DNA of 64,000 bases from a virus. Taxonomy: Duplodnaviria > Caudoviricetes. The translations under genes were made by a program, and so were the position numbers. The stretch's first letter is position 1. Every line of letters begins with the position of its first letter. The stretch covers positions 32,001 to 96,000 of the IMG/VR virus record IMGVR_UViG_3300024331_000007; one strand, given 5' to 3'. Under the pieces are notes generated by a model that was not told the origin of the DNA, ran no database searches, and saw nothing but the letters and a program-made list of their open reading frames with translations. This document shows positions 1 to 64,000 of this stretch, one piece after another.

Positions 1-151
1 AATGAAACTCGGATCGTTACAAATAACTAACCCGTAATCTCCAGTTTTCATTGCATTTCCATCTTGAGTTGCTAGCACTAAAAAGAAATCAGGCAACACT
101 TCTTTGCCATCATTCATAAGAATTGCTTTTGCGCTGCATTGCTCACACATG

Positions 152-388
152 TTAGGACTCGTTTATACCTTTCATATACCATTCAATAAAATCCATGACG
201 AGTGAACCAATTCCACTGAATATTAGTGCAATCGAAGATACTAGCGTTGCCAATATCCACCAATACGGAACATGATGGCTGATTGGAATCTCCGCTTTTA
301 TCAATAGACAACACGCAACGCCGTAAAGTAAAAGTATAATCAATCCGCCCAAAGCGAATAAAAATCCGTTCTCAAACAACTTTCTCAT
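152..388 (-). CDS. Hypothetical membrane protein (2 TM)
   Basis: 78-aa ORF with two hydrophobic stretches, in a run of same-strand genes. Confidence 0.6.
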   Translation of the reverse strand: MRKLFENGFLFALGGLIILLLYGVACCLLIKAEIPISHHVPYWWILATLVSSIALIFSGIGSLVMDFIEWYMKGINES

Positions 389-391
389 ACT

Positions 392-781
392 TCACTTCCA
401 AAGACTTCGAATTGCAAAAACCATTTTCCAAAACTTTAATTGAATCTCGTCAATGAATGCGCCTTTGACTTTCGCATCGAAGTTTACGGCGCTTGGTACT
501 CTGCCGATTCCCGGCAATTGATCGAAACCCTTTTGTCCATCTTCGCGCTGTAGTAGACGCCATGCGCCATCTTTGATTCTAATAACTTGGCCCGTAAAAA
601 CTCCCTGAGTTGGATTCGTACTTTTCTTCCAACCATCACAAGTGCATTTGTATGGCGATACGCGACCATTACAAGGTTCGATACATCCACCAAACCACAC
701 AGAGCCTTGTTTGACTAATCGATTTGCTTCTGCACCTGATCGCGCCATCTTGAGCAATACTAATGCTTTTACAAGTCTCAT
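392..781 (-). CDS. S4-like RNA-binding domain protein
   Basis: N-terminal LVLLKMARSGAEANRLVKQGSVWFGG resembles the S4 motif (SxxEARRLIxQGxVxI) seen at the TyrRS C-terminus. Confidence 0.55.
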   Translation of the reverse strand: MRLVKALVLLKMARSGAEANRLVKQGSVWFGGCIEPCNGRVSPYKCTCDGWKKSTNPTQGVFTGQVIRIKDGAWRLLQREDGQKGFDQLPGIGRVPSAVNFDAKVKGAFIDEIQLKFWKMVFAIRSLWK

Positions 782-790
782 GATTTTCTT

Positions 791-1216
791 TCAATTAGCA
801 AGATAGTGAAGCGTGACAAAGTTTGGATCGGCATATGCTACTTGCTTGCTTGTTTTATAAACCAATTGAGCATTGAACTTTTTATCTTCAACTGTTTTGC
901 CTTCCGTGTAGGCATTTGTTCCGCGAACTCGTTGAAGAACAACATAATAATTGTCTTCAAAACGGGTTAATACAATTCCTTTATCTTTTGCGTTCGGTCC
1001 AATCTTTTTGGCTGATTCGTCGGACAATTGGCTGTAATCCATAAAATATTCAATTTTATGTTTTTCAAAGCCGACTATCTTAAAGAGAGTCAATTCTCCA
1101 TTCCCGAAAACAGCAGTTACAAAATCATTCTTTTGAAGTTCGCGATTTACGGCATCGGGCAATGAGGTTAGCTCAGTTTTTGTCGTTGTGTTAAAGTATA
1201 ACGATTTCTTAGCCAT
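791..1216 (-). CDS. Hypothetical protein (early, probably leaderless)
   Basis: 141-aa ORF; TTGACT-17-TATAAT lies 6 nt before the ATG. Confidence 0.75.
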   Translation of the reverse strand: MAKKSLYFNTTTKTELTSLPDAVNRELQKNDFVTAVFGNGELTLFKIVGFEKHKIEYFMDYSQLSDESAKKIGPNAKDKGIVLTRFEDNYYVVLQRVRGTNAYTEGKTVEDKKFNAQLVYKTSKQVAYADPNFVTLHYLAN

Positions 1217-1222
1217 ACATCC

Positions 1223-1251
1223 ATTATACCAAAAATCACAGCAGGAGTCAA
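1223..1251 (-). promoter_or_regulatory. Sigma70-type early promoter
   Basis: TTGACT-N17-TATAAT, with TGG just before the -10. Confidence 0.75.
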
Positions 1252-1356
1252 TTAAAAATAAGTCCTTTGTTTTGAGTTGGTTGGCCCTGACTGAATCGAA
1301 CAGTCATCTCACAGTAATCGGCTGTGGGTATTTTCCATTATACGAAGGGCCAATAA

Positions 1357-1602
1357 TCAATAGTGCAACATTCTCAAAAACTCTTTCATTACAAAGTTGT
1401 ATGCGTCAATCCATGCTTTGTTTTTGTTCGGGCTGCTCTCTTTATTTGTTTCCAGCCATAATCCATTTGTTTTGCCGTTTGACGGAACTAAAATTGAGAA
1501 CCGAGTGCCGATTGTCTCGCACCCGTACGTGTGTAAAATGGCATGGGGATACATTTCCAATACCTTTTTACGTGCATCAATCGCTTTTCTGCTCAGTTTC
1601 AT
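1357..1602 (-). CDS. Hypothetical protein
   Basis: 81-aa ORF in same-strand run. Confidence 0.6.
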   Translation of the reverse strand: MKLSRKAIDARKKVLEMYPHAILHTYGCETIGTRFSILVPSNGKTNGLWLETNKESSPNKNKAWIDAYNFVMKEFLRMLHY

Positions 1603-1765
1603 GGCTTATCTCTCGATAGAATTTCAGCAATCGTTGTAGTCTATTGCTGTCTGATTCTCTGTTGTAAGCATGCCTACAGCTATCAGAACAGAAGCCCCAA
1701 TGATCGGCAAGTTTCCGATTTCTAAAAAATCGTTTAAAACAATACAGGCATCGGTATTTGTACAT
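1577..1765 (-). CDS. Small Zn-finger protein (YRCLYC...FCSDSC)
   Basis: CxxC...FCxxxC pattern; TAAATA 5 nt before the ATG. Confidence 0.6.
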   Translation of the reverse strand: MYKYRCLYCFKRFFRNRKLADHWGFCSDSCRHAYNRESDSNRLQRLLKFYREISHETEQKSD

Positions 1766-1769
1766 ACTA

Positions 1770-1916
1770 CTATTTACAGTGGATGTTGTATTTCCAATGG
1801 TATAAATCTTGACAGTTCCTACAACAAAAACATAACCGAAAAGGAGAATTGATTTTATTCAATTCACTTTTAGGGCCGAGTTTTGTGTAACAGTACAGAC
1901 AACGATATATAGCCAT
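1770..1916 (-). CDS. 48-aa Zn-finger paralog of the downstream gene (not in ORF track)
   Basis: Translates as MAIYRCLYCYTKLGPKSELNKINSPFRLCFCCRNCQDLYHWKYNIHCK; shares YRCLYC and FCxxxC with 1577..1765. Confidence 0.55.
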   Translation of the reverse strand: MAIYRCLYCYTKLGPKSELNKINSPFRLCFCCRNCQDLYHWKYNIHCK

Positions 1917-1924
1917 AATGTTTT

Positions 1925-2004
1925 TGGTAGGCGCGGTTGGATTCGAACCAACGACCTGTTTCTTATCAGGAAACTGCTCTGAAACCGGGCTGAGCTACGC
2001 GCCT
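1925..2004 (-). tRNA. tRNA-Ile(GAU)
   Basis: AGGCGCG/CGCGCCT acceptor, CT-GAT-AA loop, GTTCGAATC, encoded CCA. Confidence 0.92.
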
Positions 2005-2010
2005 ATAAAT

Positions 2011-2085
2011 TGGCTGGGGGTGAAGGATTCGAACCCTCATAGACTGATTCAAAGTCAGTCGTCCTAGCCATTGAACGAACCCCCA
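2011..2085 (-). tRNA. tRNA-Gln(UUG)
   Basis: CTGA-CT-TTG-AA-TCAG arm, T-loop TTCGAAT, CCA. Confidence 0.92.
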
Positions 2086-2092
2086 TTAAATT

Positions 2093-2179
2093 TGGTGGAC
2101 AGTAGAGGATTTGAACCTCTAGTTTTGTTATTTACTACCCTTCAGAGGTAGTGCGTCTGCTCTATTCCGCCAACCGCCC
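2093..2179 (-). tRNA. Class II tRNA with Leu-like body; anticodon loop reads UC-UGA-AG
   Basis: GGGCGGT/ACTGTCC acceptor, A73, GCGGAA..AGACGC D-arm, CTACC/GGTAG stem, 14-nt variable region, CCA. Confidence 0.6.
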
Positions 2180-2193
2180 ATATGTTTCTAAAA

Positions 2194-2281
2194 TGGTACA
2201 CAGGGTAGGAGTTGAACCTACAGGATTTTGGTGTTTGCATCTTCTAAAAATGCTGCGTCTACCGACTTCCGCCACCTGTGT
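2194..2281 (-). tRNA. tRNA-Leu(UAG)
   Basis: ACACAGG/CCTGTGT acceptor, TT-TAG-AA loop, long variable region, A73-CCA. Confidence 0.88.
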
Positions 2282-2569
2282 ATAACCTTTCATTTTCAGA
2301 CTGTAGTACCAATTGTCAGCGCATAAAGATTCAAAGTCTTCTGCTTAATTGCCTGAACAACGAAATAAAAACTTTTTGAAGAAGCCAAACCCTCGAACCT
2401 TCTTCGTGCTGGATTCACCTTATACTACCTTCGCACTTTTGTTGTTTCAAGCGAAGCACCGCCATTCTCCAGTTTCCCTTAATATTTTGTCGATCCTGCT
2501 TTCTGATTTACATCAATGCCTATCTTTTTCAAGTGCCGCTGGTGTGCAGAGGAAACCTCGACAAAATTT

Positions 2570-2644
2570 TGGTAGCGCGTAAGGGAGTCGAACCCTTCTT
2601 CGCAGATTGAAAGTCTACTGTCCTAACCGATAGACGAACACGCC
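2570..2644 (-). tRNA. tRNA-Glu(UUC)
   Basis: CT-TTC-AA loop, TTCGACT T-loop, CCA. Confidence 0.9.
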
Positions 2645-2653
2645 ATATAAACT

Positions 2654-2737
2654 TGGTAACGTAGAAGGGGATCGAACCCTCTTGTCCGAAGACGCCAGAT
2701 TGAAAGTCTGGTGACCTGCCAATTAGTCATCTACGTC
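2654..2737 (-). tRNA. tRNA-Glu(UUC) with extra variable-arm hairpin
   Basis: CCAGA-CT-TTC-AA-TCTGG, variable region CGTCTTCGGACAA, CCA. Confidence 0.8.
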
Positions 2738-2746
2738 ACATAATCT

Positions 2747-2822
2747 TGGTAGTCCCAACGGGATTCGAACCCGTATTTCTTGTCTGAGAAACAAGCTGCC
2801 TAAACCATTAGCTGATAGGACC
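2747..2822 (-). tRNA. tRNA-Glu(CUC)
   Basis: CTTGT-TT-CTC-AG-ACAAG, TTCGAAT, CCA. Confidence 0.88.
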
Positions 2823-2841
2823 ATATTGCTCAATATTTATC

Positions 2842-2943
2842 GGCCCGTAGAAGGTATTGCACCTCCATCCTTCAAGTGGTCCGTAAAAACCAGTATGAAG
2901 GACAATCGCTCCGCAGTTTACGCTACGTTCAATATACGGGACA
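2842..2943 (-). ncRNA. tRNA-like RNA, no assignable anticodon
   Basis: CCCGTA/TACGGG acceptor-like stem, GGAGG-TGCAATA-CCTTC T-arm, extended central arm TCCTTCA/TGAAGGA. Confidence 0.4.
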
Positions 2944-2957
2944 TCTTGTTACTAAAG

Positions 2958-3030
2958 GCCGAGGGCTTGGGATTTCACAAGGTTCCGCGTGGGTCATGAC
3001 TCCCACAGTCGTCTATCCTTCCCTCTTGGC
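2958..3030 (-). ncRNA. Small structured, tRNA-like RNA
   Basis: GCC..GAGGG/CCCTCGGC closing stem, GTGGG/CCCAC and CTTG/CAAG hairpins, located between tRNA genes. Confidence 0.3.
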
Positions 3031-3037
3031 AATAATT

Positions 3038-3111
3038 CGGTAACGGCTGGACTCGAACCATGCGCTGCCCCCTTTAGCGGGGAGTGCTCAACCTGCTACA
3101 CCACAATTACT
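3038..3111 (-). pseudogene. Degenerate tRNA with CUA at the centre of the anticodon loop
   Basis: D-arm GTGT/GCAC, CTCCC-CG-CTA-AA-GGGGG, TGG-TTCGAGT-CCA; weak acceptor, no CCA end. Confidence 0.45.
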
Positions 3112-3217
3112 TACTTTATCGCCTCAACTTTCAAAACTAAACTTTGCTGGATGGTTTGTTCCATCTGTTAGTTGGATGGAGTCCTGACACTGGTTCCAGC
3201 GACCAGTTCAAATATGT

Positions 3218-3302
3218 TGGCAGGGGTGACAGGGATCGAACCTGCTATGAGTTTCCTCGCCAGTTTTGGAGACTGGTGTCGTACCATTACGACTACACCC
3301 CT
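3218..3302 (-). tRNA. tRNA-Trp(CCA) with extra variable-arm hairpin
   Basis: AGGGGTG/CACCCCT, G73, CCAGT-CT-CCA-AA-ACTGG, GAG-GAAA-CTC extra arm. Confidence 0.82.
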
Positions 3303-3312
3303 ATAAAATCTA

Positions 3313-3402
3313 TGGCGGGAGATGAAGGACTTGAACCTTCGGTGTGAGATTTATCTCATTCGGGTTTGGAGTCCGATGCTGTCGCCGCTGAGCCAATCTC
3401 CC
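3313..3402 (-). tRNA. Class II tRNA (Ser-like body) with CCA anticodon
   Basis: GGGAGAT/ATCTCCC, G73, CT-CCA-AA loop, 19-nt variable arm TGAGA-TAAA-TCTCA. Confidence 0.75.
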
Positions 3403-3405
3403 GTA

Positions 3406-3648
3406 TTAACCTTCAAACTTTTCCAGAATTTCCTCACCCATTCCAACTTTGATAAGTTCTTCTGCTCTTGCAATTCCTTTGACTTTTGCCTCTTCCTTGG
3501 TTACGTAACCTTCGGAAAGTATCGTCATTTGAAACCATGCTTTCGGTTTGGCTGTTTTGTAATGACCTCTCAATGCCCATCCCTTTTTGGTATCTGGCGC
3601 ATCGAATGTATAGATCAGGTTAGACCAAAACTCGTCAAACGATTCCAT
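3406..3648 (-). CDS. Hypothetical protein
   Basis: 80-aa ORF within the tRNA cluster. Confidence 0.6.
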   Translation of the reverse strand: MESFDEFWSNLIYTFDAPDTKKGWALRGHYKTAKPKAWFQMTILSEGYVTKEEAKVKGIARAEELIKVGMGEEILEKFEG

Positions 3649-3659
3649 GTGTTTCCTTT

Positions 3660-3791
3660 CTACTTGGTAAGATTATCAAAGAATATCTTCATTTTCTCAA
3701 AATGTTCTTTGCAAAGATTAAATCCTTGCAATTTGTGGTCGCCTGTCTTATTGCATTCTGGTAAATCACAAATCGCGTTCTTCTTTGACAT
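3660..3791 (-). CDS. 43-aa Cys/His protein (not in ORF track)
   Basis: MSKKNAICDLPECNKTGDHKLQGFNLCKEHFEKMKIFFDNLTK with GAGG RBS. Confidence 0.5.
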   Translation of the reverse strand: MSKKNAICDLPECNKTGDHKLQGFNLCKEHFEKMKIFFDNLTK

Positions 3792-3862
3792 AATACCTCT
3801 AAACTTATGGGATAAGGACAATGCGAGTGTCGTTATCCCTGCATCTGTTGAATCATCGCATA

Positions 3863-3934
3863 ACAGGTAAGCAGGAATTGAACCTACTTTTCTGGCTCCA
3901 ATCGCCAGTGTCCTAGCCGATAGACGATTACCCT
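3863..3934 (-). pseudogene. Degenerate Gln-like tRNA (loop GA-TTG-GA, no CCA)
   Basis: Intact D-arm, CTGGC/GCCAG stem and T-arm; A at position 33; 3' CCA absent. Confidence 0.5.
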
Positions 3935-3956
3935 AATTCAACAAACCTAAAACTTT

Positions 3957-3976
3957 TGGCGGTCCCGACGAGATTT
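3957..3976 (-). pseudogene. Orphan 3' fragment of a tRNA (T-stem, acceptor strand, CCA), Asp-like
   Basis: Reads AAAT-CTCGT-CGGGACC-G-CCA and breaks in the T-loop next to the endonuclease gene. Confidence 0.6.
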
Positions 3977-4001
3977 ATTTGGTATTTTGATAAATATTGA
4001 T

Positions 4002-4646
4002 ATGCCCAATACCGCCAATCTCGTTTGTGATTATTGCAATTCAACTTTTGTTAGAACATCTAAAGATATCGCATCATCCCGAATCGCTAATTCTAAATCA
4101 AAATTCTGTTCTCGAACATGTATGGGATTATCCAATATAACAACGAAAACGGTTACGTGTTTACAATGTAACAAACTCTTTCAAAAACAAGCACATCGAA
4201 TTAAAAAATCACCTAATCATTTTTGTGATCGTTCATGCTCAGCCAAATATCACAATGTTCATAAAACTATTGGAACTCGGCGTTCAAAACTTGAAATTTT
4301 TCTGGAATCTAAACTTCGTAAGTCATATCCAGAATTGAAACTCCTGTGCAATGATAAATCTGCCATTAATTCAGAACTCGATTTCTACTTCCCAGAGTTA
4401 CAACTTGCAATAGAATTAAACGGAATACTCCATTTTGAACCCATTTATGGTAATAGCAAACTGACTCAAATTCAATCGAATGATACTAAGAAATCCTTTT
4501 TATGTCATCAGCAGCATATCAATCTTGCTGTTATCGACTGCTCTACATATTCTCATCTAACTGAAAAAGTTAAAAACAAATATTGGAACATTGTTAATAA
4601 CCTTTTAGCAAATATGGCGGGGAATATGGGTAACGATCCCACCTGA
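4002..4646 (+). CDS. Free-standing endonuclease: Zn-finger repeats plus DUF559/Vsr-like PD-(D/E)xK domain
   Basis: Repeated CxxC...FCSRxC; ELDFYFPELQLAIELNGILH; likely start MPNT 5 nt after TAAATA. Confidence 0.75.
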   Translation: MPNTANLVCDYCNSTFVRTSKDIASSRIANSKSKFCSRTCMGLSNITTKTVTCLQCNKLFQKQAHRIKKSPNHFCDRSCSAKYHNVHKTIGTRRSKLEIFLESKLRKSYPELKLLCNDKSAINSELDFYFPELQLAIELNGILHFEPIYGNSKLTQIQSNDTKKSFLCHQQHINLAVIDCSTYSHLTEKVKNKYWNIVNNLLANMAGNMGNDPT

Positions 4647-4694
4647 TATTCCTGATCGACAGTCAGGCAACCACTCCATGCAGTTCCATTCCCC
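4615..4694 (-). tRNA. tRNA-Asp(GUC), divergent T-loop
   Basis: GGGGAAT/ATTCCCC, G73, CCTGA-CT-GTC-GA-TCAGG, T-loop ATCGTTA, CCA; overlaps the endonuclease 3' end. Confidence 0.75.
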
Positions 4695-4708
4695 GTAATT
4701 CTAAAATT

Positions 4709-4783
4709 TGGCTCACCCCCTCAGAGTCGAACTGAGAACCAATGCCTTAACAGGGCACCGCTCTGCCATTGAGCTAGAGGTGA
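4709..4783 (-). tRNA. tRNA-Asn(GUU)
   Basis: TGCC-CT-GTT-AA-GGCA, TTCGACT, GCCA. Confidence 0.9.
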
Positions 4784-4800
4784 ACATTTAAACCGTATTA

Positions 4801-5097
4801 CTAATCTCTATCATACTTTGTTTTCTTGTTGAATACAAAACCTTCTTTTGAAACATGCTCGTATTTACCATCAACTATCTTATACGATGCATCACTTTGA
4901 TCTTCATTCCAGTGTCTATTGCAAACTGGGCAATCAAACTCTATCCAATACGAATCGTCGTTGCGATCCCAATTTCCGCTATTGCCTTTGTACTCTCCAA
5001 CTAAACCTTCGTGTGGACAGTTGTCTTGGATGTGCGCTTCTAATTTTCTAAGTTCGGTAATACTCCATCTCAACTTTTGTAGTTCTTGTATTGTCAT
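4801..5097 (-). CDS. Hypothetical protein (CPH...CPVC)
   Basis: 98-aa ORF. Confidence 0.65.
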   Translation of the reverse strand: MTIQELQKLRWSITELRKLEAHIQDNCPHEGLVGEYKGNSGNWDRNDDSYWIEFDCPVCNRHWNEDQSDASYKIVDGKYEHVSKEGFVFNKKTKYDRD

Positions 5098-5099
5098 AT

Positions 5100-5519
5100 T
5101 TAATCTTTACAAGTAAATTCTAAGTAATCCTTTGCCCAACGAATATGCTTTTGTTGCTTACTTTTTGGTGCAATTAATCTTAATCGAGTTTCATATGTTG
5201 TTGCCTCGTTGACATCAACAAAATAAACTTGATTCAACTCTCTACAGTATACAGCAAATAATTCAATCTGTCCACGATAGTTTTGTTTTTTACCATTTGC
5301 TCTATGAACTGTTGAACTGCACGAATCAAAGCTAACAAATGATTGATCTTTTCCTAATCTACCCGTCTTACACTGAATACGAACAAATACACCATTATTG
5401 TCAACTACTAAATCATACCGGTTTTTATCTCCAAATGGAGTTAATACGGTTTTGCCTAGTTTTAGCAATTCAGCAACTACAACTGCTTGAGTTATATCGC
5501 CTATTTCCTTAGTATTCAT
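5100..5519 (-). CDS. PD-(D/E)xK endonuclease of the group-I-intron-associated type (PDDEXK_5 / I-Ssp6803I-like), free-standing
   Basis: KEIGDITQ...PFGDKNRYDLVVD...RIQCKT; start MNTKE with GGAAG RBS. Confidence 0.8.
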   Translation of the reverse strand: MNTKEIGDITQAVVVAELLKLGKTVLTPFGDKNRYDLVVDNNGVFVRIQCKTGRLGKDQSFVSFDSCSSTVHRANGKKQNYRGQIELFAVYCRELNQVYFVDVNEATTYETRLRLIAPKSKQQKHIRWAKDYLEFTCKD

Positions 5520-5534
5520 TTCTTCCTTTAAAAT

Positions 5535-5609
5535 TGGCTGAACAGGTGGGAGTCGAACCCACATCGTCTTGATTAACAGTCAAGCGTAATGCCGTTATAC
5601 TACCGTTCA
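5535..5609 (-). tRNA. tRNA-Asn(GUU), second copy
   Basis: CTTGA-CT-GTT-AA-TCAAG, TTCGACT, GCCA. Confidence 0.9.
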
Positions 5610-5622
5610 ATAAAACTAAACT

Positions 5623-5698
5623 TGGTGGGCAGCATGGGATTCGAACCCACGTCGATTTGCTTAAGAGGCAAACATAATAGCCGCTATACGAACTGCCC
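5623..5698 (-). tRNA. tRNA-Lys(CUU)
   Basis: TTTGC-CT-CTT-AA-GCAAA, TTCGAAT, ACCA. Confidence 0.9.
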
Positions 5699-5713
5699 AT
5701 TTGAAACTAAACT

Positions 5714-5789
5714 TGGTGCATTCGGAGGGATTTGAACCCCCATCAATTCGATTAAAAGTCGAGTATAATGTCCGTTATACGACGAATGC
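5714..5789 (-). tRNA. tRNA-Lys(UUU)
   Basis: TCGA-CT-TTT-AA-TCGA, TTCAAAT, ACCA. Confidence 0.9.
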
Positions 5790-6185
5790 ATTTTTTAAAT
5801 ACTTACTTGCCGCAACAAATAGTTTAGGATCATCATTAAATAATCCAAGAACTCTATTACAGGTATTACAGATTGCTCCTCTAAACTTTAATGTTTTGTG
5901 GTCGTGATCTAAAACCAATTTCTTTACTTTTCGATTACAAATCTTACAGACGCCATTGGCATCCTTTTTAATCTTTTCTATCGTTTCGTTTTTTGTACCT
6001 AATTTCTCTCGCCAACGATAGATTTCACGTTTTTCCTTTGTGCCGCTATAAAAACTTTGGGAAACTCGACAACACCAAACTTTCTTGTTCGATTTTAGAA
6101 CAATTGGTATGTATCCACAATGTTCGCATATCGCCATTTTATTTTGAACATCGATGTTTGTTAGTTTATGTACCCGTTTACCCAT
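5775..6185 (-). CDS. Endonuclease VII-like HNH nuclease
   Basis: CKIC...LVLDHDHKT..FRGAICNTCNRVLGLFNDDP; 3' end overlaps tRNA-Lys 5' end. Confidence 0.82.
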   Translation of the reverse strand: MGKRVHKLTNIDVQNKMAICEHCGYIPIVLKSNKKVWCCRVSQSFYSGTKEKREIYRWREKLGTKNETIEKIKKDANGVCKICNRKVKKLVLDHDHKTLKFRGAICNTCNRVLGLFNDDPKLFVAASKYLKNAFVV

Positions 6186-6202
6186 TTTCTTCCTAAAATG
6201 TA

Positions 6203-6226
6203 AAATCCTCGCCGTAGCGAGGATTT
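6203..6226. terminator. Hairpin, possible terminator or regulatory stem
   Basis: AAATCCTCGC-CGTA-GCGAGGATTT, perfect 10-bp stem. Confidence 0.45.
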
Positions 6227-6247
6227 GGAAAATACACAAATCCTCGC

Positions 6248-6340
6248 TTACAGCTTATCTTCCTGATTATTCCACACGGATGCGGAATCAATCTTGTTGA
6301 TCTGTTGTTTATTAATCGAGATGTTGCTAATGTTCTTCAT
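6248..6340 (-). CDS. 30-aa peptide, probably leaderless late gene
   Basis: MKNISNISINKQQINKIDSASVWNNQEDKL; TAAATA-N5-ATG. Confidence 0.4.
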   Translation of the reverse strand: MKNISNISINKQQINKIDSASVWNNQEDKL

Positions 6341-6429
6341 GACTGTATTTATCTTCTCACAATGCTTTCTTTTTGTCAAGCACAAAATTTATTTAATTTT
6401 TGCTGGACTGAACGCTGTCTGCATGATTA

Positions 6430-6458
6430 TTTATACAGCTAAGCAGTCTCTTTGTCAA
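6430..6458 (-). promoter_or_regulatory. Promoter facing the tRNA cluster (TTGACA-17-TATAAA; includes TATAAATA)
   Basis: Sigma70 consensus overlapping the T4 late consensus. Confidence 0.65.
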
Positions 6459-6509
6459 GCGTAAATGTATTTATCCTTGAAAAAAGTTTTTGGATCAGTT
6501 TTGGCAAAA

Positions 6510-7007
6510 TTATTTTTGGTCCTGTGCCGCCCTCTGATACGCCTTGTCAGCGATTCTCTGGAACAATGCCTTTGTTTTCTCGAAGATAGACTCAAATGCC
6601 CAACGAATTGGATCGTTCAGTAATGTCCATGCCGCATTCCACGGCCAAAAAACCATCCACCCAATGATTCGATCTGAATGTTCGTCAACCATTACGGTAG
6701 ACGGCTTCTTCGAGTATGCAAAATCTTTCTTTGCCTTTTTCTTGATAAAGACGGACCACTTGCCGATTGAATATACTACGCCAGCCAACAGATATAAAAA
6801 TAGAGAGAAAATAAATTCTTTGGGATTGTGGCGAAGCCATGTGAAGATCGGAACGTTTCCGAAAAATTGAAGAATCAATGCGGTTGCAATTGCCACTCCT
6901 GTTGCCCAACCGGGCGATGCTTCTTCAGAGAGGCAAACAAGTATGGTGAATGAAACGACTATCAACGCCCAAAACCAAAACGTACCTACGATGAATAATT
7001 CGAACAT
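6510..7007 (-). CDS. Hypothetical multi-pass membrane protein
   Basis: Several hydrophobic segments; W/P-rich WMVFWPWN. Confidence 0.75.
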   Translation of the reverse strand: MFELFIVGTFWFWALIVVSFTILVCLSEEASPGWATGVAIATALILQFFGNVPIFTWLRHNPKEFIFSLFLYLLAGVVYSIGKWSVFIKKKAKKDFAYSKKPSTVMVDEHSDRIIGWMVFWPWNAAWTLLNDPIRWAFESIFEKTKALFQRIADKAYQRAAQDQK

Positions 7008-7183
7008 GTCTTTTCCTTTTCTGTGTTATTTTTGTTTTCGATTACTTCCACTAGTTTCTTTGTGTTTTCGATTACTTCCACTAGTTTCTTTGTGTTTTCG
7101 ATTACTTCCACTAGTTTCTTTGTGTTTTCATCGAGACGCCAACCGATGATAATTGCAGCGATAATTATTGAAACTGGTATCAT
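6986..7183 (-). CDS. Small membrane-anchored coiled-coil protein with (ENTKKLVEVI)3
   Basis: ATGA overlap with the Nudix stop; N-terminal TM segment then three exact 10-aa repeats. Confidence 0.6.
   Translation of the reverse strand: MIPVSIIIAAIIIGWRLDENTKKLVEVIENTKKLVEVIENTKKLVEVIENKNNTEKEKTCSNYSS
7033..7129. repeat. 30-bp tandem repeat, 3.2 copies
   Basis: TGTTTTCGATTACTTCCACTAGTTTCTTTG x3 exact, no spacers. Confidence 0.95.
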
Positions 7184-7596
7184 AACCACCCCAACTTTCT
7201 GAATTTTTCGATACACGGCTTCCATATTTTTGGCTGTAAATTCTTCAATTCTGAAATTGGATACCACTTCCAGTTTCCAATTTTGTGCGGTTCATTTTCT
7301 TTTGGTTCGCCGCTGACATATTGCCCCACATAATAGACAGTGAGATAATGCTTGTCTTCGTCTGGGTGCAAATCTTCTGTGAATCCAATCAACTCAACTT
7401 TGCCAACTTTTAAGCCGCACTCTTCCAACGCCTCTCTACGTGCGCATTCTTCGGTGGTTTCGTACAGTTCAAGTTTTCCACCGGGTAAACTTAATTTGCC
7501 ATTCCCAAAATCTGATTCGCGGATTCCAAGCAAAATGGAATCATCTTTCTGAATGATCAATCCTACTCCGATTTGTGGTCGTTTGATTTTTGACAT
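7180..7596 (-). CDS. Nudix hydrolase
   Basis: Nudix box GGKLELYETTEECARREALEECGL. Confidence 0.92.
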   Translation of the reverse strand: MSKIKRPQIGVGLIIQKDDSILLGIRESDFGNGKLSLPGGKLELYETTEECARREALEECGLKVGKVELIGFTEDLHPDEDKHYLTVYYVGQYVSGEPKENEPHKIGNWKWYPISELKNLQPKIWKPCIEKFRKLGWL

Positions 7597-7610
7597 GATT
7601 GACTTTGTTT

Positions 7611-7700
7611 TGGGATAATCTGGAGAGGGACTCGAACCCTATGATTATTTGGGTAGTTAAAAGCTACCTTGGCTCCCCGCCAGCGCAACAGATTATCCCA
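7611..7700 (-). ncRNA. tRNA-Lys(UUU)-like RNA with 11-12-bp terminal helix
   Basis: TGGGATAATCTG/CAGATTATCCCA, GGTAG-CT-TTT-AA-CTACC, AGGG-TTCGAGT-CCCT. Confidence 0.65.
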
Positions 7701-7712
7701 AACTTGTTAAAT

Positions 7713-7874
7713 TTACTTTGATAACTTACCTATGATTCTATCAGCAATAATAACAATTACCAATCCGAAAAGAGCCGTCGCGCCAAAAAGATTTGGACTA
7801 TGAGATGCCACGCCTACGGCAATCGCCGTTAGGAACATACAAAATAGGCACAATAAAAAATCTCGAATGTCCAT
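7713..7874 (-). CDS. Small membrane protein
   Basis: Two TM segments from MDIRDF. Confidence 0.5.
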   Translation of the reverse strand: MDIRDFLLCLFCMFLTAIAVGVASHSPNLFGATALFGLVIVIIADRIIGKLSK

Positions 7875-7875
7875 G

Positions 7876-8088
7876 TTAGTATCCGCTTGGAATTGTGATT
7901 GGAAGGCCGAGGGTACGAATAACCTTTGCCATTCCACGAGCGCGTTCTCGGGCCATGTTAGCTCCGCTGGAATTGCCATCGAAAGAATTTTTGACAGTAT
8001 CGACCAAACGAGAGAACTCGGCTTGAACTTCAGTCACGGATTCAAGAGTTACTTTGACTGGCTGTGTTGCAATTGGATTTTTAGGCAT
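7876..8088 (-). CDS. Hypothetical protein
   Basis: 70-aa ORF with GAAAGGGAAATC RBS. Confidence 0.65.
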   Translation of the reverse strand: MPKNPIATQPVKVTLESVTEVQAEFSRLVDTVKNSFDGNSSGANMARERARGMAKVIRTLGLPITIPSGY

Positions 8089-8102
8089 GATTTCCCTTTC
8101 TG

Positions 8103-8399
8103 TTATACGTCAAGTTTTTGGGTATGCTTGTGTACAAACTCAAAATTACAGACTGTGCAGCGACCCTTGTAAAAACTGTAATATTCGCCGTTCTCAACGC
8201 CTTGACTGTAATCTTCGCGGAATGTTTGTGGTTCAGATTCGTCTACTTTTTTCGCCTCTGCAAGTTTTTCGATAAGAACATTGTATGCCTTAATCGAAAC
8301 TTTTCCATAGGCTTCATTTAACGCCGTTCTCGCGGCCTCGACTTTGTTTGTGTATGTCTGAGTACATTTTGGGCAAACTGTCCAATTATCGGCCCTCAT
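8103..8399 (-). CDS. Hypothetical Zn-ribbon protein
   Basis: CPKC...CTVC; GAAAGGGAATCG RBS. Confidence 0.7.
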   Translation of the reverse strand: MRADNWTVCPKCTQTYTNKVEAARTALNEAYGKVSIKAYNVLIEKLAEAKKVDESEPQTFREDYSQGVENGEYYSFYKGRCTVCNFEFVHKHTQKLDV

Positions 8400-8414
8400 C
8401 GATTCCCTTTCTGA

Positions 8415-8651
8415 TTATTTCGGCGGATAAATGTGAGGATGTTTCAGGATCGATTCAGCAGCATGAATCCATGCGGCTTCTGGTGTTTTGTCAGGCCATG
8501 CAAACCGAAGTCCTTTGGCCGCAAAAATTTCGTAGTTAAAAATACGAACAGGAACAGGACTCGGCGTTGAATACTCATCAAAAAATTGCTTCACAACTTT
8601 TGCTTTTGGAAAATGATTGCGAACAATTTTGATTGCTTCAATCTTTGTCAT
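8415..8651 (-). CDS. Hypothetical protein
   Basis: 78-aa ORF; same GAAAGGGAATCG RBS. Confidence 0.65.
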   Translation of the reverse strand: MTKIEAIKIVRNHFPKAKVVKQFFDEYSTPSPVPVRIFNYEIFAAKGLRFAWPDKTPEAAWIHAAESILKHPHIYPPK

Positions 8652-8965
8652 CGATTCCCTTTCAAAGTTTCAGCAATGAGTTGGATTGATTACCAACTTG
8701 ACTTGTACTGCAACGAATCCCGATAGCATAGCCCCTGATTGTTAGGGAAAATTTTTTAGGACCTTTTCGAACGATCCTACTATGTATCTAACCAGCCCAT
8801 CGTTGCCCCATAGATTGTATGCAAGCGGTATATATGCCAGCTTTGTTGGCTCCGCTGATATTTGCTAGATGCCCATTGTCGCCAATGGCAATATCAATAC
8901 AATTTCAGTCGTCCTATGAAACGGCAGTCCAACACTGCCAGTCATTGCGATACAAACCAAGTATA

Positions 8966-9154
8966 CTAAATATCCACTCGGATGTCAAATAAATACGGAC
9001 AATTTAGTAAAGGCTTTAGAATCACTGTCATATGGACACTTTGAATCCCATTTTCATTTATCTGAATGTAGTCCACCGTCTCAGGATCGATATTTGATTG
9101 CTTGAGATAATCTGTTACGGCTTTCGCCATCTCCTGCTCATTACGCATGTTCAT
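8966..9154 (-). CDS. Hypothetical protein (early, probably leaderless)
   Basis: TTGACT-17-TATCAT 6 nt before MNMRNE. Confidence 0.55.
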   Translation of the reverse strand: MNMRNEQEMAKAVTDYLKQSNIDPETVDYIQINENGIQSVHMTVILKPLLNCPYLFDIRVDI

Positions 9155-9216
9155 TGGCGAATGATAGCAACTTTCGCTGGAAAAGTCAATTGTCATAAAT
9201 ATCAGTGAGGATTGCT

Positions 9217-9888
9217 ATGCTTCTACACGAAATCGAAACAATCGACTTCATTTCAAAATCCAACCAAACCTTCAATACCCTCAAAAAAGATTGGGCGGAA
9301 TTGATAAAGAAGTTTCGTCCCTACCTTCTTGGTACTATTAGTGGAAAGTTTAGAATAGGTGCGGTGGATGGGTCATTGAAGGGGACCTCCTCGAATAAAC
9401 TTGTTGCTGTTTATGATCGACAGGCCAATAAATATGCAGCTTTTTTGCAGCTTGAGAAGTTTTCAGCCAGTGCATATGCTGAATCAGTTGTAGCAGCCGA
9501 CCCTGCCTATCGCGGAATCAATCTTCCTGTACAGTTGTATACATTTCTTGTTCAAGAAGAGGGAATGATTATCGTATCCGATGAAGTACAGACGTTGGGT
9601 GCTCGTTCGATATGGGAAAAGTTGGCCAAGACACCCGGTATTGGCGTGTACGGATATAATGACAAAACTGGAAAAGTTTTCCAAGTAGACATGGACGATC
9701 TATTCAATGAAGATGTGTATGACGAGGGTTTGAATCAGGAAATCGAACATCTTGAGAATGAAGAATACGAATTGCAAGACACAAGAGACGAACGATATTT
9801 TCAGATAAAGAAAGAACTTGAAAAGTTATACGATGCTCGTACCGAAACCAATCATCATATTCGCCTGTTCGCCGCGAGGGCAAAGTAA
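9217..9888 (+). CDS. GNAT-like fold protein, paralog 1
   Basis: VAADPAYRGINLPVQLY...SDEVQTLGARSIWEKL; late promoter TAAATA 9196-9201. Confidence 0.6.
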   Translation: MLLHEIETIDFISKSNQTFNTLKKDWAELIKKFRPYLLGTISGKFRIGAVDGSLKGTSSNKLVAVYDRQANKYAAFLQLEKFSASAYAESVVAADPAYRGINLPVQLYTFLVQEEGMIIVSDEVQTLGARSIWEKLAKTPGIGVYGYNDKTGKVFQVDMDDLFNEDVYDEGLNQEIEHLENEEYELQDTRDERYFQIKKELEKLYDARTETNHHIRLFAARAK

Positions 9889-10613
9889 TGTTGCTTACTG
9901 AGATTGGTCATGCGGGTCATGTAAGAAAAAACGGCGGAATGTTTGCCGAAATTATGCATGATTACATCTCTTTTAGCAACCGCCACAATAAAAAATATAA
10001 TGTGGAAGGAAAAATCGGTCGATTTGAAATTCGTAGCCTGCGAGTGAAACCATTTTCTTCTACTTATCTTTACTATACCTTATTTGACACTAAAAGAAAT
10101 TGTTATGCCGCCGCCGTTACACTGGATCAATTTGGTAGAAATGCTCGAAGTTGGCAGGTTGCTTCGTTGGGTGTCGAGACTGAATATCAGGGGATGAATT
10201 TATCAGTTATGATGTATTCGTGGATGATAACGAAAAATAATTTAATTTTAATAACTGGCATGGAACAATCTGCTGGAGGTAAATTGGTTTGGGAGAGGCT
10301 TGCACAAGTACCCGGAATTTTTATATTTGGTTACGATGTGGAGGATAAAAAGTCATTTCAAGTTGACCAAAATGATTTATTTAATGAAGATGTGTATGCT
10401 GACGAACTAATTAATGAAAGAGATTATTTAGAAAAAGAGTATAACCGAATAGAAAATCAGTTGGATAATTTAGACCCTGATGTTGTTCCAGAATCTAAAA
10501 TAAAAGCTCTGGAAAAAACAATGAACGATTTGTCCGCGCAGATAAACTCACTGGATACTGATATCACAAAAGTAGAAGATTATATTCGTCTTGTCGCAAT
10601 AAAAAAGCATTGA
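9888..10613 (+). CDS. GNAT-like fold protein, paralog 2
   Basis: GVETEYQGMNLSVMMY...EQSAGGKLVWERL; shares FQVDxxDLFNEDVY with paralog 1. Confidence 0.6.
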   Translation: MLLTEIGHAGHVRKNGGMFAEIMHDYISFSNRHNKKYNVEGKIGRFEIRSLRVKPFSSTYLYYTLFDTKRNCYAAAVTLDQFGRNARSWQVASLGVETEYQGMNLSVMMYSWMITKNNLILITGMEQSAGGKLVWERLAQVPGIFIFGYDVEDKKSFQVDQNDLFNEDVYADELINERDYLEKEYNRIENQLDNLDPDVVPESKIKALEKTMNDLSAQINSLDTDITKVEDYIRLVAIKKH

Positions 10614-10638
10614 CATCCTTTGTTTTCACTGCTATACT
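10610..10638 (+). promoter_or_regulatory. Sigma70-type promoter
   Basis: TTGACA-N17-TATACT. Confidence 0.75.
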
Positions 10639-10668
10639 TGGCTCACATATCAAATTTGGGCGTGTTTT

Positions 10669-10863
10669 ATGCTGCTTACGCAAGGTCGCTGGTCACAAAT
10701 TCTCAGTCTGGAGCCAATTGGCTTCCGCAAAGTAAAGTTTGGGTGGTACAGCGTGGCGTTAAAAGACGACCTTGCAATTTACACACTCATTTCACCAAAA
10801 TTTGAAACCAAATGGGACGCAAGACGTTGGTTCAAAGAAAACCGAAAAATTCAAACTAAATAA
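10669..10863 (+). CDS. Hypothetical protein
   Basis: 64-aa ORF after the promoter; start uncertain. Confidence 0.4.
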   Translation: MLLTQGRWSQILSLEPIGFRKVKFGWYSVALKDDLAIYTLISPKFETKWDARRWFKENRKIQTK

Positions 10864-10877
10864 CAATACAGATTTAT

Positions 10878-10953
10878 GGCGGATATAGTTCAATGGCAGA
10901 ACGCTTGCCTGTGGCGCAAGTTGTTGAGGGTTCGAGTCCCTCTATCCGCCCCA
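10878..10953 (+). tRNA. tRNA-His(GUG)
   Basis: G-1:C73, CTTGC-CT-GTG-GC-GCAAG, TTCGAGT, CCA. Confidence 0.92.
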
Positions 10954-10967
10954 ATTCAGGAGACACA

Positions 10968-11180
10968 ATGGGAATTAAGCAATACCGAATTACATCGCAA
11001 TGTATGGACGTTCTCCCACAAGAGAACGATTGCGTATTGCCTGACGACGATCCCATTCACGAAATTCGTGCCGCTCAATTCATGGGCGGAATCGGTAGTG
11101 GACAGAACGAAGATAGAGGTTTTATCAGAAAAATGTTCACAATCGGTGACGAAGAACAGGAGAGACATGGCAATGCTTAG
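10968..11180 (+). CDS. Hypothetical protein
   Basis: MGIKQYRITS..., GGAG RBS. Confidence 0.6.
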   Translation: MGIKQYRITSQCMDVLPQENDCVLPDDDPIHEIRAAQFMGGIGSGQNEDRGFIRKMFTIGDEEQERHGNA

Positions 11181-11218
11181 CGTCAATTAACACGCCGCAT
11201 AGAGAGGGCGGCAATGCC

Positions 11219-11575
11219 ATGTCTCATCCAAAAAACCGTGCCGAAAGAAGGAATCAACGCGAACGAGTCATCGCGGCTCGTCGCTTCGTGTATCTTCATA
11301 TCTGGTATCAGTGGCAAGATAAATACCAGTTCATGCGAGAAGTCTCTAATCCACTTATAAACATTGAGTATGTGTACGAAAAGTACAGGCTGACAAAAAT
11401 TCCGTTCAGTGGCGTTCAGGAATACCCAGATTGGGGGAAGTACGCTAAATGGAATCTTGCATGTACCTGTCGTCATTGTCGTAGGCAAAAGAAGTGGAGT
11501 AGACAGACAGCTAAAAATAGACACAAACTTAAAACTACCGATGCCGATTGGGAATTGCAATACTCAGATGATTAA
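11219..11575 (+). CDS. Hypothetical basic protein
   Basis: 118 aa, Arg-rich, CTCRHC. Confidence 0.6.
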   Translation: MSHPKNRAERRNQRERVIAARRFVYLHIWYQWQDKYQFMREVSNPLINIEYVYEKYRLTKIPFSGVQEYPDWGKYAKWNLACTCRHCRRQKKWSRQTAKNRHKLKTTDADWELQYSDD

Positions 11576-11748
11576 ATGTTGTGTTTCTCTGGAACCGTAG
11601 AAATAAAAACCAAAGCAACTGCCGTAACGGTTCTCACGTTGATGAACAACTCCTGTGGAGACTACTTAAATGCGAGTTTGAAACAGGAGAATTGGATCAA
11701 CTAGTTAGGTATTGATTAAGACAATATCGGCGGCAAACAATAATAGAA

Positions 11749-11776
11749 GGCTCAGCGTTCGCGCTGAGTCTTTTTT
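11749..11776 (+). terminator. Rho-independent terminator
   Basis: GGCTCAGCG-TTCG-CGCTGAGTC followed by a T-run. Confidence 0.8.
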
Positions 11777-11819
11777 ATTGCTCTTTGGTCAGAACACACC
11801 GAAAAACCTAAATACAGGC

Positions 11820-12509
11820 ATGAAAGACCTTCGTCTGTACCATAAAACCCTCATCGCACAGCATATAACGATCATTGCAGCTGTTATTTTCTTCTGTGTT
11901 GGTGCGTTTTTCGTAGGGAAGCAGCTTATTGCAACCCTTCAAACAGTTAATACCGCTGGAAATGATGTGCATGAGACATTCACGCTTGTAAACAGACCTC
12001 GAACAGGAACTCTTGCGGGGATCAACGAAGCGATTTTTGGTGCCAGTGCCTTAATGAAACACTCCAATGGCATTTTGGATCACGAAGAGAAGCAATTAAG
12101 CACTCTGGATAAGCAGGAAGCAGTTCTTTTTGAAGATTTACACAAGATTGCTGTTAACGCGAACGGAGGAATAACCAACCTCAATACAGCAACCACAACA
12201 TTGAACACGCTTTTGGGAAATATTAATAAAGCAGCACTGGAAGCTCCTCAACTTGTCGATAATATTTCAGAGTTGGCAGATAATCTATCCAAAACAACCG
12301 TGGATGCTGATAATACCCTGAATAGCAAAGACGTGAAAACGTTATTGGGATCGTTGGCTGGAACTTCAGTACAGGTTGAAGTAATTACCTCGAACGCGGC
12401 AAAAGTCACTACGCATCTTGAAAAAACGATAGATGCGCCACCAAGTATAAAGCAAAAGATCGAAGGAGCATTTGATCTACTTTGGAAGATTGGAATGTTA
12501 GTTCGTTGA
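11820..12509 (+). CDS. Membrane-anchored coiled-coil protein
   Basis: N-terminal TM segment, heptad-rich body; TAAATA-N5-ATG. Confidence 0.7.
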   Translation: MKDLRLYHKTLIAQHITIIAAVIFFCVGAFFVGKQLIATLQTVNTAGNDVHETFTLVNRPRTGTLAGINEAIFGASALMKHSNGILDHEEKQLSTLDKQEAVLFEDLHKIAVNANGGITNLNTATTTLNTLLGNINKAALEAPQLVDNISELADNLSKTTVDADNTLNSKDVKTLLGSLAGTSVQVEVITSNAAKVTTHLEKTIDAPPSIKQKIEGAFDLLWKIGMLVR

Positions 12510-12534
12510 AATTTTGTATAAACACGGAGAAAAT

Positions 12535-13299
12535 ATGAGCACACCAGCAGCAACAATTCAGCCAGTATGTTTAGGACGAAAAGCAGTTATAACCGACTCT
12601 CGAACTCTCAAAATGGGAGCTTATATTGGCCCTGATCTACCTCCACCTCCTGCATCTGTAGATTGGTCAAATGGTCAATCTTCTGGCTGGGGGATGATGC
12701 TAAACAATAAGTTGGGATGCTGTACTATATGCGGTTGTGCTCATGCCATTCAACTTTGGAGTAAAAGTTTGGGAACAGAAATTACAGTTCCAGATAGCTC
12801 AGTGTTAGCAATGTATGAACTGTGGGATGGATACAATCCTTCCGATCCAAACACTGATCAAGGCGGAATTGAACTTAATGTACTCAATCAGTGGAAAAAA
12901 TCTGGCTTTGCTGGACATAATTTGTTAGCATTCGGTACTGTAAATTATCACAATGTACTTCAGGTGCAGCAATGTATTAATTTATTTGGCGGTTTGTACA
13001 TTGGGCTGGGATTGCCTATCTCGGCTCAACGACAGGATGTGTGGGATGTTGTTTCTGATCCTGTTTCGTCTGAACCTAATAGTTGGGGCGGTCATTGTGT
13101 TTATGTATGTGGCTACGATAAGTATGGAATCAGTTGCATTACGTGGGGTGCTGTTAAAAAGATGTCAGTTGCATTCTTTCTGAAGTATTGTGATGAAGCC
13201 TACGCCCTTATTGGTCAGGATTTCTTCAATGCTCAGGGGAAAAATGTTGCGGGTTTTGATTCTGCGTTACTTTTGGACGATCTATCGCAGATTCGTTAA
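12535..13299 (+). CDS. Papain-like cysteine peptidase
   Basis: GCCTICGCAH (Cys), WGGHCVYVCGYD (His), ITWG. Confidence 0.7.
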   Translation: MSTPAATIQPVCLGRKAVITDSRTLKMGAYIGPDLPPPPASVDWSNGQSSGWGMMLNNKLGCCTICGCAHAIQLWSKSLGTEITVPDSSVLAMYELWDGYNPSDPNTDQGGIELNVLNQWKKSGFAGHNLLAFGTVNYHNVLQVQQCINLFGGLYIGLGLPISAQRQDVWDVVSDPVSSEPNSWGGHCVYVCGYDKYGISCITWGAVKKMSVAFFLKYCDEAYALIGQDFFNAQGKNVAGFDSALLLDDLSQIR

Positions 13300-13313
13300 G
13301 GAGTTTGGTAAAT

Positions 13314-13373
13314 GGGCGCGTCGTCTAATGGATAAGGCACTCCTCTTCCGAAGGAGTAGATAGCAGTTCGACT
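13314..13373 (+). pseudogene. 5'-part tRNA truncated after the T-loop (loop CT-TCC-GA; Arg-like D-loop)
   Basis: GGGCGCG-TC-GTCTAATGGATAAGGC-A-CTCCT/AGGAG-AGCAG-TTCGACT, then no 3' T-stem or acceptor strand. Confidence 0.65.
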
Positions 13374-13424
13374 TTATAGGTCAAACAACAGCTATTTTTC
13401 GCTAAATATAGGCAGAAAGGATAC

Positions 13425-13865
13425 ATGAACATGACCAGAAAAGAATATCTGCGTCAATACAGAGAAGATAACCAAAAACGTATTTCTAAACAGAACAAGA
13501 AATACTATCAAGACAACAAGAAACGTATTGATGCTCGTATCAAACTATACGAACAGAATAATAAAGAACAAAAAATTTTGCGCAGAGCTAAAAAACGAGC
13601 AATCGCTGATAACATTCCATTTGATATTGACGTTACGGATATTGTGATACCATCGCATTGTCCTATCCTTCAAATACCTCTTGTAAAAAGTAGTAAACAT
13701 GCTTCTGATAATTCTCCTTCGTTGGACAAAATTATTCCTTCATTTGGATATGTAAAGGGCAATGTACAAATAATTTCTAACAAGGCAAACAGGTTAAAGA
13801 GTAACGCATCATTAGAAGATTTGGTTCAGTTAGGAAATTGGGCCAAACGGCATTTAGAGGTATGA
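13425..13865 (+). CDS. HNH homing endonuclease
   Basis: CPILQIPL...SPSLDKIIPSFGYVKGNVQIISNKANRLK. Confidence 0.85.
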   Translation: MNMTRKEYLRQYREDNQKRISKQNKKYYQDNKKRIDARIKLYEQNNKEQKILRRAKKRAIADNIPFDIDVTDIVIPSHCPILQIPLVKSSKHASDNSPSLDKIIPSFGYVKGNVQIISNKANRLKSNASLEDLVQLGNWAKRHLEV

Positions 13866-13866
13866 T

Positions 13867-14388
13867 ATGGCTTTTGAAGACGCATTTGAATTTATGATGG
13901 ACAATGAGGATTACCCTCGTCAATATAAAACCGTGCCCGACTCTCCACCGGGAGCCTTTGCAATCAGTGGGATCAACAGCGCATCGTATCCGACACAGTT
14001 CAATACGATTAATGCTATTCCGCAAGCACAAAGAGGGCCAGCAATCGAATCATTCTATCAGACAACATTCTGGAATCATTGGCTTGACCAGTTAACATCA
14101 GTAGAATTGGCAAAGAGGGTATTTGACAGTGCGGTAAATATGGGTCCTCATATGGCTGTTCGGTTATTACAGACCGCAATCAATTCTATTGTTCCATCTG
14201 CTGTTATTGTTGACGGAACATGGGGTCCAAACACTGTAATACATGCAAATGCTATTCCAGCACAAGGACCGATTAATATTGTTGACGCTTTTCGGGAAGT
14301 TAGGGAACAACATTACAAGGATATTGTTGCTAATAATCCAGATGATCAAAAATATTTGAAAGGATGGCTTGCCAGAGCAGGAAAATAA
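13867..14388 (+). CDS. Endolysin, glycoside hydrolase family 108 with PG-binding C-terminus
   Basis: ISGIN, VFDSAVNMGP..AVRLLQ, DGTWGPNT, KYLKGWLAR. Confidence 0.85.
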   Translation: MAFEDAFEFMMDNEDYPRQYKTVPDSPPGAFAISGINSASYPTQFNTINAIPQAQRGPAIESFYQTTFWNHWLDQLTSVELAKRVFDSAVNMGPHMAVRLLQTAINSIVPSAVIVDGTWGPNTVIHANAIPAQGPINIVDAFREVREQHYKDIVANNPDDQKYLKGWLARAGK

Positions 14389-14390
14389 AG

Positions 14391-14414
14391 AAGGCCGCTT
14401 AGCGGCCTTTCTTT
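14391..14414. terminator. Bidirectional terminator
   Basis: AAGGCCGC-TTA-GCGGCCTT between convergent genes. Confidence 0.8.
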
Positions 14415-15673
14415 TGCTTTGTAATTTCTGCTTTCTCAGGTAGGAAGACTTCCAGATGATCTGATGAGTATGTTGGGAATCCTTGTTCTGCTGGATTCGC
14501 TTTTACACCAAAGGCTTTATAAGAATCAAATGCTACCATGCTTTTATTCGCTGCTTTGGCCCACGCTTTCAAGTCCGTCCATAGATACCAACCGCTACCA
14601 AGATCATTTTCACCTTCATGTGGAGAAATGTGGCTGTAGATCGGCCCGTCCCACCAAAATGTTTTTGGTCGCATCTTGTCCTTCAATTTTTCCGATGCTT
14701 TTTCACGCAAATCCCAAAGATGTTGATATGCTTCTCTGAAATCTTCGTCTTTGTCTCTGCCTTCTGCTTGTGCTTTATCATATGTGGCTCGTATTGCATC
14801 ACTTCTTAAGTCAGCAGGTAGCAATGGTTCAATCTTATGATGCGCAAAGAACATATCGAACGCTGGATATGGAAATGCCCACATGCCGCGATTTACAGGA
14901 GGCTTTCGAATGATTATGTTTTGCTTTTGAGCATTAATAGGGCCGATGCGCTGCATAAGTAATGCCCCTTTCTTGAATCGGAAGTCTGTTTTCTTTGTGA
15001 ACTTGTTAGTTGATTCCTTCATATTATTTTTTGGTCTTAAATCTAACCAATATTGACCACCTCTATATTTGACTGGGTATCTCTGGCTTAATCTATCCCA
15101 CGCTTTTTCAGCATCAGGCGATACTCTGTGCCTAAAATCAGATGTTAAATATTTTCGGTTTCGTTTACGGGCCTCGGTAATTGCCCTCTCATATAGTAAT
15201 TGTCCAAGTCCAGTTCCTCGCCACGCATCATCAATATGAATACGTCGGATTTGTAAACTGTCCCATTTATCAACGTTATCAGGGTTTGTATCTCCAGTAG
15301 ATGAAAAGGTAGAGGCGTCTAACCAACCGGGTGATTTATTTGGATCAAATCTGTCCGTCTGATCGAAGTAGGTCATTATTTCTAAGCTAAAGTCTCCGCT
15401 TCTGACCTTCCAACTGAGTTTGGAAAGTTCCTCTTCGCGATTATTGTATCTTGAGTAATTAAAATCTGGAGATTCAGTTATCTTTCCATTTGAACGCAGA
15501 AAAGGCGGGCGTCCACCCTTGCCAAGTTTGAAGTTGAATTTTGCAGCGTGTTTTACGTCTTCACCGGGATGTATATCACAGGTAATAGCCATCATGAAGC
15601 GAGGATCGTGTGCCTCTTCTTCCGTTTGGGGGATGTAACCTCCCCCTTCCGTAATAAATTCAGATGCTCTCAT
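14399..15673 (-). CDS. Multi-domain late protein with central GNAT acetyltransferase-like domain
   Basis: N-terminal MRASEFITE; IHIDDAWRGTGLGQLLYERAI...SPDAEKAW. Confidence 0.7.
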   Translation of the reverse strand: MRASEFITEGGGYIPQTEEEAHDPRFMMAITCDIHPGEDVKHAAKFNFKLGKGGRPPFLRSNGKITESPDFNYSRYNNREEELSKLSWKVRSGDFSLEIMTYFDQTDRFDPNKSPGWLDASTFSSTGDTNPDNVDKWDSLQIRRIHIDDAWRGTGLGQLLYERAITEARKRNRKYLTSDFRHRVSPDAEKAWDRLSQRYPVKYRGGQYWLDLRPKNNMKESTNKFTKKTDFRFKKGALLMQRIGPINAQKQNIIIRKPPVNRGMWAFPYPAFDMFFAHHKIEPLLPADLRSDAIRATYDKAQAEGRDKDEDFREAYQHLWDLREKASEKLKDKMRPKTFWWDGPIYSHISPHEGENDLGSGWYLWTDLKAWAKAANKSMVAFDSYKAFGVKANPAEQGFPTYSSDHLEVFLPEKAEITKQKKGR

Positions 15674-15939
15674 TAGAATGGCATATCTTCGTTGTCGGGA
15701 ATTTTGTTTGGCTCAGGTTTGTGAAGCCAGTAATCACGCACGAGGGTATTGAACTCAGCAAACGACATGTTGCCAGAATGTATCCAGCCCCAAATAAGTT
15801 TCATGGCTTCAGTGTTGCCCATGCCCTTGATTTTATTGAAGCGGCGTTCATAGTCTGGATCGCCAACAAACGGTCTTGCCTTATCAACACCATATGCTTC
15901 GTTGATACCGCTCAGTTTCTTTAATTCATCTAGGTTCAT
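15673..15939 (-). CDS. Hypothetical late protein
   Basis: MNLDELKKLSGINE...; TAATG overlap with the next gene. Confidence 0.7.
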   Translation of the reverse strand: MNLDELKKLSGINEAYGVDKARPFVGDPDYERRFNKIKGMGNTEAMKLIWGWIHSGNMSFAEFNTLVRDYWLHKPEPNKIPDNEDMPF

Positions 15940-15949
15940 AGTAAATTCC

Positions 15950-16744
15950 TTATGCGCGATGGAAATCTTTTTTGGCGGCAACGTCATCAATTTGTCCATT
16001 TAGTTTGAAATTGATGTAGCTGTCTGTTATGAAATGATCAACAGCGGCCTTAATCTGTTGTTGATCGAATTGAGGTACGATTCTATCCTTATAGATGCCC
16101 ATTGCAATGACATCGCGCAAAGCATTGCCAATTCGGTTGTCAAATTCAACCACACCATGCTGTTTGCCATATTTCTTTGCATATCTGTCCAGAACGGCAT
16201 CAGTGTAGCTGGTGAGAGTTTGCTTTGGGGTTTCCTCTTGCTTCTTTGAAAACCACGCTTCGTTTATTGTCACTTCATTAATCTTCATAAGTTCTTGAAC
16301 CTCATTCTCATTTAGTCGTCTAGTTAGGCTTCTTGCTATTTCCGAAGTAAACGGATACGTCTTGATAATTTGTGCTGGCGAAACAGGCTGATCCATCTTT
16401 AACCACATACCCTTTCTACCAAACTGAGTAAGTGGATCGTTGTTGTCCTGTTCCCATTTCTGATTACTTCTAAAAAATTCAACTACGGATATTTTACCGC
16501 TTCCCATCTCACTATTGAAGCCCCAGTCCATTCTTGCCGCGCCACGTAAGGCATCTAATTCATGATCGTAACAATAAATTTCACCAGAACCATACCGTTT
16601 CTTGCTTCCCGATTGAACCCAATTCGTTGTATTCATCAATGTGATTCCCTTCTTTTTAATTGAAGGAATCTTTGATGTATGGGTTACGTGATACAGAACA
16701 TCAGTTGGTTTTGCATCCTCACAAATAATCTCGCGTAGTCTCAT
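15950..16744 (-). CDS. ADP-ribosyltransferase-fold (Tpt1/DarT-like) domain protein
   Basis: MRLREIICE start; LYHVTHTSKIPSIKKKGI, GEIYC, VSPAQI. Confidence 0.55.
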   Translation of the reverse strand: MRLREIICEDAKPTDVLYHVTHTSKIPSIKKKGITLMNTTNWVQSGSKKRYGSGEIYCYDHELDALRGAARMDWGFNSEMGSGKISVVEFFRSNQKWEQDNNDPLTQFGRKGMWLKMDQPVSPAQIIKTYPFTSEIARSLTRRLNENEVQELMKINEVTINEAWFSKKQEETPKQTLTSYTDAVLDRYAKKYGKQHGVVEFDNRIGNALRDVIAMGIYKDRIVPQFDQQQIKAAVDHFITDSYINFKLNGQIDDVAAKKDFHRA

Positions 16745-16820
16745 GCCAGCTTCCTTAACCAATGAATGCACTGTTTCAGAAAAACCATAGCTAAAAGTAA
16801 TAGCTTTGTCATATTAAGCC

Positions 16821-18077
16821 TTAGTGGAACATCAAATACGTTCCGATAACGGATGGGTCTGTCGCACTGATATCGCCTTCACCGGGGAATACTGTTACAT
16901 TCCAACGTGGTTTGTCGCCTAGTGTCTTTGCCATCTTTTTCTGCATAAATTCATCGTATGAAATGATAGAATCCATTGGAATTGCAAAATGCTTCGCAAG
17001 ACGCTCCTTCAAAATGTCAAAGGAATGTGCATCTTTAACTTGTGTAGCTCCCGAAGGACTCTTAACTAGCTTTCCGCCCTGCTTAAGAACCAAATCATCA
17101 AACATGGACTTTGGAACAACTTGGATGTGCTTACGGGCTTCTGGTCCCTTAATATTAACCAGCCTGCTCTGTGTTGACAATGCGCCAGCACTGAAGTTAA
17201 GAATGAAGTTTTCTGGCTTGTTTGGATCGTTGGCTACGCTGGCAACCTTTGTATAAGCGTAGAACAGATTGTCTGGAAATTCTCTTGCAACTGCCCATGC
17301 CATGTTCATATATTCAGGACTGAAAAAGTCTCCTGAATCGTGGAAACGAATGGCAACCTTGACATCGATTGGACCTTCTTCAGTCTTACCTGTCTTGCTT
17401 TTTGCTGAGAACTTATCCCAATATGCAATGGCCTTCGAAATTTCGTTGGATAATTCAGCCGCAAAACCCTGTGGATCGTTCAATAGATAATTCAAAGTTT
17501 GGGTCTGCTTCATGAAAACGTCTGGATATTGAATGTAACTGCCCTTCATAGCGTAACAGAATGTTTTGCAAGCGCCAGCACCGGGACAAGTATCAACAAT
17601 TACAAACTCGCCAGTTTGCTCATTCACAGCCAAACCTTTCAAAGCAGGTAGACCAACGTTGTAATATTGATCAGCGGTTCCGTTGCTGTGCTTCATTTTC
17701 TCGTTCTTCTTCAACAAGCTGCTTGGGCGCTTCATGATTTCTTTCTTGAGAGCTTCCAAGTCATAATCCTGACCATTTTGATTCTTAATCTTGATCTTCT
17801 TGTCATGGATGTATGGCATTGTATATGGATCAAGTTTGGTTTTGTTCTTGGTTCGAATGCGATTGAGATAATCCTGCATTTCTGGATCACTGGCAACTCT
17901 CGTTCTTGCACCAGAGGCAAAATCAGCTTCGTCGAGGATGCTTTCGTCCAGACCTTCGTCGCTAATTTCATCGGCTTCTTTGTTATCTTTTGGATAGCCT
18001 TTTTCGACAAAACGGTCAATATCAATAATAGTGAGGCCGTTCAGCTTGTTTTCAACGATAAACTCTTCAAAACGCAT
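16821..18077 (-). CDS. GP88-like (radical-SAM-like Cys motif) protein
   Basis: CPGAGACKTFCYAMKG, RFHDSGDFFS, FYAYTK; MRFEEFIVE start. Confidence 0.7.
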   Translation of the reverse strand: MRFEEFIVENKLNGLTIIDIDRFVEKGYPKDNKEADEISDEGLDESILDEADFASGARTRVASDPEMQDYLNRIRTKNKTKLDPYTMPYIHDKKIKIKNQNGQDYDLEALKKEIMKRPSSLLKKNEKMKHSNGTADQYYNVGLPALKGLAVNEQTGEFVIVDTCPGAGACKTFCYAMKGSYIQYPDVFMKQTQTLNYLLNDPQGFAAELSNEISKAIAYWDKFSAKSKTGKTEEGPIDVKVAIRFHDSGDFFSPEYMNMAWAVAREFPDNLFYAYTKVASVANDPNKPENFILNFSAGALSTQSRLVNIKGPEARKHIQVVPKSMFDDLVLKQGGKLVKSPSGATQVKDAHSFDILKERLAKHFAIPMDSIISYDEFMQKKMAKTLGDKPRWNVTVFPGEGDISATDPSVIGTYLMFH

Positions 18078-18106
18078 GGTTGTATCCTTAGTTTGAACTG
18101 TGCCAG

Positions 18107-18112
18107 TATTTA
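18107..18112 (-). promoter_or_regulatory. T4-like late promoter (TAAATA) for the 14.4-18.1 kb operon
   Basis: CATAAATA upstream of the operon; divergent TAAATA near 18141. Confidence 0.65.
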
Positions 18113-18165
18113 TGCAGTTACATAAAAGTAAGGCATTGTTATAAATACGGTATCGAGGAAATCAT

Positions 18166-18564
18166 ATGTATGCAATCTATCAACAAATTATACTAGCAAT
18201 TCTGGCACATTTGCAGGCAATTTGGGTTGCCACGAGTTTGTTTATATATGTTGCAGCCGCTAACATGCCAAAACCGGGTGTAAAATGGGACAAGTCGGCT
18301 ATGTATTCGTGGTTTTACGATACAATCCAGACCGTGCTTCCAATGAATCGAGGAAGTCACCAATTGATTCAAACACCTCAGTTGCTCGTTTCTTCCCAAT
18401 CGGATGGAGAGCAACCAAAAGCAGGAACGCCAAAGCAAATTATTAAAACGCCACAGATGACGGTTTCGTTGGAGGCAAATTCATCGGAGCCAGAAACATC
18501 TAAAAAAGAAGGATCGCCAACACAGGCCGATATTCCAATGCCACCTCGTTATGGGGTAAAATAA
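18166..18564 (+). CDS. Hypothetical protein with N-terminal hydrophobic segment
   Basis: 132 aa; late promoter plus GAGG RBS. Confidence 0.7.
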   Translation: MYAIYQQIILAILAHLQAIWVATSLFIYVAAANMPKPGVKWDKSAMYSWFYDTIQTVLPMNRGSHQLIQTPQLLVSSQSDGEQPKAGTPKQIIKTPQMTVSLEANSSEPETSKKEGSPTQADIPMPPRYGVK

Positions 18565-18578
18565 AGGCAAATATTCCA

Positions 18579-18649
18579 TAAATACAGAGTGCGATTCGCG
18601 GTGCTACAACACCCAATCGCCCTAACACTGATGTGGAGTGTCAGCTATG
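18579..18649 (+). promoter_or_regulatory. Conserved structured leader of homing endonuclease gene (copy A)
   Basis: TAAATA, two hairpins, RBS in the second; covaries with copies at 52.7 and 59.3 kb. Confidence 0.75.
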
Positions 18650-19294
18650 TCTATTTACATATCTAAGTTTTCTCACGACAAGAAGTTCTATGTCTATGAA
18701 TATCTGCGTCTTAATAAATCAATGCATGGTAATGTCGGAACTCCATACTATGTCGGAAAGGGCACAAGAAAGCGACTTTACGAAAAACACCAAAAAGGAA
18801 TTTCAGTTCCAAACGAAACCGAAAGAATACTAATCGTGGCAAATAATATGAATGAGGCAGATGCATTTCAACTTGAAATGTTGTTAATTTATTTGTATGG
18901 GAGAATTGATCTCGGAACTGGGTGTTTACGAAATAAAACTTTTGGTGGTGATGGCACTTTTGGTTTACTTGTAACACAAGAAGCAAAAAGAAAACAATCA
19001 TTAGCTAAATTGGGAACTAAACATTCCGAAGCAACTAAAAAGAAGATGGCAGATACGCGGAAAGGAGAAAAGAACACCTTTTTCGGTAAATCACATTCAG
19101 ATCAAAGTAAAAAGATGATTTCCAAAAATAATGGAAAAGGTCAAGCAAAAGTAACTCCAGATCAAGTAAGGGAAATACGTCGATTATATGCTGAAACAGA
19201 TATGACACAACGCCAAATCGGACAAATTTTTCACATTGCAGAATCAACCACCAATCAAATAATCGTCAAAAGATGGTGGAAAGACATAGATTAA
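18647..19294 (+). CDS. GIY-YIG homing endonuclease with NUMOD3 repeats and C-terminal HTH
   Basis: FYVYEY...PYYVGKG, YGRIDLGTGCLRNKTFGGDG, KHSEATKKKM. Confidence 0.88.
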   Translation: MSIYISKFSHDKKFYVYEYLRLNKSMHGNVGTPYYVGKGTRKRLYEKHQKGISVPNETERILIVANNMNEADAFQLEMLLIYLYGRIDLGTGCLRNKTFGGDGTFGLLVTQEAKRKQSLAKLGTKHSEATKKKMADTRKGEKNTFFGKSHSDQSKKMISKNNGKGQAKVTPDQVREIRRLYAETDMTQRQIGQIFHIAESTTNQIIVKRWWKDID

Positions 19295-19383
19295 GCGTTG
19301 CTTGCTAAATAATATTGTCCGTCAGACAGATGGATTTATGAATTTAGATTCGTAGTCGGTTAGAACCGACAGAGGTGATTATT

Positions 19384-20259
19384 TTGGGTAGACCGATAAA
19401 TGCACAAAGATTTCTTGGAGCAACTGCTCCTCATCAAATTCAGGCAACTGTTTGGGGTACTGCCGATTCTGGCTCAACGGCTGGTTATCTAGCACAACAA
19501 AATAGCCCTCGCCGTTTCCGCACAACCACAATCAATGGATCAAGCATTACAACTTTTGTTAACGGTCCCGGTAATCTTGTCGCTGGAACATCGTTTGTTA
19601 AGGTATTTCCACTTAGCGGTTCTGCTCCTACTGTCGATGCAACAGGTTCAGCAAAGCTAAAGGCTGTCAGTTTGGCAGTTGCTAATGGCGGTGCGAACTA
19701 TCAGGTTGGTGACACAGTTACCCTAGTCGGCGGAGCATTTACAGCAGCCGCTCACACAACAGTTGCAACTCTTGGCTCTGGTAACTCCATCGCGACCCTG
19801 AACGCAATTGCTGGTGGTACAGAAGGTTATACTGCGCTTCCAGCTAATGTTTTGGCAATCGCAACAAGCACAAACAGTGCAAATGGACACGGTGCAATTC
19901 TCAGCGCAAACTTCGGTGTTGAATCCGCATCAGTTCTAACAGGTGGTGCTGGTTATACAACTGCTCAGTTCCTTGTTAACGGTGCAACAACTGCTCCAAC
20001 ATTTACTCAGCCAACAGTTACAAACGGTGTTGTTGCCACAGGCGCAGTTACCGTTCTAACTCCGGGTGTTGTAAACGTCAATCCAACTGTTACAATCGAA
20101 GAAGCGACAGGTGCAACAGAATACGTTAGCACTCTTACATCCATGAATTATCTGAACACCTTCCAAGGTAATCAGTATCGTTGGTTGTACAGAGGTCAGG
20201 CCGTTCCTTCTGATTACGCTGCTCTTGGTGTTAAGTTGGCTTACCTAGATACATTGTAA
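19384..20259 (+). CDS. Probable virion structural protein
   Basis: TTG start (GRPIN) after GAGG; A/G/T/V-rich; late promoter before and strong terminator after. Confidence 0.65.
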   Translation: MGRPINAQRFLGATAPHQIQATVWGTADSGSTAGYLAQQNSPRRFRTTTINGSSITTFVNGPGNLVAGTSFVKVFPLSGSAPTVDATGSAKLKAVSLAVANGGANYQVGDTVTLVGGAFTAAAHTTVATLGSGNSIATLNAIAGGTEGYTALPANVLAIATSTNSANGHGAILSANFGVESASVLTGGAGYTTAQFLVNGATTAPTFTQPTVTNGVVATGAVTVLTPGVVNVNPTVTIEEATGATEYVSTLTSMNYLNTFQGNQYRWLYRGQAVPSDYAALGVKLAYLDTL

Positions 20260-20272
20260 TTTTGTCCTAAAC

Positions 20273-20306
20273 AAAAAGAGAGGCGAGATGATCGCCTCTC
20301 TTTTTT
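20273..20306 (+). terminator. Rho-independent terminator
   Basis: AAAAAGAGAGGCGA-GATGA-TCGCCTCTCTTTTT. Confidence 0.88.
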
Positions 20307-20344
20307 GTGACCAAATTTAATAAATAACTATGTGAGGTCACACC

Positions 20345-20674
20345 ATGCCATTGAAGACCAAAGATTTAACAGTTATCGATAAAAATAAAGTTGTGGAGCT
20401 AGAAACCACATCGAACACAGAACCCCAACATTGGAATAAACCTTTTTGGCGTGGAGTGGCATCTTCTGAATTTGGTGTCGGCAGTACATCCAGAATATCT
20501 ACATTGGCTATTATTGCAACTACCTTAGGGACCTTGATTTACCTAGTGTCAAAGAATGATAGAATACCAGATAATTTAATCCAATTGGGGTGGTTTTCAT
20601 CATTGCTAATTACTGCTGTGTATTCTCCAGCTAAACTTGCAGGGATATTCAAATCGTTTGCGTCTAGGAAATAA
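20345..20674 (+). CDS. Small 2-TM protein, holin candidate
   Basis: Two TM segments, basic C-terminus, late promoter. Confidence 0.45.
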   Translation: MPLKTKDLTVIDKNKVVELETTSNTEPQHWNKPFWRGVASSEFGVGSTSRISTLAIIATTLGTLIYLVSKNDRIPDNLIQLGWFSSLLITAVYSPAKLAGIFKSFASRK

Positions 20675-21080
20675 TCTCGCCAACAAGTTTGATCTTGTCC
20701 AGAATCACATCAATATTGATTGTGTTCCAAACACCGGGATGCAACGGTTTTGGATATTTGTCTAACTCTGCCCAAGCATATCCGCTATGTTCTGAGTTTA
20801 AGATAGGTATGAACTCATTTCGAATCACGAAAATGAAAGAATGGTATGTGAACTCTTCATCCATGCTGGTAAAGGTTTCCAGAGGAATATGTTTCAGGAT
20901 AGTCGGATATGATCCTAATTCTTCAGACAATTCTCTGTGAAGCCCAGTCATAGTGTTCTCGTCTGAATGCAGTTTTCCACCGGGCATCCCCCATGTTTCT
21001 TTTGTGCGTGTGTTATTACGCAATAGAAATAGGAATCGTCTGGTGGTTAAACTGTAGAATAGAACACCCGCTGCAATCAT
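20664..21080 (-). CDS. Nudix hydrolase
   Basis: WGMPGGKLHSDENTMTGLHRELSEELG; TAATG coupling. Confidence 0.88.
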   Translation of the reverse strand: MIAAGVLFYSLTTRRFLFLLRNNTRTKETWGMPGGKLHSDENTMTGLHRELSEELGSYPTILKHIPLETFTSMDEEFTYHSFIFVIRNEFIPILNSEHSGYAWAELDKYPKPLHPGVWNTINIDVILDKIKLVGEIIS

Positions 21081-21553
21081 TAGTATGCAATCTTCTTTTG
21101 CGATTTTGACCATTCCTGAAAACTGGCTCTCGCTTCTCGTCCAAGCAACTTAACAGTTGGTAACGTTCTTGCTTCTGGCTTCTTTCTGAACTCTTTGTAG
21201 ATGAACTCATCATCAAAACCAATTAACGCTGCTTCTGCCGCGCTACATCCATAGTAAATCTTATCCAATCTAGCCCAATAACAAGCAGCCAAACACATCG
21301 GGCACGGTTCACAGCTTGTATAAATCTCACAACCCTTCAGAGAAAAGTCACCAAGAATCTGGCAGGCCATACGGATAGCTACAATTTCTGCATGGGCAGT
21401 TGGATCAAATCTTGATGTGACTGAGTTTGATCCATAGGCAATGATTTCGCCGTCCTTCACAATAACTGCTCCGAAAGGACCACCTTGATTTGAAAGTACA
21501 TTGCGAGTAGCCAGAGCAATTGCTTTACGCATGTAGTCTGATTTGTTCTGCAT
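21080..21553 (-). CDS. Nucleoside/guanine deaminase (GuaD/TadA-like CDA fold)
   Basis: GGPFGAVIV, HAEIVAIR, SCEPCPMCLAACYWAR. Confidence 0.88.
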   Translation of the reverse strand: MQNKSDYMRKAIALATRNVLSNQGGPFGAVIVKDGEIIAYGSNSVTSRFDPTAHAEIVAIRMACQILGDFSLKGCEIYTSCEPCPMCLAACYWARLDKIYYGCSAAEAALIGFDDEFIYKEFRKKPEARTLPTVKLLGREARASFQEWSKSQKKIAY

Positions 21554-21554
21554 A

Positions 21555-22469
21555 TTACACCTCTGAGGTTATAAGATCAGGATGGTTTGGTTGAAAGTTT
21601 GTGACGTATTCTCCGTCAAGCATGTGACGATACGCCTTCCATCCAGTATACTTTCCATATCTCACGTTGTCACCTGTTGCCTGACATACATGCTCAAATG
21701 GTGAAGCATGTAGTGGAGTGTGATAACGAAGTCTATCATGTAACTTGATATCTTCACCAAAATCTCTGGTTCCTTCCTGCGTTAGATAGGAAGTTCTGGC
21801 ACAGCGACCAGTTGAAATTTGCACCATCGTATTATATAACAATGTTGGTGATGGTGCCCATCCATCTGCTTGTTCGCCCAGCCATCGTCCAATATCACCA
21901 AATTCCTCTTCGCGAATGTATGGAGTATGCCATTCTCCAATCTTGAGAGTTTTAGGTGTTGATGTGAAATATTCCTTCTGCGCCATGTATGCTTGCTTCT
22001 GAATATCTGGCTGTGCATCTGGATGGCAGCGCAGCGCAAAGTAGTTTGACCATGCGGCAGCATCGCCAGTTACACAAACAGTAATCCAAGACCAAGGCTC
22101 AATCAATCGGTTCACAATCTGCTTGTGAACGTTTAGATCGTCGGACGCTGCCATTTCAGAGGCAATACGAACGGCTTCGTCTCTGGCTTCCAACCACTTT
22201 GCAATGGCGTGTTCGCGCTTTTCACCTGTAAGTTCTTCGGCGGCTTGCATACCGGACTGATTAATACCCCAATGTTCAGGAATGAATGGGTCTTCCATTA
22301 CCTTCTGAACAGTTTTTTTGAATGGGATAGCGCGACTGCTGGATGCGTTACGAGCGAAAGCACAATGAGTCATCATCTCCGCATGGATGATACGCGGGTG
22401 GGTTACTTGAATAGTAGTTAACCGCTGCTCATTACAAATAGAATCAAGAATCATTTTTGCTTCATACAT
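21555..22469 (-). CDS. thyX: FAD-dependent thymidylate synthase (ThyX-like)
   Basis: HAEMMTH..ARNASSSRAIP, CARTSY, HASPFEH. Confidence 0.8.
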   Translation of the reverse strand: MYEAKMILDSICNEQRLTTIQVTHPRIIHAEMMTHCAFARNASSSRAIPFKKTVQKVMEDPFIPEHWGINQSGMQAAEELTGEKREHAIAKWLEARDEAVRIASEMAASDDLNVHKQIVNRLIEPWSWITVCVTGDAAAWSNYFALRCHPDAQPDIQKQAYMAQKEYFTSTPKTLKIGEWHTPYIREEEFGDIGRWLGEQADGWAPSPTLLYNTMVQISTGRCARTSYLTQEGTRDFGEDIKLHDRLRYHTPLHASPFEHVCQATGDNVRYGKYTGWKAYRHMLDGEYVTNFQPNHPDLITSEV

Positions 22470-22480
22470 AGTTATACCTT

Positions 22481-22669
22481 CTAATTCTTTATTTGTATCT
22501 CTAATTGTTTGGATGGGTCTAATTTATAGAATCCAGTTTTGGAGAAGTTTTCAATATCGGTAAATGTCTCATTACAACATTCACAGACCCATTTTCCAGT
22601 GTTAGTTTGGGAGAATAATAATTTGATGTATCTCCCTCGTTCTAAAGGAATGACCAAATATTTTTTCAT
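22481..22669 (-). CDS. Hypothetical small Zn-ribbon protein
   Basis: CECC; overlaps the deaminase stop. Confidence 0.45.
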   Translation of the reverse strand: MKKYLVIPLERGRYIKLLFSQTNTGKWVCECCNETFTDIENFSKTGFYKLDPSKQLEIQIKN

Positions 22670-23136
22670 TGTTCGTTCAAACCTCTCCATGTAACGCCAG
22701 CTTCAGTCAGCATCATTCGAGAAATCAAAATAGACTCTTCCCAACGTTTAACTCTCGGATCGTTTGGATCAGCTAGGTAACCAACGACTTCCTTGACTCC
22801 TCGATTAATTGCAAACTTGGCACACTCATTACAAATCGGCGGCAAAGAGAAGCTTGGATATACATAAAGAGTTGACCCTATAGAATAATCGCCTGCTTTA
22901 CTGATGGCGTTTACTTCGGCATGTGCAACTAGTTTATACTTCAACTCTCTATCGTTGTATCGTTCGGGATCATCGTCAACACCTTCTGGAAAACCGTTAT
23001 ATCCGATGAACTCCTTCTTAAAATCATAATTGACAAGAATTGCTCCAACCTGAGTGCTCGGGTCTTTGCTCCAACTTGTTGCTACATACTTTGCCAATTC
23101 TAGGTATCTTCGATCCCATCTTTCGTTACATTTCAT
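22666..23136 (-). CDS. dCMP deaminase
   Basis: WSKDPSTQVGA, GYNGFP, HAEVNAI, PPICNEC. Confidence 0.9.
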   Translation of the reverse strand: MKCNERWDRRYLELAKYVATSWSKDPSTQVGAILVNYDFKKEFIGYNGFPEGVDDDPERYNDRELKYKLVAHAEVNAISKAGDYSIGSTLYVYPSFSLPPICNECAKFAINRGVKEVVGYLADPNDPRVKRWEESILISRMMLTEAGVTWRGLNEQ

Positions 23137-23148
23137 TTAATTATTCCT

Positions 23149-23346
23149 TTAGGCGTCAGTGCCATCAACCCACCAACAAGCACCACAACTCATACATGTA
23201 TATTTGTAATCTGTGTATGCTCCGTCTGATGAATCCCATTCTTGATATTTGACTTGATCGCTTCCGCAAGAACGGCAGGGGTTTTCACTCATTCCGCTTG
23301 TTTCGAATGTGCCATCAACATCATGATACTGTTTGTTGGTTGTCAT
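23149..23346 (-). CDS. Zn-ribbon protein
   Basis: CRSC...CMSC. Confidence 0.65.
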   Translation of the reverse strand: MTTNKQYHDVDGTFETSGMSENPCRSCGSDQVKYQEWDSSDGAYTDYKYTCMSCGACWWVDGTDA

Positions 23347-23362
23347 AATATAATTGTTACCT

Positions 23363-23929
23363 TTATTGTGTTTCTTCTAATAATGCCATATGAAGAGTTA
23401 CCAAAATTGAATAAGACAAGGCGTGAGATTTACGAAATGTATAACCTTCACTGGAATCTCTGTCCCATACTGACTTTGAAACAATCGACCACGGTAAGCC
23501 TTGCAAATGTTTCTTACCGGGACGGATGATAGCAAGAAACATCGCCAGATGCTCAATGCTCTTGATAGGTTCAGGCAGATGTCGAATCATATCTGCGTAG
23601 TTGCTGATGTGAACCAACTTGTTGACAAATTCCTTATCGAGTAACTTTGACCAATTAACTTCTTTGGCTAGAAGTTGTTCAAGATGTTTCGGAGATTTCA
23701 CTAACTTATATACTGACTGATTCAGAATATCTAATTTAAAGTAGCCCAAGGTTTCCGCTGTTTTATAATCAATGCTGGCAAAACCAGAAATAGGATTCTG
23801 CGGGATTGCCGTCACATAAATTCCGCTGTTGTGCTTTACCCTGTCTTCAAGTATAGCAGGAGTGCAATCAATATGTGAAAGAATTTCGTTGCGATCCGAA
23901 AAATCTAAATCTACGTCTGCTTTTATCAT
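23363..23929 (-). CDS. Miniature DNA polymerase III alpha (DnaE)-like protein
   Basis: DVDLDF, HNSGIYV, KLDILN, LAIIRPG, YTFRKSHALSY in 188 aa. Confidence 0.75.
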   Translation of the reverse strand: MIKADVDLDFSDRNEILSHIDCTPAILEDRVKHNSGIYVTAIPQNPISGFASIDYKTAETLGYFKLDILNQSVYKLVKSPKHLEQLLAKEVNWSKLLDKEFVNKLVHISNYADMIRHLPEPIKSIEHLAMFLAIIRPGKKHLQGLPWSIVSKSVWDRDSSEGYTFRKSHALSYSILVTLHMALLEETQ

Positions 23930-24702
23930 AGTCCTGATTTATTACATATCATCGAAATGTCTTCAGTTTCGTTTTTCATTCGTTCAAGTCTGATCTTCCA
24001 ACGTGACGGATCGAGCCACAACCACACTAATTCTAAATCACCCTGCGATAAATTACTAAGCCATTCTCTACCGCTTTTGCAATTAAATACTGCCCATCCA
24101 CTAATCCATCCTTTACGAACATCCGTTAGGATTCGCGCTGTTGCGGCCTCTTTAAAATAGTTTTCATAAGGCTTTCCAACTTCATCGGCCCAAACTGCCA
24201 TCTTCTGTACACTGCGTTCAAATGCATCCCACGGGTCTTCGATGAATACATAATATTGCAACCAGCAATCGTAAACTTCATCTTTATCCCATTTATCAAT
24301 CTCAACATTGAGCTTTAGAAGCCACGACAAATATTGTCTGGGATTCATGGCATGAATGTCAATAACAAAATGGCCCCAACGCATACATGCCAAATAGAAA
24401 TCGCTTCTGCGAAAATCTTCTTCTGTATTCTTGTTGTGTTTACCAAAAAACATTTGTTGAATGGACAGAAACGCTTCCAAACCAAGACGAGCAAATGGAG
24501 CATCTTTTTGTTGGTATCGTCTACGCTGTTCACAAAGATGGCTCGTGACTCTTTTTTCAGATGAGAATACTCGCGTACAATATTGGCACGGAAACTCGCC
24601 TCTCTTGCCAAGAACGATTGGTTCTTTCGTCTTTACATAACGAGGCTTTCGTTTCACAGTGCCTTTAGTTCTTTTTCTTGTTTCCCGCACTGCCTCAACC
24701 AT
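23926..24702 (-). CDS. Hypothetical protein with C2H2-like finger
   Basis: FPCQYCTRVF..HLC. Confidence 0.75.
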   Translation of the reverse strand: MVEAVRETRKRTKGTVKRKPRYVKTKEPIVLGKRGEFPCQYCTRVFSSEKRVTSHLCEQRRRYQQKDAPFARLGLEAFLSIQQMFFGKHNKNTEEDFRRSDFYLACMRWGHFVIDIHAMNPRQYLSWLLKLNVEIDKWDKDEVYDCWLQYYVFIEDPWDAFERSVQKMAVWADEVGKPYENYFKEAATARILTDVRKGWISGWAVFNCKSGREWLSNLSQGDLELVWLWLDPSRWKIRLERMKNETEDISMICNKSGL

Positions 24703-25136
24703 TCCTTTATTTCCTCTTTAGTATTGAGTTGAATCATCAAGTCAATATCACTTTCTTTTTCGTTTGGTAGCAACTCCAGCAATATGTTTTTAAGTGCCGA
24801 CGAGCCTTTGCCTTTATTTGCCCCCAACCAATAATGTCGTTGCTTACCAATTCCCGGTGAAACTGTGCAACATGAAAGCCATTGTAGCTTCTTGTGTTTA
24901 TTCAGGGACCATAGATGGGCATTAACAAATTCGTTTGTGGCAACAGCGTAATATTTTGAAATATCGTTGTTACCTTCTACTGTCGAACCCCATCTCATTA
25001 GAATGTAAGGAGAGAATACTTTTTTCTGGTCGTCAGTTAACCGATCATAGTAGTCGTAATCCTTACGGTCAAACGCGGCCATTTCGTTGTGAATTGCCAA
25101 CGGATCGCTGTAATCTTTTTTTGATTTAGTTCCCAT
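24654..25136 (-). CDS. Clamp loader small subunit-like (T4 gp62 family)
   Basis: FSPYILMRW...NEFVN...KKLQW...RHYWL parallels gp62 motifs of T4-like phages. Confidence 0.5.
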   Translation of the reverse strand: MGTKSKKDYSDPLAIHNEMAAFDRKDYDYYDRLTDDQKKVFSPYILMRWGSTVEGNNDISKYYAVATNEFVNAHLWSLNKHKKLQWLSCCTVSPGIGKQRHYWLGANKGKGSSALKNILLELLPNEKESDIDLMIQLNTKEEIKEWLRQCGKQEKELKAL

Positions 25137-25450
25137 CAGTATAGGTTTCCGTCTTCATCAATTTCTAAACAAGCGCATGCCAGAACTCCAGCCAGTTTGT
25201 AGACTTTTTGATGGCACAGAGGACATTCATCACCCTCTTCCATGATTTTCATCTTAACAGGTTGTGAGTGTTTATACAATTCATTCATGACATTCCTGAA
25301 AATTGCTGTTACGTGATTTCCTGTTGCCCCTGAATAACCTGAGTATTCTTCAGGAACACCCAAATCCCACCCTTTAATTGCATCCCAAATTGCGTTCCAA
25401 ACTACATCTTCGAGCATGTCTTTGGTAGGGTCTTCGTAAAATGAACTCAT
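25136..25450 (-). CDS. Hypothetical protein
   Basis: 104 aa, coupled overlaps at both ends. Confidence 0.65.
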   Translation of the reverse strand: MSSFYEDPTKDMLEDVVWNAIWDAIKGWDLGVPEEYSGYSGATGNHVTAIFRNVMNELYKHSQPVKMKIMEEGDECPLCHQKVYKLAGVLACACLEIDEDGNLY

Positions 25451-25971
25451 TAACCTGCCTCGCTGAGTGGCACAACCTCAAGAGACTTCGGCATATCACG
25501 AACAATGTAGATGCAATTTGGTTTGTTGATCGGCATCAACGGAACACACAAAAGTTGACCAGTCTTCATCTTTGGCATAAACCATTTGATAGAAGGCAGA
25601 ACATCTTCAACTTCTATGTGCAAATATTCTGGTCGGAAGCTGCTGACTGGATTCATTGAGAATGCTTTGAAATGTCTGCCACTGAGACTAGTTACTGGAT
25701 TGATTTCTAAATCGCCGTGAGATGGCTCCCCGATCAAAATTTGGTAATCCGCTGGCACGTTGATAAAGTAGCTCGTTGGATTGCGACGGGAATTATCAAT
25801 GGTCAAACGAAGTTTGATCGTCGGCGCGTAGAAACTTTCGAGCATGATTAACGGCACACAGAAGTAATCCTTCGCTCCTGTGGCGTTATCGAAAACCCAA
25901 AAATAGAAATCGCATTGATCAGGGATTAAATTTAAATCCACTGGATGATTGTCTTCGTTGAGAATGAGCAT
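25450..25971 (-). CDS. Hypothetical protein (early, probably leaderless)
   Basis: 173 aa; TTGACT-18-TATACT 6 nt before the ATG. Confidence 0.75.
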   Translation of the reverse strand: MLILNEDNHPVDLNLIPDQCDFYFWVFDNATGAKDYFCVPLIMLESFYAPTIKLRLTIDNSRRNPTSYFINVPADYQILIGEPSHGDLEINPVTSLSGRHFKAFSMNPVSSFRPEYLHIEVEDVLPSIKWFMPKMKTGQLLCVPLMPINKPNCIYIVRDMPKSLEVVPLSEAG

Positions 25972-26035
25972 TAATTAAGTATAGGCTCCAAGCCTTGTTG
26001 CAGTCAATGTATTTATTCATCAACAATTTCAAATG

Positions 26036-27502
26036 TTAACCTTGCCAATCAACTTTTGAAATTGTGAATGGAAATTGTTGTTCAGCATAAAATTTTTTTC
26101 GGTTCGTAAGATGGCGCTTCGAGAATCTGCAAGAAGAACAAATATCCCAAATGGTTGCGTGATTTTTGTCAAAACTTGTTCTAAGGGCGCGTCCCACAGA
26201 TTGGATTGTACGAACAAAACTCTTCCCCGGTTCAAACAAGAACAAATGATTCAATCTTGGAATGTCAATACCGACTGCCGCAATACCAGAAGTTGCAATG
26301 ATAACCTTTTTATTGCTCACAGCAACCTCATCATAGTGTTCTCTTCGTGTTGTTGATTTTGTAGCACCTGACAGAAATATGCTGTCTGGTATCATCCCTT
26401 CCAACACCTTTCCAGTTTCTTTTCTACCGACAAGCACCAAAACATTTCCAGAATTGGCGGCAGTCATAACCAAATCAGCAACGAACTCTAAACGTCCCCG
26501 TTCTGTAACCAAATAATCATATTCAGCGGCATAGTTTGTGAACTCGCGAGTATCGATCATTTGTAGAATTTTCACATCACAATTACTCAGGATTCCTTTC
26601 TCCTGTAATTCTGATGTTGCAAGTCGATGAATGACCTCTCCAATGGCAATTGTTAAGTTAACTACTTGATGCGGTTCTTTTGGTACAGTTCCAGTGACAG
26701 CCCACCGAATAGGCACTTTGGCAAATTCACGACTTAGCATGCTGCTCAGTTTTTCAGCAGCAATTCCGTGGCATTCATCAACAATAATCGCAACAACTCC
26801 CTGTGTGAACTGTTGGAAAGTAATGGGATCACCATAACCAATATCAATTGCTGACTGGCGTAGCTTTTCCAGACTTTGCCATGTGCAAATCGTATGAGTT
26901 TTGAAAAAATCCTTTCGTTCTCCGTAATAAACACCGACATCCAAACCCAAAATATTATAATAGACTTCTGTTTGAGTAATCAAATCCTTGTTAGGTACAA
27001 TAATGATGCTTCGACCATACTTTTCGATCTTTTTGGACAAAACAGCAGTAACTAAACTCTTTCCACTTGCTGTTGGCAAGCAGGCAATGCCTTGCAGGTC
27101 TTTTAGAAAAACATTAACAGCTTCGGTCTGGTGATCCCGCATGATAATTGGTTGACCGGCCATAGGATGTCCAGTTGGCCACATATGATTGGATAAGTAG
27201 TTATTATCAATGGAATCGAATTGAAAGTCTCGATTATAAATTCGTTGGTCATCTAACTCAATTTCATAATCCTGCGATGCCAGATACTCAATAATTGGAC
27301 CCAAAAGATTAATATAAGTGTCTCCGCCCATTGCGAAGTAAGCAGTTTTTCCATCCCATCGGCCAAGTCTTACTGCTGGAGTGAAACGAAGTGCTGGATT
27401 GAAAATTTTGCTTCTATTGTATAGGTTTCTTCTGATTTCTGGCGGAAGACCAATAAATTTGCAATTTACTTCATCTAGTATTTGTAATTTAGCAGTGTTC
27501 AT
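26036..27502 (-). CDS. uvsW: SF2 DNA helicase, UvsW-like
   Basis: MRDHQ, PTASGKS, IVDECH, TGT, GIDIP, QSVGRALR. Confidence 0.88.
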   Translation of the reverse strand: MNTAKLQILDEVNCKFIGLPPEIRRNLYNRSKIFNPALRFTPAVRLGRWDGKTAYFAMGGDTYINLLGPIIEYLASQDYEIELDDQRIYNRDFQFDSIDNNYLSNHMWPTGHPMAGQPIIMRDHQTEAVNVFLKDLQGIACLPTASGKSLVTAVLSKKIEKYGRSIIIVPNKDLITQTEVYYNILGLDVGVYYGERKDFFKTHTICTWQSLEKLRQSAIDIGYGDPITFQQFTQGVVAIIVDECHGIAAEKLSSMLSREFAKVPIRWAVTGTVPKEPHQVVNLTIAIGEVIHRLATSELQEKGILSNCDVKILQMIDTREFTNYAAEYDYLVTERGRLEFVADLVMTAANSGNVLVLVGRKETGKVLEGMIPDSIFLSGATKSTTRREHYDEVAVSNKKVIIATSGIAAVGIDIPRLNHLFLFEPGKSFVRTIQSVGRALRTSFDKNHATIWDICSSCRFSKRHLTNRKKFYAEQQFPFTISKVDWQG

Positions 27503-27586
27503 AGGTTCTAACGATTATAACTGAGGCTAGTGTGCGATGCAACACAAAAAGATAAATACATAAGATTAGTGTACGGAGATTCTGGT

Positions 27587-27913
27587 ATGGATACAGCAAA
27601 CTTTTTACGAGCACTGGCGAACGTAATTGACGCGGCCCAAAATATAAGCTCAGAAAAATCGGACGGTGCTGCTGTTCAGTCATCAGAAACAGATGTAATG
27701 GTTCCGCCTCTGCAACAAGAACTAGAATTAATGAAGAAGATAGCTAATGTTGAATCAGTTTACGATGGCTGTGAGTGTGGTCAAGAAAACTGTGAATGTG
27801 AAAAAGCTGCGGTCGAATCTGACTCTTCGGAAAATGTCGATGATGAACTAACCGTCCTAAAAAAGAACGCGGGACTGGGATTGGGTCTGTCTGACGACAA
27901 ACTCGAAGGGTAA
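27587..27913 (+). CDS. Hypothetical late protein
   Basis: GGAG RBS, TAAATA upstream; ELELMKKIA and ELTVLKKNAG repeats. Confidence 0.65.
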   Translation: MDTANFLRALANVIDAAQNISSEKSDGAAVQSSETDVMVPPLQQELELMKKIANVESVYDGCECGQENCECEKAAVESDSSENVDDELTVLKKNAGLGLGLSDDKLEG

Positions 27914-27919
27914 GGATGA

Positions 27920-28267
27920 ATGTCTTCGGAAGTATATCTTCAGAAAATCTGGTCTAGCCGCGTAAATGGCGCTAACGCCAACGTATTTGTTGGTGAAGCT
28001 GGACGGCTATTTTATGACCAAAACACCCCTCTTATTAGATTATCCGATGGTGTAACTCCCGGTGGAATTATTGTCGCAGGCGGCAATGCAAACGTATCTG
28101 CGGGACCGCAGGGTTATCAAGGTGTGGCGGGTGCCCAAGGACCTCAGGGTGTAATAGGTGTAGCTGGACCACAAGGAACACAAGGTAATCAAGGAAATCA
28201 AGGAGCTTCAAGCGCAGTAATACCATCCGTTGATTACTCACAAGTATTTTTATTGATGGGAGCATAA
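27920..28267 (+). CDS. Fibre-associated protein (Mtd-N-like head plus short collagen)
   Basis: FVGEAGRLFYD...IRLSDGVTPGG followed by GxQ repeats. Confidence 0.65.
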   Translation: MSSEVYLQKIWSSRVNGANANVFVGEAGRLFYDQNTPLIRLSDGVTPGGIIVAGGNANVSAGPQGYQGVAGAQGPQGVIGVAGPQGTQGNQGNQGASSAVIPSVDYSQVFLLMGA

Positions 28268-28268
28268 T

Positions 28269-28595
28269 ATGGCCTCAATACTTCGAGTTCTCGGACAGGC
28301 ATATCCTACAGCTAATGTTGAAACGACTTTTTATACTTGTGCAACCAACTCAGTCGTAATCTCTACTTTTTTCATATGTAATTCGGGCCCATCTCAAGAC
28401 CTAGTATCTGCAAGAATTTGTGTCGGTGGAGCGTCGTCGGATAACAAGCAACTATTATGTTCAAATTTGGTAATTGGTGGAAGTAGCATTTTAGAAATAA
28501 CCGCTGGCTTAACTCTTGCAAATACGGATGTTATAAAGGTTACATCCCAAACTGGAACAACTACATTCCAGCTTTTCGGGCAGGAGAATATGTAA
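28269..28595 (+). CDS. Probable virion/fibre assembly protein
   Basis: 108-aa beta-rich ORF between fibre genes. Confidence 0.6.
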   Translation: MASILRVLGQAYPTANVETTFYTCATNSVVISTFFICNSGPSQDLVSARICVGGASSDNKQLLCSNLVIGGSSILEITAGLTLANTDVIKVTSQTGTTTFQLFGQENM

Positions 28596-30385
28596 TGGCA
28601 ATAAACAGCTATCCACCCAATGAACTACAAGGGCCACAAGGACAGCAAGGACCACAGGGACAAAATTCTGGACAAATTTATTACCTAGACCCAACCACTA
28701 ACTCAGATATAGTTGGTTTCTTTGTTGCCAGTCCAACCCCTGTTGCAGATCATCCCGATGCAACTTTGTCAGTATCCTCTACTGGCAATTCAATTGTTCT
28801 TCTTGGACAATTTGCTACTCCTTTGGGTTTTCCCGGTATTTTTACGAATCCTGCTGGAACAGCAACCAGAAATTTTTGGGTTTCGACTGGAGATATAACA
28901 CAAGAAGCACAATTAATTGTTGAAGGTTATGTGTGTGATATCGATGGCAGTAGTCCAGTGTTATTGCTAACTAATCATTCTTCAATTTTTAGCGGCATCG
29001 CTCCTCAAATGATTAATTGGCCCGTTGTAATTTCAACATCATTTCCAATGGTAGTGACCGATAGAATAGAATGGAAAGTATACGCTCAACGCATGGGCGG
29101 TCCAGACCCATGCAATGTCACTGTTTATTTTAATGGTATAGAAGATCAAAGTTTTATTCAAACAACCATTACTTCAGGAAGAGTGGGGCCACAAGGAACA
29201 CAGGGAACCCAAGGAAATCAAGGCGAACCTTCCACTGTGCAAGGACCGCAAGGATCAACTGGCTCGACTGGTTCACAAGGAAACCAAGGCAACCAAGGCA
29301 ACCAAGGAACACAGGGATCACAGGGCAACCAAGGAAACCAAGGCAACCAAGGCAACCAAGGAACACAGGGATCACAGGGCAACCAAGGAAACCAAGGAAG
29401 CACTGGCTCGACTGGTTCGCAAGGAAACCAAGGCAACCAAGGCAACCAAGGAACACAGGGATCACAGGGCAACCAAGGAAACCAAGGCAACCAAGGCAAC
29501 AAAGGAACACAAGGAACACAGGGATCACAGGGCAACCAAGGCAACCAAGGAAGCACTGGCTCGACTGGTTCGCAAGGAAACCAAGGCAACCAAGGCAACC
29601 AAGGAACACAGGGATCACAGGGCAACCAAGGAAACCAAGGCAACCAAGGCAACCAAGGAACACAAGGAACACAGGGATCACAGGGCAACCAAGGCAACCA
29701 AGGAAGCACTGGCTCGACTGGTTCGCAAGGAAACCAAGGCAACCAAGGAACACAAGGAACACAGGGATCACAGGGCAACCAAGGAACACAGGGAACACAG
29801 GGCAACCAAGGAACACAAGGAACACAGGGATCACAGGGCAACCAAGGAAACCAAGGAACACAGGGATCACAGGGCAACCAAGGAACACAGGGAACACAGG
29901 GATCACAGGGCAACCAAGGAACACAGGACTCATTTTTCATTCAGGGAACACAATTCTCTTTAGGTGGGTCTGGAACTGGTATTCAAAATGTTCTAGGTTT
30001 ACAGACGGGAACGTTAGTAAATTCTGCAACTTATGAAGTCACTGCAATTATTGGTTCGCAACTTACCGCTGGAACTCAGGGTCTTCAGCTTGCATTACAA
30101 TGTTCCGTGGCTGGTGCAACTGTCGCTGCGTCTTTTGTTGGAAGTCAGGGCGCTCTTGCTACGACTGGAACAGCGAGTGCATCTCTAGGCTATCTAACAG
30201 GACAAGGTGTTCAAGGACCGCAATTTAACGAAGTTGCAGGATTGGGTATGGCAGAAATAAAAGGAATCGTCATTACCCCAAGTACAGGATCGCCTGTTAT
30301 AGGAATCCAAGCAAAAGGCGTTCAAGCAACTGCGCTTGGATGGATAAAGGCAAACTCGTATTTGAAGGTTACAAGAATCTCATAA
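28595..30385 (+). CDS. Collagen-like tail fibre protein
   Basis: About 80 G-X-Y triplets (QGN/QGT/QGS) between globular domains. Confidence 0.85.
   Translation: MAINSYPPNELQGPQGQQGPQGQNSGQIYYLDPTTNSDIVGFFVASPTPVADHPDATLSVSSTGNSIVLLGQFATPLGFPGIFTNPAGTATRNFWVSTGDITQEAQLIVEGYVCDIDGSSPVLLLTNHSSIFSGIAPQMINWPVVISTSFPMVVTDRIEWKVYAQRMGGPDPCNVTVYFNGIEDQSFIQTTITSGRVGPQGTQGTQGNQGEPSTVQGPQGSTGSTGSQGNQGNQGNQGTQGSQGNQGNQGNQGNQGTQGSQGNQGNQGSTGSTGSQGNQGNQGNQGTQGSQGNQGNQGNQGNKGTQGTQGSQGNQGNQGSTGSTGSQGNQGNQGNQGTQGSQGNQGNQGNQGNQGTQGTQGSQGNQGNQGSTGSTGSQGNQGNQGTQGTQGSQGNQGTQGTQGNQGTQGTQGSQGNQGNQGTQGSQGNQGTQGTQGSQGNQGTQDSFFIQGTQFSLGGSGTGIQNVLGLQTGTLVNSATYEVTAIIGSQLTAGTQGLQLALQCSVAGATVAASFVGSQGALATTGTASASLGYLTGQGVQGPQFNEVAGLGMAEIKGIVITPSTGSPVIGIQAKGVQATALGWIKANSYLKVTRIS
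29185..29926. repeat. 9-bp collagen repeats with 144-153-bp higher-order period
   Basis: ACTGGCTCGACTGGTTC recurs at ~29257, 29401, 29554, 29707. Confidence 0.9.
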
Positions 30386-30936
30386 TGAAAATCGCAGTAA
30401 TCACGCCGACTATTTCACATCGATCCTATCTTTTGGATCAGTGTAAACAGTCGGTGTGTAACCAAACAACCAAAGTTCCTGTATTGCATGTTTGGGGCGA
30501 GGACGTTGCTCGCGTTGGATGTGGACAAATGCGCAATAAACTCATTGCATCTTTGGATTCATCATATGATTGGGTTTCATTTCTGGATGACGACGATGTA
30601 TTGCTGCCGCAGCATCTGGATGTTCTTTCACAACGATGCGATTCCGCTGATATTATCTATTCGGATTGTGAAACAGTGGGCTGGCAGAAGAGTTGGGAAA
30701 TAACTTCATTCAATCAGCAAAGATTGTTTGAACGCAACTATATTCCAGTTACGGTGTTGATGCGCAGAAGCACCTTTGAAGCTGCGAATGGGTTTGCCAG
30801 AATTTTTGCTGAGGATTGGGACTTGTGGAAGAGATGCTCACTCGCTGGAGCAAGATTCGCATTCGTCCCTCAAGTTACTTGGCAGTACAGAAGATTTGGC
30901 GATAGTATGCTTACCACAGGTCAGATTACCTTTTAA
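30385..30936 (+). CDS. Glycosyltransferase family 2
   Basis: AVITPT, RNKLI, FLDDDD, EDWDLW; TAATG coupling to the fibre gene. Confidence 0.88.
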   Translation: MKIAVITPTISHRSYLLDQCKQSVCNQTTKVPVLHVWGEDVARVGCGQMRNKLIASLDSSYDWVSFLDDDDVLLPQHLDVLSQRCDSADIIYSDCETVGWQKSWEITSFNQQRLFERNYIPVTVLMRRSTFEAANGFARIFAEDWDLWKRCSLAGARFAFVPQVTWQYRRFGDSMLTTGQITF

Positions 30937-32147
30937 ATAGCAATCCATCCACACGGTCTATAACCATCTTTCAAGGACAGAAGATGAGCCTTAGTCCAAA
31001 TCACACCTTCTTCGTTTTTATCCGTATCATATAAACGTAATGCTTGAAATCGAACTGGTGTATCAATATATTTGGCTAGACGATCTTCTGTGTAATACTT
31101 GAAAGAGTTAATGTTCCAGAACGAAACATGTGTTGGATCTTGGTAGGCACCGCGCCCATCTGTTGAAGGAACTTGTATAAAAGCAAATCCACCGGGGGCT
31201 AACACACGATACAATTCCTTCATTGTGAATAAATTGTCCCTGAGATGTTCAAACACATCGTAGGATCGAATTACTCCAACTGAACTATCATCAAAAGGCC
31301 ACGGCTTATTCAGGTCAGCGATAATATCAGCATCCTTCAAATCAAGCGTTGTGAAGTTTCTTTTAGCGGCCATTCTTCCGCCCAATTCTACTTTCAGCAA
31401 ACCAGAACGATCAGCCCAAGCCTCAGTCAAACGTTCAATGTATTGATCGTAGATTCTGTAGACGTTGTTCTGAATTTCGTCGTTGTTCTTCAGCCACGTA
31501 TTGTTTCCGTGAACGCGATAAACATAGAGTCCACGATTGATGTGATGGAATTTTGTCACTTCATACATACGGCACATCAAATCAAGGTCATCAAGGATGC
31601 GCATGTCCTTATTGTAGCCACCGATGGCATTATAAACACTCGCCCTAAAAGCACGAAGATGGTTGGGTGCGAACCATATTCTACTGATGGATTCAGGGGT
31701 TGGCTCAAAGGAAATGTGCTCATCAAGCACATGTCCCTTATAGTTAACTTCTCTGAATTTCCATCCGTAACGCTCATCGAAGCGTTGAATCTTCTGGAAA
31801 TCGCCAGTGGCATGAATTGTGTTTGAATATACGAATCCTACTTCTGGATCGATGAACGCTTTGAAAACCTCTTCAAGAGCATTTTCAACTAGCAAATCGT
31901 CGTGGTCAAACTCCAGAAGAATTTCTCCCTTTGCCAAAGAACAACATTCGCCCTTTAATGGTCCGACCCAAGGAGGAGAAAATGGAGACTCAAAAACTTT
32001 TACTCGGGGGTCATTAAATGATACTGGAGGACAGCCGTTATTGCGAAGGATGATCCATTCCCAATCAGTGTATGCTTGATCCAGTAACGATTGATAGGCT
32101 TCTTTCAGAAAGACATCAGTGTGGGCGGGTGTAAAAACTGAAATCAT
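30933..32147 (-). CDS. GT2 glycosyltransferase fused to SAM-methyltransferase
   Basis: SVFTPAH, FDHDD, DDLDL; ELGG, DLNKPWPF, FEHL, ELYRVLAPGG, DPTH. Confidence 0.85.
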   Translation of the reverse strand: MISVFTPAHTDVFLKEAYQSLLDQAYTDWEWIILRNNGCPPVSFNDPRVKVFESPFSPPWVGPLKGECCSLAKGEILLEFDHDDLLVENALEEVFKAFIDPEVGFVYSNTIHATGDFQKIQRFDERYGWKFREVNYKGHVLDEHISFEPTPESISRIWFAPNHLRAFRASVYNAIGGYNKDMRILDDLDLMCRMYEVTKFHHINRGLYVYRVHGNNTWLKNNDEIQNNVYRIYDQYIERLTEAWADRSGLLKVELGGRMAAKRNFTTLDLKDADIIADLNKPWPFDDSSVGVIRSYDVFEHLRDNLFTMKELYRVLAPGGFAFIQVPSTDGRGAYQDPTHVSFWNINSFKYYTEDRLAKYIDTPVRFQALRLYDTDKNEEGVIWTKAHLLSLKDGYRPCGWIAI

Positions 32148-32214
32148 TAACGTACTCCTTGCGTAGTCTACGATTATATATAAACATCAAAGACTACGCA
32201 AGAAGAATGTTTGG

Positions 32215-33126
32215 TTATCCAATTATGCTTAGACTTGTTCCACAATCGCTGCAAAACTTATTTGTGGCTTTGTTAACACGACCACAAGTTACGCACTTTG
32301 GCTTCACATCAACTGTGATTGGTTTTACAACTTTGGTTTCGCCGATTGCACCGATCAACTTCAGAACAATCACTTCAGATGATTCGCAAGCAAAATCCGA
32401 GGCACGATAGAAAGTTTGGTTGCTTTCGCTACCCGGTACAGTAATTCCAGCTTTGTTTTCAGGCATTGAACACTGTGCGAGCATAACGCTCTGGTTCATC
32501 TGAGCAGGAGCCGCGCTTTTTGTAAACTCTCCCATACTACGAGTTTGAGCACAGTTTACGGCTCCGAATATTTGGCCTGATTGAGCACCGCCCAACGATC
32601 CAGACGAGGTAGTAGATGAAACCAATCCGCCTTGAATATTCGAATTATAGAATGTCCACTCGCTGCTCCACGATGGTGCTGGTGTGGTTGTGATTATAAC
32701 AGGAGGATTGTACCACGGATGGTTGTGCCAGTAATCATAATGGTACTGATGAATGACAGTTTGTGGAGCTTTGTATATTTTTTCAAATTTATATTCAACA
32801 CGAACCAAACCATCTTCTGCTTCAATGCCACGATGCTTTTCAATATTTGCTGTGCGTTCGATGAACTTGAACTTGTTTCCCTTTGAGAGATTGCCGTTCT
32901 TGATCCAGCGTTCAAGGTCCAGCTTGCCGTTTGGTTGAAGGATCAACCATCCATCAGTGGCTTCCACACCATCAATAGACACACGTACTTGTGCTCTGAC
33001 GCTGTTCATATTTTTGAGTAGGATTGAATATTCTGATCCGAATGGAACTGCTACTTCTCCATCATTCTCACGAAGAACTTTTCCATTGGCTTTTATAGAC
33101 GTGACAAATTTACGATGATACATCAT
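32215..33126 (-). CDS. Hypothetical protein with C-terminal Zn ribbon
   Basis: 303 aa; KCVTCG...KFCSDCG; AAGGAG RBS. Confidence 0.8.
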   Translation of the reverse strand: MMYHRKFVTSIKANGKVLRENDGEVAVPFGSEYSILLKNMNSVRAQVRVSIDGVEATDGWLILQPNGKLDLERWIKNGNLSKGNKFKFIERTANIEKHRGIEAEDGLVRVEYKFEKIYKAPQTVIHQYHYDYWHNHPWYNPPVIITTTPAPSWSSEWTFYNSNIQGGLVSSTTSSGSLGGAQSGQIFGAVNCAQTRSMGEFTKSAAPAQMNQSVMLAQCSMPENKAGITVPGSESNQTFYRASDFACESSEVIVLKLIGAIGETKVVKPITVDVKPKCVTCGRVNKATNKFCSDCGTSLSIIG

Positions 33127-33218
33127 TGTATTTCTCCTTTAACCGCCCACAGACTAAGAGCGCGAACAAATTTACAGCAAGCCTGTTTGGATATGATGGG
33201 TATTCCCATCAATGTTAT

Positions 33219-33725
33219 TTATGCTTGAAAATCTATGATTGGAGTAATTTTAGGAGCTTTATTTTTACCATATAATCTTTTGTTTTCTTTTTGCTGCGCT
33301 ATTGCCGCTACTTTCCGTGCTTCTCTTTCTTCGGATGTAAACTCTCCTCTTAGTTTTTGAACACGAACACCAATTATTCGTTGTCCCTTACGTCGATCTT
33401 CATAAACGTTAGAAAACGATGATAAAACCGAATCTAAGTTACCTTTTGGATACACTCGTGCTGATTCTGGTAAAAATCTAAAAAGTTTTTCAGCTTCATT
33501 ATCAATAAAACTAAACCATTCCCCGTTTACTTGGCAATATCTATACTTGTCGTGCAATTCCTTCTCTAGGGTATTATGATCTACCGCTCGCCAAACGCCG
33601 ATAATTTCTATTTTGAATGGAAGTAGAATACCGAGGTCTTTGATCCGAATTTCAGGTGTTCTTGACTTACCGATTTTGTACCATCTAAAAACTTTTGTTC
33701 CAATTAGATAAACGTAACCAGCCAT
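33219..33725 (-). CDS. T5orf172/MUG113-like GIY-YIG domain protein
   Basis: GYVYLI..YKIGKS..RIKDL..LEKELH..GEWF. Confidence 0.85.
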   Translation of the reverse strand: MAGYVYLIGTKVFRWYKIGKSRTPEIRIKDLGILLPFKIEIIGVWRAVDHNTLEKELHDKYRYCQVNGEWFSFIDNEAEKLFRFLPESARVYPKGNLDSVLSSFSNVYEDRRKGQRIIGVRVQKLRGEFTSEEREARKVAAIAQQKENKRLYGKNKAPKITPIIDFQA

Positions 33726-33780
33726 ATTTCCTCTTTAAAGTAATTTTTATAGATTAACATATACAACACACCTAGTCAAT

Positions 33781-33809
33781 AAAAAACGCATCCCGAAGGA
33801 TGCGTCTTT
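33781..33809 (-). terminator. Rho-independent terminator
   Basis: AACGCATCC-CGAA-GGATGCGTC flanked by A/T runs. Confidence 0.75.
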
Positions 33810-33982
33810 GGATAAAATGAATTTTGGTTAGACGTGAATGGCGTTTCTGAACACAATTGCAAATACACATAACCAAATAAATGTTTGATAATATTACACC
33901 AAAGCAGACCACTTTTGCCACAAAGAATAGAAATGATAGCTACAACAAGATAGGTCATTGCAAATCCTTTCAAATCTTGAAA

Positions 33983-34273
33983 TTAGTCGCAGAGACTAAC
34001 TGAGCAGTTAATGATGAGCTTTTTAGCTGTGGTATCAACGTGGCTTACACGATCAGAATTAGAGGCACGAAGACGAGACTGTAGACTTTGGCTTTTGGTG
34101 CAGTGCTTACTGGCGTAAAAAGCCGCAATAATGGCCTCAGACACGGCAGGAGTAATATCGCCAGCATAGGCAATGTCAATGCTGTCCTGCCAATCATCTG
34201 TCCAAGCATGCTGCCTGTAAGAGCCTTCAACTTGCGTCCTAGTTGCCGTCAGGAGTTTTCCACCGAATGCCAT
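33983..34273 (-). CDS. Hypothetical early protein
   Basis: MAFGGKLL, GAGAGG RBS, sigma70 promoter upstream. Confidence 0.7.
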   Translation of the reverse strand: MAFGGKLLTATRTQVEGSYRQHAWTDDWQDSIDIAYAGDITPAVSEAIIAAFYASKHCTKSQSLQSRLRASNSDRVSHVDTTAKKLIINCSVSLCD

Positions 34274-34298
34274 ATTGTTTCCTCTCACCAACAAATCT

Positions 34299-34327
34299 AG
34301 TATACCAAACTTCCGAATAAGAGTCAA
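34299..34327 (-). promoter_or_regulatory. Sigma70-type early promoter
   Basis: TTGACT-17-TATACT (TTTGG before the -10). Confidence 0.8.
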
Positions 34328-34526
34328 GCAGAAAACGAAAATAGTTAGGTTAGACTCGAAAAATGGCTTCTGCAAGTTGTTGATTCCATTGGTTGAAAAA
34401 ATCTGTTTTGACTATTTTTTGATGGTTAAGGGTTTTTGACGTATCCTTGCTTGCTCAGCGTAATTATAAATTTGATAAATCCTTTAAAATGATGGAGTTG
34501 CAGGCAAAAATAACCAAAAATAGTTG

Positions 34527-34555
34527 TTGACGGCAACACGAAAATTTGGTATACT
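34527..34555 (+). promoter_or_regulatory. Sigma70-type early promoter for the LENA-array operon
   Basis: TTGACG-17-TATACT (TTTGG before the -10), 6 nt before the ATG. Confidence 0.8.
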
Positions 34556-34561
34556 TATTAC

Positions 34562-34903
34562 ATGGTTGAGAAAGACAAAACGACTGTGAAGCGCAAAAAG
34601 CGCACCGACCGTACTCACATCATCTATCGCCTTGCTGTTGCGAATATGGAGTACATTGGAATCACCGCCAAAACTCAATCGACGGTTTTGAAGTCTGTCC
34701 GTCTTCGTTTCGCGAAGCATGCAGAACGTGCCAGAAACGAAAACAAGCCGTGGCCTCTTTACAAGGCAATTAGGAAGTTTGGAATTGACCAGTTTGAACT
34801 GGAAATCGTTGAAATTCTCCGTGGCAAGGCTGCTGCTCATGCTCGCGAAGTTGAGCTAATCAAGGTTCGCAATCCCAAACTTAATCTGGCGAGTGCAAAA
34901 TGA
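34562..34903 (+). CDS. GIY-YIG nuclease domain protein
   Basis: HIIYRL..EYIGIT..RFAKH..LYKAIRKFG..E. Confidence 0.8.
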   Translation: MVEKDKTTVKRKKRTDRTHIIYRLAVANMEYIGITAKTQSTVLKSVRLRFAKHAERARNENKPWPLYKAIRKFGIDQFELEIVEILRGKAAAHAREVELIKVRNPKLNLASAK

Positions 34904-35115
34904 AAGTTGGCGATTGTGGTTGGGTAAAAATTCATGCTGACATGACTCAGAAATCTTTTGGTCAGATTGTCACTATTGTAACGGGTGGTGCTGTTACTGT
35001 TTTTCTTGTTCGATCTTCTTACCATCACGGCGCAATTGCTCCTTATTTTGAGGACGAGTTTGAATTGATAGAAAATGAAGGCGAAGCAATGGCTTTACTT
35101 TTGGAGTATGCATGA
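34900..35115 (+). CDS. LENA-tail family member 1
   Basis: MKVGD...EAMALLLEYA. Confidence 0.8.
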   Translation: MKVGDCGWVKIHADMTQKSFGQIVTIVTGGAVTVFLVRSSYHHGAIAPYFEDEFELIENEGEAMALLLEYA

Positions 35116-35366
35116 TAGATAAAAATGGTCATGCGCTATCTATCGGTGATTGGGTAAAGTTCCGTCCCTCCGAAAAATTCCAAATCTATTTTGGAGAAAT
35201 TGTCGGAACGTGGCAGGGTCAAGAGTTCAATAAAGTTGGCGTGTGCGTTCGTGTTATTAATTATCCTCACCCACCTCAAAAAGATGGAACTTGGCATATG
35301 TATGATGCTTCCATGACATTCTTGACCAAAGAGCAATTATTGTTGGAACTTTTGGAGAACGCATGA
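35112..35366 (+). CDS. LENA-tail family member 2
   Basis: IGDWVKF...LLELLENA. Confidence 0.8.
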   Translation: MIDKNGHALSIGDWVKFRPSEKFQIYFGEIVGTWQGQEFNKVGVCVRVINYPHPPQKDGTWHMYDASMTFLTKEQLLLELLENA

Positions 35367-35587
35367 CTGAGTGGCAGGGTTTTGAACTTCCAGATGGATC
35401 ATTGATTCGGTATCGTGACAATGGCGACGAACGTATTGGATCGATATTCACTAATATGTATCACCAGAAACAATTTTTAGACATAAACCCAAAAGCCAAA
35501 ATGTCAAATTGGAACATATCGCAATGGGAAATGTATTCAATAGCAACAGAAGCCGACGCAATGCTTTATTTGTTGGAGAACGTATGA
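35363..35587 (+). CDS. LENA-tail family member 3
   Basis: LPDGS...DAMLYLLENV. Confidence 0.8.
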   Translation: MTEWQGFELPDGSLIRYRDNGDERIGSIFTNMYHQKQFLDINPKAKMSNWNISQWEMYSIATEADAMLYLLENV

Positions 35588-35814
35588 CGAGCGCAGAATT
35601 TAAATCGCTGAAGCCGAATATGATTGTCTATCATGTTGAGGGAGGCAAAAAGGTTTTCGGTCATGTGTCTGCGATATATCGCGCCTATCCAAACCTTTTA
35701 GGTTTCAGTAGATTTAAAGATGCGTGGGCATCTTGGATTCCAATAGACGATCCAAAAGATTTTCATATGGCATCAGAAGCCGAATCTTTTTTGTGGAAGC
35801 TGGAGAACGCATGA
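35584..35814 (+). CDS. LENA-tail family member 4
   Basis: MTSAEF...SFLWKLENA. Confidence 0.8.
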   Translation: MTSAEFKSLKPNMIVYHVEGGKKVFGHVSAIYRAYPNLLGFSRFKDAWASWIPIDDPKDFHMASEAESFLWKLENA

Positions 35815-36047
35815 GCACATTGATTGGTCAAGATCGTAACGGACAATTGGTTGAGGTTGGCGATATTGTTCTGGTCATAGATCAGGAGATTCCAATTGAA
35901 TTGGCAGTCATTCTTGATTTTCAGTATCCATTTACGGACCCGATTGTTCTAAAATTTGCAGATGGTTCTGAAGTTCATAGGCAATCGGCAGAAATTGAGA
36001 AGGTTTCAAATGAAAAAGCTGTGTTGTGGAAGCTGGAGAATCTATGA
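35811..36047 (+). CDS. LENA-tail family member 5
   Basis: VEVGDIVLV...AVLWKLENL. Confidence 0.8.
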   Translation: MSTLIGQDRNGQLVEVGDIVLVIDQEIPIELAVILDFQYPFTDPIVLKFADGSEVHRQSAEIEKVSNEKAVLWKLENL

Positions 36048-36262
36048 TTAACCTTAATATGCTCCCAGATGGAACACTCCTTTGGTACGAACAAAACGAA
36101 GACAAGATTTTGGGAACATATTCCAAGAACACTGGCGAGTTTGTTGTTAGAGGGGTAGTTGATTCTCGTACAAATGATGCGTGGCCTATCAGGAATTTAT
36201 CAATGTATCGTATTGCGACTGAATCAGAAGAGATGATGTTGTACATGTTGGAGAACGCATGA
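36044..36262 (+). CDS. LENA-tail family member 6
   Basis: LPDGT...MMLYMLENA. Confidence 0.8.
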   Translation: MINLNMLPDGTLLWYEQNEDKILGTYSKNTGEFVVRGVVDSRTNDAWPIRNLSMYRIATESEEMMLYMLENA

Positions 36263-36438
36263 ATCTACTTGGACGAATCGTACTGGACATTTTCGTGTTT
36301 GGGTTTCCTGTGCTTGCCATCGTTGGATTTGCCGCAGGCTGGAGAATTGTGAAAGTCGGCGGGCCAAAATTTGATCGTGAAGTGAAAGACTTTTTCACGT
36401 CCAAGGAAAAGTTGATGCTCAGAAAGTTGGAGTCATGA
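36259..36438 (+). CDS. LENA-tail family member 7, 59-aa membrane protein (not in ORF track)
   Basis: MNLLGRIVLDIFVFGFPVLAIVGFAAGW...SKEKLMLRKLES; ATGA overlaps at both ends. Confidence 0.75.
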   Translation: MNLLGRIVLDIFVFGFPVLAIVGFAAGWRIVKVGGPKFDREVKDFFTSKEKLMLRKLES

Positions 36439-36641
36439 ATATTGGTGATTACGTTAGGGTGCATTTGGAAACCGAGGCGAGGATTCGTGTTGGACGTATA
36501 GAAGAAATTGAAAAATACAGTGAATGCGCGTTTCCATATTACGTTCGATTCTCCGCCAGCAGAACTTGCTCTTGCTCGCGGAATGAACTAGAGATAATGT
36601 CTGAAGCTGAAGCAATGCTATACATGTTGGAGAACGTATGA
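36435..36641 (+). CDS. LENA-tail family member 8
   Basis: MNIGDYVRV...EAMLYMLENV. Confidence 0.8.
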   Translation: MNIGDYVRVHLETEARIRVGRIEEIEKYSECAFPYYVRFSASRTCSCSRNELEIMSEAEAMLYMLENV

Positions 36642-36829
36642 AGATCGGTGATTTGGTTTACGTATTGTTAGACCACAAACATCCAGTTGTGGGGGAAATT
36701 ATTTCCCTTGAGCCTGAGATTCGACTGAGGAATCTGTATGGACGAGAAGCTCCGTTGTTCTCTACAAGAGATACAATTAGGTTATTGACAGACGGCGAAG
36801 CGATGCTCTACAAACTGGAGAACGCATGA
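36638..36829 (+). CDS. LENA-tail family member 9
   Basis: MKIGDLVYV...EAMLYKLENA. Confidence 0.8.
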   Translation: MKIGDLVYVLLDHKHPVVGEIISLEPEIRLRNLYGREAPLFSTRDTIRLLTDGEAMLYKLENA

Positions 36830-37020
36830 ATCCGAAGATTGGAGATTTTGTTCGAATTAAACAAACTGGAGAAGTTGGGCTTATTGTTAATTTGTTTCCA
36901 AAGGCCCGATACCCATTTTTGATTAATACTCAATCTATTGGTAATAACATGTATATGGAACGTGAGTTTCAATTTGCCACAAACGAAGAGGCCATGTTAT
37001 ACAAACTGGAGAACGCATGA
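36826..37020 (+). CDS. LENA-tail family member 10
   Basis: KIGDFVRI...EEAMLYKLENA. Confidence 0.8.
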   Translation: MNPKIGDFVRIKQTGEVGLIVNLFPKARYPFLINTQSIGNNMYMEREFQFATNEEAMLYKLENA

Positions 37021-37241
37021 AAAGAAAAACAAAGGTCGGTGACATAATTAGATTGTCATTCGCAGATTCGTCCATACTGCCAAGAATCGGACAGGTTGTT
37101 GATAAGAGAAAAACATTTTTCATCGTTGAAATTAATAAATGGAGATGGCTTGTAAAGCATACCGCTTATGGAGGGAAAAGATATTACATTACTCATTTGA
37201 CGGACGAAGAGGCGATGTTGTACAAGTTGGAGGATGCATAA
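37017..37241 (+). CDS. LENA-tail family member 11
   Basis: KVGDIIRL...EEAMLYKLEDA. Confidence 0.8.
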   Translation: MKRKTKVGDIIRLSFADSSILPRIGQVVDKRKTFFIVEINKWRWLVKHTAYGGKRYYITHLTDEEAMLYKLEDA

Positions 37242-37417
37242 TGTTTAAGGTCGGTGATTACGTTCGAATTTTGACGGGGCCGCGAAAAGGTATGATCGGT
37301 GAAATAACATCCACATATGGAAGTGGTATGTATGTTCATCCATTCTACATGTATCCATTCGAAGTCGAATACGTTTCACCCGAAGAAGCAATGGTCTACA
37401 AACTGGAGAACGCATGA
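37241..37417 (+). CDS. LENA-tail family member 12 (KOW-like)
   Basis: FKVGDYVRILTGPRKGMIGEI...EEAMVYKLENA. Confidence 0.8.
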   Translation: MFKVGDYVRILTGPRKGMIGEITSTYGSGMYVHPFYMYPFEVEYVSPEEAMVYKLENA

Positions 37418-37653
37418 GGAAAGAAGACGGACTTGCGTTGCCAGAGGGAACGTTTTTATTTTACGATAATCCTCGTCTTGGAAGAAGTTGGTACGGTACT
37501 CTTCGTTTTGAGAGAGATCAGTATGGACAGATTGAGCCTTCGTTCGAATGGACGAGGAACGGTGATAAAAAATTCTGGCCGTTGAGGGCATGGAAATTAT
37601 ATCGTCTCGCCACTGATGAAGAAGTTATGCTATACCTTTTGGAGAACGCATGA
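37414..37653 (+). CDS. LENA-tail family member 13
   Basis: LPEGT...EEVMLYLLENA. Confidence 0.8.
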   Translation: MRKEDGLALPEGTFLFYDNPRLGRSWYGTLRFERDQYGQIEPSFEWTRNGDKKFWPLRAWKLYRLATDEEVMLYLLENA

Positions 37654-37859
37654 AGATTGGTGATTACGTCAAAGTCAAGCTGGAAATTTCCAAGCAGGTT
37701 CGAGTTGGCCGCATTGACTGTATTTTGAATAGTGGACTCTTTCATGAATATCCGATTCGTGTTGCATTTCCAGATGCAAAATTTTGTTCATGTACTCGGA
37801 ATGAAGTGAAGATTATCTCAAATGAAGAAGCAATGCTTTGGATGTTGGAGAACGCATGA
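37650..37859 (+). CDS. LENA-tail family member 14 (close paralog of member 8)
   Basis: MKIGDYVKV..RVGRI..CSCTRNE..EEAMLWMLENA. Confidence 0.8.
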   Translation: MKIGDYVKVKLEISKQVRVGRIDCILNSGLFHEYPIRVAFPDAKFCSCTRNEVKIISNEEAMLWMLENA

Positions 37860-38089
37860 AAGAAATAGATGCCAAGCAGCTTCCAAAAGATGCTACAATT
37901 TTTTATAATCAGGGTGGTCGTAGCAGAGCTTTTGGTTATATAGAGAAAAAAGATGGAGTATTCTATTTCATTCCAGCGTATTTTAGAGATAGCGATGTCG
38001 ATTTAAATCGATGGCGCATTTCTGCATGGTATGCCTACGAAGTAATGTCCACAGAAGAATTTGTTCTTTGGAGATTGGAGAACGCATGA
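37856..38089 (+). CDS. LENA-tail family member 15
   Basis: LPKDA...EEFVLWRLENA. Confidence 0.8.
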   Translation: MKEIDAKQLPKDATIFYNQGGRSRAFGYIEKKDGVFYFIPAYFRDSDVDLNRWRISAWYAYEVMSTEEFVLWRLENA

Positions 38090-38295
38090 CATTCGATGAT
38101 ATGTGTGAACTCGAAGAAGGCACTGTTTTGTGGTGTGAAAATACTAATTGCCCTATACTTGGAAAATTGCATTTTCATAACGGCAACGAGCCGATGTTTC
38201 AACACAATTCAGTGGGATGGCTGATCAGAGATGCACATTTATATTCAGTTGCCACCGACGAAGAGGCCATGTTATACACATTGGAGAACGCATGA
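38086..38295 (+). CDS. LENA-tail family member 16
   Basis: LEEGT...EEAMLYTLENA. Confidence 0.8.
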   Translation: MTFDDMCELEEGTVLWCENTNCPILGKLHFHNGNEPMFQHNSVGWLIRDAHLYSVATDEEAMLYTLENA

Positions 38296-38513
38296 CAAAG
38301 GAAGAAATTTGGAGTCTCCCCTCAGGATCATATCTCTGTTGTACAAATATGTTTGGTGATGCAAGGTTTGGACGGATTCGAAAGAGAAAAGATGCAAGAA
38401 TCTTTCATACTTTGACAGGGGATAGCAAGCCATTGTCATTTAAAATTAGCAGATTTGATTATTATCGCGTAGCTTCAAAAGAAGAATACGTTCTGTGGAG
38501 ACTTGAACGATGA
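38292..38513 (+). CDS. LENA-tail family member 17
   Basis: LPSGS...EEYVLWRLER. Confidence 0.8.
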   Translation: MTKEEIWSLPSGSYLCCTNMFGDARFGRIRKRKDARIFHTLTGDSKPLSFKISRFDYYRVASKEEYVLWRLER

Positions 38514-38959
38514 CTAAATCTCCGCTGGATTTTGAAACCATCGAGGAAGCCGAAGAGTTTATTCGAGGAGTTGAGGATTTAAATTTTCTTCCTGAAGATT
38601 TACAAATCATAGCTGTACTCGGCGATCATCATAGTTATGAAAAAATCGTTAATCCAACCGAAAAGGTTAAGTTGGCTGCTGTAATGGGGTTTGGTCGGAA
38701 TATTTTCTTCATGAAAGACCCCAGCGAAGAAATTTGTCAAACAGCGGTTTCAAATGATGGAGATGTAATCAAGTACATCAAGAATCCATCGCTGGAAACG
38801 CAACTCATCGCTGTTGCTAAAAGACCGTTGGCAATTGCATGGCTCAAAAATCCATGTGAGGAAGTTCAACTTGCGGCTATACACAAAGACAGCCGCGTGA
38901 TTGCTCACATAAATAATCCAACCGAAAATGCATTGATGTTGGCCAAACTAATAAACTAA
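38510..38959 (+). CDS. Helical repeat protein (NPxEEVQLxAV repeats, DUF4116-like)
   Basis: Five ~23-aa repeats; last gene before the terminator. Confidence 0.75.
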   Translation: MTKSPLDFETIEEAEEFIRGVEDLNFLPEDLQIIAVLGDHHSYEKIVNPTEKVKLAAVMGFGRNIFFMKDPSEEICQTAVSNDGDVIKYIKNPSLETQLIAVAKRPLAIAWLKNPCEEVQLAAIHKDSRVIAHINNPTENALMLAKLIN

Positions 38960-38997
38960 AAATGCTCCCTAAACTCAATCAGTTTAGGGAGCATTTT
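38958..38997. terminator. Bidirectional terminator
   Basis: AAAATGCTCCCTAAACT-CAATC-AGTTTAGGGAGCATTTT. Confidence 0.9.
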
Positions 38998-39012
38998 CGG
39001 TTTATGTGCTAG

Positions 39013-39558
39013 TTACTTGTTTCTAACAAATCTAGTAATTCCTAACTTGGAAAGAGCTTCCTGAACCATTTTAGTTTGACGAATGCAATCCTCAATGGAA
39101 TCGTGTGTGGCTTCTGGCGCTTCGATGTAAACCAAATCCAGTAATGTGCGGCTATCTCTTACCGCTCCATAACCCCAAGGAACTCCCTTACCGTATTCTG
39201 CAAAGATGTGAGTCAGTAGGGTAATATCCAGCGTCGGGCCTTGGCACCAAATTCTATTCTTCTGCCAGCAAAATTTAATGAGACTATCCAATGCTTCTGG
39301 TACTGGAACACGTCCTACATCATTGAAAATTTTCGCTTGTACTTCTGGCGAGCGCATAGTCCACCACCAACACGTATCGTCATCCTGACTTCTATGAGCC
39401 TGTTCGTCAAGGGACAGAAGCAAATCCAATTTTGGGTTTGTTGTAAAATCAGTAGTGATTTCAAATGGGTTGAACGCAATCGCAGAAATGCTCAAAATCT
39501 GGGCGTCGGGTTTTACGCCCATTGTTTCTATATCAATAGTTATATCAGTGAAGTTCAT
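39013..39558 (-). CDS. DEDDh 3'-5' exonuclease (DexA/DUF5051-like)
   Basis: IDIETMG, WCQGPTLD, RDSRT, HDSIEDC; TTGACA-17-CATAAT 6 nt before the ATG. Confidence 0.85.
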   Translation of the reverse strand: MNFTDITIDIETMGVKPDAQILSISAIAFNPFEITTDFTTNPKLDLLLSLDEQAHRSQDDDTCWWWTMRSPEVQAKIFNDVGRVPVPEALDSLIKFCWQKNRIWCQGPTLDITLLTHIFAEYGKGVPWGYGAVRDSRTLLDLVYIEAPEATHDSIEDCIRQTKMVQEALSKLGITRFVRNK

Positions 39559-39572
39559 ATAACGATTATGAA

Positions 39573-40514
39573 TCAAACAAAGTTTGTTGTCAATTGATAA
39601 TATAGAAATTTCTCAAGTAGAACTGGAATGGTTTTATGGTCCCAATACGGAATGATAAGCAGAGGAATATTATTTTTAATACAATATGTTTCTTTGATTT
39701 TATCGCGCTCCTGAATTTGGCGAAACATTTCATCATCAGAAACAGATTTGCTGCCAAAATTGAATTTATCATAATGCTGTTTGCCATGAAATTCAATCAT
39801 CCCGCACAACTTTCCATTGCGAAATAATCCGAAATCGAATGGTAGTGTATTGACATTACGGCAATTCTTTATTCGATACTGTGGCTGAAACGAAATGCCT
39901 AATCTTTCTAGTTCTCTCCTAATTGATCGTTCGCCTTTAGATTCTCTACACGTAGGGCATCCTTGCCCATTTAGATGCGCGGATGGTTCTTGTTTGAAGT
40001 CTCCGTGCTTAGGACATACAATTAGAACTTTAGTATGCATATCAACGTAGACGCATTTTTCATATGAAAATTTTGAATTGTGTTTTTTATTACCTCTATC
40101 GATGAATATCGGCAGTGTCAATTTATCGTCGCGTCTTGCGCAAATCAGACACCCATATCCTTGTAAATGCGCCGTTGCTTCTTGCTTGAAATCTCCGTGA
40201 TCTGGGCAAGTTATGATTACAGAATTATTAGAGCCTGTGTAAGATGTTCTTTCGTAAGTAAATTTATAATGATGAGTTTTTCTTGCCTTCTCTATAAATT
40301 CTTGATTACTCATCTTTGAAGTTCCGCCGCATTTTGGACAACCTTGACCATTGATATGATTCTTTGGAAGTTGCCAGAAATCTCCGTGGGTCGGACAACC
40401 AATACAAATTTTGGTGTGATTATTGAGATAGACTACTTTATCGTAATTGTGTTTGTTCCGATGGGTAGGTTCTATCGACCCAATAAATTTTTGTAAGTTT
40501 GATCTACTAATCAT
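39573..40514 (-). CDS. Homing endonuclease: DUF723-like repeats plus PD-(D/E)xK domain
   Basis: Three CPxHGDFxQ...HL.G.GC repeats; LPFDFG..IEFHGKQH. Confidence 0.8.
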   Translation of the reverse strand: MISRSNLQKFIGSIEPTHRNKHNYDKVVYLNNHTKICIGCPTHGDFWQLPKNHINGQGCPKCGGTSKMSNQEFIEKARKTHHYKFTYERTSYTGSNNSVIITCPDHGDFKQEATAHLQGYGCLICARRDDKLTLPIFIDRGNKKHNSKFSYEKCVYVDMHTKVLIVCPKHGDFKQEPSAHLNGQGCPTCRESKGERSIRRELERLGISFQPQYRIKNCRNVNTLPFDFGLFRNGKLCGMIEFHGKQHYDKFNFGSKSVSDDEMFRQIQERDKIKETYCIKNNIPLLIIPYWDHKTIPVLLEKFLYYQLTTNFV

Positions 40515-40516
40515 AT

Positions 40517-41665
40517 CTATGAGTTTTGGTTTCCGCCTTCATCAATACGAAGCAATGTTGACAAGTTTTGAATAATCGGTTCAATGTTACCTGAGCTATT
40601 CGTAAAGGAATTTGCATTATTTACATACTTATCTCGCAAAGTTTGACCAGTGCCCGGTGTCAACGGAGTTCGTTGTTCAGTGCTTACATATTGCCAGATT
40701 GATCCAGAAAATCGGTATAATCTAGCCGGGAAATAGTCTTGTCTAAGTATATACTGGCCCACTGTGGGAGTCAATGGAAATTCATTAGCGACAGTGACCG
40801 GATAGCCATTTGCTGCTTCGCCGTTGTTCACCAAATGTCCTGTAAAACGTTGCTGAGGGCTTGATCCTACTGGCAATGTTCCCTTCTTTGGATTACCATC
40901 AACAAATAATGGTGCGTACAATGCATCCGTATTGTATCCGCTTTCTGGCACTTCAAATTCCGCCTGTTTTACAATCGCATCGTTCATTCCCTGATAAACC
41001 TGTCCTGAACTTGTGATATTGCCATATGTCGTTGTGTTTCCATTAACAATGATCGGGTTACCGTCAACTCCAATAACGGGTTGATTAAGAATGTCTTGAT
41101 ATTCTTGAGCATCGATCAATGGCGTACATTTCAAACGCCATAAATGACTCCACCAAGTAGGACTGAAACCCGCCGCTGGACGAGTTCCTTCCTGCACGAC
41201 ATAATAACGCTTCAATGCAACTGGAATAGTTTCATCCAGACTGAAAAACTCCTTCAAATTTGGAAGTTCCAGAACATCTCCGCTCATTAGCTTTCTGCCA
41301 AATGTATCAACCATGTTCTTTGTGTGCATGGTAATATAGAGCGTTCCTGCTGCAATCATTAAACCAAATTGGGTCAAATCCAAGTCCAAATCCTGAACAT
41401 TGTAATGGCAACGCAATCTATAAATGTCTTTGGCATACTTTCTATCGCGATTTTCCTGAAATAGCAAGTCTTGGATGTTCATTGCGCTCAAGTTTGGATA
41501 GATCGGTTGAGTGGCGTCATCCACGATGTTTGGATTTTCCGCTCCCAGATATTTGTGGACGTAGGTATCCACTCCCCCGACTGTGAACTGTTCGTAAACC
41601 AGTCTGTCGAACCAAATATAATCCAGCGCGGTTTTTTCATTCTTCCAAAGACTAATTCGTGGCAT
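40517..41665 (-). CDS. gp14: Neck protein, T4 gp14-like
   Basis: DLLFQENRDRKY, DVLELP, YYVVQEG; divergent from gp13. Confidence 0.75.
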   Translation of the reverse strand: MPRISLWKNEKTALDYIWFDRLVYEQFTVGGVDTYVHKYLGAENPNIVDDATQPIYPNLSAMNIQDLLFQENRDRKYAKDIYRLRCHYNVQDLDLDLTQFGLMIAAGTLYITMHTKNMVDTFGRKLMSGDVLELPNLKEFFSLDETIPVALKRYYVVQEGTRPAAGFSPTWWSHLWRLKCTPLIDAQEYQDILNQPVIGVDGNPIIVNGNTTTYGNITSSGQVYQGMNDAIVKQAEFEVPESGYNTDALYAPLFVDGNPKKGTLPVGSSPQQRFTGHLVNNGEAANGYPVTVANEFPLTPTVGQYILRQDYFPARLYRFSGSIWQYVSTEQRTPLTPGTGQTLRDKYVNNANSFTNSSGNIEPIIQNLSTLLRIDEGGNQNS

Positions 41666-41713
41666 ACCTGTATTTATCGATGGCTAATAAATACAAAGAC
41701 ACATGGAGATACG

Positions 41714-42490
41714 ATGCCAGAAGAAATCAAAGGAAACGTTGTAGACCTTAATAAGCTCAAAAACAACCTATTCGACTATATCAAGCTGCGTTTGGGCGAC
41801 AAAATGGTTGAGGTTGAATTGGACCCTGAGCATTATGAGAATGCATTGACTCGTGCGGTTGAAGTGTTCCAAACTCGTAGTTCTGCGGCAGTTGAGGAGA
41901 GTTTTGCCTTTCTAAAAACCCAAAAAGATGTGCAGGTTTATACCCTTCCAGAAGAAATTCAGTATGTTCGTCAACTTTGGCGTCGTAATTTGGGTGATAT
42001 CGGAAACGCTGGCTCCCAGATTGATCCATTCAGCCAAGGATATTTGAATGTCTACATTTTGAATAGTGGACGTTCGGGTGGATTGCTCAACTATGAATTG
42101 TTCAAAGACTACGAATTTCAGGTTGATCGTATGTTTGGGGGTCAGATTGATTTCAACTTCAATTCGATTACTAAGAAACTTACTTTGATTCGTAAGACAT
42201 ATGGCAACGGTGAAACTATTCTGATGCAGACATACAACTTGAAACCATTGGTTCAGTTGCTTGTTGACTATCGTTCTCTCACTTTTATCAAAGAATATGC
42301 ATACTGCCTCGCAAAGCACTCTTTGGGAGAGGCTCGTGAGAAGTTTGGATCAATACCGGGACCGGGAGGCGGAACGACTCTCAATGGTGCTGCGCTCAAG
42401 GCAGAAGCAATGGCTGAAATGGATAAATTACACGAAGATATTTCGAATTTCCGATTTGGCGAAACTCCAACTGCATTTATTATTGGATAA
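41714..42490 (+). CDS. gp13: Neck protein, T4 gp13-like
   Basis: YIKLRLGDKMVEVEL, KF.SIPGPGGGTTLNG..LK.EA. Confidence 0.85.
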   Translation: MPEEIKGNVVDLNKLKNNLFDYIKLRLGDKMVEVELDPEHYENALTRAVEVFQTRSSAAVEESFAFLKTQKDVQVYTLPEEIQYVRQLWRRNLGDIGNAGSQIDPFSQGYLNVYILNSGRSGGLLNYELFKDYEFQVDRMFGGQIDFNFNSITKKLTLIRKTYGNGETILMQTYNLKPLVQLLVDYRSLTFIKEYAYCLAKHSLGEAREKFGSIPGPGGGTTLNGAALKAEAMAEMDKLHEDISNFRFGETPTAFIIG

Positions 42491-42534
42491 TGCTTGCAAT
42501 CAATTTCGTCTCATAGTAGACTAGGAACATATTC

Positions 42535-43119
42535 ATGAAAGTTGCAGAACTATTTGAGGGTGTGAACACCAATATTCTCGTTGTTGATGTTCAACCGGGA
42601 TACCGCCATCATTGTAATCGTATTGCTGGAAAGGTTTGCAATCTGCTAAACCAGCAATCAGGCAAGAAAGTTGTAATGTTCAACAGCGAAGAATTGACCA
42701 ACGACACGCTTGAGGATGTTCAGCAATACTACATGGATTATGACTTGGACCCTGAGTTGATTGAAGACGGTTCCATCAAGTTTGTGGAGAAGGAATATGC
42801 ATTTTTTCGAGATTGGATGGATAATGGTATTAGCGACCATATAATCATTAAAGTAGTCCGAGCAATGGTAATGCAAAGGGTTAATAGTAGTGAAGATTTA
42901 GATTTATCAGACATATTATATGAAGATGAACTTGAACAAGTTGATGATTTGGAAGGCGGCGCTATTTATTTACCATATTGGGCCAATATTGCCGAATTGA
43001 AACAACTGAGTCCGTTTTACATGTGTGGCGGTGGTCGTAAAGAGTGTCTGCGAGAAATCGAGCTAATCTGCAACGCATTCAACATTAGATACAAACGAAT
43101 AGATTCACTTATATATTAA
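42535..43119 (+). CDS. Isochorismatase/cysteine-hydrolase-like fold protein
   Basis: ILVVDVQP near the N-terminus, CGGGRKECL near the C-terminus. Confidence 0.5.
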   Translation: MKVAELFEGVNTNILVVDVQPGYRHHCNRIAGKVCNLLNQQSGKKVVMFNSEELTNDTLEDVQQYYMDYDLDPELIEDGSIKFVEKEYAFFRDWMDNGISDHIIIKVVRAMVMQRVNSSEDLDLSDILYEDELEQVDDLEGGAIYLPYWANIAELKQLSPFYMCGGGRKECLREIELICNAFNIRYKRIDSLIY

Positions 43120-43128
43120 AAGGAACAA

Positions 43129-43782
43129 ATGATTATTGGTTTGAATGGCCTCATTGGGTCTGGAAAGGGCGCGGCATCGGATTATCTGCAAACAAAACAT
43201 AACTTCCAACATCTTAGTTTTGCAGATTCGTTAAAACATGCAGTTTCGGCGATTTTTGGTTGGTCGTTTGAAATGTTAAAGGGAGCGACACCTGAAAGTC
43301 GCGCATGGCGTGAGCAAATTGATCCGTGGTGGGCCAATAGGCTTAACATTCCTGACCTTACACCTCGTTGGATTCTACAACAATGGGGAACAGAAGTGGG
43401 CCGTCGCAGTTTTCATCCTGATATTTGGGTAGCAGCCCTCGAAAACAAGATTGTAAATTCGATAGGCGATTTTGTTATTGACGATTGCCGTTTTGCCAAC
43501 GAAATGGATATTATCCGTAAAAATAACGGAGCACTAGTTCGTATCAATCGCGGAGCATTGCCAGAGTGGTATGGAACTGCACTCAGTCAGTTGTCTCTTC
43601 AGAACGTTTATGGCAATGATCCAGATTATGTTGATGTGATGGCAACAAAATACCCCGATGTTCACGTAAGCGAATGGGGATGGGTTAACCAGCCTTTTAA
43701 CTATGAAGTGGAAAACAACGGAACACTGAAAGAATTACACGCCAAACTGGATGAAATCGTCGAAACCGAAGCGACCAAATAA
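43129..43782 (+). CDS. Deoxynucleoside monophosphate kinase (T4 gp1-like)
   Basis: IIGLNGLIGSGK, SFADSLK, LQQWGTEVGR, VIDDCRFANE. Confidence 0.92.
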   Translation: MIIGLNGLIGSGKGAASDYLQTKHNFQHLSFADSLKHAVSAIFGWSFEMLKGATPESRAWREQIDPWWANRLNIPDLTPRWILQQWGTEVGRRSFHPDIWVAALENKIVNSIGDFVIDDCRFANEMDIIRKNNGALVRINRGALPEWYGTALSQLSLQNVYGNDPDYVDVMATKYPDVHVSEWGWVNQPFNYEVENNGTLKELHAKLDEIVETEATK

Positions 43783-43798
43783 GGTCGCTTTTGTTTTT
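43768..43798 (+). terminator. Rho-independent terminator
   Basis: AAGCGACC-AAATAA-GGTCGCTT plus T-run. Confidence 0.75.
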
Positions 43799-43952
43799 GA
43801 CCTCTATTTATCGAAAACCCCCAAAAATCAAAAATGACCTTTCAATCAATACCTCGTTAAACAGCCCTGTTTGATAGTAGATTGCTAAATATCTTCAGAC
43901 GCAGCATATAGTCCTGCATAAGGGACACATGTAAGTTTAACGAGGAGAATCC

Positions 43953-46900
43953 ATGAGCACACAGCAAATCTCACCGGGAGTTCAAGTAACCATTGTAGAC
44001 CAGACACAGTTCACGTCTGCTCCAGCGGGTACAGTCCCATTTATTCTTGTTGCAACTGCCGAGAATAAGCTAAATCAAAGCAACACTCTTGCTCAATTCA
44101 CAACTGCTAACACAGCAGGACAAATCTTTCTTGAAACAAGCCAACGTAGTTTGGTTAATGATTTCGGCGCACCAATTTTCGAGAATGTGCAGGGTACTCC
44201 AGTTAATGCCAGCGAACAGAATGAATATGGCTTGATGACAGCATATTCCTCTCTTGGTGTTAGCGATGCTGCATACATCATGCGAGCACCAATTGACTTG
44301 AACGTTCTTTCAGGTTCATTGACTGCTCCAGTTGGCAACCCACCAAACGGAACACTATGGCTTGATACAACAGCCACAAGCTGGGGACTATTCCAGTTTG
44401 ATGCTGCAACATTGACATTCCAGCCAATCGTTCCAACAAATGTTTCGGGTCAGGCAAAGTTGTTCGTTATCGATAACCCTGCTCAAACAACTGGAAACAT
44501 CAGCAGCCTACTTTCATTCTTGGGAGCAAACTGCCAGCCTCTTTCCTCAATCGGAAAGCCGGGGGACTATGCAATTGTTCCAGCAAACGACAGCAATCCA
44601 GTTTGGTTCCAGAATAGTTCTGGAGTTTGGGTTCTTGTTGGATCAAAGGCATGGCAGGATTCAGTTCCCGCCGTTGTTGGAACTGTTGCAAACCCAACAG
44701 CCGTCACAGGTAACTTGGTTATCAACGGGACAAACGTTGTGTTCTCATCTGCAAGTCTTTCATCAATTGTTGCGAACATTAATGCAGCGGCAATCGCAGG
44801 TGTAAATGCAGTTGCAGTTTCAAACCGCGTAGCTTTAACAGTTGATCTTCTTGCAAACGGAACTGGAAACGCAGTTGTTTCTGGTAACGTCACAGCTAAT
44901 ATTGGAATCACATCGGCTACTTACTTTGCTCCAGCCTATGAAGCAAGCCCATTCACACAGATTCCTCATTGGAATCCAACTGATCCAACACCAGAACCAA
45001 CAGGATCGGTTTGGTTCAACACAACGCCACAGCAGGAAGGCGCAAACATTATTGTTCGCGAATACGTGAGCAGCAGCAATTCATTTGTTGTCGAGAGCGT
45101 AACAATTGCAGATAATGATGCCGCCGTAAACCTAGTACTCGATCCAATTGGTGGAGGAATCAATATTCCAACTGGTTCGTTGTATCTTGAAACTGGCGCA
45201 TTCGGCTCAAATGCAGCATCTTTATTGCTTGAACGTATTGCAGGTGCCACAATCGTTACAGGAACAGTTGCAAATGCAGCCATTCTGAACGCTTCAACAC
45301 TCCAGATCAACACTGCTGAAGCGGGTGTCGGTTCCTTCTTGGGTAACGTCACAGTTACTGTTACAGGAACAGGCGCATCCAACCTTGTTGCCGCAATCAA
45401 CGCAGCATCAATCGTTGGAATCGGTGCAGGTTTGACAACAGATGGCAGAGTATTCATCGAAAATACAACAGGTGCAACATTCTTCCTATATGATGGAACC
45501 AATACTCCTTTGGCAACCGCTGGAATTACAGCACCTGCCAAGGTAAGTAACTGGGTAGCACCAGCTTATGTTGTGAGTGCAACCGCACCTACTGCTGATC
45601 CAGCAAATGGTTCAATTTGGTACTATGACGATCCAACTGTTGCTGATATTTTGGTTAACATTGGAAATGCATGGGCCAGCTATCGCACAGTTTCGGCTGA
45701 TGTTCGTGGTTTCAATTTGACCTTGACTGACGTAAACGGACCAATTGTTGCCTCCAGCGCACCATTGACACAAAGCAATGGTAATGCTCTTGCTTTCGGT
45801 GATCTTTGGATCAATACCTCTGATTTGAGCAATCTCCCAAGCATCTATCGATTCAGCACAGGTAATGTTTGGACTCAGATCAATAACACAGATCATACAG
45901 GCGCAAATGGAATTATCTTTGCTGATGCTCGTTGGTCTGCTTTCGGAAACGTCGATCCCGGTTTGGGAATTTTAACACCAATCAGCACATTGCTGACTGT
46001 TGCCCCTGCCGTTCTCGATCCAGATGCGCCAAGCTATGCTTTGTATCCTCGCGGTACATTGCTATTCAATACTCGTCGCAGCGGTTTCAACGTAAAGGAA
46101 TTTGAAACCAACTACTTTGCACCATCTAGCGGAGCGCAGTTCCTTGACACATGGGTAACTCTAAGTGGAAACAACGAAAGCGGAGTTGCTTTCCAAGGTG
46201 CTTCAGCACAACGCAATGTGGTTGTTAAGGCAATGATTTCAGCATTGGAGAATAGCTCACAGCTTCTTGATGAGTTTTACAACTTCAATCTTATGGCTGC
46301 ACCGGGCTATCCAGAATTGTTGCCAGCATTGGTTTCTATCAATGAAGCTCGTGGTGAAACAGCGTTCGTGGTAGCAGACAGTCCATTAACATTGGCTGCT
46401 AATGCAAATACCTTGAACACATGGGCCAACAATCTCAATCAGGCAACAACTGATGGAGTCGATGGCTTGACAACATTCTATGATTACGCTGCCGTTTACT
46501 ATCCAGCAGGTTTGACAACAGACTTGAGCGGCAACAACATCGTAGTTCCAAGCAGCTTCATGGCATTGCCAACAATTATCCAGAGCGATGCGGTTTCCTT
46601 CCCTTGGTTTGCACCAGCGGGAGCAAGACGCGGAGTTGTAACTAATGTTTCCTCTATCGGATATGTAGATGAGCAAACTGGGTCCTTTGTTACAAACAGC
46701 ATTTCGAAGGCATTGCGCGATATTCTATATCCTGCATTTGTAAATCCAATTACCAACTTTAATGCTGGTGGTGGAATCCAGATTTACGGACAGAAGACTC
46801 GCAGCGGTCAGAATACTGAACTAAGCCGCATCAACGTGGCTCGTTTGGTTATCTATCTCCGTCAGGCTTTGACTCAGATTGGTGGTCAGTATGTTTTCGA

Positions 46901-47156
46901 ACAGAATGATTCCATAACTCGTCACGGTATTGCTTTCCAGATTGGTGAGTTTCTAAAGAGCATTCAAGCTAAGCGTGGCATCACTGACTACGCAGTTGTT
47001 TGCGACTTGACGAACAACACTCCAGCGACAATCGACGCCAACGAACTATTCGTGGACGTTGCAATCGCACCAACCACAACAGCGGAATTTATCTATATTC
47101 CAGTAACTTTGGTTGGACAGGGTGTAATTACAACAAGCACAGTAACTGCTGGCTAA
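43953..47156 (+). CDS. gp18: Contractile tail sheath protein (gp18-like, with insertion domains)
   Basis: SPGVQV, PWFAPAG..RG, YG.KT, RINVARL, AEFIYIP. Confidence 0.93.
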   Translation: MSTQQISPGVQVTIVDQTQFTSAPAGTVPFILVATAENKLNQSNTLAQFTTANTAGQIFLETSQRSLVNDFGAPIFENVQGTPVNASEQNEYGLMTAYSSLGVSDAAYIMRAPIDLNVLSGSLTAPVGNPPNGTLWLDTTATSWGLFQFDAATLTFQPIVPTNVSGQAKLFVIDNPAQTTGNISSLLSFLGANCQPLSSIGKPGDYAIVPANDSNPVWFQNSSGVWVLVGSKAWQDSVPAVVGTVANPTAVTGNLVINGTNVVFSSASLSSIVANINAAAIAGVNAVAVSNRVALTVDLLANGTGNAVVSGNVTANIGITSATYFAPAYEASPFTQIPHWNPTDPTPEPTGSVWFNTTPQQEGANIIVREYVSSSNSFVVESVTIADNDAAVNLVLDPIGGGINIPTGSLYLETGAFGSNAASLLLERIAGATIVTGTVANAAILNASTLQINTAEAGVGSFLGNVTVTVTGTGASNLVAAINAASIVGIGAGLTTDGRVFIENTTGATFFLYDGTNTPLATAGITAPAKVSNWVAPAYVVSATAPTADPANGSIWYYDDPTVADILVNIGNAWASYRTVSADVRGFNLTLTDVNGPIVASSAPLTQSNGNALAFGDLWINTSDLSNLPSIYRFSTGNVWTQINNTDHTGANGIIFADARWSAFGNVDPGLGILTPISTLLTVAPAVLDPDAPSYALYPRGTLLFNTRRSGFNVKEFETNYFAPSSGAQFLDTWVTLSGNNESGVAFQGASAQRNVVVKAMISALENSSQLLDEFYNFNLMAAPGYPELLPALVSINEARGETAFVVADSPLTLAANANTLNTWANNLNQATTDGVDGLTTFYDYAAVYYPAGLTTDLSGNNIVVPSSFMALPTIIQSDAVSFPWFAPAGARRGVVTNVSSIGYVDEQTGSFVTNSISKALRDILYPAFVNPITNFNAGGGIQIYGQKTRSGQNTELSRINVARLVIYLRQALTQIGGQYVFEQNDSITRHGIAFQIGEFLKSIQAKRGITDYAVVCDLTNNTPATIDANELFVDVAIAPTTTAEFIYIPVTLVGQGVITTSTVTAG

Positions 47157-47174
47157 ATCCTAAGGTTACGATAG

Positions 47175-47203
47175 AAGAGAGGCTGAATTTCAGCCTCTTT
47201 TTT
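47175..47203 (+). terminator. Rho-independent terminator
   Basis: AGAGGCTGAA-T-TTCAGCCTCT plus T-run. Confidence 0.8.
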
Positions 47204-47273
47204 ATGCTCATTTTCGAAATTTATGGTGATTGACTAAATACATGCAGAAGAAAATCTTCTGGAGAATAGAAAA

Positions 47274-47885
47274 ATGGCTACTGCATCGCTACTTAATTTC
47301 ACCGTTCCTCTCTCGGATATTGGAGAGGCAGCTAGTGGACAGGGCTTGATCATGCCAAAACTCAAGTACAGATTTCGTATTCTGTTCATTGGGTTTGGTG
47401 TTTCAACTGACACTACAGAATTGACTAAGCAGGTTATCGACTTCAAACGTCCTTCCGTAAAGTTCGATGAACAGGTCATTGATGTTTATAACTCCAAAGT
47501 ACACTATGCTGGAAAGCCAGCTTGGGACCCAACAACTGTAACCCTCCGTGATGATATGCTGGGAAACATTCAGTCGTTGGTTGGTCAACAGATGCAGCGC
47601 CAGTTCGATTTCTTGAATCAGGCTTCAGCTTCCTCGGCGTCTGATTACAAGTTCGAAATGCTCTGCCAGATGCTTGATGGTGGAAATGGACTCAGCGAAC
47701 CAACAATCCTCGAAACATGGGACTTGGTTGGTTGCTATGTTAGCAATGCTGATTATGATTCGCTTGATTACAAGACTTCAGACCCGGTAACAGTCAAGTT
47801 GAACATCGTATTCGATAACGCAATCCAGACTCAGTTTGGTATTGGTACTGCTGTTCCTCGTACCCTCGGCGTCCTAGCAACCTAA
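47274..47885 (+). CDS. gp19: Tail tube protein (gp19-like)
   Basis: PKLKYRFR, YAGKPAWDP.TVTLRDD, LETW.L.GC, follows the sheath. Confidence 0.9.
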   Translation: MATASLLNFTVPLSDIGEAASGQGLIMPKLKYRFRILFIGFGVSTDTTELTKQVIDFKRPSVKFDEQVIDVYNSKVHYAGKPAWDPTTVTLRDDMLGNIQSLVGQQMQRQFDFLNQASASSASDYKFEMLCQMLDGGNGLSEPTILETWDLVGCYVSNADYDSLDYKTSDPVTVKLNIVFDNAIQTQFGIGTAVPRTLGVLAT

Positions 47886-47898
47886 TAGGAACGTTTTG

Positions 47899-47933
47899 AA
47901 AAGGCCCGTCTTTGTGATGGGCCTTTTTCTTTT
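47899..47933 (+). terminator. Rho-independent terminator
   Basis: AAAAGGCCC-N-GGGCCTTTT plus T-run. Confidence 0.8.
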
Positions 47934-47948
47934 GGGCTAAATAATAAT

Positions 47949-49178
47949 ATGGGAACTCTTGGATCAATTTTAAGCACAGGAATTAATGCTGTGAAGCGTC
48001 AGTCGTCTGACCACTTCACTACCTTGCGCGATTATCAACACGCAAGCAAGATTTTTCGACCAAATAACAGTTCTCTACTACCAAAAAGCAAAAATTGGTT
48101 TCATATTTTCTTTGAATTGGACCCAGCAGCAATTACAGCAGTAAATACTGCTCTTGCTGGAGCCGATGCTAACTTCAGAATCAATTGGGACCCAGATAAT
48201 TTGCCGATTCTCGGCATTCTGGCGAAAACAGTTAAACTACCCGGTTTTAAATTTGACGTTAAGAAAAACAACCAGTACAACCGATGGAGTCTGACAACGA
48301 CAAAGGTCAATTACGACCCCGTTGAGATAAGTTTCTGGGACGATACAGTCGATACGATTCGCGGATTTTGGTATGCGTACTATCAATACATGGTACAAGA
48401 CCCTAATTACGTCAGCTTCCAAGCCGCTCAGAGTCAGGGTATCGCAATTCCCTTTCAATGGATGCCAAGCATTCCTAATTTGGAGACTCTATATAGTACT
48501 CCATCAAATTGGGGAGTAAATTATGGCTTGGATACTGTCTCGTCTTCGGCAAACGTTAATGCTGTAGTGAGTTCTGCGCTGAACAGAACCAATCCATTCT
48601 TCAGAAGCATAAGAATTTACCAATTCAACCGTCAAACAAACGCCGATCCTTCGATTGGCCCACAATATTCAGAATATGTACTTGTAAATCCTGTAATTTC
48701 AAGTTTTGCCCATGATACTGTTGATTTTTCGTCTTCGGAATACATGCAAAACAAGATGACTGTAGAATTTGAAACGGTTCTTTACAATGCAGGCTTGGTT
48801 AATGATGATGAAATCGCAAGTTGGGATGCAGTGTTACAACGATTCTTTGATAACACGCCAAGTCCTCTGGCAGGAACAAATCCAAACCTTAACGAAGCAA
48901 ATCAATTGGGTTCTGTACTCGCATCTTCATTTGTTCTTGGAACGGAAGCAGTTCAATTGGGCAGGAATACAGGCCAAGCAACTACTGCAACAGTTTTGAC
49001 CGCAGCTATTGGCACGGCAACCACGATTGAATCAGCAATTAGCGGCCCTTCAAATCTTCAACTACAGGTTCCAACAGTTGTAGATGGTTATGGAACATCT
49101 GGTCAGCCGCCAAGTCTTCCAACACAGCTTATTCAGTCTGGAATTGTGCCGCTCATCGCTACAAAGGCAGGTGTGTAA
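47949..49178 (+). CDS. Tube-like baseplate/tube initiator protein (gp54/gp48-like)
   Basis: VKLPGFKFD, VNYDPVEISFWDD, LVNPVIS...TVEFETV (tube-fold pattern). Confidence 0.6.
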   Translation: MGTLGSILSTGINAVKRQSSDHFTTLRDYQHASKIFRPNNSSLLPKSKNWFHIFFELDPAAITAVNTALAGADANFRINWDPDNLPILGILAKTVKLPGFKFDVKKNNQYNRWSLTTTKVNYDPVEISFWDDTVDTIRGFWYAYYQYMVQDPNYVSFQAAQSQGIAIPFQWMPSIPNLETLYSTPSNWGVNYGLDTVSSSANVNAVVSSALNRTNPFFRSIRIYQFNRQTNADPSIGPQYSEYVLVNPVISSFAHDTVDFSSSEYMQNKMTVEFETVLYNAGLVNDDEIASWDAVLQRFFDNTPSPLAGTNPNLNEANQLGSVLASSFVLGTEAVQLGRNTGQATTATVLTAAIGTATTIESAISGPSNLQLQVPTVVDGYGTSGQPPSLPTQLIQSGIVPLIATKAGV

Positions 49179-49181
49179 ACT

Positions 49182-49493
49182 ATGGCAACCCTACAAACCA
49201 ACAATAATGCTATAGAACGCAACAGTTTTGATTATGCTCGGGCGTTCGCCGAGACTCAAAGTACCAATCCAACTATTGTAACTGAGTTGGAACAATCGTA
49301 TGTCCTTATTTCGCAGAATTTGGGGATCAGTGTATTCGACTTTATTCGGCTTTTAGAGAGTAAAGGCGATACGGCTCAGCAAGCAGTGTTTCTGGCTGCT
49401 CAATTAAACAGTGTTCGTCCTCGTAATGCTCTGTTGGGAGTGTCACCAACTAACAATACTCCAGCTTTTGTCTCGCGGGAGATAGCAGCATAG
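49182..49493 (+). CDS. Hypothetical virion-module protein
   Basis: 103-aa ORF in the structural operon. Confidence 0.7.
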   Translation: MATLQTNNNAIERNSFDYARAFAETQSTNPTIVTELEQSYVLISQNLGISVFDFIRLLESKGDTAQQAVFLAAQLNSVRPRNALLGVSPTNNTPAFVSREIAA

Positions 49494-49500
49494 GAGTAAC

Positions 49501-49935
49501 ATGGCAAACAAATTCCACAAATCGTTCTACATCATTAAGAACAAAGCTAAGTACATCGGGCGCAGACAGCCAATTTGCAGAAGCAGTTGGGAAAGCACCT
49601 TCTGTATCTTTTTGGATAACCATCCATCTGTCTTGCAGTGGGCAAGTGAGAGCGTTGCTATTCCCTATCGCGATCCATTGACCAATAAAGAGAAGCGTTA
49701 TTATCCAGATTTCTTTATGGTTTATGTGGATGCTATGGGCCAGAAGCATGCTGAGTTAATTGAAATCAAACCAGCTTCTCAAACGGGCCAAAAAAAGACA
49801 AAGAGCAAGCTGAACAATGCTCAGATTATTAAGAATCACGCAAAATGGAATGCCGCGCTACAGTATTGCGCGAAAAATGGAATACAGTTTAGGCTTTTGA
49901 CCGAAAACGAGATATTCAAAGCAGGTAAAAAGTAG
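49501..49935 (+). CDS. gp4: Head completion nuclease, T4 gp4-like (TnsA-N fold)
   Basis: RSSWE, WASE.VAIPY, YYPDF, IEIKP, KW.AA. Confidence 0.88.
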   Translation: MANKFHKSFYIIKNKAKYIGRRQPICRSSWESTFCIFLDNHPSVLQWASESVAIPYRDPLTNKEKRYYPDFFMVYVDAMGQKHAELIEIKPASQTGQKKTKSKLNNAQIIKNHAKWNAALQYCAKNGIQFRLLTENEIFKAGKK

Positions 49936-49948
49936 GTATAATATAAGA

Positions 49949-50926
49949 ATGAGACGATTGTCAACAGAAGAGTTTATTCAAAAAGCAACAGCTATTCATA
50001 AGGATAGGTATGACTATAGTGCTGTTGTTTATACTCAATCAAAGGAAAAAGTAAATATAAAATGTAGCATACATGGAATGTTTCAGCAAACTCCAAATCG
50101 TCATTTGAACGGAGACGGATGTATCAAATGTGGGTTTTCCGCAATGAAAACAGCAAGGCGCATGACGACAGAGAATTTTATCAGAAACGCGAAAAAACGT
50201 CATAAGAATCAATACGATTACAGAGAAACCAAATATGTTAACAGTAGAACTAAAGTTTGGATTACGTGTAAGAAACACGGAAGATTTCAACAATTAGCTT
50301 CTGCTCATTTGTTGGGTATAGGATGTTTTGAATGTGGTAGAAAACGGGCTAACGACTCACTTTTGTTAGATACTTCCCATTTTATCAAAAAAGCGCAGTC
50401 TGTGCATGGAAATAGATTTTCATATAAAAAGTCTAAGTATAAGAACATCACAACAAATATTTGTATAACTTGTAAAATACATGGAGATTTTTTACAAAAA
50501 CCAAACACTCATTATGCTGGGGCTGGCTGTCAAAAATGTCAGGAATCAAGAGGGGAAAGCGCAATTAGACGTGTTTTAGAATCTAAAGGCATTATGTTTG
50601 CTAAAGAGCATCGTATGCGCGGTTGCATTCTTAAACGAGAGTTACCATTTGACTTTGCAATTTTTGAAAATCAAAAACTAAAAGGGCTTGTTGAGTATCA
50701 GGGGAAACAACATTACCTGCTTGGAAGTTTTGGTTCTAAATCGGATTCTATAGAAACACAGAAGAAGAATTTGCAATTGGTAAAGCGCAGAGATAGCGCA
50801 AAAGTTAGATTTTGTCAAAAGCGTAATTTACCGCTACTTACTATACCGTACTGGGAATTAAAAAATGTTACCAGTATTTTGGGTCAATTTATAAGTAACA
50901 TATTGACACAGAAGGAAGACTTATGA
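49949..50926 (+). CDS. Homing endonuclease: DUF723-like repeats plus PD-(D/E)xK domain (paralog of 39573..40514)
   Basis: CxxHG.F.Q...H..G.GC x3; LPFDFA..VEYQGKQH. Confidence 0.8.
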   Translation: MRRLSTEEFIQKATAIHKDRYDYSAVVYTQSKEKVNIKCSIHGMFQQTPNRHLNGDGCIKCGFSAMKTARRMTTENFIRNAKKRHKNQYDYRETKYVNSRTKVWITCKKHGRFQQLASAHLLGIGCFECGRKRANDSLLLDTSHFIKKAQSVHGNRFSYKKSKYKNITTNICITCKIHGDFLQKPNTHYAGAGCQKCQESRGESAIRRVLESKGIMFAKEHRMRGCILKRELPFDFAIFENQKLKGLVEYQGKQHYLLGSFGSKSDSIETQKKNLQLVKRRDSAKVRFCQKRNLPLLTIPYWELKNVTSILGQFISNILTQKEDL

Positions 50927-51438
50927 AAATCAATACGAATCTTGAAGATGAGTTCAATCTGTCACCTATGTCATTGGACGAGTCAGAAGTAAACGAAGAA
51001 GCAGAAGAAACAGCCATTGAGCTACAAAATGAACCGACTACCATTGCTCATTATAAGGAACTTGACAAAATTGAGGCCGCTTTGCCACAAGTATTTGGTT
51101 TGGATGCTTCAGATAAGGAATTTGACGAATTGGCAGAATATGGCATTCAGGCTCATAAGGATTTGATGGAGCTTTCAAACAATATTGAACAGAGATTCGC
51201 CGCAGATGTGGCGTCGGCTGCTGGAAACATGCTTGGACACGCCATCAATGCCAGAACCAACAAGATCAAGAAAAAGCTGGATATGATTACACTCCAGCTA
51301 AAGAAGCAACTGGCCGATCACAAGACCAAAACCCTTGCAGAACCAGAAGAATTAGAGGGCGAGGGACAACTTTTGGATCGAAATGACATCCTCGCTCATC
51401 TTTTGGGGAAACCCGTTCAAAACAATGGAAAATCATAA
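50923..51438 (+). CDS. Putative terminase small subunit
   Basis: Helical pattern and C-terminal LDRNDIL reminiscent of gp16; position in the packaging region. Confidence 0.4.
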   Translation: MKINTNLEDEFNLSPMSLDESEVNEEAEETAIELQNEPTTIAHYKELDKIEAALPQVFGLDASDKEFDELAEYGIQAHKDLMELSNNIEQRFAADVASAAGNMLGHAINARTNKIKKKLDMITLQLKKQLADHKTKTLAEPEELEGEGQLLDRNDILAHLLGKPVQNNGKS

Positions 51439-51457
51439 ATACAGCAGAGGTAATGCG

Positions 51458-52069
51458 ATGAAAAAGTTCAGCGAATTTTTGGCGGAAAGTGTCCGTAATT
51501 ACGAGTATAATGTCAAGTTGGCTTTCAAGCCTGACAATGAAATGATGGGTGCAATCGAAAACGCATTGCAGAAGTACAGCCTTGTGTCGATTACCGCACC
51601 AAAAAGTCTCCCAATCCAGCGCGTTGACAAGGACTTTCCCGGCTTCAAAGCTCCAGAAACCTATGTGTTCACCGTTGAACTTGCATACCCTTCCAGCGCA
51701 AACATGATTCGCCACACCATCGCCTCGGTTGGTTTCCAGTTTGAACAGGTTGCCGTTAGCTCACCTCAGCATGACGCCAGCATGGATAAGGAAGATAATG
51801 ATGTTGCTGCAAATACCAGCGACAAAGCATTACTTGATCGCCCATATGATCCACAGAACAACGAAGAAATCAGCGGTGAGAATTTCGGCGATAATTATAA
51901 TGATCGTCTAGTTAAGAACAGCATCGGCAGCACAGATCAGATGATACCTCGCGAATTTAAGCGCACAAATGGCAAAACTTTGAACGATAAAGAATTTAAA
52001 ATTGGCAAGGAGTCTGCTGTGGGGTCTAAACAGAATAAGATTCCTCCTGTGAAGTCTTTTGCTCGTTAA
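51458..52069 (+). CDS. Late protein with T4 CTS-like N-terminus (MKKFSEFLAE)
   Basis: TAAATA plus GAGG RBS; start matches the MKTYQEFIAE pattern. Confidence 0.7.
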   Translation: MKKFSEFLAESVRNYEYNVKLAFKPDNEMMGAIENALQKYSLVSITAPKSLPIQRVDKDFPGFKAPETYVFTVELAYPSSANMIRHTIASVGFQFEQVAVSSPQHDASMDKEDNDVAANTSDKALLDRPYDPQNNEEISGENFGDNYNDRLVKNSIGSTDQMIPREFKRTNGKTLNDKEFKIGKESAVGSKQNKIPPVKSFAR

Positions 52070-52712
52070 ATTTTTGCAAGCGAATTGCGCGGTTTCTTTT
52101 TGAATTAGGATTATTTTCGCCTATAAAATTAGCACGAAGTCGAGCTTTGTATTCATCCGAATGAGTTTTGCCGAACATTGGATTTTTATGGCCAATTTTA
52201 CTGTCGGATATTTTCTTTTTGGCTGCATCCGTTCGTTTTTGTCCAGTTCTCGATTTGGACATTTTCTTACGAGTTCCTTCAGAAAATTTCATTCCTTTTG
52301 TTGTGGCAATTGGTTTCTTTCCTTTCTTAACATCTGACATCTTTTTCTTAGCCACCGCGCTCATGGTTTTTCCTATAGCCGATTCTCGCATTTTTCTTTT
52401 AGTTTCTTCAGAATGTTTCCATCCACTTATTCCTTGACCGCCATTTGTTCTATTTCTTAGACAGCCAGTTCCTAAATCAAGTCTACCAAAAATTCTAATA
52501 AGGGCTATTTCTAGCGAACAGGCTTCTTTATTTGATAAACCATCAAAAATCTTGAGTATAAATTTTTTGTCTTTTGGTGGTTTAGCTCCACAATTGGTAT
52601 GTGGATGATGTGTTCTATATTTCTTTCCTTTACCAATATAATAAGGTGTTCCTGCCTCTCCGTTTGGTGAAGAGTGCTCTCTTAGGTAAGCATACACATA
52701 ATAAATAGACAT
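52026..52712 (-). CDS. GIY-YIG homing endonuclease with NUMOD3 repeats
   Basis: YYVYAY..PYYIGKG, FGRLDLGTGCLRNRTNGG, KHSEETKRKM. Confidence 0.9.
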   Translation of the reverse strand: MSIYYVYAYLREHSSPNGEAGTPYYIGKGKKYRTHHPHTNCGAKPPKDKKFILKIFDGLSNKEACSLEIALIRIFGRLDLGTGCLRNRTNGGQGISGWKHSEETKRKMRESAIGKTMSAVAKKKMSDVKKGKKPIATTKGMKFSEGTRKKMSKSRTGQKRTDAAKKKISDSKIGHKNPMFGKTHSDEYKARLRANFIGENNPNSKRNRAIRLQKFNEQKTSQEESYSV

Positions 52713-52777
52713 GGCTGATACTCCACTTTAGTATTAGAGCGATTGGGCCTGCCAGCCGCGAACCGCATAAGTATTTA
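52710..52777 (-). promoter_or_regulatory. Conserved structured leader of homing endonuclease gene (copy B)
   Basis: TAAATA-GCGGTTCGCGG..CCCAATCGC-CTAATACT..GGAGTATCAG-ATG. Confidence 0.75.
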
Positions 52778-52819
52778 TCTCAAAATCCACAGGTTACGCT
52801 AAATATTACTGAGGTTTCT

Positions 52820-53134
52820 ATGAACAATGATGATCTAAAGAAGTTGCGAGACATTTGTACAGAAGGGGCTACGGACAATGGTTCTCATCAGTTTATTTTT
52901 GGCGATTCATTAGAAAAAGCAGCGCAGCATATTAGTAATCAGGCATATCAAGGGAAAACAAGAGAATCTTTTCTGAAAGGCGCAGAAAAATTACAAGGTA
53001 TCAAGACACTACTGATTTTTATGCGAGGAGAAAATGCCCCTCAGCATTTGTTTTTAACTGCATTGGTTGCATTGGGGAATGAAATAAACAGGCTGTATAC
53101 CGCAGCAGATTCGGTTTCTAATAAGGAAATATAA
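52820..53134 (+). CDS. Hypothetical late protein
   Basis: TAAATA plus GAGG. Confidence 0.7.
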   Translation: MNNDDLKKLRDICTEGATDNGSHQFIFGDSLEKAAQHISNQAYQGKTRESFLKGAEKLQGIKTLLIFMRGENAPQHLFLTALVALGNEINRLYTAADSVSNKEI

Positions 53135-53135
53135 A

Positions 53136-56100
53136 ATGATTGGCATGGACATGGGCCGCATACTTACGATTTTCAACAGCATGAAGAATGTTAACATGAG
53201 CGGCACCCCTGCGGCTGAAGAACCCGTCGAAGAAATCGAAACTAAGCCTTGTGCTGAATGCGTGAATTGCAGCGGTACGGGCCATCTCGATTTGGGATGG
53301 GGAGAAACTGTTCCCTGTTTGGAATGTCAAACAACGGGAAAGATTCTGGAATACAGTGATGGAGTTGATTCAGGTCCAATCGGTGACAGTGGAGCGGAAG
53401 ACGAAGGTCCAGCAGGTAAGTATGGCGCTGGAGAAATGTGGCAGAAAGATGAAATGGACTTTCCTCCTGAGAGTTTTTTCAAGACAAAAATTGCTGGCGA
53501 AAAGAAATCCGATCAGGATGTTAATGATCACGACTTAACTGTGGACGATCAACTTATACAGGATCATTTGGAAGAAGGCACCGATAAGTTGGATGAAGAA
53601 CGCGAAATGTGCCGCAGATGCGGAAATCCTACAACTGCACCGGGTATAGGGTTGTGTGACGATTGCTACAAAACTTCATATGAACATTCAATGGATAGAG
53701 TGAATCAAGTAACTCAAAAAAGACGCGCTGGAGATAGAGTTGTTGAGACAGCACCTCCAGATCAGGAAGATTGGGTTAAGAAAAACAAGTCTCGATTCAA
53801 GAAAGAATATGGCGACAAGAAGGGCGAAGAAGTTCTTTACGCTACGGCTTGGAAGAACCACAATAAGAAAAAGACCAACGAAGGTGAAAACACCGTGAAG
53901 AAGACAGTCGATGAATGTAATGGTTGTTCCGCTGGCGCTCCTGCCCAAGATCGTGATGCCGTTTCCGTCAATGCATCTTACAATAGTGACATGGACGAAA
54001 AGAGTGTTACTGTTACTGCTCGTAATGGTAGTGCTGATGAATTGATGCACATTCTCAAGCTGAGTGGCATTATGCCCGGTGAAGAGAAGACTGAGATTGC
54101 TCCTGAGCCACAGCCAGCCGCTGTTACTGGATTGTCGGCAGTAGTTGTTGGTGAAGGCAAAGAAGAAGTAGCAGCATCAATTGAAAACAAAAAGAAATAT
54201 GAACACAAATTTAAGCCGGGTAAGAGTGGCCGTATCTGCGTCCATGCTGGCTCCCATTCTCATTGTGGAAAGGTAGCAGATAATTATTTGCATGTTGGCT
54301 CACCTAAATGGAAAGCGGATAACGATAGACTACAGAGTAAATTGAACGAAGAGTTCCACCCAGACTTGCACGACAGTGACGCCGAAAGAGATTCGATGTT
54401 CTGCGACAGATGTTTTGGTTATCATGACGGTCCGTGCAAGGAAGAAACAAATTTCGAAGGATTGTGCGATCATTGTGGCGATAATGAAGCAATTGACGGC
54501 ACGAAATTCTGCCGTGATTGCCACGAATTAGGATTTGGTGAGGATTGGTATCAGGAACAGCTTGAAAAAGAAATGGCTGAACGCGATCCGTTTGCTATTC
54601 ACGAAGGACACATTTACGAATTGGATACACCTATTTGTTCCAATTGTGGATCGCCAAGAGAAGCAGGTATTCACAGCGGAGCAGATGAAGAAAAGCTCTG
54701 CGCTGATTGCTACAAGTATGCTCACATGGATGAATTGACCAATCCAGCCGACGAAGGTGCATACGATTTTGATAGAGACACAAATTGGGAACCAGATGAT
54801 TTCGAAGAAATGAATCGAAATGAAGCCAATGATTATACAAACGAATCAAAATTGAACGAAACTTCTGGTTATTATGTCACTGGATACACTCTAAAATCCA
54901 GTCAAGATAACAAATTTCGCCAGTGTTTTGTTAAATTAAATTTAGAAAGAGAACACTCTCTTAGCCCAAATTATATTCTTGTATTCGGTAAACAATTTGC
55001 AACTATTTTTGATGATTTAAACGAAGCAAAAAAAGCTGCTGCAAATGCTAAATCAATTTATAAATTACATAGCGTTTCAGTAAAGCCACAAATGGCAGAT
55101 ATTATTGAATTTCCTAAAAAAGTTCAAGAGAAGGTAACTAAAATGAATGAATCACTATCACCAAAAAGAGAAAACACTGGTTTGAACGGTGCTCCTAAGA
55201 CATGGCAGAATGAACCAAACGAACAGATGGCAGGTTGGAAGGCTCTCGTTCAGGATACCGAAGGATTGAGTCAGCCTCATGATATGTTCAATGCCGTGAA
55301 GGGTAGCGACAACATCATGACTGTTGCCTCAAAGAAGAGAGAAACAGAAAAGCCATCGGGTGATTTCGCCGCCAATGCTGTAATTGTTAGTGCAATTGCC
55401 GAAAAATTACAGAAGAAGTTCGATGTGCTGGAAGAATCAGATGATTCAGTTGAACGTATGACATGCTGCAAATGTGGCAAGAATACTTCGCGTTTCAATT
55501 GCAAGTGCGGTCACAAGATATGCTCAAGCTGCAAGGAAGCTCCAGCAAATAAGAAAAAGACTGTTAAGGAAGGTACACTAACAGAAGACCGTTGCATTTC
55601 GTGCGATGCCCGTATACCATCTGGCAGCGACATTGACCAGTGCAAGAAATGCTACAAAAAAGATCACCCAGAAGAAGGCAAGTCTAAAAAAAAGGTAACT
55701 GAAGCTAATTCCAGTAAAGCCGTAAACTGCTGTTCCTGCGGTAAAAACGGAATTGCCAAAAAATCCGAGAAATTTTCCAAATCTCATTGGACTAAGGCTC
55801 CAATGGAATGCAAGTCGTGTGGTCATAAGATTTGTACTCGCTGTAAAACACCTAAAAAGAAGGTAACTGAAGATGAATCTCTTTCGATTCGTTATTCAAA
55901 GAATCTTCCTGAGAAAAATACAGCACCATATACTCTATTGTTTACTGCAACTGATAAAAGCGGAGTAAAGAAAGGACATTTGGGTATTTGGGCTGACTCT
56001 GATCAGGAAGCTATTCAGAAAGGAATTGCAAAGATTGATCAGGAAAATAATTACGTCGGCAAAAAATATCAATTTGCTATTATTGGAATCGAAGACAATT

Positions 56101-57527
56101 TTGGTAGTCCTCGACGTAAACAAATTTATCCCGACAACAAGGTTGAGGAATCAACTGCTTCTAAAGTAGCCAAGCAGAAAGAAGACCATCCAGAAAAGTA
56201 TTGCAAGACAAAGAAGTGCCTCTATCGCACTGATGCTGACTATTGTCCAAAACATAAGCCAACAAAAAAGGTAAATGAATCTGGAAACTTCTCACAATAT
56301 TCAGATGAGTTCTATAATAAGGTTGCTGAACAAGAAAAACCAATGGAAGAGTTTTTGCGCAATGCTGGTTGGGAAAGCAAGGAAATTGTCGCACCTAACC
56401 AGAGAAAGCAATTGATGTGGTTACAACCCGGAAAGCCTTGGAGAGAATATAGTACTTTGAATGCTTATCATACCGCAAAAGGCATGACTGAATCTAAGAA
56501 TACTAAAGAACCAAAAAAGAAAAAGGTATGTTCTGATTGTGGTGGTTGCCCTCCAACTAAGGGTAGCAATTATTGCAAAAAATGCGCAGGTATGAACGAA
56601 TCCAAACTTGGCGATCTTTCTTGGCAGGGGAAGAATCCAAAAAAATTCTGGACCAAAATAACATACAATCTGGATAAGATACTATTCAAATTGTTTTGGG
56701 GTGAAACCTTTCCAAAGGATAGACCTCACTATGATACCAAGACAATTACAAAATATCTGAAGGACTATAACTTATCGGATGAGCAGATCAAGAACATTCG
56801 TCTCTGCGCCATTACAGCAATGAAATCTGCCATTAAGGATGCAGGTATCCCAGACGATAAAGTCTACAAGCTTCAGGATAGTTTTACAATTTACAATTTC
56901 ATCCCATCTTTCAATCGCGATGAAGAAAGACAGATGAGGGACGATATTGATACAGCCGCTCGACACAAATTTGAATTGCTTTTGAAGAAATATGGTCACG
57001 AATTAACGGAGTCTACAATGAAACCAATTGAAGTAACAGAAGAAGTATCCAAGTCGTCAGCAAAGAAGCTACAGGCAGCATTAGATAACCTTGAACAGAA
57101 GGTAAAGAAGTTGGGCGCACCTCCTTCTCCACAGACAAAGATCACGCAATCAATGGAACGCTTCACTGATAAGATTGCAGCTATCAAGGCAGCTTTGGCA
57201 AAGAGAAAAGGCGAAGACGAAGAGGAATCTTCTGAAGACGAAAAGCCAAAAGCCAAGAAGTCTGAAGGCGACGGCGAAAAGTCTGAAAAGAAACCTTTCG
57301 AAAAGAAGGAAAAGTCTGAGAAGTCTGAACCTGATGAAGAAGGCAAAGAAGCTGAGCCAAAGCCAAAGGAACAAAAAGAAACCGCCAGCAACAAGCCAAA
57401 TACAAACGGCGATGACAAGGCACCTGTTGGTAAGGTTAAGGATATTGGCAAAGGAATCTATGAGTCTGAAGTTGAAAAGATGCAGGGATTCCGCAGCATG
57501 CTTGTTGAAGGTTTTGAAAAAGAGTAA
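53136..57527 (+). CDS. 1463-aa modular protein, probable internal head/core polyprotein with ~10 Zn-ribbon modules
   Basis: More than 20 (V/L/M/I)-x-E-(S/G/A/D/E) motifs between small CxxC modules; acidic/basic C-terminus. Confidence 0.7.
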   Translation: MIGMDMGRILTIFNSMKNVNMSGTPAAEEPVEEIETKPCAECVNCSGTGHLDLGWGETVPCLECQTTGKILEYSDGVDSGPIGDSGAEDEGPAGKYGAGEMWQKDEMDFPPESFFKTKIAGEKKSDQDVNDHDLTVDDQLIQDHLEEGTDKLDEEREMCRRCGNPTTAPGIGLCDDCYKTSYEHSMDRVNQVTQKRRAGDRVVETAPPDQEDWVKKNKSRFKKEYGDKKGEEVLYATAWKNHNKKKTNEGENTVKKTVDECNGCSAGAPAQDRDAVSVNASYNSDMDEKSVTVTARNGSADELMHILKLSGIMPGEEKTEIAPEPQPAAVTGLSAVVVGEGKEEVAASIENKKKYEHKFKPGKSGRICVHAGSHSHCGKVADNYLHVGSPKWKADNDRLQSKLNEEFHPDLHDSDAERDSMFCDRCFGYHDGPCKEETNFEGLCDHCGDNEAIDGTKFCRDCHELGFGEDWYQEQLEKEMAERDPFAIHEGHIYELDTPICSNCGSPREAGIHSGADEEKLCADCYKYAHMDELTNPADEGAYDFDRDTNWEPDDFEEMNRNEANDYTNESKLNETSGYYVTGYTLKSSQDNKFRQCFVKLNLEREHSLSPNYILVFGKQFATIFDDLNEAKKAAANAKSIYKLHSVSVKPQMADIIEFPKKVQEKVTKMNESLSPKRENTGLNGAPKTWQNEPNEQMAGWKALVQDTEGLSQPHDMFNAVKGSDNIMTVASKKRETEKPSGDFAANAVIVSAIAEKLQKKFDVLEESDDSVERMTCCKCGKNTSRFNCKCGHKICSSCKEAPANKKKTVKEGTLTEDRCISCDARIPSGSDIDQCKKCYKKDHPEEGKSKKKVTEANSSKAVNCCSCGKNGIAKKSEKFSKSHWTKAPMECKSCGHKICTRCKTPKKKVTEDESLSIRYSKNLPEKNTAPYTLLFTATDKSGVKKGHLGIWADSDQEAIQKGIAKIDQENNYVGKKYQFAIIGIEDNFGSPRRKQIYPDNKVEESTASKVAKQKEDHPEKYCKTKKCLYRTDADYCPKHKPTKKVNESGNFSQYSDEFYNKVAEQEKPMEEFLRNAGWESKEIVAPNQRKQLMWLQPGKPWREYSTLNAYHTAKGMTESKNTKEPKKKKVCSDCGGCPPTKGSNYCKKCAGMNESKLGDLSWQGKNPKKFWTKITYNLDKILFKLFWGETFPKDRPHYDTKTITKYLKDYNLSDEQIKNIRLCAITAMKSAIKDAGIPDDKVYKLQDSFTIYNFIPSFNRDEERQMRDDIDTAARHKFELLLKKYGHELTESTMKPIEVTEEVSKSSAKKLQAALDNLEQKVKKLGAPPSPQTKITQSMERFTDKIAAIKAALAKRKGEDEEESSEDEKPKAKKSEGDGEKSEKKPFEKKEKSEKSEPDEEGKEAEPKPKEQKETASNKPNTNGDDKAPVGKVKDIGKGIYESEVEKMQGFRSMLVEGFEKE

Positions 57528-57539
57528 CGAGGGAACATC

Positions 57540-58205
57540 ATGAAGAGTTCTATTGATCTACTGAAGGAATATCGCGATCTTATCGAAGGGAGGGTATCTG
57601 TAAGCGAGGATGAAACCCCTCAAGAGATATCGCCCCGTGCCGATTTGGACAATTTCATGACCAAATGGGGATTTGTAAAGATCGACGATCCATTACATCA
57701 CAAGTTGCAATCCTATGTAAAGCGCAGCGTCTTTCTGAAGGTAATGATTGATGATGAAGATGATTTTTGGACAATTGAAGATGTAAATTCAGAGGGTGAA
57801 TACCTCGAAGATGGTATTGGTGTCGAATCATTAAAACAAACTGTCATGAAATTGATTCGTGCGGCAAAAGGTCTTCGTGAAAGCACCAACAACATTGTCA
57901 AGGGATCATGGATTCCTCGTCATGATGAAGGACAGTTAACTTGGAAGGACAGGGATGGAATTTATCTCGTTCTACCCGGTAGCAATTCGGCATATGGCAG
58001 CAATGATGGTGGATTCAGTTCAGTGGAAGACGCCGAAGAATTTAACCAAAAAGAACTCGGCGGAAAATGGAAGGTTCAAGTAAATGGAGAACCTCCACAG
58101 CATGGAAAGTTCAATACCTGTTCTGAGTGTGATGGAAAGGGCTGTCCAGAATGTGAGTTCACAGGTAAATACGATGTGGGTGTAAACTCGGAACATTACC
58201 TATAA
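57540..58205 (+). CDS. Probable internal head protein
   Basis: SSIDLLKEYRDLIE start; C-terminal CSEC...CPEC. Confidence 0.7.
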   Translation: MKSSIDLLKEYRDLIEGRVSVSEDETPQEISPRADLDNFMTKWGFVKIDDPLHHKLQSYVKRSVFLKVMIDDEDDFWTIEDVNSEGEYLEDGIGVESLKQTVMKLIRAAKGLRESTNNIVKGSWIPRHDEGQLTWKDRDGIYLVLPGSNSAYGSNDGGFSSVEDAEEFNQKELGGKWKVQVNGEPPQHGKFNTCSECDGKGCPECEFTGKYDVGVNSEHYL

Positions 58206-58215
58206 GGGAGATACA

Positions 58216-58599
58216 ATGCATAAGTCAAGCAGTGAAATTTTAAGAGAATATGCCAACATTATCGCTGAAGGTGATTTGGGCAATCCATATAATAATACCG
58301 CCGAAGATACAGAAGACTTCAACTATGGCGAAGAGGGCGGTCCTATGCGTGATGCTATCAATCAGAATGCCGATGACGAAGAAAATGGCGTTGATCTTCC
58401 AGATGAATCCTTGATGGAACCAGAATCTAAAGACGATTCTGAATTTCTGACATATGATCAAGTTCCAGAAAATGATCCTGTCATTAATCTATCCCGCGAT
58501 TTACAGGTTGATTCCGACAAGATCAGTAGATGGCTGAGCAAAAACAAATATGAATTAACTCCTGTTGGTGGTTTATCTAATAAGGAAGGAAATATCTAA
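58216..58599 (+). CDS. Acidic probable internal head protein
   Basis: SSEILREYANIIAE start. Confidence 0.7.
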   Translation: MHKSSSEILREYANIIAEGDLGNPYNNTAEDTEDFNYGEEGGPMRDAINQNADDEENGVDLPDESLMEPESKDDSEFLTYDQVPENDPVINLSRDLQVDSDKISRWLSKNKYELTPVGGLSNKEGNI

Positions 58600-58600
58600 T

Positions 58601-58909
58601 ATGGATCGTCGTCTTACTGATTTAGAAGGAACTAGCCTACCAAATGGTACTCCATTGAAGACTTGGCCTCGTCCAACTGGCTCTTTTCACGAGTGGCGTT
58701 ATGGAATCCTTGAACTCAGAAAAGGTCAGCCGTGGTTTCAATCCATTGCAGGTGCCGCATGGCCCATTCAATATTGGGATGACTTTGCTTTGGCATCGAA
58801 AGAAGAGTTTGTGATGAAGAAACTGGAACATGATAGAAGGAAATTGGAATCCTCCACGGACTTCTTCAGAAAATATTCAGATATTATCTCTGAAACTGAG
58901 AATAGCTAA
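58601..58909 (+). CDS. Orphan LENA-family domain fused to SSTDFFRKYSDIISE motif
   Basis: LPNGT...LASKEEFVMKKLE matches array members 3, 6, 13, 17. Confidence 0.65.
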   Translation: MDRRLTDLEGTSLPNGTPLKTWPRPTGSFHEWRYGILELRKGQPWFQSIAGAAWPIQYWDDFALASKEEFVMKKLEHDRRKLESSTDFFRKYSDIISETENS

Positions 58910-59307
58910 TGAGAGAAATTTCAAAACTAAGACCTCGACGCTTTCCTGTTAATGAGGCAAAACAGGATATGATGGTCGCTGATAACGAAATAACTAATGG
59001 GTTAGATAGCGATCAGTCTGCTGCTTTACCAAATGCAAGATGGTATGATGGCGGGACGCCATATTTTCATTATAGAGCAATGGTTATGGCTGCAAGTTTG
59101 CCAAATCCACCTAAAATCGGCGTCTCGTCGTTCTCCCAAGATATGCCGTTTTCTTCTGGTTATACTCAAGCCGATGATGACATAATTTCAGCAGCAGCAA
59201 AACTGTGTGGCTATCCGGGTAAACGGCTAAGTAATTCAAGAAGTATGGAAAGTGATGAAATACATAAGGTTTCGCCTAATAATCACAATTCTGGTAAGCA
59301 TAAATAA
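58909..59307 (+). CDS. Hypothetical late protein
   Basis: 132 aa, TAATG-coupled. Confidence 0.7.
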   Translation: MREISKLRPRRFPVNEAKQDMMVADNEITNGLDSDQSAALPNARWYDGGTPYFHYRAMVMAASLPNPPKIGVSSFSQDMPFSSGYTQADDDIISAAAKLCGYPGKRLSNSRSMESDEIHKVSPNNHNSGKHK

Positions 59308-59364
59308 TATCGGTCGCGGATCACTAGTCCCACCGATTCTAATGCATACGGAGCATCAGCTATG
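59301..59364 (+). promoter_or_regulatory. Conserved structured leader of homing endonuclease gene (copy C)
   Basis: TAAATA-ATCGGTCGCGG..CCCACCGAT-CTAATGC..GGAGCATCAG-ATG. Confidence 0.75.
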
Positions 59365-60048
59365 CCTATTTACTGCCAAGAATTTCTTGATCTAATCCAA
59401 TCTATTTCCTTTGATAACAAATATTTAAAATGGTATATAACTCTATGTGCCCAAGCGTCCTTGCGAGGATCAGATCGTTCTGTCATTAATCATAACATTG
59501 GATATGTCGAACAACATCACATTATTCCGAAATCTTTAAAAATTGTTAACGAAAAAGTTGATAAAAATTTAGTATACTTAACACCCAGAGAGCATTTTCT
59601 TTGTCATAGATTTTTAGCTAAGATGTTCAGTAATTCGTTATGGAAGAAGAAAATGAACGCTGCGGTTTTCATGATGTGTAATACTACTTACATGATTTCT
59701 AGTCGGCAATATGAATTTCTCAGATTCCAGCATTTCAAAACAAATATACCATCGATACATACTCGTAAGAAAATGGCAGCTAGTCTGAAAAACCTTATAT
59801 GGATTAAAAGAGAACAAACAAATGAATTTTTGCGAGTTTCATCGGAGAAAGCTCAGGAATTTTACAAACTAGGTTTTATTAAAGGCAGAAAACCTCGAAT
59901 CAATGCTCCAGTACATTCCATAGCAAATAGAAGAAAAATATCAATGTCCCATATACTACGAGTTAAAATTACTTGTGAATATTGTGGTTTGGTGTGTTCA
60001 AAACACATGCATACGAGATGGCATGGGAACAAATGTAAGGCTAAATAA
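59362..60048 (+). CDS. HNH-type homing endonuclease
   Basis: YVEQHHIIPKS..NLVYLTPREHFLCHRFL; C-terminal CEYC..WHG.KC. Confidence 0.82.
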   Translation: MPIYCQEFLDLIQSISFDNKYLKWYITLCAQASLRGSDRSVINHNIGYVEQHHIIPKSLKIVNEKVDKNLVYLTPREHFLCHRFLAKMFSNSLWKKKMNAAVFMMCNTTYMISSRQYEFLRFQHFKTNIPSIHTRKKMAASLKNLIWIKREQTNEFLRVSSEKAQEFYKLGFIKGRKPRINAPVHSIANRRKISMSHILRVKITCEYCGLVCSKHMHTRWHGNKCKAK

Positions 60049-60052
60049 CTAT

Positions 60053-61645
60053 ATGGGAAAAACGTTAGGCGAAACAGAACTAATTAAGCGTCCTCATAAA
60101 AAGACTGTTTACACAAAACAACAATTAGAAGAATTTCGTAAATGTGCAGACCCCGTAACTGGGCCATTTTACTTTTTAAGTAATTACTTCTATGTACAAC
60201 ATCCAAAACAGGGCAAGATGCTGTATAAGCCCTATTCCTATCAGATTCGTCTAATTGACGCTTATCACAACTTCAAAAGAATAGTGGCTATGATGCCCCG
60301 CCAGTGTGGGAAGACAGTTACCGCCGCTGGTTATCTTCTTTGGTCTTCCATGTTTAAAAGCGACCAAACTATTCTTATTGCTGCCCACAAGTTCTCAGGC
60401 GCATCAGAAATCATGAGCCGTATTAGATTTGGCTATGAAAATGTTCCTGATTTTATTCGTGCTGGTATCACAGAATACAATAAGCAAAGCATTGTATTTG
60501 ATAACGGGTCAAGAGTTATCGCACAAACCACAACAGAAACCACAGGTCGTGGTATGTCCATCTCCATCCTATATTCTGATGAGATGTCCTCAGTACGTCC
60601 AACGATTGCTCGTGAGTTCTGGACTTCCTGTTCTCTTACATTGAGCACAGGTGGTAAAGCAATTGTCACATCTACTCCAAACAATTCAGATGATCTTTTC
60701 GCAGACATCTGGCACAATGCCAACAAGACTGAGGATGAGTATGGAAATACTATTCCGAACGGACTTGGTTCTAATGGCTTTAAGGCCGTAACTGCAAAAT
60801 GGAGCGAACATCCCGAAAGAGATGATGCATGGGCAGATGAGCAGAGAGAATTGGTTGGAGATGAACGTTTCGCCAGAGAAATTCTGTGCGAGTTCATCAG
60901 CTTTGATGAAACTCTAATCAATCCATTCGTCCTGAATCAACTACAAGGAATTGATCCAATTGATAAGCAGGGGACTGTGCGCTGGTATGTTAAGCCCTCA
61001 AAGGGAAACATTTATCTGCTATCTCTTGATCCAAGTATCGGAACAGGCGGCGATCCCGCCGCAATTCAAGTATTTGAAGCCAAGAGCAATAGACAAGTTG
61101 CAGAATGGACTCATAACAAGACACCTATTGAAGCCCAAATAAAACTGCTCACCGATATTACCAAATATTTGGTTAGCGTCACTGAGAATAGTAGCAGTGT
61201 TTACTGGAGTATCGAAAACAATACCTTGGGCGAGGCTGCATTAGTTGAAATTCGACATGTTGGTGAAGAGAACATCCCCGGTATTTTCCTGAGCGAACCT
61301 ATAAAGATGGGTTCTGTTAGAAAATTTCGCAAGGGATTCAATACGACAAACTCCAACAAACTGAGTGCATGCGCCAAATTGAAGAATATGATTGAGCATA
61401 AGAAAATGCCAATCTACAGTCGAAAATTAATCAGCGAATTAAAGACCTTTGTCAGTGTTGAAAACACCTATCGCGCAAAGCCGGGTGAAACTGACGATTT
61501 GGTCACAGCCCTAATCACGTTGGTTCGTATGATGGAAGCTCTGAAGAACTACATCCCAGAATTGTCAGAAATTCGAGAGTTGAATGAGGATTCAAATATG
61601 CCTCTGCCGTTCAGCATGTCAACAAGCTCTAGCTCCTACTACTAA
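60053..61645 (+). CDS. gp17: Terminase large subunit (gp17-like)
   Basis: PRQCGKT, YSDE, TSTPN, DP..G.GGD, IENNTLG, DDLV.AL. Confidence 0.93.
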   Translation: MGKTLGETELIKRPHKKTVYTKQQLEEFRKCADPVTGPFYFLSNYFYVQHPKQGKMLYKPYSYQIRLIDAYHNFKRIVAMMPRQCGKTVTAAGYLLWSSMFKSDQTILIAAHKFSGASEIMSRIRFGYENVPDFIRAGITEYNKQSIVFDNGSRVIAQTTTETTGRGMSISILYSDEMSSVRPTIAREFWTSCSLTLSTGGKAIVTSTPNNSDDLFADIWHNANKTEDEYGNTIPNGLGSNGFKAVTAKWSEHPERDDAWADEQRELVGDERFAREILCEFISFDETLINPFVLNQLQGIDPIDKQGTVRWYVKPSKGNIYLLSLDPSIGTGGDPAAIQVFEAKSNRQVAEWTHNKTPIEAQIKLLTDITKYLVSVTENSSSVYWSIENNTLGEAALVEIRHVGEENIPGIFLSEPIKMGSVRKFRKGFNTTNSNKLSACAKLKNMIEHKKMPIYSRKLISELKTFVSVENTYRAKPGETDDLVTALITLVRMMEALKNYIPELSEIRELNEDSNMPLPFSMSTSSSSYY

Positions 61646-61653
61646 ATATAGAT

Positions 61654-63081
61654 ATGAGCCAACAATTCTTCTACGACGAAAATATTCGAAAATGGATGTA
61701 CCAAATTATCCGATTGTTTTCGGAGTTTACCGTACAATTCGGCCTTGATTCCAACGGAAACCAAATGTATAGCACCGTTCCTGTGATCTATGCCGATGCT
61801 ACTTTTTCTGCTGCCACTGTTGCCAAGTTGAATACAGAAAACACGATGGCAAATTTTCCAATGATCAGTATTTGGGTGTCGAATCTCAAATTTGAACGCG
61901 CCAATACATATACTCCAACCTTTGAAAATACGCTGGCAGTTCGTACCCGTCAATACGATGCTAATGTGGGAGCATATCTTCCTACACAGTCCAATGCTTA
62001 CACGGTAAAACGTTTTATCCCCGTCCCATACACCCTTCAGGTGAAAGTAGACATCGTAACCTCTAATACCCAACAAAAATGTCAAATTTTGGAACAGATT
62101 TTGCCTTTATTCAACCCCGCTTTGGAAATTCAGAAGGTTGATAATTATTTGGATTGGGAATCCCTCAGTTATTTGGAGTTGGATGACGTTACTTGGTCGA
62201 ATCGAAGCATTCCAGTTAATCAGGGAAGCGATAGCTCATACGATGTATGCACTCTCACATTCCATGCACCAATCTGGATGAGTTTGCCAGCCCGAGTAAG
62301 CAAGATGGGAGTTATTTTCAAGGTAATTGCAAATATCAACGGTGTTGCTGGACCAGATTTACAAGATATTATCTTCAATACGCGACAGGTTGTAACATAT
62401 AATAATTATGGTCTTCTTGTAAACAACGGCCAGATTCAGATTTATCAACAAACAAATTCAGTTAACGGATTAGCCCCAGACGTTCCTGATGCTTTTTGGG
62501 GTTTAACAACCGCCAACAGCACAGCAAATCTTGCGTCAGTATCCAGCAGTCCAGTATTTTATGGTCCTCCTTTGGAATGGACTGGAATCCTTGCGGCCTA
62601 TGGAAAGTTTAATAATGGCGTTTCAATGATTGGTTTATCGTATGATAACAGTCCAAATGAAATTTTGGGTACGATTACTGTAAATCCTATCGATCCGACA
62701 ATTTTGTTTTATAACGCCAATACTGCCACGCTGCCATCGAATACCCTTCCAGCCATTAACAGTGTTGTAAATCCGCAGGAAGTGGCACCCGGTATTGGTC
62801 TTGCAAATGCAACTATCGGTGATAGCTATTTGCTCACGGCAAACATAGGGACGATGTGGCCGTACAATAACGCCAACAGTAATGCATCGGCCAGTGTAAA
62901 TGACATCATTACCTATACTGGAAATTCTTGGGTAACTTCGTTTTCAGCATCCGAAAATGTCGGCAACATCGAGTTTGTCGAGGATAAGTCAACAAATCTT
63001 CAATACCAATGGAATGGAAATATTTGGATTAGAGGATGGAATGGACCGTATGATGCGGCTTCTTGGAGAATGATTATCTAA
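61654..63081 (+). CDS. gp15: Tail terminator/sheath stabiliser (gp15-like) with C-terminal extension
   Basis: FFYDENIRK, PVPYTL, QILEQILPLFNP. Confidence 0.82.
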   Translation: MSQQFFYDENIRKWMYQIIRLFSEFTVQFGLDSNGNQMYSTVPVIYADATFSAATVAKLNTENTMANFPMISIWVSNLKFERANTYTPTFENTLAVRTRQYDANVGAYLPTQSNAYTVKRFIPVPYTLQVKVDIVTSNTQQKCQILEQILPLFNPALEIQKVDNYLDWESLSYLELDDVTWSNRSIPVNQGSDSSYDVCTLTFHAPIWMSLPARVSKMGVIFKVIANINGVAGPDLQDIIFNTRQVVTYNNYGLLVNNGQIQIYQQTNSVNGLAPDVPDAFWGLTTANSTANLASVSSSPVFYGPPLEWTGILAAYGKFNNGVSMIGLSYDNSPNEILGTITVNPIDPTILFYNANTATLPSNTLPAINSVVNPQEVAPGIGLANATIGDSYLLTANIGTMWPYNNANSNASASVNDIITYTGNSWVTSFSASENVGNIEFVEDKSTNLQYQWNGNIWIRGWNGPYDAASWRMII

Positions 63082-63083
63082 AG

Positions 63084-63347
63084 TTATTCTGATTTTGGGT
63101 GGGATTTATCATCCAAAGATTTAGTGGCCCGAACAAACTTTCCACTATTTCTATTACGAATACTGCTTAGCAACCGCTTTTCAAGGTCTTCGGCGAGTTC
63201 CTGCCCATAATTTTCCTGTACGGTTTCAATCAGCTTGATTGCGCTTGCAATAATATGGGAGCCGCGAGCCTCAATAACGAGGGATGTGTCCTGCGAAGGG
63301 GCCAGTTCTACCAACTCTTCCAGCAATGTCTTTGTTTTGCTATTCAT
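63084..63347 (-). CDS. Hypothetical late protein (probably leaderless)
   Basis: TAAATA-N5-ATG; 87 aa. Confidence 0.7.
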   Translation of the reverse strand: MNSKTKTLLEELVELAPSQDTSLVIEARGSHIIASAIKLIETVQENYGQELAEDLEKRLLSSIRNRNSGKFVRATKSLDDKSHPKSE

Positions 63348-63358
63348 GCAGGTATTTA

Positions 63359-64000
63359 TCATTCTTTAGATAGATTTTGATAATATAGCCTGACAGCCTT
63401 GCTCAGCTTTCGTTTAGTTTCTTCAGTCTGAGCTATTCCTTTGTTCCAAGGAACTCTTCCTTTAGTAGCCTCGGAAATTTTAGTTTTAGTATCTGTTGAG
63501 TGAGATATGCCTAAATTCCAAGGAGTTGAACCTGTCTTTGAGGTAGAAATTTTTTGTTTTGTATTTTCTGACAGTATTCTACCAGCCAATGATTTTGCTA
63601 GTTTATTTCTAGTTTCGGCTGAAACCATCTTACCTTTATGAGTTTTGCTGATCTTTCTTCTACCCTGTTCTGTTATTGGTTTTCTATATTTCACCGACTC
63701 TTGTATTTTTCGTCTAGTTTCAATGGAGGGATTTTTTAGACCTTCACCGCCATCTGTTCTATTTTGCAAACAGCCAGTTCCCAAATCTACACGTCCGAAT
63801 TTTGCAATCTGTTTAATCTCCTCAGTTAGTGCGTCGTTTTCGTTTAAATTAGTAGACAGAAATACAATGTTGGACTTATCTGAAAGTGGAGATACTCTAT
63901 GTTGATTACTAAATGCTCTGTTGCCTTTTCCCTTGCCTATATAATATGGAGTTCCAATATTACCATTGTTGCTATTCTTAGTTCGTAGATAAGCGTATAC
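63359..64000 (-). CDS. GIY-YIG/NUMOD3 homing endonuclease (5' end outside window)
   Basis: VYAYLR..TPYYIGKG read in frame from the window edge; GTGCLQNRTDGG. Confidence 0.85.
   Translation of the reverse strand, partial: VYAYLRTKNSNNGNIGTPYYIGKGKGNRAFSNQHRVSPLSDKSNIVFLSTNLNENDALTEEIKQIAKFGRVDLGTGCLQNRTDGGEGLKNPSIETRRKIQESVKYRKPITEQGRRKISKTHKGKMVSAETRNKLAKSLAGRILSENTKQKISTSKTGSTPWNLGISHSTDTKTKISEATKGRVPWNKGIAQTEETKRKLSKAVRLYYQNLSKE

Follow-up and report, generated by a model that had tools for sequence, protein, structure and literature searches.

Where islands and prophages carried by integrases reside in tRNA genes, an intact tRNA is followed by the element and then by a displaced copy of the 3' part of the tRNA, beginning in the T-loop, so that attL and attR form a repeat. 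Free-standing nucleases provide a second kind of association with tRNA genes. SegB of phages T4 and T6 is a free-standing GIY-YIG homing endonuclease encoded within the tRNA gene cluster (PMC2330249; PMC13096335), which recognises the GGTTCRANTCC sequence of the T-arm and cleaves tRNA genes at their 3' ends (PMC2330249). The enzyme promotes both the inheritance and the rearrangement of the tRNA region and has been linked to many isoacceptors (PMC2330249; PMC13096335), while low SegB expression allows T4 to tolerate cleavable SegB sites in its own tRNA genes (PMC2330249). A further point of comparison is I-Bth0305I, a member of the EDxHD family (PDB 3r3p), which prefers the pseudopalindrome TTxG-N6-CxAA (PMC3239194).

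Here we analysed a stretch of 64,000 nucleotides, referred to as the window, which corresponds to bases 32001-96000 of the 359,890-bp genome (41% G+C) of an uncultured phage. ARAGORN identifies 52 tRNAs in this genome, amber- and ochre-reading ones among them, and neighbouring tRNAs for one and the same amino acid are common (Cys, Gly, Glu, Trp, Lys, Thr and Arg). The locus of interest is a minus-strand tRNA array within which a nuclease gene runs antisense, on the plus strand (Table 1). A first-pass annotation had described three elements here, an orphan tRNA 3' end, a nuclease ORF and a divergent tRNA-Asp, and reading of the sequence together with the ORF and ARAGORN calls places all three where they had been reported. 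The weak tRNA-Gln(TTG)-like gene that follows the orphan lacks CCA, has an A at position 33 and leaves its first acceptor pair unpaired; it may be a pseudogene. A blastn search of the deposited 'phages' collection returned no DNA-level match and tblastn gave weak partial matches alone, and a search for syntenic relatives by way of a small neighbouring protein confirmed none.

Table 1. Features of the nuclease locus, in window coordinates.
Feature	Position	Strand	Description and basis
Weak tRNA-Gln(TTG)-like gene	3863..3934	-	22 nt downstream of the orphan; 36.6 bits
Orphan 3' end, canonical-type tRNA-Asp	3957..3976	-	Last T-loop bases, 3' strand of T-stem, 3' strand of acceptor, G73, CCA; sequence reading, 16/16 to the tRNA-Asp of L022, 15/16 to the second tRNA-Asp of L042
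A/T-rich 5' flank of cassette	3977..4001	+	TAAATA box at 3991-3996, 5 nt ahead of the ATG
Gene for free-standing nuclease, 214 aa	4002..4646	+	Two CxxC...CxxxC zinc fingers (~aa 6-90); C-terminal Vsr-fold PD-(D/E)XK domain (~aa 95-210)
tRNA-Asp(GTC), 80 nt, divergent phage family	4615..4694	-	ARAGORN, family alignment, covariation
tRNA-Asn(GTT)	4709..4783	-	14 nt upstream of tRNA-Asp; array context

The longest frame of the nuclease gene, 3987..4646(+), opens on a TTG and encodes 219 aa; the ATG at 4002 is the likely start because homologues begin MP(N/T). Two Cys4 zinc fingers make up the N-terminus, where Pfam gave weak zinc-finger matches alone (weak zf-FCS/MYM) and NUMOD modules are absent, and PHROGs matched the protein to 'homing endonuclease' and 'HNH endonuclease' families. 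The family is large, with at least 850 proteins at E<=1e-3 in a protein search. Some of these relatives carry the source name 'very-short-patch-repair endonuclease'. In an alignment of 35 homologues eight cysteines in the two fingers are invariant, as are D127, E138, N140, H144 and E146, and the window protein retains every one of these residues. The AlphaFold model (pLDDT 88) was matched by Foldseek to Vsr (1cw0_A, probability 1.00, TM 0.51) and to I-Bth0305I (3r3p_B, probability 0.94, TM 0.58), as well as to the Vsr-like domains of PvuRts1I and AbaSI; at the level of sequence the relation to I-Bth0305I is weak, with a profile match to 3r3p at E=0.63. The model thus predicts a Vsr-fold nuclease that is probably related to the EDxHD homing endonucleases, and not a proven member of that family.

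The resemblance to I-Bth0305I extends to the architecture, in that both are phage-borne and combine an N-terminal DNA-binding region with a C-terminal Vsr-fold nuclease domain, and I-Bth0305I also has free-standing relatives. Its target is pseudopalindromic, and the tRNA T-arm is also a pseudopalindrome and holds TTCG. The present nuclease differs in having zinc fingers in place of the NUMOD helix-turn-helix motifs, in residing outside any intron or intein, and in its association with tRNA genes instead of recA. With SegB it shares the position of a free-standing gene between phage tRNA genes and the association with many isoacceptors, but the two differ in fold (Vsr-type PD-(D/E)XK as opposed to GIY-YIG), in their accessory modules (two zinc fingers as opposed to NUMOD) and in orientation, since SegB is co-transcribed with the tRNAs and the genes of the present family are antisense to them.

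The nuclease ORF lies between tRNA genes and interrupts no host gene in frame. Rfam revealed no intron or ribozyme family near the gene at E<=10, and by Pfam and PHROGs the cassette consists of this one nuclease ORF, with no integrase domain. The location of the gene, its invariant residues, the Vsr-type fold and the PHROGs matches all bear out the earlier description of a free-standing endonuclease, and they support its prediction as a homing-type enzyme. The TAAATA box of the 5' flank recurs 5-9 nt ahead of the ATG in one of the paralogues described below (paralogue 1), in L001, L057, L065 and L073, and in other members of the family; no sigma-70-like site was found upstream of the gene. We also considered the box as a T4-type late promoter. 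This is unsupported, as TATAAATA is not enriched in the window.

Just outside the nuclease start codon the minus strand carries, at 3976-3957, 16-20 nt of a tRNA 3' end, which is followed downstream by the A/T-rich trailer usual for tRNAs of this array and then by the next tRNA-like gene. The exact 16-mer has 17 matches in IMG/VR, about as many as we estimate to be expected by chance, and 15 of them are chance matches within GC-rich coding sequence. The other two (L022 and L027) have a tRNA context, and both are the 3' end of a canonical tRNA-Asp. When the last 13 nt were compared with the tails of 690 unique phage tRNAs, the nearest two belonged to tRNA-Asp, with zero and one mismatches (13/13 and 12/13), and the third nearest stood three mismatches away (10/13). 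The contig that supplied the one-mismatch tail, L042, had been retrieved for an unrelated reason, and we estimate the chance of a random 13-mer reaching 12/13 against this set at ~4e-4.

Within 3 kb we found neither an acceptor 5' strand complementary to the fragment, with G:U allowed, nor a 5' half resembling that of the L022 tRNA-Asp, and the fragment is for this reason a true orphan and not one part of a tRNA that is split or interrupted by an intron. The same result, together with the lack of any Rfam intron family, also rules out that the ORF resides in the intron of such a tRNA. Nor is the orphan a decayed copy of the resident tRNA-Asp, because the two ends of the cassette have only CCGCCA in common. 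Sequence comparison therefore supports the view, put forward in the first-pass annotation, that the fragment at 3957-3976 is a genuine tRNA-Asp 3' end, broken in or beside the T-loop.

The origin of such a fragment becomes clearer from the rest of the family. Two more copies of the nuclease gene occur within tRNA arrays of this genome, at 11237-11869(+) and 15006-14554(-); the three paralogues sit at different tRNAs and share 59-60% identity. We examined 44 further nuclease loci from IMG/VR, of which 38 have tRNAs within 3 kb, and in 35 of these 38 every tRNA lies on the strand opposite the nuclease gene. Many different isoacceptors are found next to the gene in the tRNA-bearing loci. Bacterial copies are present in six genomes of the species collection, four of them antisense within long tRNA arrays of filamentous cyanobacteria.

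The junctions of the family follow a common plan. Moving outward from the nuclease ATG along the tRNA-sense strand, one meets at most loci an A/T-rich stretch of 20-60 nt and then a tRNA fragment that runs from the T-loop to the discriminator, often just ahead of the next tRNA, while across the family the stop-codon side adjoins or overlaps a tRNA 3' end. At eight loci (L093, L070, L076, L067, L089, L075, L092 and L085) the start-side fragment repeats 13-20 nt of the stop-side tRNA 3' end without a mismatch, with repeat scores of 13-20 where shuffled sequences have a 95th percentile of 9-12, and in six of the eight ARAGORN calls the stop-side tRNA intact. These repeats end at or near position 73 and begin at position 54, 55, 57 or 61, a variation that fits microhomology in the T-loop better than a fixed staggered cut. 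Since both ends of the young copies carry the same sequence, from 54/61 to 73, the invaded tRNA stays whole. At L156 the cassette stands between the 5' half of one tRNA-Ser and a 3' fragment, and another tRNA-Ser, this one intact, adjoins. For the start-side relics at other loci the nearest tails are 3-5 mismatches away, and we have accordingly left their isoacceptors unassigned.

Taken together, the junctions suggest that the nuclease family constitutes a mobile cassette of ~0.7-0.8 kb that settles in the tRNA genes of phages and some cyanobacteria, nearly always antisense. The order of intact tRNA, element and displaced 3' copy is that of islands and prophages inserted in tRNA genes, from which the cassette differs in having no integrase, a size of <1 kb, a single nuclease gene and repeats made anew for many tRNAs. 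The positions at which SegB recognises (T-arm) and cuts (3' end) its targets coincide with the two bounds of the repeats in the present family; the SegB literature (PMC2330249; PMC13096335) makes no mention of a flanking duplication of tRNA positions 54-73. Entry of the nuclease at the T-loop, as originally proposed for this locus, is well supported by the start-side junctions at positions 54-61 and the eight perfect repeats.

The window cassette itself lacks a 13-20-nt direct repeat at its two ends, where only CCGCCA is shared, though such repeats are present in the eight family loci. Because family loci carry fragments reaching from the T-loop to the 3' end, eight of them as perfect repeats, the window orphan can be understood as an insertion scar. 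At the level of this comparison the fragment is established as the scar of a canonical tRNA-Asp invaded by this cassette.

The resident tRNA-Asp departs from the canonical form in several respects. It has G8 and G9, the D-loop GCATGGAGT, an anticodon loop reading C-T-GTC-G-A, an 8-nt variable region, the T-loop ATCGTTA with an A54:T58 pair, G73 and an encoded CCA. Its 3' end overlaps the nuclease ORF antisense by 32 nt, which take in the TGA stop and the 10 codons before it. In a 1-kb search Rfam RF00005 left it unmatched even at E<=10, because its G8, D-loop, 8-nt variable region and A54:T58 T-loop are non-canonical. ARAGORN finds no other tRNA-Asp anywhere in the 359,890 bp of the genome.

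A search pattern built from the D-arm and anticodon loop recovered this type of tRNA-Asp in 17 further viral contigs, nearly always at 80 nt, and 16 of the 17 have no nuclease homologue in the flanks examined. Across 13 sequences of the family each of the 21 cloverleaf pairs is 100% paired, and double compensatory changes are seen at 14 of them; in the controls the result was 0/500 for shuffles, and slid partners were 39-50% paired. The 54:58 pair also covaries, being A:T in 11 members and T:A in two. The same scaffold, with either type of T-loop, is used by tRNA-Ala in other phages, and gene pairs of tRNA-Asn followed by the 80-nt tRNA-Asp are found in L039, L046 and L054, all without the nuclease. 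Judged by its covariation, this is a real tRNA belonging to an old phage family. The ARAGORN call, the covariation and the 32-nt overlap thus uphold the first description of the gene as complete but divergent and as overlapping the end of the ORF in antisense.

A single close relative lineage was available for comparison, represented by L001 and L048, both found in one metagenome, and by L145, which comes from a different one. Its gene order agrees with that of the window between the Glu and Trp genes at one end and the Lys genes at the other, and its nuclease orthologue (58% identity) occupies the same place in the array, with a stop codon that adjoins tRNA-Asn. The L001 tRNA-Asp is a 96-nt variant of the 80-nt family with a long extra arm, and is found ~400 nt beyond the nuclease start codon, from which a small ORF and an intron-like tRNA separate it. 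As the two genes are non-adjacent in this lineage, tRNA-Asp and nuclease are not a fixed unit. A metagenome scan with a pattern specific to this sublineage of tRNA-Asp returned only L145, which has the L001 layout, and the tRNA-Ala family built on the same scaffold. Neither an empty site nor a nuclease-free close relative of the window locus was found among the deposited phages or in the metagenome scan, so the order of events given below is read from one relative lineage; a corresponding search for the empty site of the L093 insertion returned the occupied contig alone. The first-pass annotation had held that nuclease-free relatives carrying both the fragment and the divergent tRNA would speak against its account. 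Phages free of the nuclease do carry the divergent tRNA type, and none was found with the fragment.

The account that best explains these observations, and one we regard as reasonably probable, is that the cassette invaded a canonical tRNA-Asp, and that the 80-nt tRNA-Asp belongs to an independent lineage which came to abut the nuclease only later. Most likely the canonical tRNA-Asp once stood beside the 80-nt gene as a same-amino-acid pair. The cassette would have entered the canonical copy, its nuclease probably reading the conserved DNA of the T-arm and cutting near the tRNA 3' end, by analogy with SegB of T4. The invaded copy would later have been lost, after which the tail of the nuclease gene read into the 80-nt tRNA-Asp, and the likeliest route for this loss would be deletion or recombination across the common 3' end, CCGCCA. 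As the two ends share no more than this hexamer, a former repeat at the window locus is not demonstrable. We infer that the 80-nt tRNA-Asp represents an ancient phage lineage independent of the nuclease. The first-pass annotation had presented the locus as a snapshot of allele replacement; it is a decayed insertion site and not a replacement caught in the act. Against this explanation, both antisense cassettes of the genome adjoin its only two noted A54:T58 tRNAs, which our explanation has to treat as coincidence or as later adaptation.

That association lies at the centre of a second reading, close to the original proposal that the nuclease had brought a cleavage-resistant tRNA-Asp with it. 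Here the nuclease would recognise the canonical T-arm, and an allele with the cassette would carry, or before long gain, a tRNA that escapes cleavage because its T54:A58 pair is swapped to A54:T58. At this locus a canonical tRNA-Asp would have been cut and replaced by the nuclease gene together with the resistant 80-nt tRNA-Asp, leaving the old 3' end orphaned. We think this unlikely, but it draws on a modest enrichment of A54:T58 loops beside the nuclease. With structure-based loop calls, the swapped pair is present in 3 of 22 tRNAs at the nuclease 3' end compared with 5 of the 288 other tRNAs that these loci contain (p=0.014, Fisher's one-sided test), with p=0.002 once the uncalled tRNA-Ser(GCT) next to paralogue 1 is added, an enrichment of 3-4 cases that was spotted post hoc. 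Earlier counts, in which the loops were mis-registered, were not significant. Apart from tRNA-Asp, all the ARAGORN-called tRNAs of the genome have canonical T-loops. The tRNA-Ser(GCT), which ARAGORN does not call, lies at 11865-11956 next to paralogue 1, folds well and has the T-loop ATCGTGC. At this locus the acceptor strand of the relic pairs 7/7 with the 5' strand of the working tRNA, and the T-loop is canonical in the relic and ATCGTGC in the gene. The picture is similar at L157, where acceptor 3' strand and discriminator are the same at 7/8 positions while the T-arm is canonical in the relic and the working tRNA-Gly has ATCGTTC; this locus is not an independent count, because it was chosen for a protein tail hinting at such a loop. 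It also favours replacement that both sides of the window cassette are Asp, and that ATCGTTA breaks the GGTTCRANTCC motif required by SegB (PMC2330249).

Several observations nevertheless weigh against replacement. The 80-nt tRNA-Asp with ATCGTTA is widespread in phages without the nuclease, and in the closest relative the two genes are apart. The eight young insertions with perfect repeats have canonical T-loops in both copies, and five further bacterial loci have canonical T-loops beside the gene. Simple replacement is further disfavoured because the fragment left by classical homing through homologous repair would be that of the donor and not that of the recipient. In T4, moreover, SegB sites within the phage's own tRNA genes are tolerated (PMC2330249). 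The modest enrichment and the relics of paralogue 1 and L157 speak for the idea of a resistant allele; that the nuclease carried the resistant tRNA-Asp in is not supported by these findings.

An origin of the mismatched ends in recombination, either between paralogous cassettes or with the cassette of a co-infecting phage, such that the flank at the stop codon of one insertion site became joined to the flank at the start codon of another, seems to us improbable. The genome does contain three paralogues at 59-60% identity, and paralogue 1 and the window copy have identical 12-14-nt junction strings at both ends despite the divergence of their genes. Moreover, the side of the nuclease gene on which tRNA-Asp is found differs between the window and L001, the fragment is unlike the adjoining tRNA at many family loci, and SegB-driven rearrangement at microhomology is known (PMC13096335). 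Against this, the ORF aligns end to end with its L001 orthologue and contains no chimeric breakpoint, the reciprocal product is absent from the genome, and the presence of Asp on both flanks would have to be a coincidence. Least credible by far is the suggestion that no tRNA ever stood there and that the orphan is a chance likeness or the nuclease gene's own upstream control region, since its shortness, the chance nature of most exact IMG/VR matches and a background-level count of TTCGA upstream of family members in tRNA-rich loci (a count made uninformative by the palindromic motif and the crowding of these loci with tRNAs) are opposed by the close fit to two tRNA-Asp tails, by the correct strand, trailer and array spacing, and by the eight family loci with perfect repeats of the neighbouring tRNA 3' end at the same position.

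A free-standing nuclease that sits among phage tRNA genes and reads the T-arm is already a known kind, exemplified by SegB, the nearest known counterpart of the present nuclease. As far as the literature we searched goes, what is new is a zinc-finger and Vsr-fold nuclease family in tRNA arrays, its antisense habit within them, the duplication of the target, by which an invaded tRNA stays whole, and a possible link between the nuclease and swapped T-loops. More speculatively, and with less confidence than in the decayed insertion described above, we suggest that the swapped A54:T58 T-loops of phages could be immunity alleles against selfish nucleases that read the T-arm, whether of the zinc-finger/Vsr family or SegB-like, and would allow a tRNA gene to sit beside such a nuclease or to withstand its attack. 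The window would then record a canonical tRNA-Asp that was destroyed and a swapped-loop one that was retained, and the family would form an undescribed class of cassette, one that invades tRNA genes and preserves the tRNA by copying positions 54-73 as it enters.

Phage tRNA arrays are increasingly viewed as counter-defence cargo, and SegB shows that a nuclease can reshape them. From our analysis it appears that a second nuclease family, unrelated and very large, has arrived at tRNA genes by convergence. The scar that it leaves, from the T-loop to the 3' end and as a perfect repeat in young copies, allows invasions in uncultured phages to be dated and followed, and the family is a candidate source of new sequence-specific nucleases whose target would rank among the most conserved DNA motifs in biology. 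Should the link to A54:T58 hold true, it would also explain odd phage tRNAs that are missed by standard models, and would tie the evolution of a tertiary pair in tRNA to conflict with selfish DNA.

In six loci that carry the zinc-finger/Vsr-fold nuclease family together with a perfect repeat of the neighbouring tRNA 3' end (L067, L070, L075, L076, L085 and L093), we observed that 55-60 nt separate the nuclease stop codon from the 3' end of the intact tRNA. The spacer sequence is conserved among these cassettes, and compensatory changes are clear in its outer stem of 7 bp, in its inner hairpin and in a further hairpin. The spacer may act as a structured element of the cassette, as RNA or as DNA, or may stand in for the tRNA trailer. 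The window copy of the cassette does not have this spacer.

The 80-nt tRNA-Asp that adjoins the stop end of the window nuclease gene has a scaffold with G8 and G9, the D-loop GCATGGAGT and an 8-nt variable region ending in CAG. We also observed this scaffold in 79-nt tRNA-Ala(TGC/GGC) genes from many phage arrays (metagenome contigs L137-L153), in which the T-loop is canonical in some and ATCGTTA in others. Two further tRNA-like genes were missed by ARAGORN. The first, in the closest relative (L001), adjoins the relic of the orthologous cassette on its far side; it carries an insertion of ~50 nt within a GTG-type anticodon loop and the T-loop ATCGTAC, and was not called by ARAGORN. The second, a tRNA-Ser(GCT) in the same phage record as the window, was found by neither ARAGORN nor Rfam; it folds at minimum free energy (-35.5 kcal/mol) into a cloverleaf whose extra arm is long, its T-loop is ATCGTGC, and it would be the only Ser(GCT) tRNA of the genome.

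Features in and beyond the window
Feature	Location	Strand	Detail
Second tRNA-Gln(TTG)-like gene	window 3863-3934	-	36.6 bits
I-Ssp6803I-like PD-(D/E)XK gene	window 5100-5564	-	Pfam PDDEXK_5, E=1.7e-40
Endonuclease VII-like gene	window 5775-6239	-	
tRNA-like gene	L001 5846-5972	-	
Class II tRNA-Ser(GCT)	G000 (whole record) 11865-11956 = L154 1865-1956; outside window	-	92 nt

The 2.3 kb of the window in which the zinc-finger/Vsr-fold gene lies also holds two nuclease genes of other families. The PD-(D/E)XK gene, which probably starts at Met16, near 5519, is flanked by two different tRNA-Asn genes (4709-4783 and 5535-5609). The final codons of the endonuclease VII-like gene overlap the 5' end of tRNA-Lys(TTT). 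In filamentous cyanobacteria (genomes of Microcoleus, Oscillatoriaceae and Coleofasciculaceae; L158-L161), members of the zinc-finger/Vsr family also lie antisense within long tRNA arrays. Arrays of this kind are discussed in PMC8421152, where the nuclease gene reported upstream is a different one, of the HNH type.

The tRNA-Gln(TTG)-like gene has A at position 33, a mismatched first acceptor pair and no CCA, and is probably undergoing decay; the window has a good tRNA-Gln(TTG) at 2011-2085. On the minus strand of L085, 75-120 nt past the nuclease ATG, we observed two tRNA 3' relics in tandem, a degenerate relic followed by the perfect 13-nt repeat, which suggests that the same tRNA-Met gene has been invaded repeatedly.

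What the first reader, a model, noticed from the sequence alone, without database searches (positions are those of the whole stretch)
7611..7700. Isolated tRNA-Lys(UUU)-like RNA closed by a perfect 12-bp terminal helix
Seen: canonical anticodon arm (GGTAG-CU-UUU-AA-CTACC) and T-arm (TTCGAGT), but the ends pair as TGGGATAATCTG/CAGATTATCCCA, burying the CCA; the 7-bp acceptor next to the T-arm is broken. Known: tRNA-Lys(UUU) is the target of PrrC and of PARIS. Inference: a non-chargeable decoy for anticodon nucleases, or a tRNA-mimic regulatory RNA upstream of the Nudix gene.
Basis: partly seen in the sequence, partly recalled or inferred. Interest (0 to 1): 0.62.

Follow-up and report, generated by a model that had tools for sequence, protein, structure and literature searches.

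The report
Clamped tRNA-Lys look-alike in giant phage
A 94-base gene in the tRNA region of a 360-kb uncultured phage makes a tRNA-shaped RNA whose two ends are zipped into a 12-14 base-pair helix. Two related phages keep the same shape through matching mutations, so it is a selected tRNA look-alike rather than a working or dead tRNA, and its job is still untested.

Summary
On the minus strand at window 7609-7702 lies a cloverleaf with a D arm, a Lys-type anticodon arm, an 11-nt variable loop and a 4-bp T arm. ARAGORN at default settings and Rfam tRNA both miss it.

I found two syntenic homologues in metagenomic phage contigs, L061:3484-3579 and L082:654-750.
- The core is almost invariant, and every window/L061 difference avoids the paired columns (P=2.5e-5).
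- In L082 the clamp differs at seven consecutive pairs, all compensated, so the pairing is selected.
- L082's clamp has no CCA, so the "buried CCA" is a coincidence.
- The anticodon loop is the canonical tRNA-Lys loop in two copies and mutated (C33, UUC) in L061.
- The E. coli PARIS/AriB site motif is absent.

The element always sits a few bases before the ribosome-binding site of the next gene. That gene is Nudix here and a 152-aa ORF in the relatives.

Best reading: a conserved, non-chargeable tRNA-Lys-derived mimic. A decoy or ligand role is inferred, not shown. Rivals are a cis-acting processing or stability module and an irregular real tRNA.

The scan has noted other clamped tRNA-like RNAs, in this genome and on other phage DNA. 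I class this as a new variant of a known kind, of moderate interest.

The parts
7609..7702 (-). Whole clamped tRNA-like element (94 nt), single copy in the 359,890-bp genome
   Evidence: CM R1 gives 113.8 bits here and no other hit in the genome. Homologues are L061:3484-3579 (116 bits) and L082:654-750 (92.9 bits).
7689..7702 (-). 5' arm of the clamp helix (RNA positions 1-14). Its first three bases complete the AAGTTT leader motif.
   Evidence: 14-nt perfect inverted repeat. Seven pairs are changed on both sides in L082 with pairing kept.
7609..7622 (-). 3' arm of the clamp helix (RNA positions 81-94).
   Evidence: The L082 3' arm has no CCA.
7686..7688 (-). Junction, 5' side: U, U, then G. 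The G pairs with the C that follows the T stem.
   Evidence: The U.U and U.C mismatches and the G-C pair are invariant in all three sequences.
7623..7625 (-). Junction, 3' side: C (pairs with the G at 7686), then U and C opposite the two U's.
7670..7682 (-). D arm: 4-bp stem (5-6 bp in the relatives) with a short GGGG-containing loop
   Evidence: Stem invariant in the three sequences. Rfam's tRNA-Sec model aligns the L082 copy as a 6-bp stem with a 4-nt loop.
7652..7668 (-). Anticodon arm: 5-bp stem and loop CUUUUAA (anticodon UUU at 7659-7661)
   Evidence: The stem is invariant. The loop is identical in L082 and is CCUUCAA in L061.
7641..7651 (-). 11-nt unpaired variable loop. The first six bases are invariant and the rest vary.
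7626..7640 (-). T arm: 4-bp stem and loop UUCGAGU (T54-Psi55-C56-type)
   Evidence: Invariant in all three. It is the only part Rfam picks up in the window (weak T-arm-only matches).
7700..7705 (-). AAGTTT leader motif, overlapping the start of the clamp
   Evidence: AAGTT precedes the clamp in all three phages. AAGTTT lies 1-8 nt before 11 of the genome's 52 ARAGORN tRNAs (P=7e-14).
7603..7606 (-). Weak Shine-Dalgarno-like AAAG, 3 nt after the clamp and 6 nt before the Nudix ATG
   Evidence: Read. GAAAGG and GAAAG sit at the same place before the 152-aa ORF in L061 and L082.
7180..7596 (-). Downstream gene: Nudix hydrolase (138 aa)
   Evidence: PF00293, E=2e-22.
7876..8088 (-). Nearest conserved upstream gene (70 aa)
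   Evidence: 48% identical to the 81-aa ORF that ends 16 nt before the element in L082, and related to the L061 72-aa ORF.

Best explanation
This is a conserved, single-copy RNA gene that probably descends from a tRNA-Lys(UUU) gene of the phage's own tRNA array. It has become a 'clamped' tRNA mimic.

The RNA keeps a full tRNA body:
- D loop GG and a T loop that can form the elbow;
- a Lys-type anticodon arm;
- a 4-bp T stem.

Its leader and trailer pair into a helix of at least 12 bp that continues the acceptor stem across a fixed 2x2 pyrimidine mismatch. This leaves no free discriminator-CCA end.

It is probably transcribed on the minus strand together with its neighbours, because it has no conserved promoter or terminator of its own. 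The clamp should block aminoacylation and protect the ends from exonucleases. The RNA would then persist as an uncharged, non-decoding tRNA-shaped molecule.

My committed mechanism is that it acts in trans as a ligand or decoy for a protein that reads the tRNA-Lys body, that is, the elbow plus the anticodon arm. The most likely target is a host tRNA-directed defence nuclease or a tRNA-binding enzyme.

Status of each step:
- Shown: the fold, its conservation and selection on the clamp.
- Inferred: that it is not chargeable.
- Hypothesis: the decoy or ligand role.
For: Fold:
- The cloverleaf plus clamp lies within 1-5 kcal/mol of the MFE in all three sequences and is the MFE itself for L082.
- RNAalifold returns this fold.

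Selection:
- The window and L061 elements are 86.5% identical, against 44-65% at third codon positions of the flanking genes. P<=1e-6.
- All 13 differing columns avoid the 50 paired columns, P=2.5e-5.
- In L082, 7-8 clamp pairs are changed on both sides with pairing kept. Slid registers give 0-1, and 1 of 500 shuffles reaches this.
- One of these changes gives a U.G pair, which fits an RNA helix on this strand.

Not a normal tRNA:
- ARAGORN default and Rfam RF00005 do not call it.
- There are two invariant mismatches in the acceptor.
- No CCA sits at the right distance, whereas 48 of the 52 ARAGORN-called tRNAs of this phage end in an encoded CCA and show no leader-trailer pairing of more than 2 bp.
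- The phage has no CCA-adding enzyme gene.

tRNA ancestry:
- It has the same strand and leader motif as the array tRNAs.

Selection on the anticodon arm:
- The stem is invariant.
- The loop is identical between the two most diverged copies, the window and L082.
- RNase P-type recognition would not need the anticodon arm (my knowledge).

Context for a tRNA conflict:
- The phage carries more than 50 tRNAs, a T4 Rnl1-type RNA ligase and a second tRNA-Lys(UUU) with an A33 loop.
- Phage tRNA-Lys variants are known to counter PARIS and PrrC (PMC11464382, PMC12409363).
Against: - No expression, end-mapping, binding or cleavage data exist.
- There are only three sequences, and all the compensatory changes sit in one lineage.
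- L061 has a mutated anticodon loop (C33, UUC), which a strict tRNA-Lys decoy should not tolerate.
- The E. coli AriB site motif is absent, because position 39 is C.
- A stoichiometric decoy against a catalytic nuclease is a weak strategy unless it binds tightly.
- The fixed position just before the next gene's ribosome-binding site fits a cis role equally well.
- No partner protein is identified. The phage has no Ro60/TROVE gene and no RNase III gene.
Confidence: 0.45

Rival explanations
1. It is a cis-acting processing, stability or translation module of a polycistronic mRNA. The tRNA shape recruits host tRNA-processing or double-strand-specific RNases (RNase P, Z, E or III) to cut between cistrons. 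Alternatively, the clamped structure forms a protective 5' cap or 3' end, which sets the level of the gene that follows.
For: - In all three phages the element starts 1-16 nt after the previous ORF.
- It ends 3-5 nt before the Shine-Dalgarno sequence of the next gene, whichever gene that is: Nudix in the window, and a 152-aa ORF in L061 and L082.
- It has no conserved promoter or terminator of its own.
- The 5' flank carries the AAGTT(T) motif of the array's tRNA leaders.
- The clamp sequence is free to vary while the pairing is kept. The acceptor helix, mismatches, G-C pair and T stem together stack to about 19-21 layers, roughly two helical turns.
Against: - A plain hairpin would do the same job.
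- The anticodon arm and D arm are conserved although RNase P, Z and III do not need them (my knowledge).
- A fully paired leader is a poor RNase P substrate (my knowledge).
- The phage encodes no RNase III.
- No cut has been observed.
Confidence: 0.25
2. It is a genuine but irregular tRNA-Lys of the 8/4 or 9/4 type, like the allo-tRNAs and the phage 8/4 tRNAs. It would be matured by an unusual route, in which the clamp is cut or melted and the host adds CCA, and it would then decode AAA/AAG.
For: - ARAGORN default calls the L082 copy tRNA-Lys(ttt).
- Rfam's best match for L082 is tRNA-Sec at 23.5 bits, with a 9-layer acceptor, 4-bp T stem and 6-bp/4-nt D arm.
- 8/4 tRNAs occur in phage tRNA clusters (PMC5389517).
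- The anticodon loop is canonical in two of the three copies.
Against: - The score is far below the gathering thresholds (23.5 against 47), and the window copy gets no tRNA hit even at E<=10.
- There are two invariant mismatches in the acceptor.
- The discriminator is U, U and G rather than the A73 that LysRS uses in E. coli (my knowledge).
- No CCA is encoded at the right place, unlike 48 of the phage's 52 ARAGORN-called tRNAs.
- Leader-trailer pairing beyond the acceptor is itself under selection.
- L061 has C33 and a different anticodon.
- The phage already has two tRNA-Lys(UUU) and two tRNA-Lys(CUU) genes.
Confidence: 0.12
3. It is a DNA-level element. The inverted repeat would be a pair of protein-binding or terminal repeats of a small mobile or recombinogenic cassette derived from a tRNA gene, and the RNA fold would be incidental.
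For: - There is a precise presence/absence. L079 joins the Pyr_excise gene directly to the 153-aa ORF with no element, while L061 has the element exactly there.
- Gene content changes at both borders of the element.
- Inverted repeats recognised by one protein would also co-vary.
Against: - There is one copy per genome, always in the same neighbourhood.
- No target-site duplication is visible.
- The clamp word is not reused elsewhere in the genome.
- Substitutions inside the core respect the cloverleaf stems.
- L082 has a U.G pair in the clamp, which would be a mismatch in a DNA repeat.
- The tRNA T-loop and D-loop signatures are specific to this strand.
Confidence: 0.05
4. It is a decaying tRNA pseudogene with a fortuitous flanking repeat.
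For: - The acceptor is broken, the T stem is short, and standard tRNA finders do not call it.
Against: - It is far more conserved than neutral sites.
- The same 'defects' are fixed in three phages.
- The clamp is maintained by compensatory changes.
Confidence: 0.02

Closest known systems
Irregular tRNAs and allo-tRNAs with 8/4 or 9/3 acceptor branches, including 8/4 tRNAs in phage tRNA clusters (Mukai et al. 2017, PMC5389517)
   Same: - Lengthened acceptor helix, 4-bp T stem, and a long-stem, short-loop D arm.
- Picked up only by a tRNA-Sec-type model.
- Located in a phage tRNA region.
- The authors also raise a non-translational, regulatory role.
   Different: - No long variable arm; the 11-nt variable loop is unpaired.
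- Two fixed mismatches in the acceptor.
- The helix runs on for at least 7 more pairs.
- No free CCA end.
- I did not test homology to allo-tRNAs.
YrlA-type bacterial and phage Y RNAs (tRNA-like module on a long stem formed by the two ends; Rfam RF02553; Chen et al. 2014, from my knowledge and earlier scan notes)
   Same: - A tRNA-like module with a D/T-loop elbow, carried on a helix made by the 5' and 3' ends.
- Non-decoding.
   Different: - The arm order here is the ordinary tRNA order with an open anticodon loop, not the permuted YrlA layout.
- No Rfam Y-RNA hit.
- No Ro60/TROVE gene in the phage.
Phage T5-type tRNA-Lys(UUU) variants that neutralise PARIS and PrrC-type defences (PMC11464382, PMC12409363, PMC11555353)
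   Same: - A phage-encoded Lys(UUU)-type anticodon arm in a phage rich in tRNAs.
- Position 39 differs from the E. coli target, as it does in the T5 tRNA.
   Different: - Those are complete, chargeable tRNAs that replace the cleaved host tRNA.
- This RNA has sealed ends and a broken acceptor, so it could only compete or bind, not substitute.
Leader-trailer processing stalks (RNase III sites around rRNA and in T7 early mRNA; my knowledge). Earlier scan notes also describe 11-bp clamps around giant-virus tRNAs.
   Same: - Pairing of the sequences just before and after a structured RNA.
- The pairing is maintained by compensatory change.
- The position is intercistronic.
   Different: - The clamp encloses a defective tRNA body, not a normal tRNA or rRNA.
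- Ordinary tRNAs of this phage have no such clamp.
- No RNase III gene in the phage.
T4 stable RNAs C and D (species 1 and 2) of the T4 tRNA cluster (my knowledge, not checked here)
   Same: - Small stable non-tRNA RNAs encoded within a phage tRNA region.
- Function still unknown.

Membership tests
Canonical tRNA (Rfam RF00005 / ARAGORN) | Score at or above the family threshold (RF00005 gathering score 29 bits; ARAGORN default) | tested here: not met
   There is no RF00005 hit at gathering, nor at E<=10 in 7500-7800. ARAGORN default is silent in the window and finds it only at a relaxed threshold that yields about 200 false calls. The L082 copy does pass ARAGORN default.
Canonical tRNA (Rfam RF00005 / ARAGORN) | 7-bp acceptor stem with a free single-stranded N73-CCA end | tested here: not met
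   Layers 6-67 and 7-66 are U.C and U.U in all three copies. The helix continues at least 7 bp beyond position 1/72. No CCA follows the would-be discriminator.
Canonical tRNA (Rfam RF00005 / ARAGORN) | T loop of the T54-Psi55-C56 type closed by G53-C61, and a D loop with GG | tested here: met
   The T loop is UUCGAGU closed by G-C, and the D loop contains GGGG. All are invariant. The T stem has only 4 bp.
Canonical tRNA (Rfam RF00005 / ARAGORN) | Anticodon conserved among orthologues, with U33 | tested here: inconclusive
   The window and L082 have CUUUUAA. L061 has CCUUCAA, that is C33 and UUC. Only three sequences are available.
allo-tRNA and 8/4 tRNAs (PMC5389517) | 12-bp acceptor branch split 8/4 or 9/3 | tested here: inconclusive
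   A 4-bp T stem plus 8 acceptor layers can be drawn. Two of those layers are mismatches, and the helix does not end there.
allo-tRNA and 8/4 tRNAs (PMC5389517) | Long base-paired variable arm | tested here: not met
   The variable loop is 11 nt with no stem in any predicted fold.
YrlA / Y RNA | Match to the Rfam Y-RNA models, and the permuted layout with a sealed acceptor | tested here: not met
   No such Rfam match was found. The order is D arm, anticodon arm, T arm, as in a normal tRNA.
YrlA / Y RNA | Ro60/Rsr (TROVE) partner gene in the genome | tested here: not met
   PF05731 is absent from the 360-kb genome, and the control genomes respond. The host genome is unknown.
Substrate or decoy of PARIS AriB (E. 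coli specificity) | U36-A-A-U-C|A41 site with U39 (PMC12409363) | tested here: not met
   The element reads U-A-A-C-U-A, so position 39 is C. In the paper the tested U39-to-A change abolishes cleavage, and no C39 variant was tested. The specificity of AriB homologues in the unknown host is not known.
Substrate or decoy of PrrC/RloC-type anticodon nucleases | tRNA-Lys anticodon loop C-U-UUU-A-A | tested here: inconclusive
   The loop is met in the window and L082 but not in L061.
Substrate or decoy of PrrC/RloC-type anticodon nucleases | Binding to, or cleavage by, the nuclease | not testable with these tools
   Binding and cleavage need bench assays.
RNase III processing stalk | About two turns of double helix cut by RNase III | not testable with these tools
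   The stack is 12-14 bp plus a 2x2 loop plus 5 stacked pairs, about 19-21 layers. No cleavage data exist, and the phage has no RNase III gene.

The most novel reading that the evidence does not exclude
The element is the founding member of an uncatalogued family of phage 'clamped tRNA mimics'. These would be uncharged, exonuclease-proof copies of the tRNA-Lys body. They would bind and neutralise a host tRNA-Lys-directed immune nuclease or another tRNA-reading sensor. This would be an RNA anti-defence decoy, distinct from the known strategy of supplying replacement tRNAs.
Probability: 0.2. Interest if true: 0.8.

Novelty: new variant of a known kind. Interest (0 to 1): 0.55.

Why it matters
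Large phages carry many tRNA genes, and recent work shows these often serve to outflank host defences that cut tRNAs. A tRNA-shaped RNA that is kept under selection, yet cannot be charged, points to a second use of the tRNA shape. It could act as a ligand or decoy, or as a processing signal inside mRNAs.

Standard tRNA finders and Rfam miss the element, so such genes are likely under-counted. The clamp, with its clear compensatory changes, gives a simple handle for mutate-and-restore experiments. The element is also small enough to test by expression in a laboratory strain, although the phage itself is uncultured.

Tried and rejected
Searches for more homologues that found nothing useful:
- blastn of 6500-9000 against 50,697 phage records gave no match.
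- Seven IMG/VR pattern or protein scans gave only ordinary tRNA-Leu genes or a chance hairpin.
- The one metagenome scan gave a chance hit inside a coding region (L074).
- The one genome scan gave an ordinary tRNA-Leu (L081).
- CM R1 and R2 found nothing in five to six distant relatives with TerL 55-79% identical.
- They also found nothing in L062, L075-L077, L079, L080 and L083-L086.

Other dead ends:
- Two close contigs, those of P0004 and P0023, have no DNA on hand.

Ideas considered and dropped:
- The clamp word as a repeated promoter or operator. It is unique in the genome.
- An antisense sigma-70-like promoter whose -10 lies in the clamp arm (11 of 12 matches in the window, 9 of 12 in L061). 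I treated it as a probable by-product of the GATAAT word in the arm and did not follow it up.
- Leader-trailer clamps as a general feature of this phage's tRNAs. They are not; extension is at most 2 bp in all 52.
- Descent from a close paralogue in the genome. The best tRNA match is only generic, 44 of 66.
- The conservation being due to a protein frame. The L082 gene call that runs through the element is an N-terminal extension with no support, and the substitution pattern follows the stems.
I made no comparison.

Full report
**Where it lies.** The window is bases 32001-96000 of a 359,890-bp IMG/VR virus record.
- It is a jumbo myovirus. It has a T4-type large terminase, a tail sheath and gp15-like proteins.
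- Its terminase is about 52% identical to that of Pseudomonas phage PA5oct.
- ARAGORN finds 52 tRNA genes in the genome. Almost all are on the minus strand between 11 and 43 kb. They include amber and ochre suppressors and many type I tRNAs with long variable loops.
- The finding sits in this region, between tRNA-Lys(UUU) at window 5714-5789 and tRNA-His at 10879-10953.

**Check of the observation.**
- The terminal helix is longer than reported. Arms 7609-7622 and 7689-7702 are 14 nt, perfectly complementary and 66 nt apart.
- Inside lie a D arm (7670-7682, GGGG in the loop), an anticodon arm (7652-7668, loop CUUUUAA), an 11-nt variable loop, and a 4-bp T arm with loop UUCGAGU (7626-7640).
- Between the T arm and the long helix there is one G-C pair, then two pyrimidine mismatches (U.U and U.C).
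- ARAGORN default, Rfam at gathering thresholds, and Rfam at E<=10 all fail to call a tRNA here.
- A relaxed ARAGORN run draws a 79-nt tRNA-Lys(ttt) with those mismatches. That threshold gives about 200 spurious calls genome-wide, so it proves nothing alone.
- The fold is more stable than shuffles (z = -3.5).
- A perfect 14-nt inverted repeat within 120 nt is expected about 0.03 times per 64 kb.

**Homologues.** Direct DNA searches failed. Going through the neighbouring proteins gave two syntenic contigs.
- The Nudix protein led to L061, a 23.9-kb JGI contig with Nudix 66% identical. It carries the element at 3484-3579.
- The 152-aa ORF that follows the element in L061 led to L082, a 1.8-kb Logan contig. 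It carries the element at 654-750.
- The gene order is shared: small conserved ORF, element, (152-aa ORF), Nudix, 165-aa membrane-like ORF, then the Lys/Asn tRNAs.
- Flanking proteins place L061 and L082 closer to each other than to the window.
- A more distant relative, L079, joins the Pyr_excise gene directly to the 153-aa ORF with no element. The element is therefore a discrete module that was gained or lost.
- It is single-copy in the window's genome.

**Evidence for selection and for the fold.**
- The window and L061 elements are 86.5% identical. Third codon positions of the flanking genes are 44-65% identical, which gives P<=1e-6.
- This is within the range of true tRNA orthologues between the two phages, 66-96%.
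- All 13 differing columns avoid the 50 columns of the 25 consensus pairs (P=2.5e-5).
- In L082 the core is again nearly identical, but the clamp differs at seven consecutive pairs, each compensated. The changes are G-C to A-U, U-A to A-U, A-U to U.G, A-U to G-C, U-A to G-C, C-G to U-A, and U-A to G-C.
- The tool counts 8 pairs changed on both sides, against 0-1 in slid registers. Only 1 of 500 shuffles reaches this.
- The clamp length stays at 12-14 bp.
- The cloverleaf plus clamp is the MFE for L082 and lies within 1-3 kcal/mol of the MFE for the others. RNAalifold returns it.
- Because the two arms lie 66 nt apart around an unchanged core, one recombination event cannot explain the swap. 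Pairing itself has been maintained.
- The core stems never vary, so they give no covariation evidence either way.

**What the comparison overturns.**
- The 3' arm of L082 has no CCA, so the 'buried CCA' of the window and L061 is a coincidence of the clamp sequence.
- The anticodon loop is CUUUUAA in the window and L082, the deepest split. That loop is therefore probably ancestral. In L061 it is CCUUCAA, with C33 and anticodon UUC.
- Nudix is not the constant neighbour. In L061 and L082 the 152-aa ORF comes first.
- What is constant is that AAGTT immediately precedes the clamp, and a Shine-Dalgarno-like (G)AAAG(G) follows it by 3-5 nt before the next start codon.
- AAGTTT is the characteristic leader motif of this phage's tRNA genes. 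It occurs in 11 of 52 leaders, 1-8 nt before the tRNA (P=7e-14). This points to descent from an array tRNA gene.

**Why it is not an ordinary tRNA.**
- 48 of the phage's 52 ARAGORN-called tRNAs end in an encoded CCA, and none shows leader-trailer pairing beyond 2 bp.
- The element has no CCA at the correct distance.
- Its would-be discriminators are U, U and G.
- It has two fixed mismatches in the acceptor.
- Selection acts on pairing well beyond position 1/72.
- Rfam's best match for L082 is the tRNA-Sec model at 23.5 bits, against a threshold of 47. It draws a 9-layer acceptor, a 4-bp T stem and a 6-bp/4-nt D arm.
- This is the signature by which Mukai et al. found allo-tRNAs and 8/4 tRNAs, some in phage tRNA clusters (PMC5389517). 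Unlike those, the element has no paired variable arm and no free end.

**Context checks.**
- The phage has no Ro60/TROVE gene, no RNase III gene and no CCA-adding enzyme gene.
- It does have a T4 Rnl1-type RNA ligase and an Rnl2-type ligase. In T4, Rnl1 repairs tRNA-Lys cut by PrrC (my knowledge).
- It also has a second tRNA-Lys(UUU) with an unusual A33 loop.
- The published AriB determinant U36-A-A-U-C|A41 (PMC12409363) is not matched, because the element has C at position 39.

**Interpretation.**
- Shown: a conserved, strand-specific, tRNA-shaped RNA fold with a selected clamp.
- Inferred: the sealed ends prevent charging and decoding, and protect the RNA.
- The anticodon arm and the D/T elbow are conserved, although tRNA-end processing enzymes do not need the anticodon arm. 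For that reason I favour a trans-acting tRNA-Lys mimic that binds a tRNA-reading protein, such as a defence nuclease, a synthetase or a modification enzyme (0.45).
- The main rival is a cis module for processing, stabilising or presenting the downstream ribosome-binding site (0.25).
- An irregular true tRNA (0.12), a DNA-level cassette (0.05) and a pseudogene (0.02) are less likely.

**Relation to earlier scan notes.**
- The same stretch was noted once before from an overlapping window (e1-5402001).
- Another clamped tRNA-like gene is reported in this genome (e1-5402000).
- Clamped tRNA-shaped RNAs were reported on other phage and giant-virus DNA (e1-3425754, e1-5566547, e1-5471948).
- These notes are leads only and I did not verify them. 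They suggest a recurrent, uncatalogued design rather than a one-off.

**Verdict.** I class the element as a new variant of a known kind (irregular or tRNA-like RNAs of phage tRNA arrays) and score interest at 0.55.

Noticed in passing
window 1925-2004, 2654-2737, 3218-3302, 3313-3402, 4615-4694 (minus strand): Type I tRNAs with extra-long variable loops or small variable arms: Ile 80 nt, Glu 84 nt, Trp 85 and 90 nt, Asp 80 nt. Several sit next to a normal-length isoacceptor, and all have an encoded CCA.
   Followed up: partly
window 7713-7979 versus 7876-8088 (minus strand): The 88-aa ORF just upstream of the element overlaps a 70-aa ORF in another frame. Only the 70-aa ORF has relatives in L082, L061 and L079. 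The 88-aa ORF may be spurious, and 7703-7875 may be largely non-coding. A weak sigma-70-like site lies at 7763-7735.
   Followed up: partly
window 7590-7619 (+ strand); L061 3596-3569 (its minus strand): An antisense sigma-70-like promoter has its extended -10 (TG-n-GATAAT) inside the clamp's 3' arm. It matches 11 of 12 positions in the window and 9 of 12 in L061. It would drive a transcript antisense to the element. It may be only a by-product of the arm sequence.
   Followed up: no
whole genome; in the window, for example 5699-5713, 5610-5622, 2645-2653: The AAGTTT motif lies 1-8 nt upstream of 11 of 52 tRNA genes and often directly after the previous tRNA's CCA (P=7e-14). It may be a spacer processing signal of the tRNA array.
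   Followed up: partly
window 5775-6239 (minus strand) versus L061:5766-6401: At the same position beside the tRNA-Lys genes, the window has an endonuclease VII-family ORF and L061 has an HNH endonuclease ORF. Nuclease cassettes appear to turn over at the edge of the tRNA block.
   Followed up: no
genome 24801-24876 (outside the window, minus strand): A second tRNA-Lys(UUU) has the anticodon loop C-A-UUU-A-C, with A33 instead of the near-universal U33. It may be a nuclease-evading variant.
   Followed up: no
genome 160856-160987, 25091-25222, 21589-21720, 163413-163544 (outside the window, minus strand): Further T-arm-bearing RNAs are missed by ARAGORN default. One has a 10-bp terminal helix abutting a T arm and is followed by a U run. 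One is a tRNA with a hairpin inserted in the anticodon loop. One is a 93-nt UAU tRNA with a long variable arm.
   Followed up: no
L061:6378-6473 and 6848-6937: The relative carries a 96-nt tRNA-Lys(UUU) with a variable loop of about 29 nt, next to a normal tRNA-Lys(UUU). It also carries a 90-nt tRNA-Asn with a variable arm.
   Followed up: no
genome 153083-154204 (L087:1102-2223) and 193680-194132: There are T4 Rnl1-type (PF09511, 53-55 bits) and Rnl2-type (PF09414, 102 bits) RNA ligase genes. This is tRNA-repair-type equipment.
   Followed up: partly
window 28595-30385 (+): A 596-aa protein has collagen triple-helix repeats (PF01391, E=6e-38).
   Followed up: no

Follow-up and report, generated by a model that had tools for sequence, protein, structure and literature searches.

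A putative late operon of candidate prohead-targeted enzymes in an uncultured Rak2-like jumbo phage

The operon and its four products

The window analysed here is a stretch of 64,000 nucleotides, and the genome it belongs to is, judging from its sequence, that of an uncultured 360-kb Rak2-like jumbo phage with a head built on the T4 plan. We observed that one putatively late transcription unit occupies positions 18113-14390 of the minus strand, with an ATAAATA late-promoter motif followed by four genes and a terminator. The features of the unit are given below (↓ marks a predicted cut).

18107..18113, minus strand: late-promoter-like ATAAATA, 29 nt upstream of the gene 1 start (18077)
16821..18077, minus strand: gene 1, 418 aa; leader MRFEEFIVE, disordered propeptide of ~50 residues, GP88-family domain with Cys-x5-Cys-x3-Cys
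18051..18077, minus strand: gene 1 leader, residues 1-9, cut I-V-E↓N predicted from sequence
17928..17951, minus strand: maturation sites L-D-E↓S (residues 43-46) and L-D-E↓A (48-51), likewise predicted, directly before the conserved core
15950..16744, minus strand: gene 2, 264 aa; leader MRLREIICE, ADP-ribosyltransferase (ART)-fold domain (~residues 12-150), helical C-terminal module
16259..16288, minus strand: putative fossil leader MKINEVTINE↓A, residues 153-162 of the gene 2 product, at the fusion point of two modules that are split in the relative L003
15673..15939, minus strand: gene 3, 88 aa; leader MNLDELKKLSGINE↓A; AAGGA ribosome-binding site 8 nt upstream
14399..15673, minus strand: gene 4, 424 aa; leader MRASEFITE↓G, module 1 (10-67), GNAT module (68-220), module 3 (221-424)
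15014..15472, minus strand: GNAT module, between K-I-T-E↓S and M-K-E↓S; motif A RGTGLGQ
14402..15013, minus strand: module 3, a conserved domain; mean column identity 77% to L003 and L005
14390..14410, both strands: bidirectional intrinsic terminator closing the operon; GC-rich hairpin of 8-9 base pairs, then a T-run on each strand

All four products start with a leader ending in hydrophobic-x-Glu (MRFEEFIVE, MRLREIICE, MNLDELKKLSGINE and MRASEFITE). The original prediction had placed the first, second and last of these at 18077, 16744 and 15673 of the minus strand, which is where they lie. The gene 3 leader, absent from its quotes, starts at 15939, 10 nt past the gene 2 stop, and its type also heads an unrelated ART-fold protein (P0003). 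The gene 2 start at 16744 is preceded by an AAGGA ribosome-binding site.

The GP88-like assignment of gene 1 could be confirmed. Pfam GP88 (PF17338) matched residues 121-319 of the product at 105.7 bits, above the curated cut-off of 24.4, and the structural neighbours were GP88 proteins; fold matches came solely from this family, plus weak radical-SAM/TIM-barrel rows. C164, C170 and C174 were invariant across 31 sequences, and the predicted structure had a pLDDT below 50 over residues 1-55. Among the orthologues, the leader takes the forms MRFTEVIAE, MRAWEILET, MKIHEIITE, MALRQFRHFISE, MNFRKLIKLVTE and MNIVELME. Actinophage GP88 proteins are without a leader, and their genes sit among non-structural genes.

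The invariant Cys-x5-Cys-x3-Cys, the weak radical-SAM rows and the position of the GP88 gene beside leader-bearing genes would also fit a leader that serves as a recognition tag for a modifying enzyme, as RiPP leaders do, and this enzyme could be the GP88 domain itself. We regard this as exceedingly improbable, since the GP88 protein bears a leader of its own, its gene is present in a single copy while at least four other loci, at distances of 34 to 280 kb, have leader-bearing genes, and the leader terminates in a protease motif that recurs at internal module borders.

Gene 2 had been called ART-like, and its predicted structure (pLDDT 80) agrees with this: residues 12-146 have an ART fold nearest to Tpt1/KptA (Foldseek E 7e-5; VIA Z 10.2 for KptA), and the remaining fold-search rows were mostly ART-superfamily enzymes, with DarT and Arr listed. 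As in Tpt1/KptA and other H-type ARTs (DarT, Arr), Y-H-x-T opens the first strand, and H19 in this motif was invariant in nine sequences, likewise R50 and several Asp. An invariant catalytic Glu was not found in these nine, which were compared by sequence alignment without structure-based residue mapping, so enzymatic activity is not assured. Leaders of the homologues include MKIKELLIE, MKIIEVITE, MLSFLEFLAE and MNINELKKLSGI. We also considered gene 2 as a Tpt1/KptA RNA 2'-phosphotransferase and rejected this, as the domain of ~140 residues fits only the C-terminal lobe (chain residues 91-180); gene 2 has the NAD-binding lobe only, whereas the N-terminal RNA-binding lobe of Tpt1 is missing. 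The Pfam PTS_2-RNA model was below cut-off on gene 2 (E 0.097).

For the central module of gene 4, Pfam GNAT models stayed below their cut-offs (E 0.003-0.014). We consider the predicted GNAT identity probably right from motif A (RGTGLGQ) and from a paralogue-profile search of the PDB, where the named matches were all GNAT-type acetyltransferases (best E 9.6e-4); homologous GNAT modules of Tunturi_5 pass Pfam at 1e-16. Module 3 has no Pfam match, and its relatives (182 representatives) are mostly stand-alone proteins of ~180 aa, one of which (P0025) starts MRILELTE↓S. The multi-module products of the operon are those of gene 4 (three modules) and gene 2 (two), and the types assigned in them are GNAT and ART only. 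No MuF, portal fusion or MPTase domain was seen, and none of the "other hydrolases" that had been anticipated in the operon was found.

The late promoter was assigned by consensus match to ATAAATA. In the sense orientation this motif was found within 40 nt upstream of genes 40 times, vs 8 in the opposite orientation (about five-fold commoner), and it also precedes the protease gene and two giant-protein genes (2644 and 1689 aa). That the motif is common to the protease gene and the two giant late genes suggests that the operon may be expressed late, alongside the head genes.

The leader pattern and the head-assembly machinery

We scanned 518 predicted N-termini of the genome with the tight pattern ^M[KR]x(2,3)E[FI][IL]xE. 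This pattern, which was composed after the data had been seen and yet fits an independent template (MKTYQEFIAE, the start of both IPII and IPIII in the T4 record), matched five N-termini vs 0.02 expected from internal frequencies (shuffle mean 0.02), an excess of about 250-fold. It occurred at no internal Met in the same scan. Chance is excluded as an explanation of the tight pattern. A looser hydrophobic-x-Glu pattern was not enriched at N-termini (9 observed vs 5.6 in shuffles). Phage T4 served as the positive control: among its 260 predicted genes, the two patterns together matched only IPII, IPIII, gp24, Alt and gp61.1. All but one of these are known gp21 substrates.

For the T4 capsid targeting sequence (CTS), targeting has been shown to depend on positions 4 and 7, and processing on positions 8 and 10 (PMC9026906). 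One gene outside the operon (51458) begins with MKKFSEFLAE and retains F4, F7, L8 and E10; the 9-residue leaders keep the CTS pattern, one residue shorter. Outside the leader, the leader-bearing proteins are mutually non-homologous. Orthologues that are 40-75% identical retain the leader pattern with different residues, and the codons vary among leaders (CGT/AGA, GAA/GAG, ATC/ATT). These comparisons indicate that selection acts on the leader peptide, i.e. that conservation is at the peptide level and not at the DNA level. We read the leader, which has the form M-(K/R)-x-x-E-(F/I)-I-x-E or is a longer version of it, as a putative counterpart of the T4 CTS.

The candidates outside the operon are the following.

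51458..52069, plus strand: stand-alone gene, putatively late, 203 aa; of all leaders, its MKKFSEFLAE↓S resembles the T4 CTS most; ATAAATA 16 nt upstream
9217..10613, plus strand: pair of paralogous genes with the starts MLLHEIE and MLLTEIG; weak candidates for a leader
42535..43119, plus strand: gene starting MKVAELFE↓G; weak candidate; no ATAAATA upstream

These N-termini, too, lie where they had been reported (MKKFSEFLAE at 51458, MKVAELFE at 42535, MLLHEIE at 9217 and MLLTEIG at 9888, all on the plus strand). The proposal that related leaders occur elsewhere stands for 51458, with its tight pattern and its ATAAATA; we count 9217, 9888 and 42535 as weak candidates, since the loose pattern is not enriched. 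For the 9217/9888 paralogues, the start seen in a relative (MRLNEIDSINFI) belongs to the domain in the alignment, which makes a detachable leader doubtful there. The gene at 42535 has no family match. Late promoters (TAAATA) had further been predicted before most leader genes, which holds in part. ATAAATA was found upstream of the starts at 18077 (29 nt), 51458 (16 nt) and 9217 (15 nt), and was not found upstream of 42535.

The 203-aa protein matches PHROG 14802, virion structural protein, an annotation that is the only one the family has. Its PA5oct homologue, according to the annotation a structural protein detected by ESI-MS/MS, begins MKSFRDYYDAS, without Glu. The gene at 51458 lies among tail genes. 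As the best CTS match thus sits in a tail neighbourhood and belongs to a family annotated merely as virion structural, the leader might direct proteins to the virion and not to the DNA-filled head interior (e.g. as a tail- or baseplate-associated propeptide), or might mark structural or scaffold components of the head interior whose fate is degradation and not delivery. The operon products have enzyme folds (ART, GNAT, GP88) that are not scaffold-like, and in T4 the leader-bearing enzyme Alt is packaged and injected (PMC5512222). We therefore consider this alternative quite unlikely.

The leader-bearing genome also encodes the matching machinery, as judged by family membership. Its prohead protease (genome positions 356927-357574) is a Peptidase_S77 protein (PF03420, 85.5 bits), 34% identical to T4 gp21, and its capsid protein belongs to the gp23 family (PF07068, 317.9 bits). 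The capsid protein has L-R-E↓A, and a conserved L-x-E↓[AS] aligns just upstream of the T4 gp23 cut. An S77 protease was encoded in 5/5 long contigs tested that bear GP88 genes of this kind. Tunturi_5 gave no S77 match, and in it the same domains are fused without Glu junctions. The tight leader was absent from the two cultured Rak2-like phages scanned (CBB and Vibrio phage 2.275.O), so no case of the leader signal in action is on record for this clade; for another Rak2-like phage, 121Q, bubblegram imaging has been reported (PMC7247149).

Hydrophobic-x-Glu sites at module borders

The original prediction had noted LxE, IxE and MxE motifs between domains. We found that the LDE, INE, ITE and MKE sites fall exactly at module borders: INE↓A at residues 160-163 of the ART-fold protein, and ITE↓S at residues 65-68 and MKE↓S at 218-221 of the gene 4 product. 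Two further hydrophobic-x-Glu sites, ITEA at 165 and FREA at 312, are inside folded domains; hydrophobic-x-Glu is a short motif.

Three paralogues have the GNAT module, which opens with SPDF.Y, after KITE↓, after MKE↓ or after the leader MLLRELFE↓; in those at genome positions 326956 and 328542, SPD(Y/F)GY directly follows MKE↓ and MLLRELFE↓. The gene 4 orthologues in L003 and L005 are without the GNAT module and have an extra C-terminal module after VIE↓S or ITE↓S. For gene 2, the two modules are separate genes in L003 (4384-4812 and 4822-5148), the second of which begins MKIIEVISE. By this comparison, gene 2 is a fusion of a two-gene pair at a fossil leader. An INEVTI-like element also lies between the modules of the gene at genome position 325244.

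In GP88 orthologues, [FILMV]-x-E-[AGS] lies 35-42 residues ahead of the invariant P-Y-I-H in 36/50 distinct sequences, where the expectation is 0.009 per protein, and in the remaining 14/50 this register is taken by V-D-E-E or L-x-E-[WM]. All 50 therefore carry hydrophobic-x-Glu at one register; the N-terminal modules ahead of it are non-homologous and range from 5 to 770 residues. As its register is fixed, this Glu site before the GP88 core could belong to the fold. Together, the GNAT module, the gene 2 fusion and the GP88 register are the strongest new evidence, at the sequence level, that leader and inter-module linker are interchangeable.

We also weighed whether the operon products could be late cytoplasmic enzymes that are never packaged, their shared N-terminus being a general feature (e.g. 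an element that serves translation or stability, or a small amphipathic helix) and the Glu sites ordinary acidic linkers. The lack of enrichment of the loose pattern, the non-structural setting of actinophage GP88 genes and the mostly stand-alone, leaderless relatives of module 3 are in line with this. We nevertheless think it unlikely, as the tight pattern is ~250-fold above expectation, selects known gp21 substrates in T4 and is kept as peptide while codons vary; moreover, the same module occurs after a leader or after an internal x-E↓ site, and leaders co-occur with S77 proteases.

The modules clearly move, with GNAT inserted, gene 2 fused or split and the GP88 N-terminal modules variable, and the leader or linker might be mainly a recombination joint for shuffling modules between genes, with no targeting role. 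This is very improbable in our view, since conservation is at the peptide and not the DNA level and the motif fits the protease specificity. Shuffling and targeting are, in addition, mutually compatible.

Comparison with known systems and a proposed maturation pathway

We consider it fairly likely, on the sequence evidence, that the four operon products are cargo enzymes targeted to the prohead and trimmed by its protease, and they would then probably be carried inside the capsid and enter the host together with the DNA. The T4 positive control, the persistence of the leader pattern in diverged orthologues and the interchange of leader and linker all favour this reading. The closest parallel is the CTS that gp21 removes from IPI-III and Alt of T4. 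The leaders here (9-14 residues) follow the MKTYQEFIAE pattern and end in (I/L)-x-E, the genome encodes both a protease of the gp21 family and a capsid protein of gp23 type, and the genes are putatively late. Like Alt in T4, an ART-fold enzyme is among the candidate cargo, and unrelated proteins share the leader alone, a situation known from the polymorphic sets of internal proteins in T-even phages (PMC3012670). However, the phage is a 360-kb Rak2-like jumbo phage outside Straboviridae, and its putative cargo consists of GP88, a Tpt1-like ART (unrelated to the R-S-E type of Alt), GNAT and further modules. Several of these candidate cargo proteins comprise more than one module and have leader-like sites where the modules join.

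Polyvalent proteins of phages and conjugative elements (Iyer et al. 2017) have been predicted to be packaged and injected (PMC5512222). They share the domain repertoire (ART, GNAT, and GP88 beside InPase/NUDIX) and the extensive domain shuffling. For example, Tunturi_5 gp272 is InPase plus GP88, and gp273 combines NUDIX, three ART-PolyVal domains and GNAT modules homologous to that of the window. Here, most of the domains are instead encoded by individual genes that have a leader each, and processing is predicted to be carried out at x-E↓ linkers by the prohead protease and not by a metallopeptidase embedded in the protein. Giant phages of the phiKZ type (phiKZ, 201phi2-1, SPN3US) also have many head-internal proteins cut after Glu at short motifs. 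Their ejection and inner-body proteins are processed by gp175/gp245, with propeptides that hold redundant sites and paralogues that share N-terminal residues (PMC5694885, PMC9026906). Their motifs are S/A/G-x-E or A-x-E and their propeptides exceed 100 residues, whereas hydrophobic-x-Glu sites and short leaders, both of T4 type, are found here.

In the pathway that we infer, from docking through cleavage, head retention and ejection to the targets, the leader would dock the newly made protein on the scaffolding core of the prohead. The gp21-family protease would then cleave after Glu at hydrophobic-x-Glu sites, stripping the leader and, in multi-module proteins, releasing the modules from one another at the linkers. 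The mature set would comprise a GP88-family metal/Fe-S-type domain, an ART-fold domain, a GNAT acetyltransferase module and two further modules. [quoted passage not shown] On that model, the mature enzymes would remain in the capsid with the DNA, exit at infection and act on host targets ahead of any phage gene expression.

A probable late operon with T4-like N-terminal leaders

The operon was found to consist of four minus-strand genes, bounded by an ATAAATA motif and a terminator.

Features of the operon (window coordinates; an arrow marks the predicted cut after Glu)
18107-18113, minus strand: ATAAATA motif, 29 nt before the start codon of gene 1
16821-18077, minus strand: gene 1, 418 aa, N-terminus MRFEEFIVE
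15950-16744, minus strand: gene 2, 264 aa, N-terminus MRLREIICE
15673-15939, minus strand: gene 3, 88 aa, N-terminus MNLDELKKLSGINE↓A
14399-15673, minus strand: gene 4, 424 aa, N-terminus MRASEFITE
14390-14410: strong bidirectional hairpin terminator, after the last stop codon of the operon

Gene 2 starts at an ATG behind an AAGGA site. For gene 3, the ATG 8 nt past an AAGGA site was taken as the start, and a longer open reading frame starting at 15999 was discarded. We observed ATAAATA within 40 nt upstream of predicted genes 40 times on the sense strand, as against 8 times in the opposite orientation. The motif also lies ahead of the protease gene and of two giant-protein genes (2644 and 1689 aa), while the related GTAAATA and CTAAATA precede the portal, scaffold and tube genes. 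The match to this consensus suggests that the operon is transcribed from a late promoter. About 15 GIY-YIG homing-endonuclease paralogues (starts like MSIYYVYAYLR) are scattered genome-wide, e.g. at window 18638-19294, 52026-52712 and 63359-64000, and most of them have ATAAATA about 60 nt upstream. A megablast search of the operon against cultured phages gave no match.

The original prediction was that these enzymes carry N-termini like the T4 capsid targeting sequence (CTS, MKTYQEFIAE) and are packaged and injected with the DNA. The resemblance of the starts of genes 1, 2 and 4 was confirmed. Among 518 genes, predicted with a simple codon-usage and RBS scheme, a tight pattern (M[KR]x(2,3)E[FI][IL]xE at the very N-terminus) was present in five: genes 1, 2 and 4 of the operon, the gene at window 51458 (MKKFSEFLAE) and that at genome 269985 (MRISEIINE). 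Against these five stood an expectation of 0.02, estimated from the internal motif frequency and also by shuffling residues 2-13, and the pattern was seen at no internal Met. A somewhat looser leader pattern was observed 8 times (0.84 expected). A very loose hydrophobic-x-Glu pattern at the N-terminus was not enriched (9 vs 5.6 in shuffles) and was dropped, so that only the tight class was counted as evidence. The leader-bearing proteins showed no mutual similarity outside the leader.

The tight pattern was written post hoc, but T4 IPIII and IPII, both of which start MKTYQEFIAE in the T4 record, provide an independent template. In the T4 CTS, targeting depends most on positions 4 and 7, and processing on positions 8 and 10 (PMC9026906). 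MKKFSEFLAE retains F4, F7, L8 and E10, and the 9-residue leaders are the same series minus one residue. When the same gene finder and both patterns (tight and loose) were applied to the T4 genome (260 predicted genes), five matches were obtained: IPII, IPIII, gp24 (MAKINELLRE), Alt (MELITELFDE) and gp61.1. Four of these are established gp21 substrates (PMC5694885). The start of the hypothetical 54-aa protein gp61.1 (NC_000866, 18966-19130), MKTFKEFIKE, closely resembles the CTS, and the record assigns the protein no virion role. Two cultured Rak2-like phages, CBB and Vibrio phage 2.275.O, gave essentially no tight-pattern matches, which indicates that the T4-like leader is apparently a feature of the present uncultured sublineage, and is not general to Rak2-like phages. 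When the 9-residue tight leader was searched for as a fixed DNA pattern, nothing meaningful was obtained (one probable chance match in CBB; none in Vibrio phage 2.275.O, T4 or Tunturiibacter phage Tunturi_5). The leaders of T4 have 10 residues, and it was the protein-level patterns that caught them.

Relatives from IMG/VR and protein databases comprised 3 loci with gene 4 orthologues, 69 loci with gene 1 orthologues and 7 ART-fold-related proteins. In orthologues at 40-75% identity, the leader pattern was kept while its residues differed. Orthologues of gene 1, a GP88 protein, start MRFTEVIAE, MRAWEILET, MKIHEIITE, MALRQFRHFISE↓G, MNFRKLIKLVTE↓G, MNIVELME↓G or MKITDLLLE↓S; gene 4 orthologues start MKANEFINE or MRAYELIE↓S; and ART-fold homologues start MKIKELLIE, MKIIEVITE or MLSFLEFLAE. 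One ART-fold homologue starts MNINELKKLSGI, a leader of the same type as that of gene 3, to which it is unrelated. Within the window, the leaders also differ among themselves in their codons. As the codons vary while the pattern is kept, the leader appears to be selected as a peptide.

Of the related starts noted elsewhere in the window, MKKFSEFLAE (51458) proved to be the best CTS match, while those at 9217, 9888 and 42535 are weak candidates. The 51458 gene has ATAAATA ahead of it and sits among tail genes. Its product falls in a virion-protein family, of which the PA5oct member, detected by ESI-MS/MS, is without the Glu. Outside the window, a second cargo-like cluster (genome 324702-329482) encodes one protein starting MKISEVE and another starting MKIREVIE↓S, which matches ART-PolyVal weakly. 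In the same cluster, one GNAT module follows MKE↓S at the end of a nucleotidyltransferase-like protein, and another follows MLLRELFE↓S as a gene of its own. At genome 268410/269985 (268410-271870), a divergent, apparently late gene pair is flanked by ATAAATA on either side, and its leaders are MKYHQLLE↓A and MRISEIINE↓G. Neither gene of the pair had a family match, and the gene next to it starts MIIE↓S.

The shared leader might instead be a tag that a modifying enzyme recognizes. This fits poorly, since GP88 is single-copy in the genome and leaders are found at distant loci. Prohead targeting of the operon products with proteolytic trimming is the best available reading, and from several independent computational tests we consider it probable; their delivery into the host is somewhat less so.

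Head module and prohead protease

The window covers bases 32001-96000 of one IMG/VR virus record of 359,890 bp. The record has genes for tail sheath, tube and terminase, as well as a head module of the T4 type (portal gene, prohead protease, scaffold-position gene and major capsid protein). Seventeen tRNA genes lie within the window (1278-5789 and 10879-10953), 16 of them in one minus-strand cluster in which several anticodons are duplicated (Ile, Glu, Trp, Gln, Asn).

Head proteins (genome coordinates)
356927-357574: Peptidase_S77 (gp21-family) prohead protease, 85.5 bits
1851-3035: gp23-family major capsid protein, 317.9 bits

The protease is 34% identical to T4 gp21, and the capsid protein shares 67-71% identity with its counterparts in Rak2-like jumbo phages such as GAP32, CBB, Serratia BF and Vibrio phage 2.275.O. 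At a conserved L-x-E↓[AS] site, the capsid protein reads LRE↓AATAGS in the present phage, LRE↓S in CBB and LME↓S in the Vibrio phage; the alignment places this site just upstream of the T4 gp23 cut region (LTE↓A). Since this site aligns near the gp23 cut, the T4 rule, cleavage after Glu in (L/I)-x-E, plausibly applies to the present phage.

CTS-like starts are also seen on proteins encoded in the head module (MKTLSELMTD and MNITEMFQE), and the record terminates within the 282-aa gene that starts MKTLSELMTD. The module, which lies outside the window (genome 352-360 kb and 0-3 kb), is interrupted by two glycosyltransferase-like genes and a GIY-YIG gene, which sit among the portal, acidic core protein, S77 protease and scaffold/capsid genes. 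PHROGs assigned no function to the head-module proteins encoded between the protease and the scaffold. The complex prediction for the scaffold-position protein (genome 748-1833) and residues 1-56 of the GP88-like protein scored 0.00, and gives no verdict either way.

An S77 protease was encoded in each of the five long contigs tested that have GP88 genes of the kind seen in the operon. Tunturi_5 gave no S77 match, and has the same domains fused: gp272 is an InPase+GP88 fusion, and gp273 is a 1489-aa polyvalent protein (NUDIX, three ART-PolyVal and GNAT modules) in which the GNAT module starts RVA|SPDFDY, with no Glu before the module. In the Tunturi_5 record (PP885688, 224392-230271), the fusion is labelled 'minor head protein' and gp273 'MutT/NUDIX hydrolase'. 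In GP88 proteins of Streptomyces and Mycobacterium phages, the domain runs from the very start, and the neighbours are small non-structural genes.

Predicted enzyme modules and the joints between them

Gene 1 matches Pfam GP88 (105.7 bits). Its invariant residues include C164, C170 and C174 (Cys-x5-Cys-x3-Cys) and an H-D-x-G-D motif, and it is probably a metal or Fe-S enzyme. Its structural neighbours were GP88 proteins only, plus faint radical-SAM/TIM rows; Foldseek matched no PDB entry at E <= 0.001, and these weak rows were not taken as assigning a radical-SAM or TIM-barrel fold. Residues 12-146 of gene 2 have an ADP-ribosyltransferase (ART) fold (model pLDDT 80; Foldseek E 7e-5 to Tpt1/KptA; VIA Z 10.2), with further matches to DarT, Arr and ADP-ribosylating toxin domains. 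This domain showed no invariant Glu. Orthology to Tpt1 was rejected, as only one lobe is present and the Pfam score is under cut-off.

In gene 4, the GNAT module carries motif A as RGTGLGQ. Its Pfam scores are sub-threshold; it is clearly homologous to the Tunturi_5 modules that pass Pfam, and the named PDB matches of the GNAT profile were GNAT-type acetyltransferases only. Module 3 (window 14402-15013, minus strand) is a member of a large family of ~180-aa stand-alone proteins (182 representatives at E <= 0.001) with the conserved motifs RGxWAFPYP, FWW and DHLE(V/L)F(L/I)P. It had no Pfam match up to E = 5, and Atlas leads to ART-PolyVal/AcrIF11 (only 0.80-0.83) were not confirmed. A possible resemblance between module 1 (GGGYIPQ...) and InPase was set aside, as Pfam InPase does not match it. 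Of the predicted enzyme content, the ART fold and the GNAT module are supported; no 'other hydrolases' were found in the operon.

The most telling result of the analysis is the apparent equivalence of leader and linker. The internal sites INEA, ITES and MKES, predicted to fall between domains, indeed coincide with module borders, at the gene 2 junction and on the flanks of the gene 4 GNAT module (KITE↓S and MKE↓S). In the relatives L003 and L005, gene 4 has no GNAT module; KITE↓S or KISE↓S leads straight into module 3, and an additional C-terminal module stands behind VIE↓S or ITE↓S. Two GNAT paralogues are present in the genome: one lies inside a 527-aa protein directly after HMKE↓, and the other is a stand-alone gene in which the same SPDFGY start comes immediately behind the leader MLLRELFE↓. 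Gene 2 is present as two separate genes in L003, the second of which starts MKIIEVISE; the window junction reads MKINEVTINE↓A.

Among 50 distinct GP88 orthologues, non-homologous sequence of 5 to ~770 residues lies upstream of the conserved core. In 36 of them, [FILMV]-x-E-[AGS] occurs 35-42 residues ahead of the invariant P-Y-I-H, and the other 14 have V-D-E-E or L-x-E-[WM] in the same register, against a background expectation of 0.009 per protein. Residues 1-55 of gene 1 are disordered in the AlphaFold model. A Glu site in so fixed a register could be part of the fold and not a cut site; however, the switch from unrelated to conserved sequence exactly at this Glu points to a boundary.

In the lineage of this jumbo phage, the leader may double as an inter-module linker, a proposal that we regard as possible but tentative. 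Any enzyme module could be loaded into the head either as a gene with its own leader or as a bead that the prohead protease cuts apart in the capsid. Fusion and fission at leaders (as at MKINEVTINE↓A), together with the insertion of modules at x-E↓S joints, would then provide a plug-and-play route for recruiting polyvalent-type domains (ART, GNAT, GP88 and others) to a T4-type head. The outcome would be a co-injected set of enzymes matured by the protease.

Relation to known systems

Among known systems, the closest is the T4 CTS, where gp21 processes the IPs and Alt. The CTS has been suggested to let T4-like phages take in varied proteins (PMC9026906; PMC3012670). Polyvalent proteins have their domain repertoire and predicted fate in common with the present operon (PMC5512222). 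In phiKZ-like phages, multi-site cutting after Glu is alike, but the motifs are different and the propeptides are long (PMC5694885). Among the papers searched, none was found to link Rak2-like phages to the CTS. In the reading given here, T4-type leaders and protease joints would organise polyvalent-type enzyme modules in a Rak2-like jumbo phage.

If this is true, the capsid-targeting logic of T4, for which experimental evidence is limited to T-even phages, would also hold in Rak2-like jumbo phages, and would be joined to the 'polyvalent protein' repertoire, whose entry into virions is largely predicted. Leaders and hydrophobic-x-Glu joints in S77-encoding genomes would then provide sequence rules for finding candidate injected effectors in uncultured phages. 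These candidates would include enzyme families without a known role, such as GP88, the Tpt1-like ART fold and the ~180-residue module 3 family, and the leaders would also point to portable tags by which large capsids could be loaded with foreign proteins.
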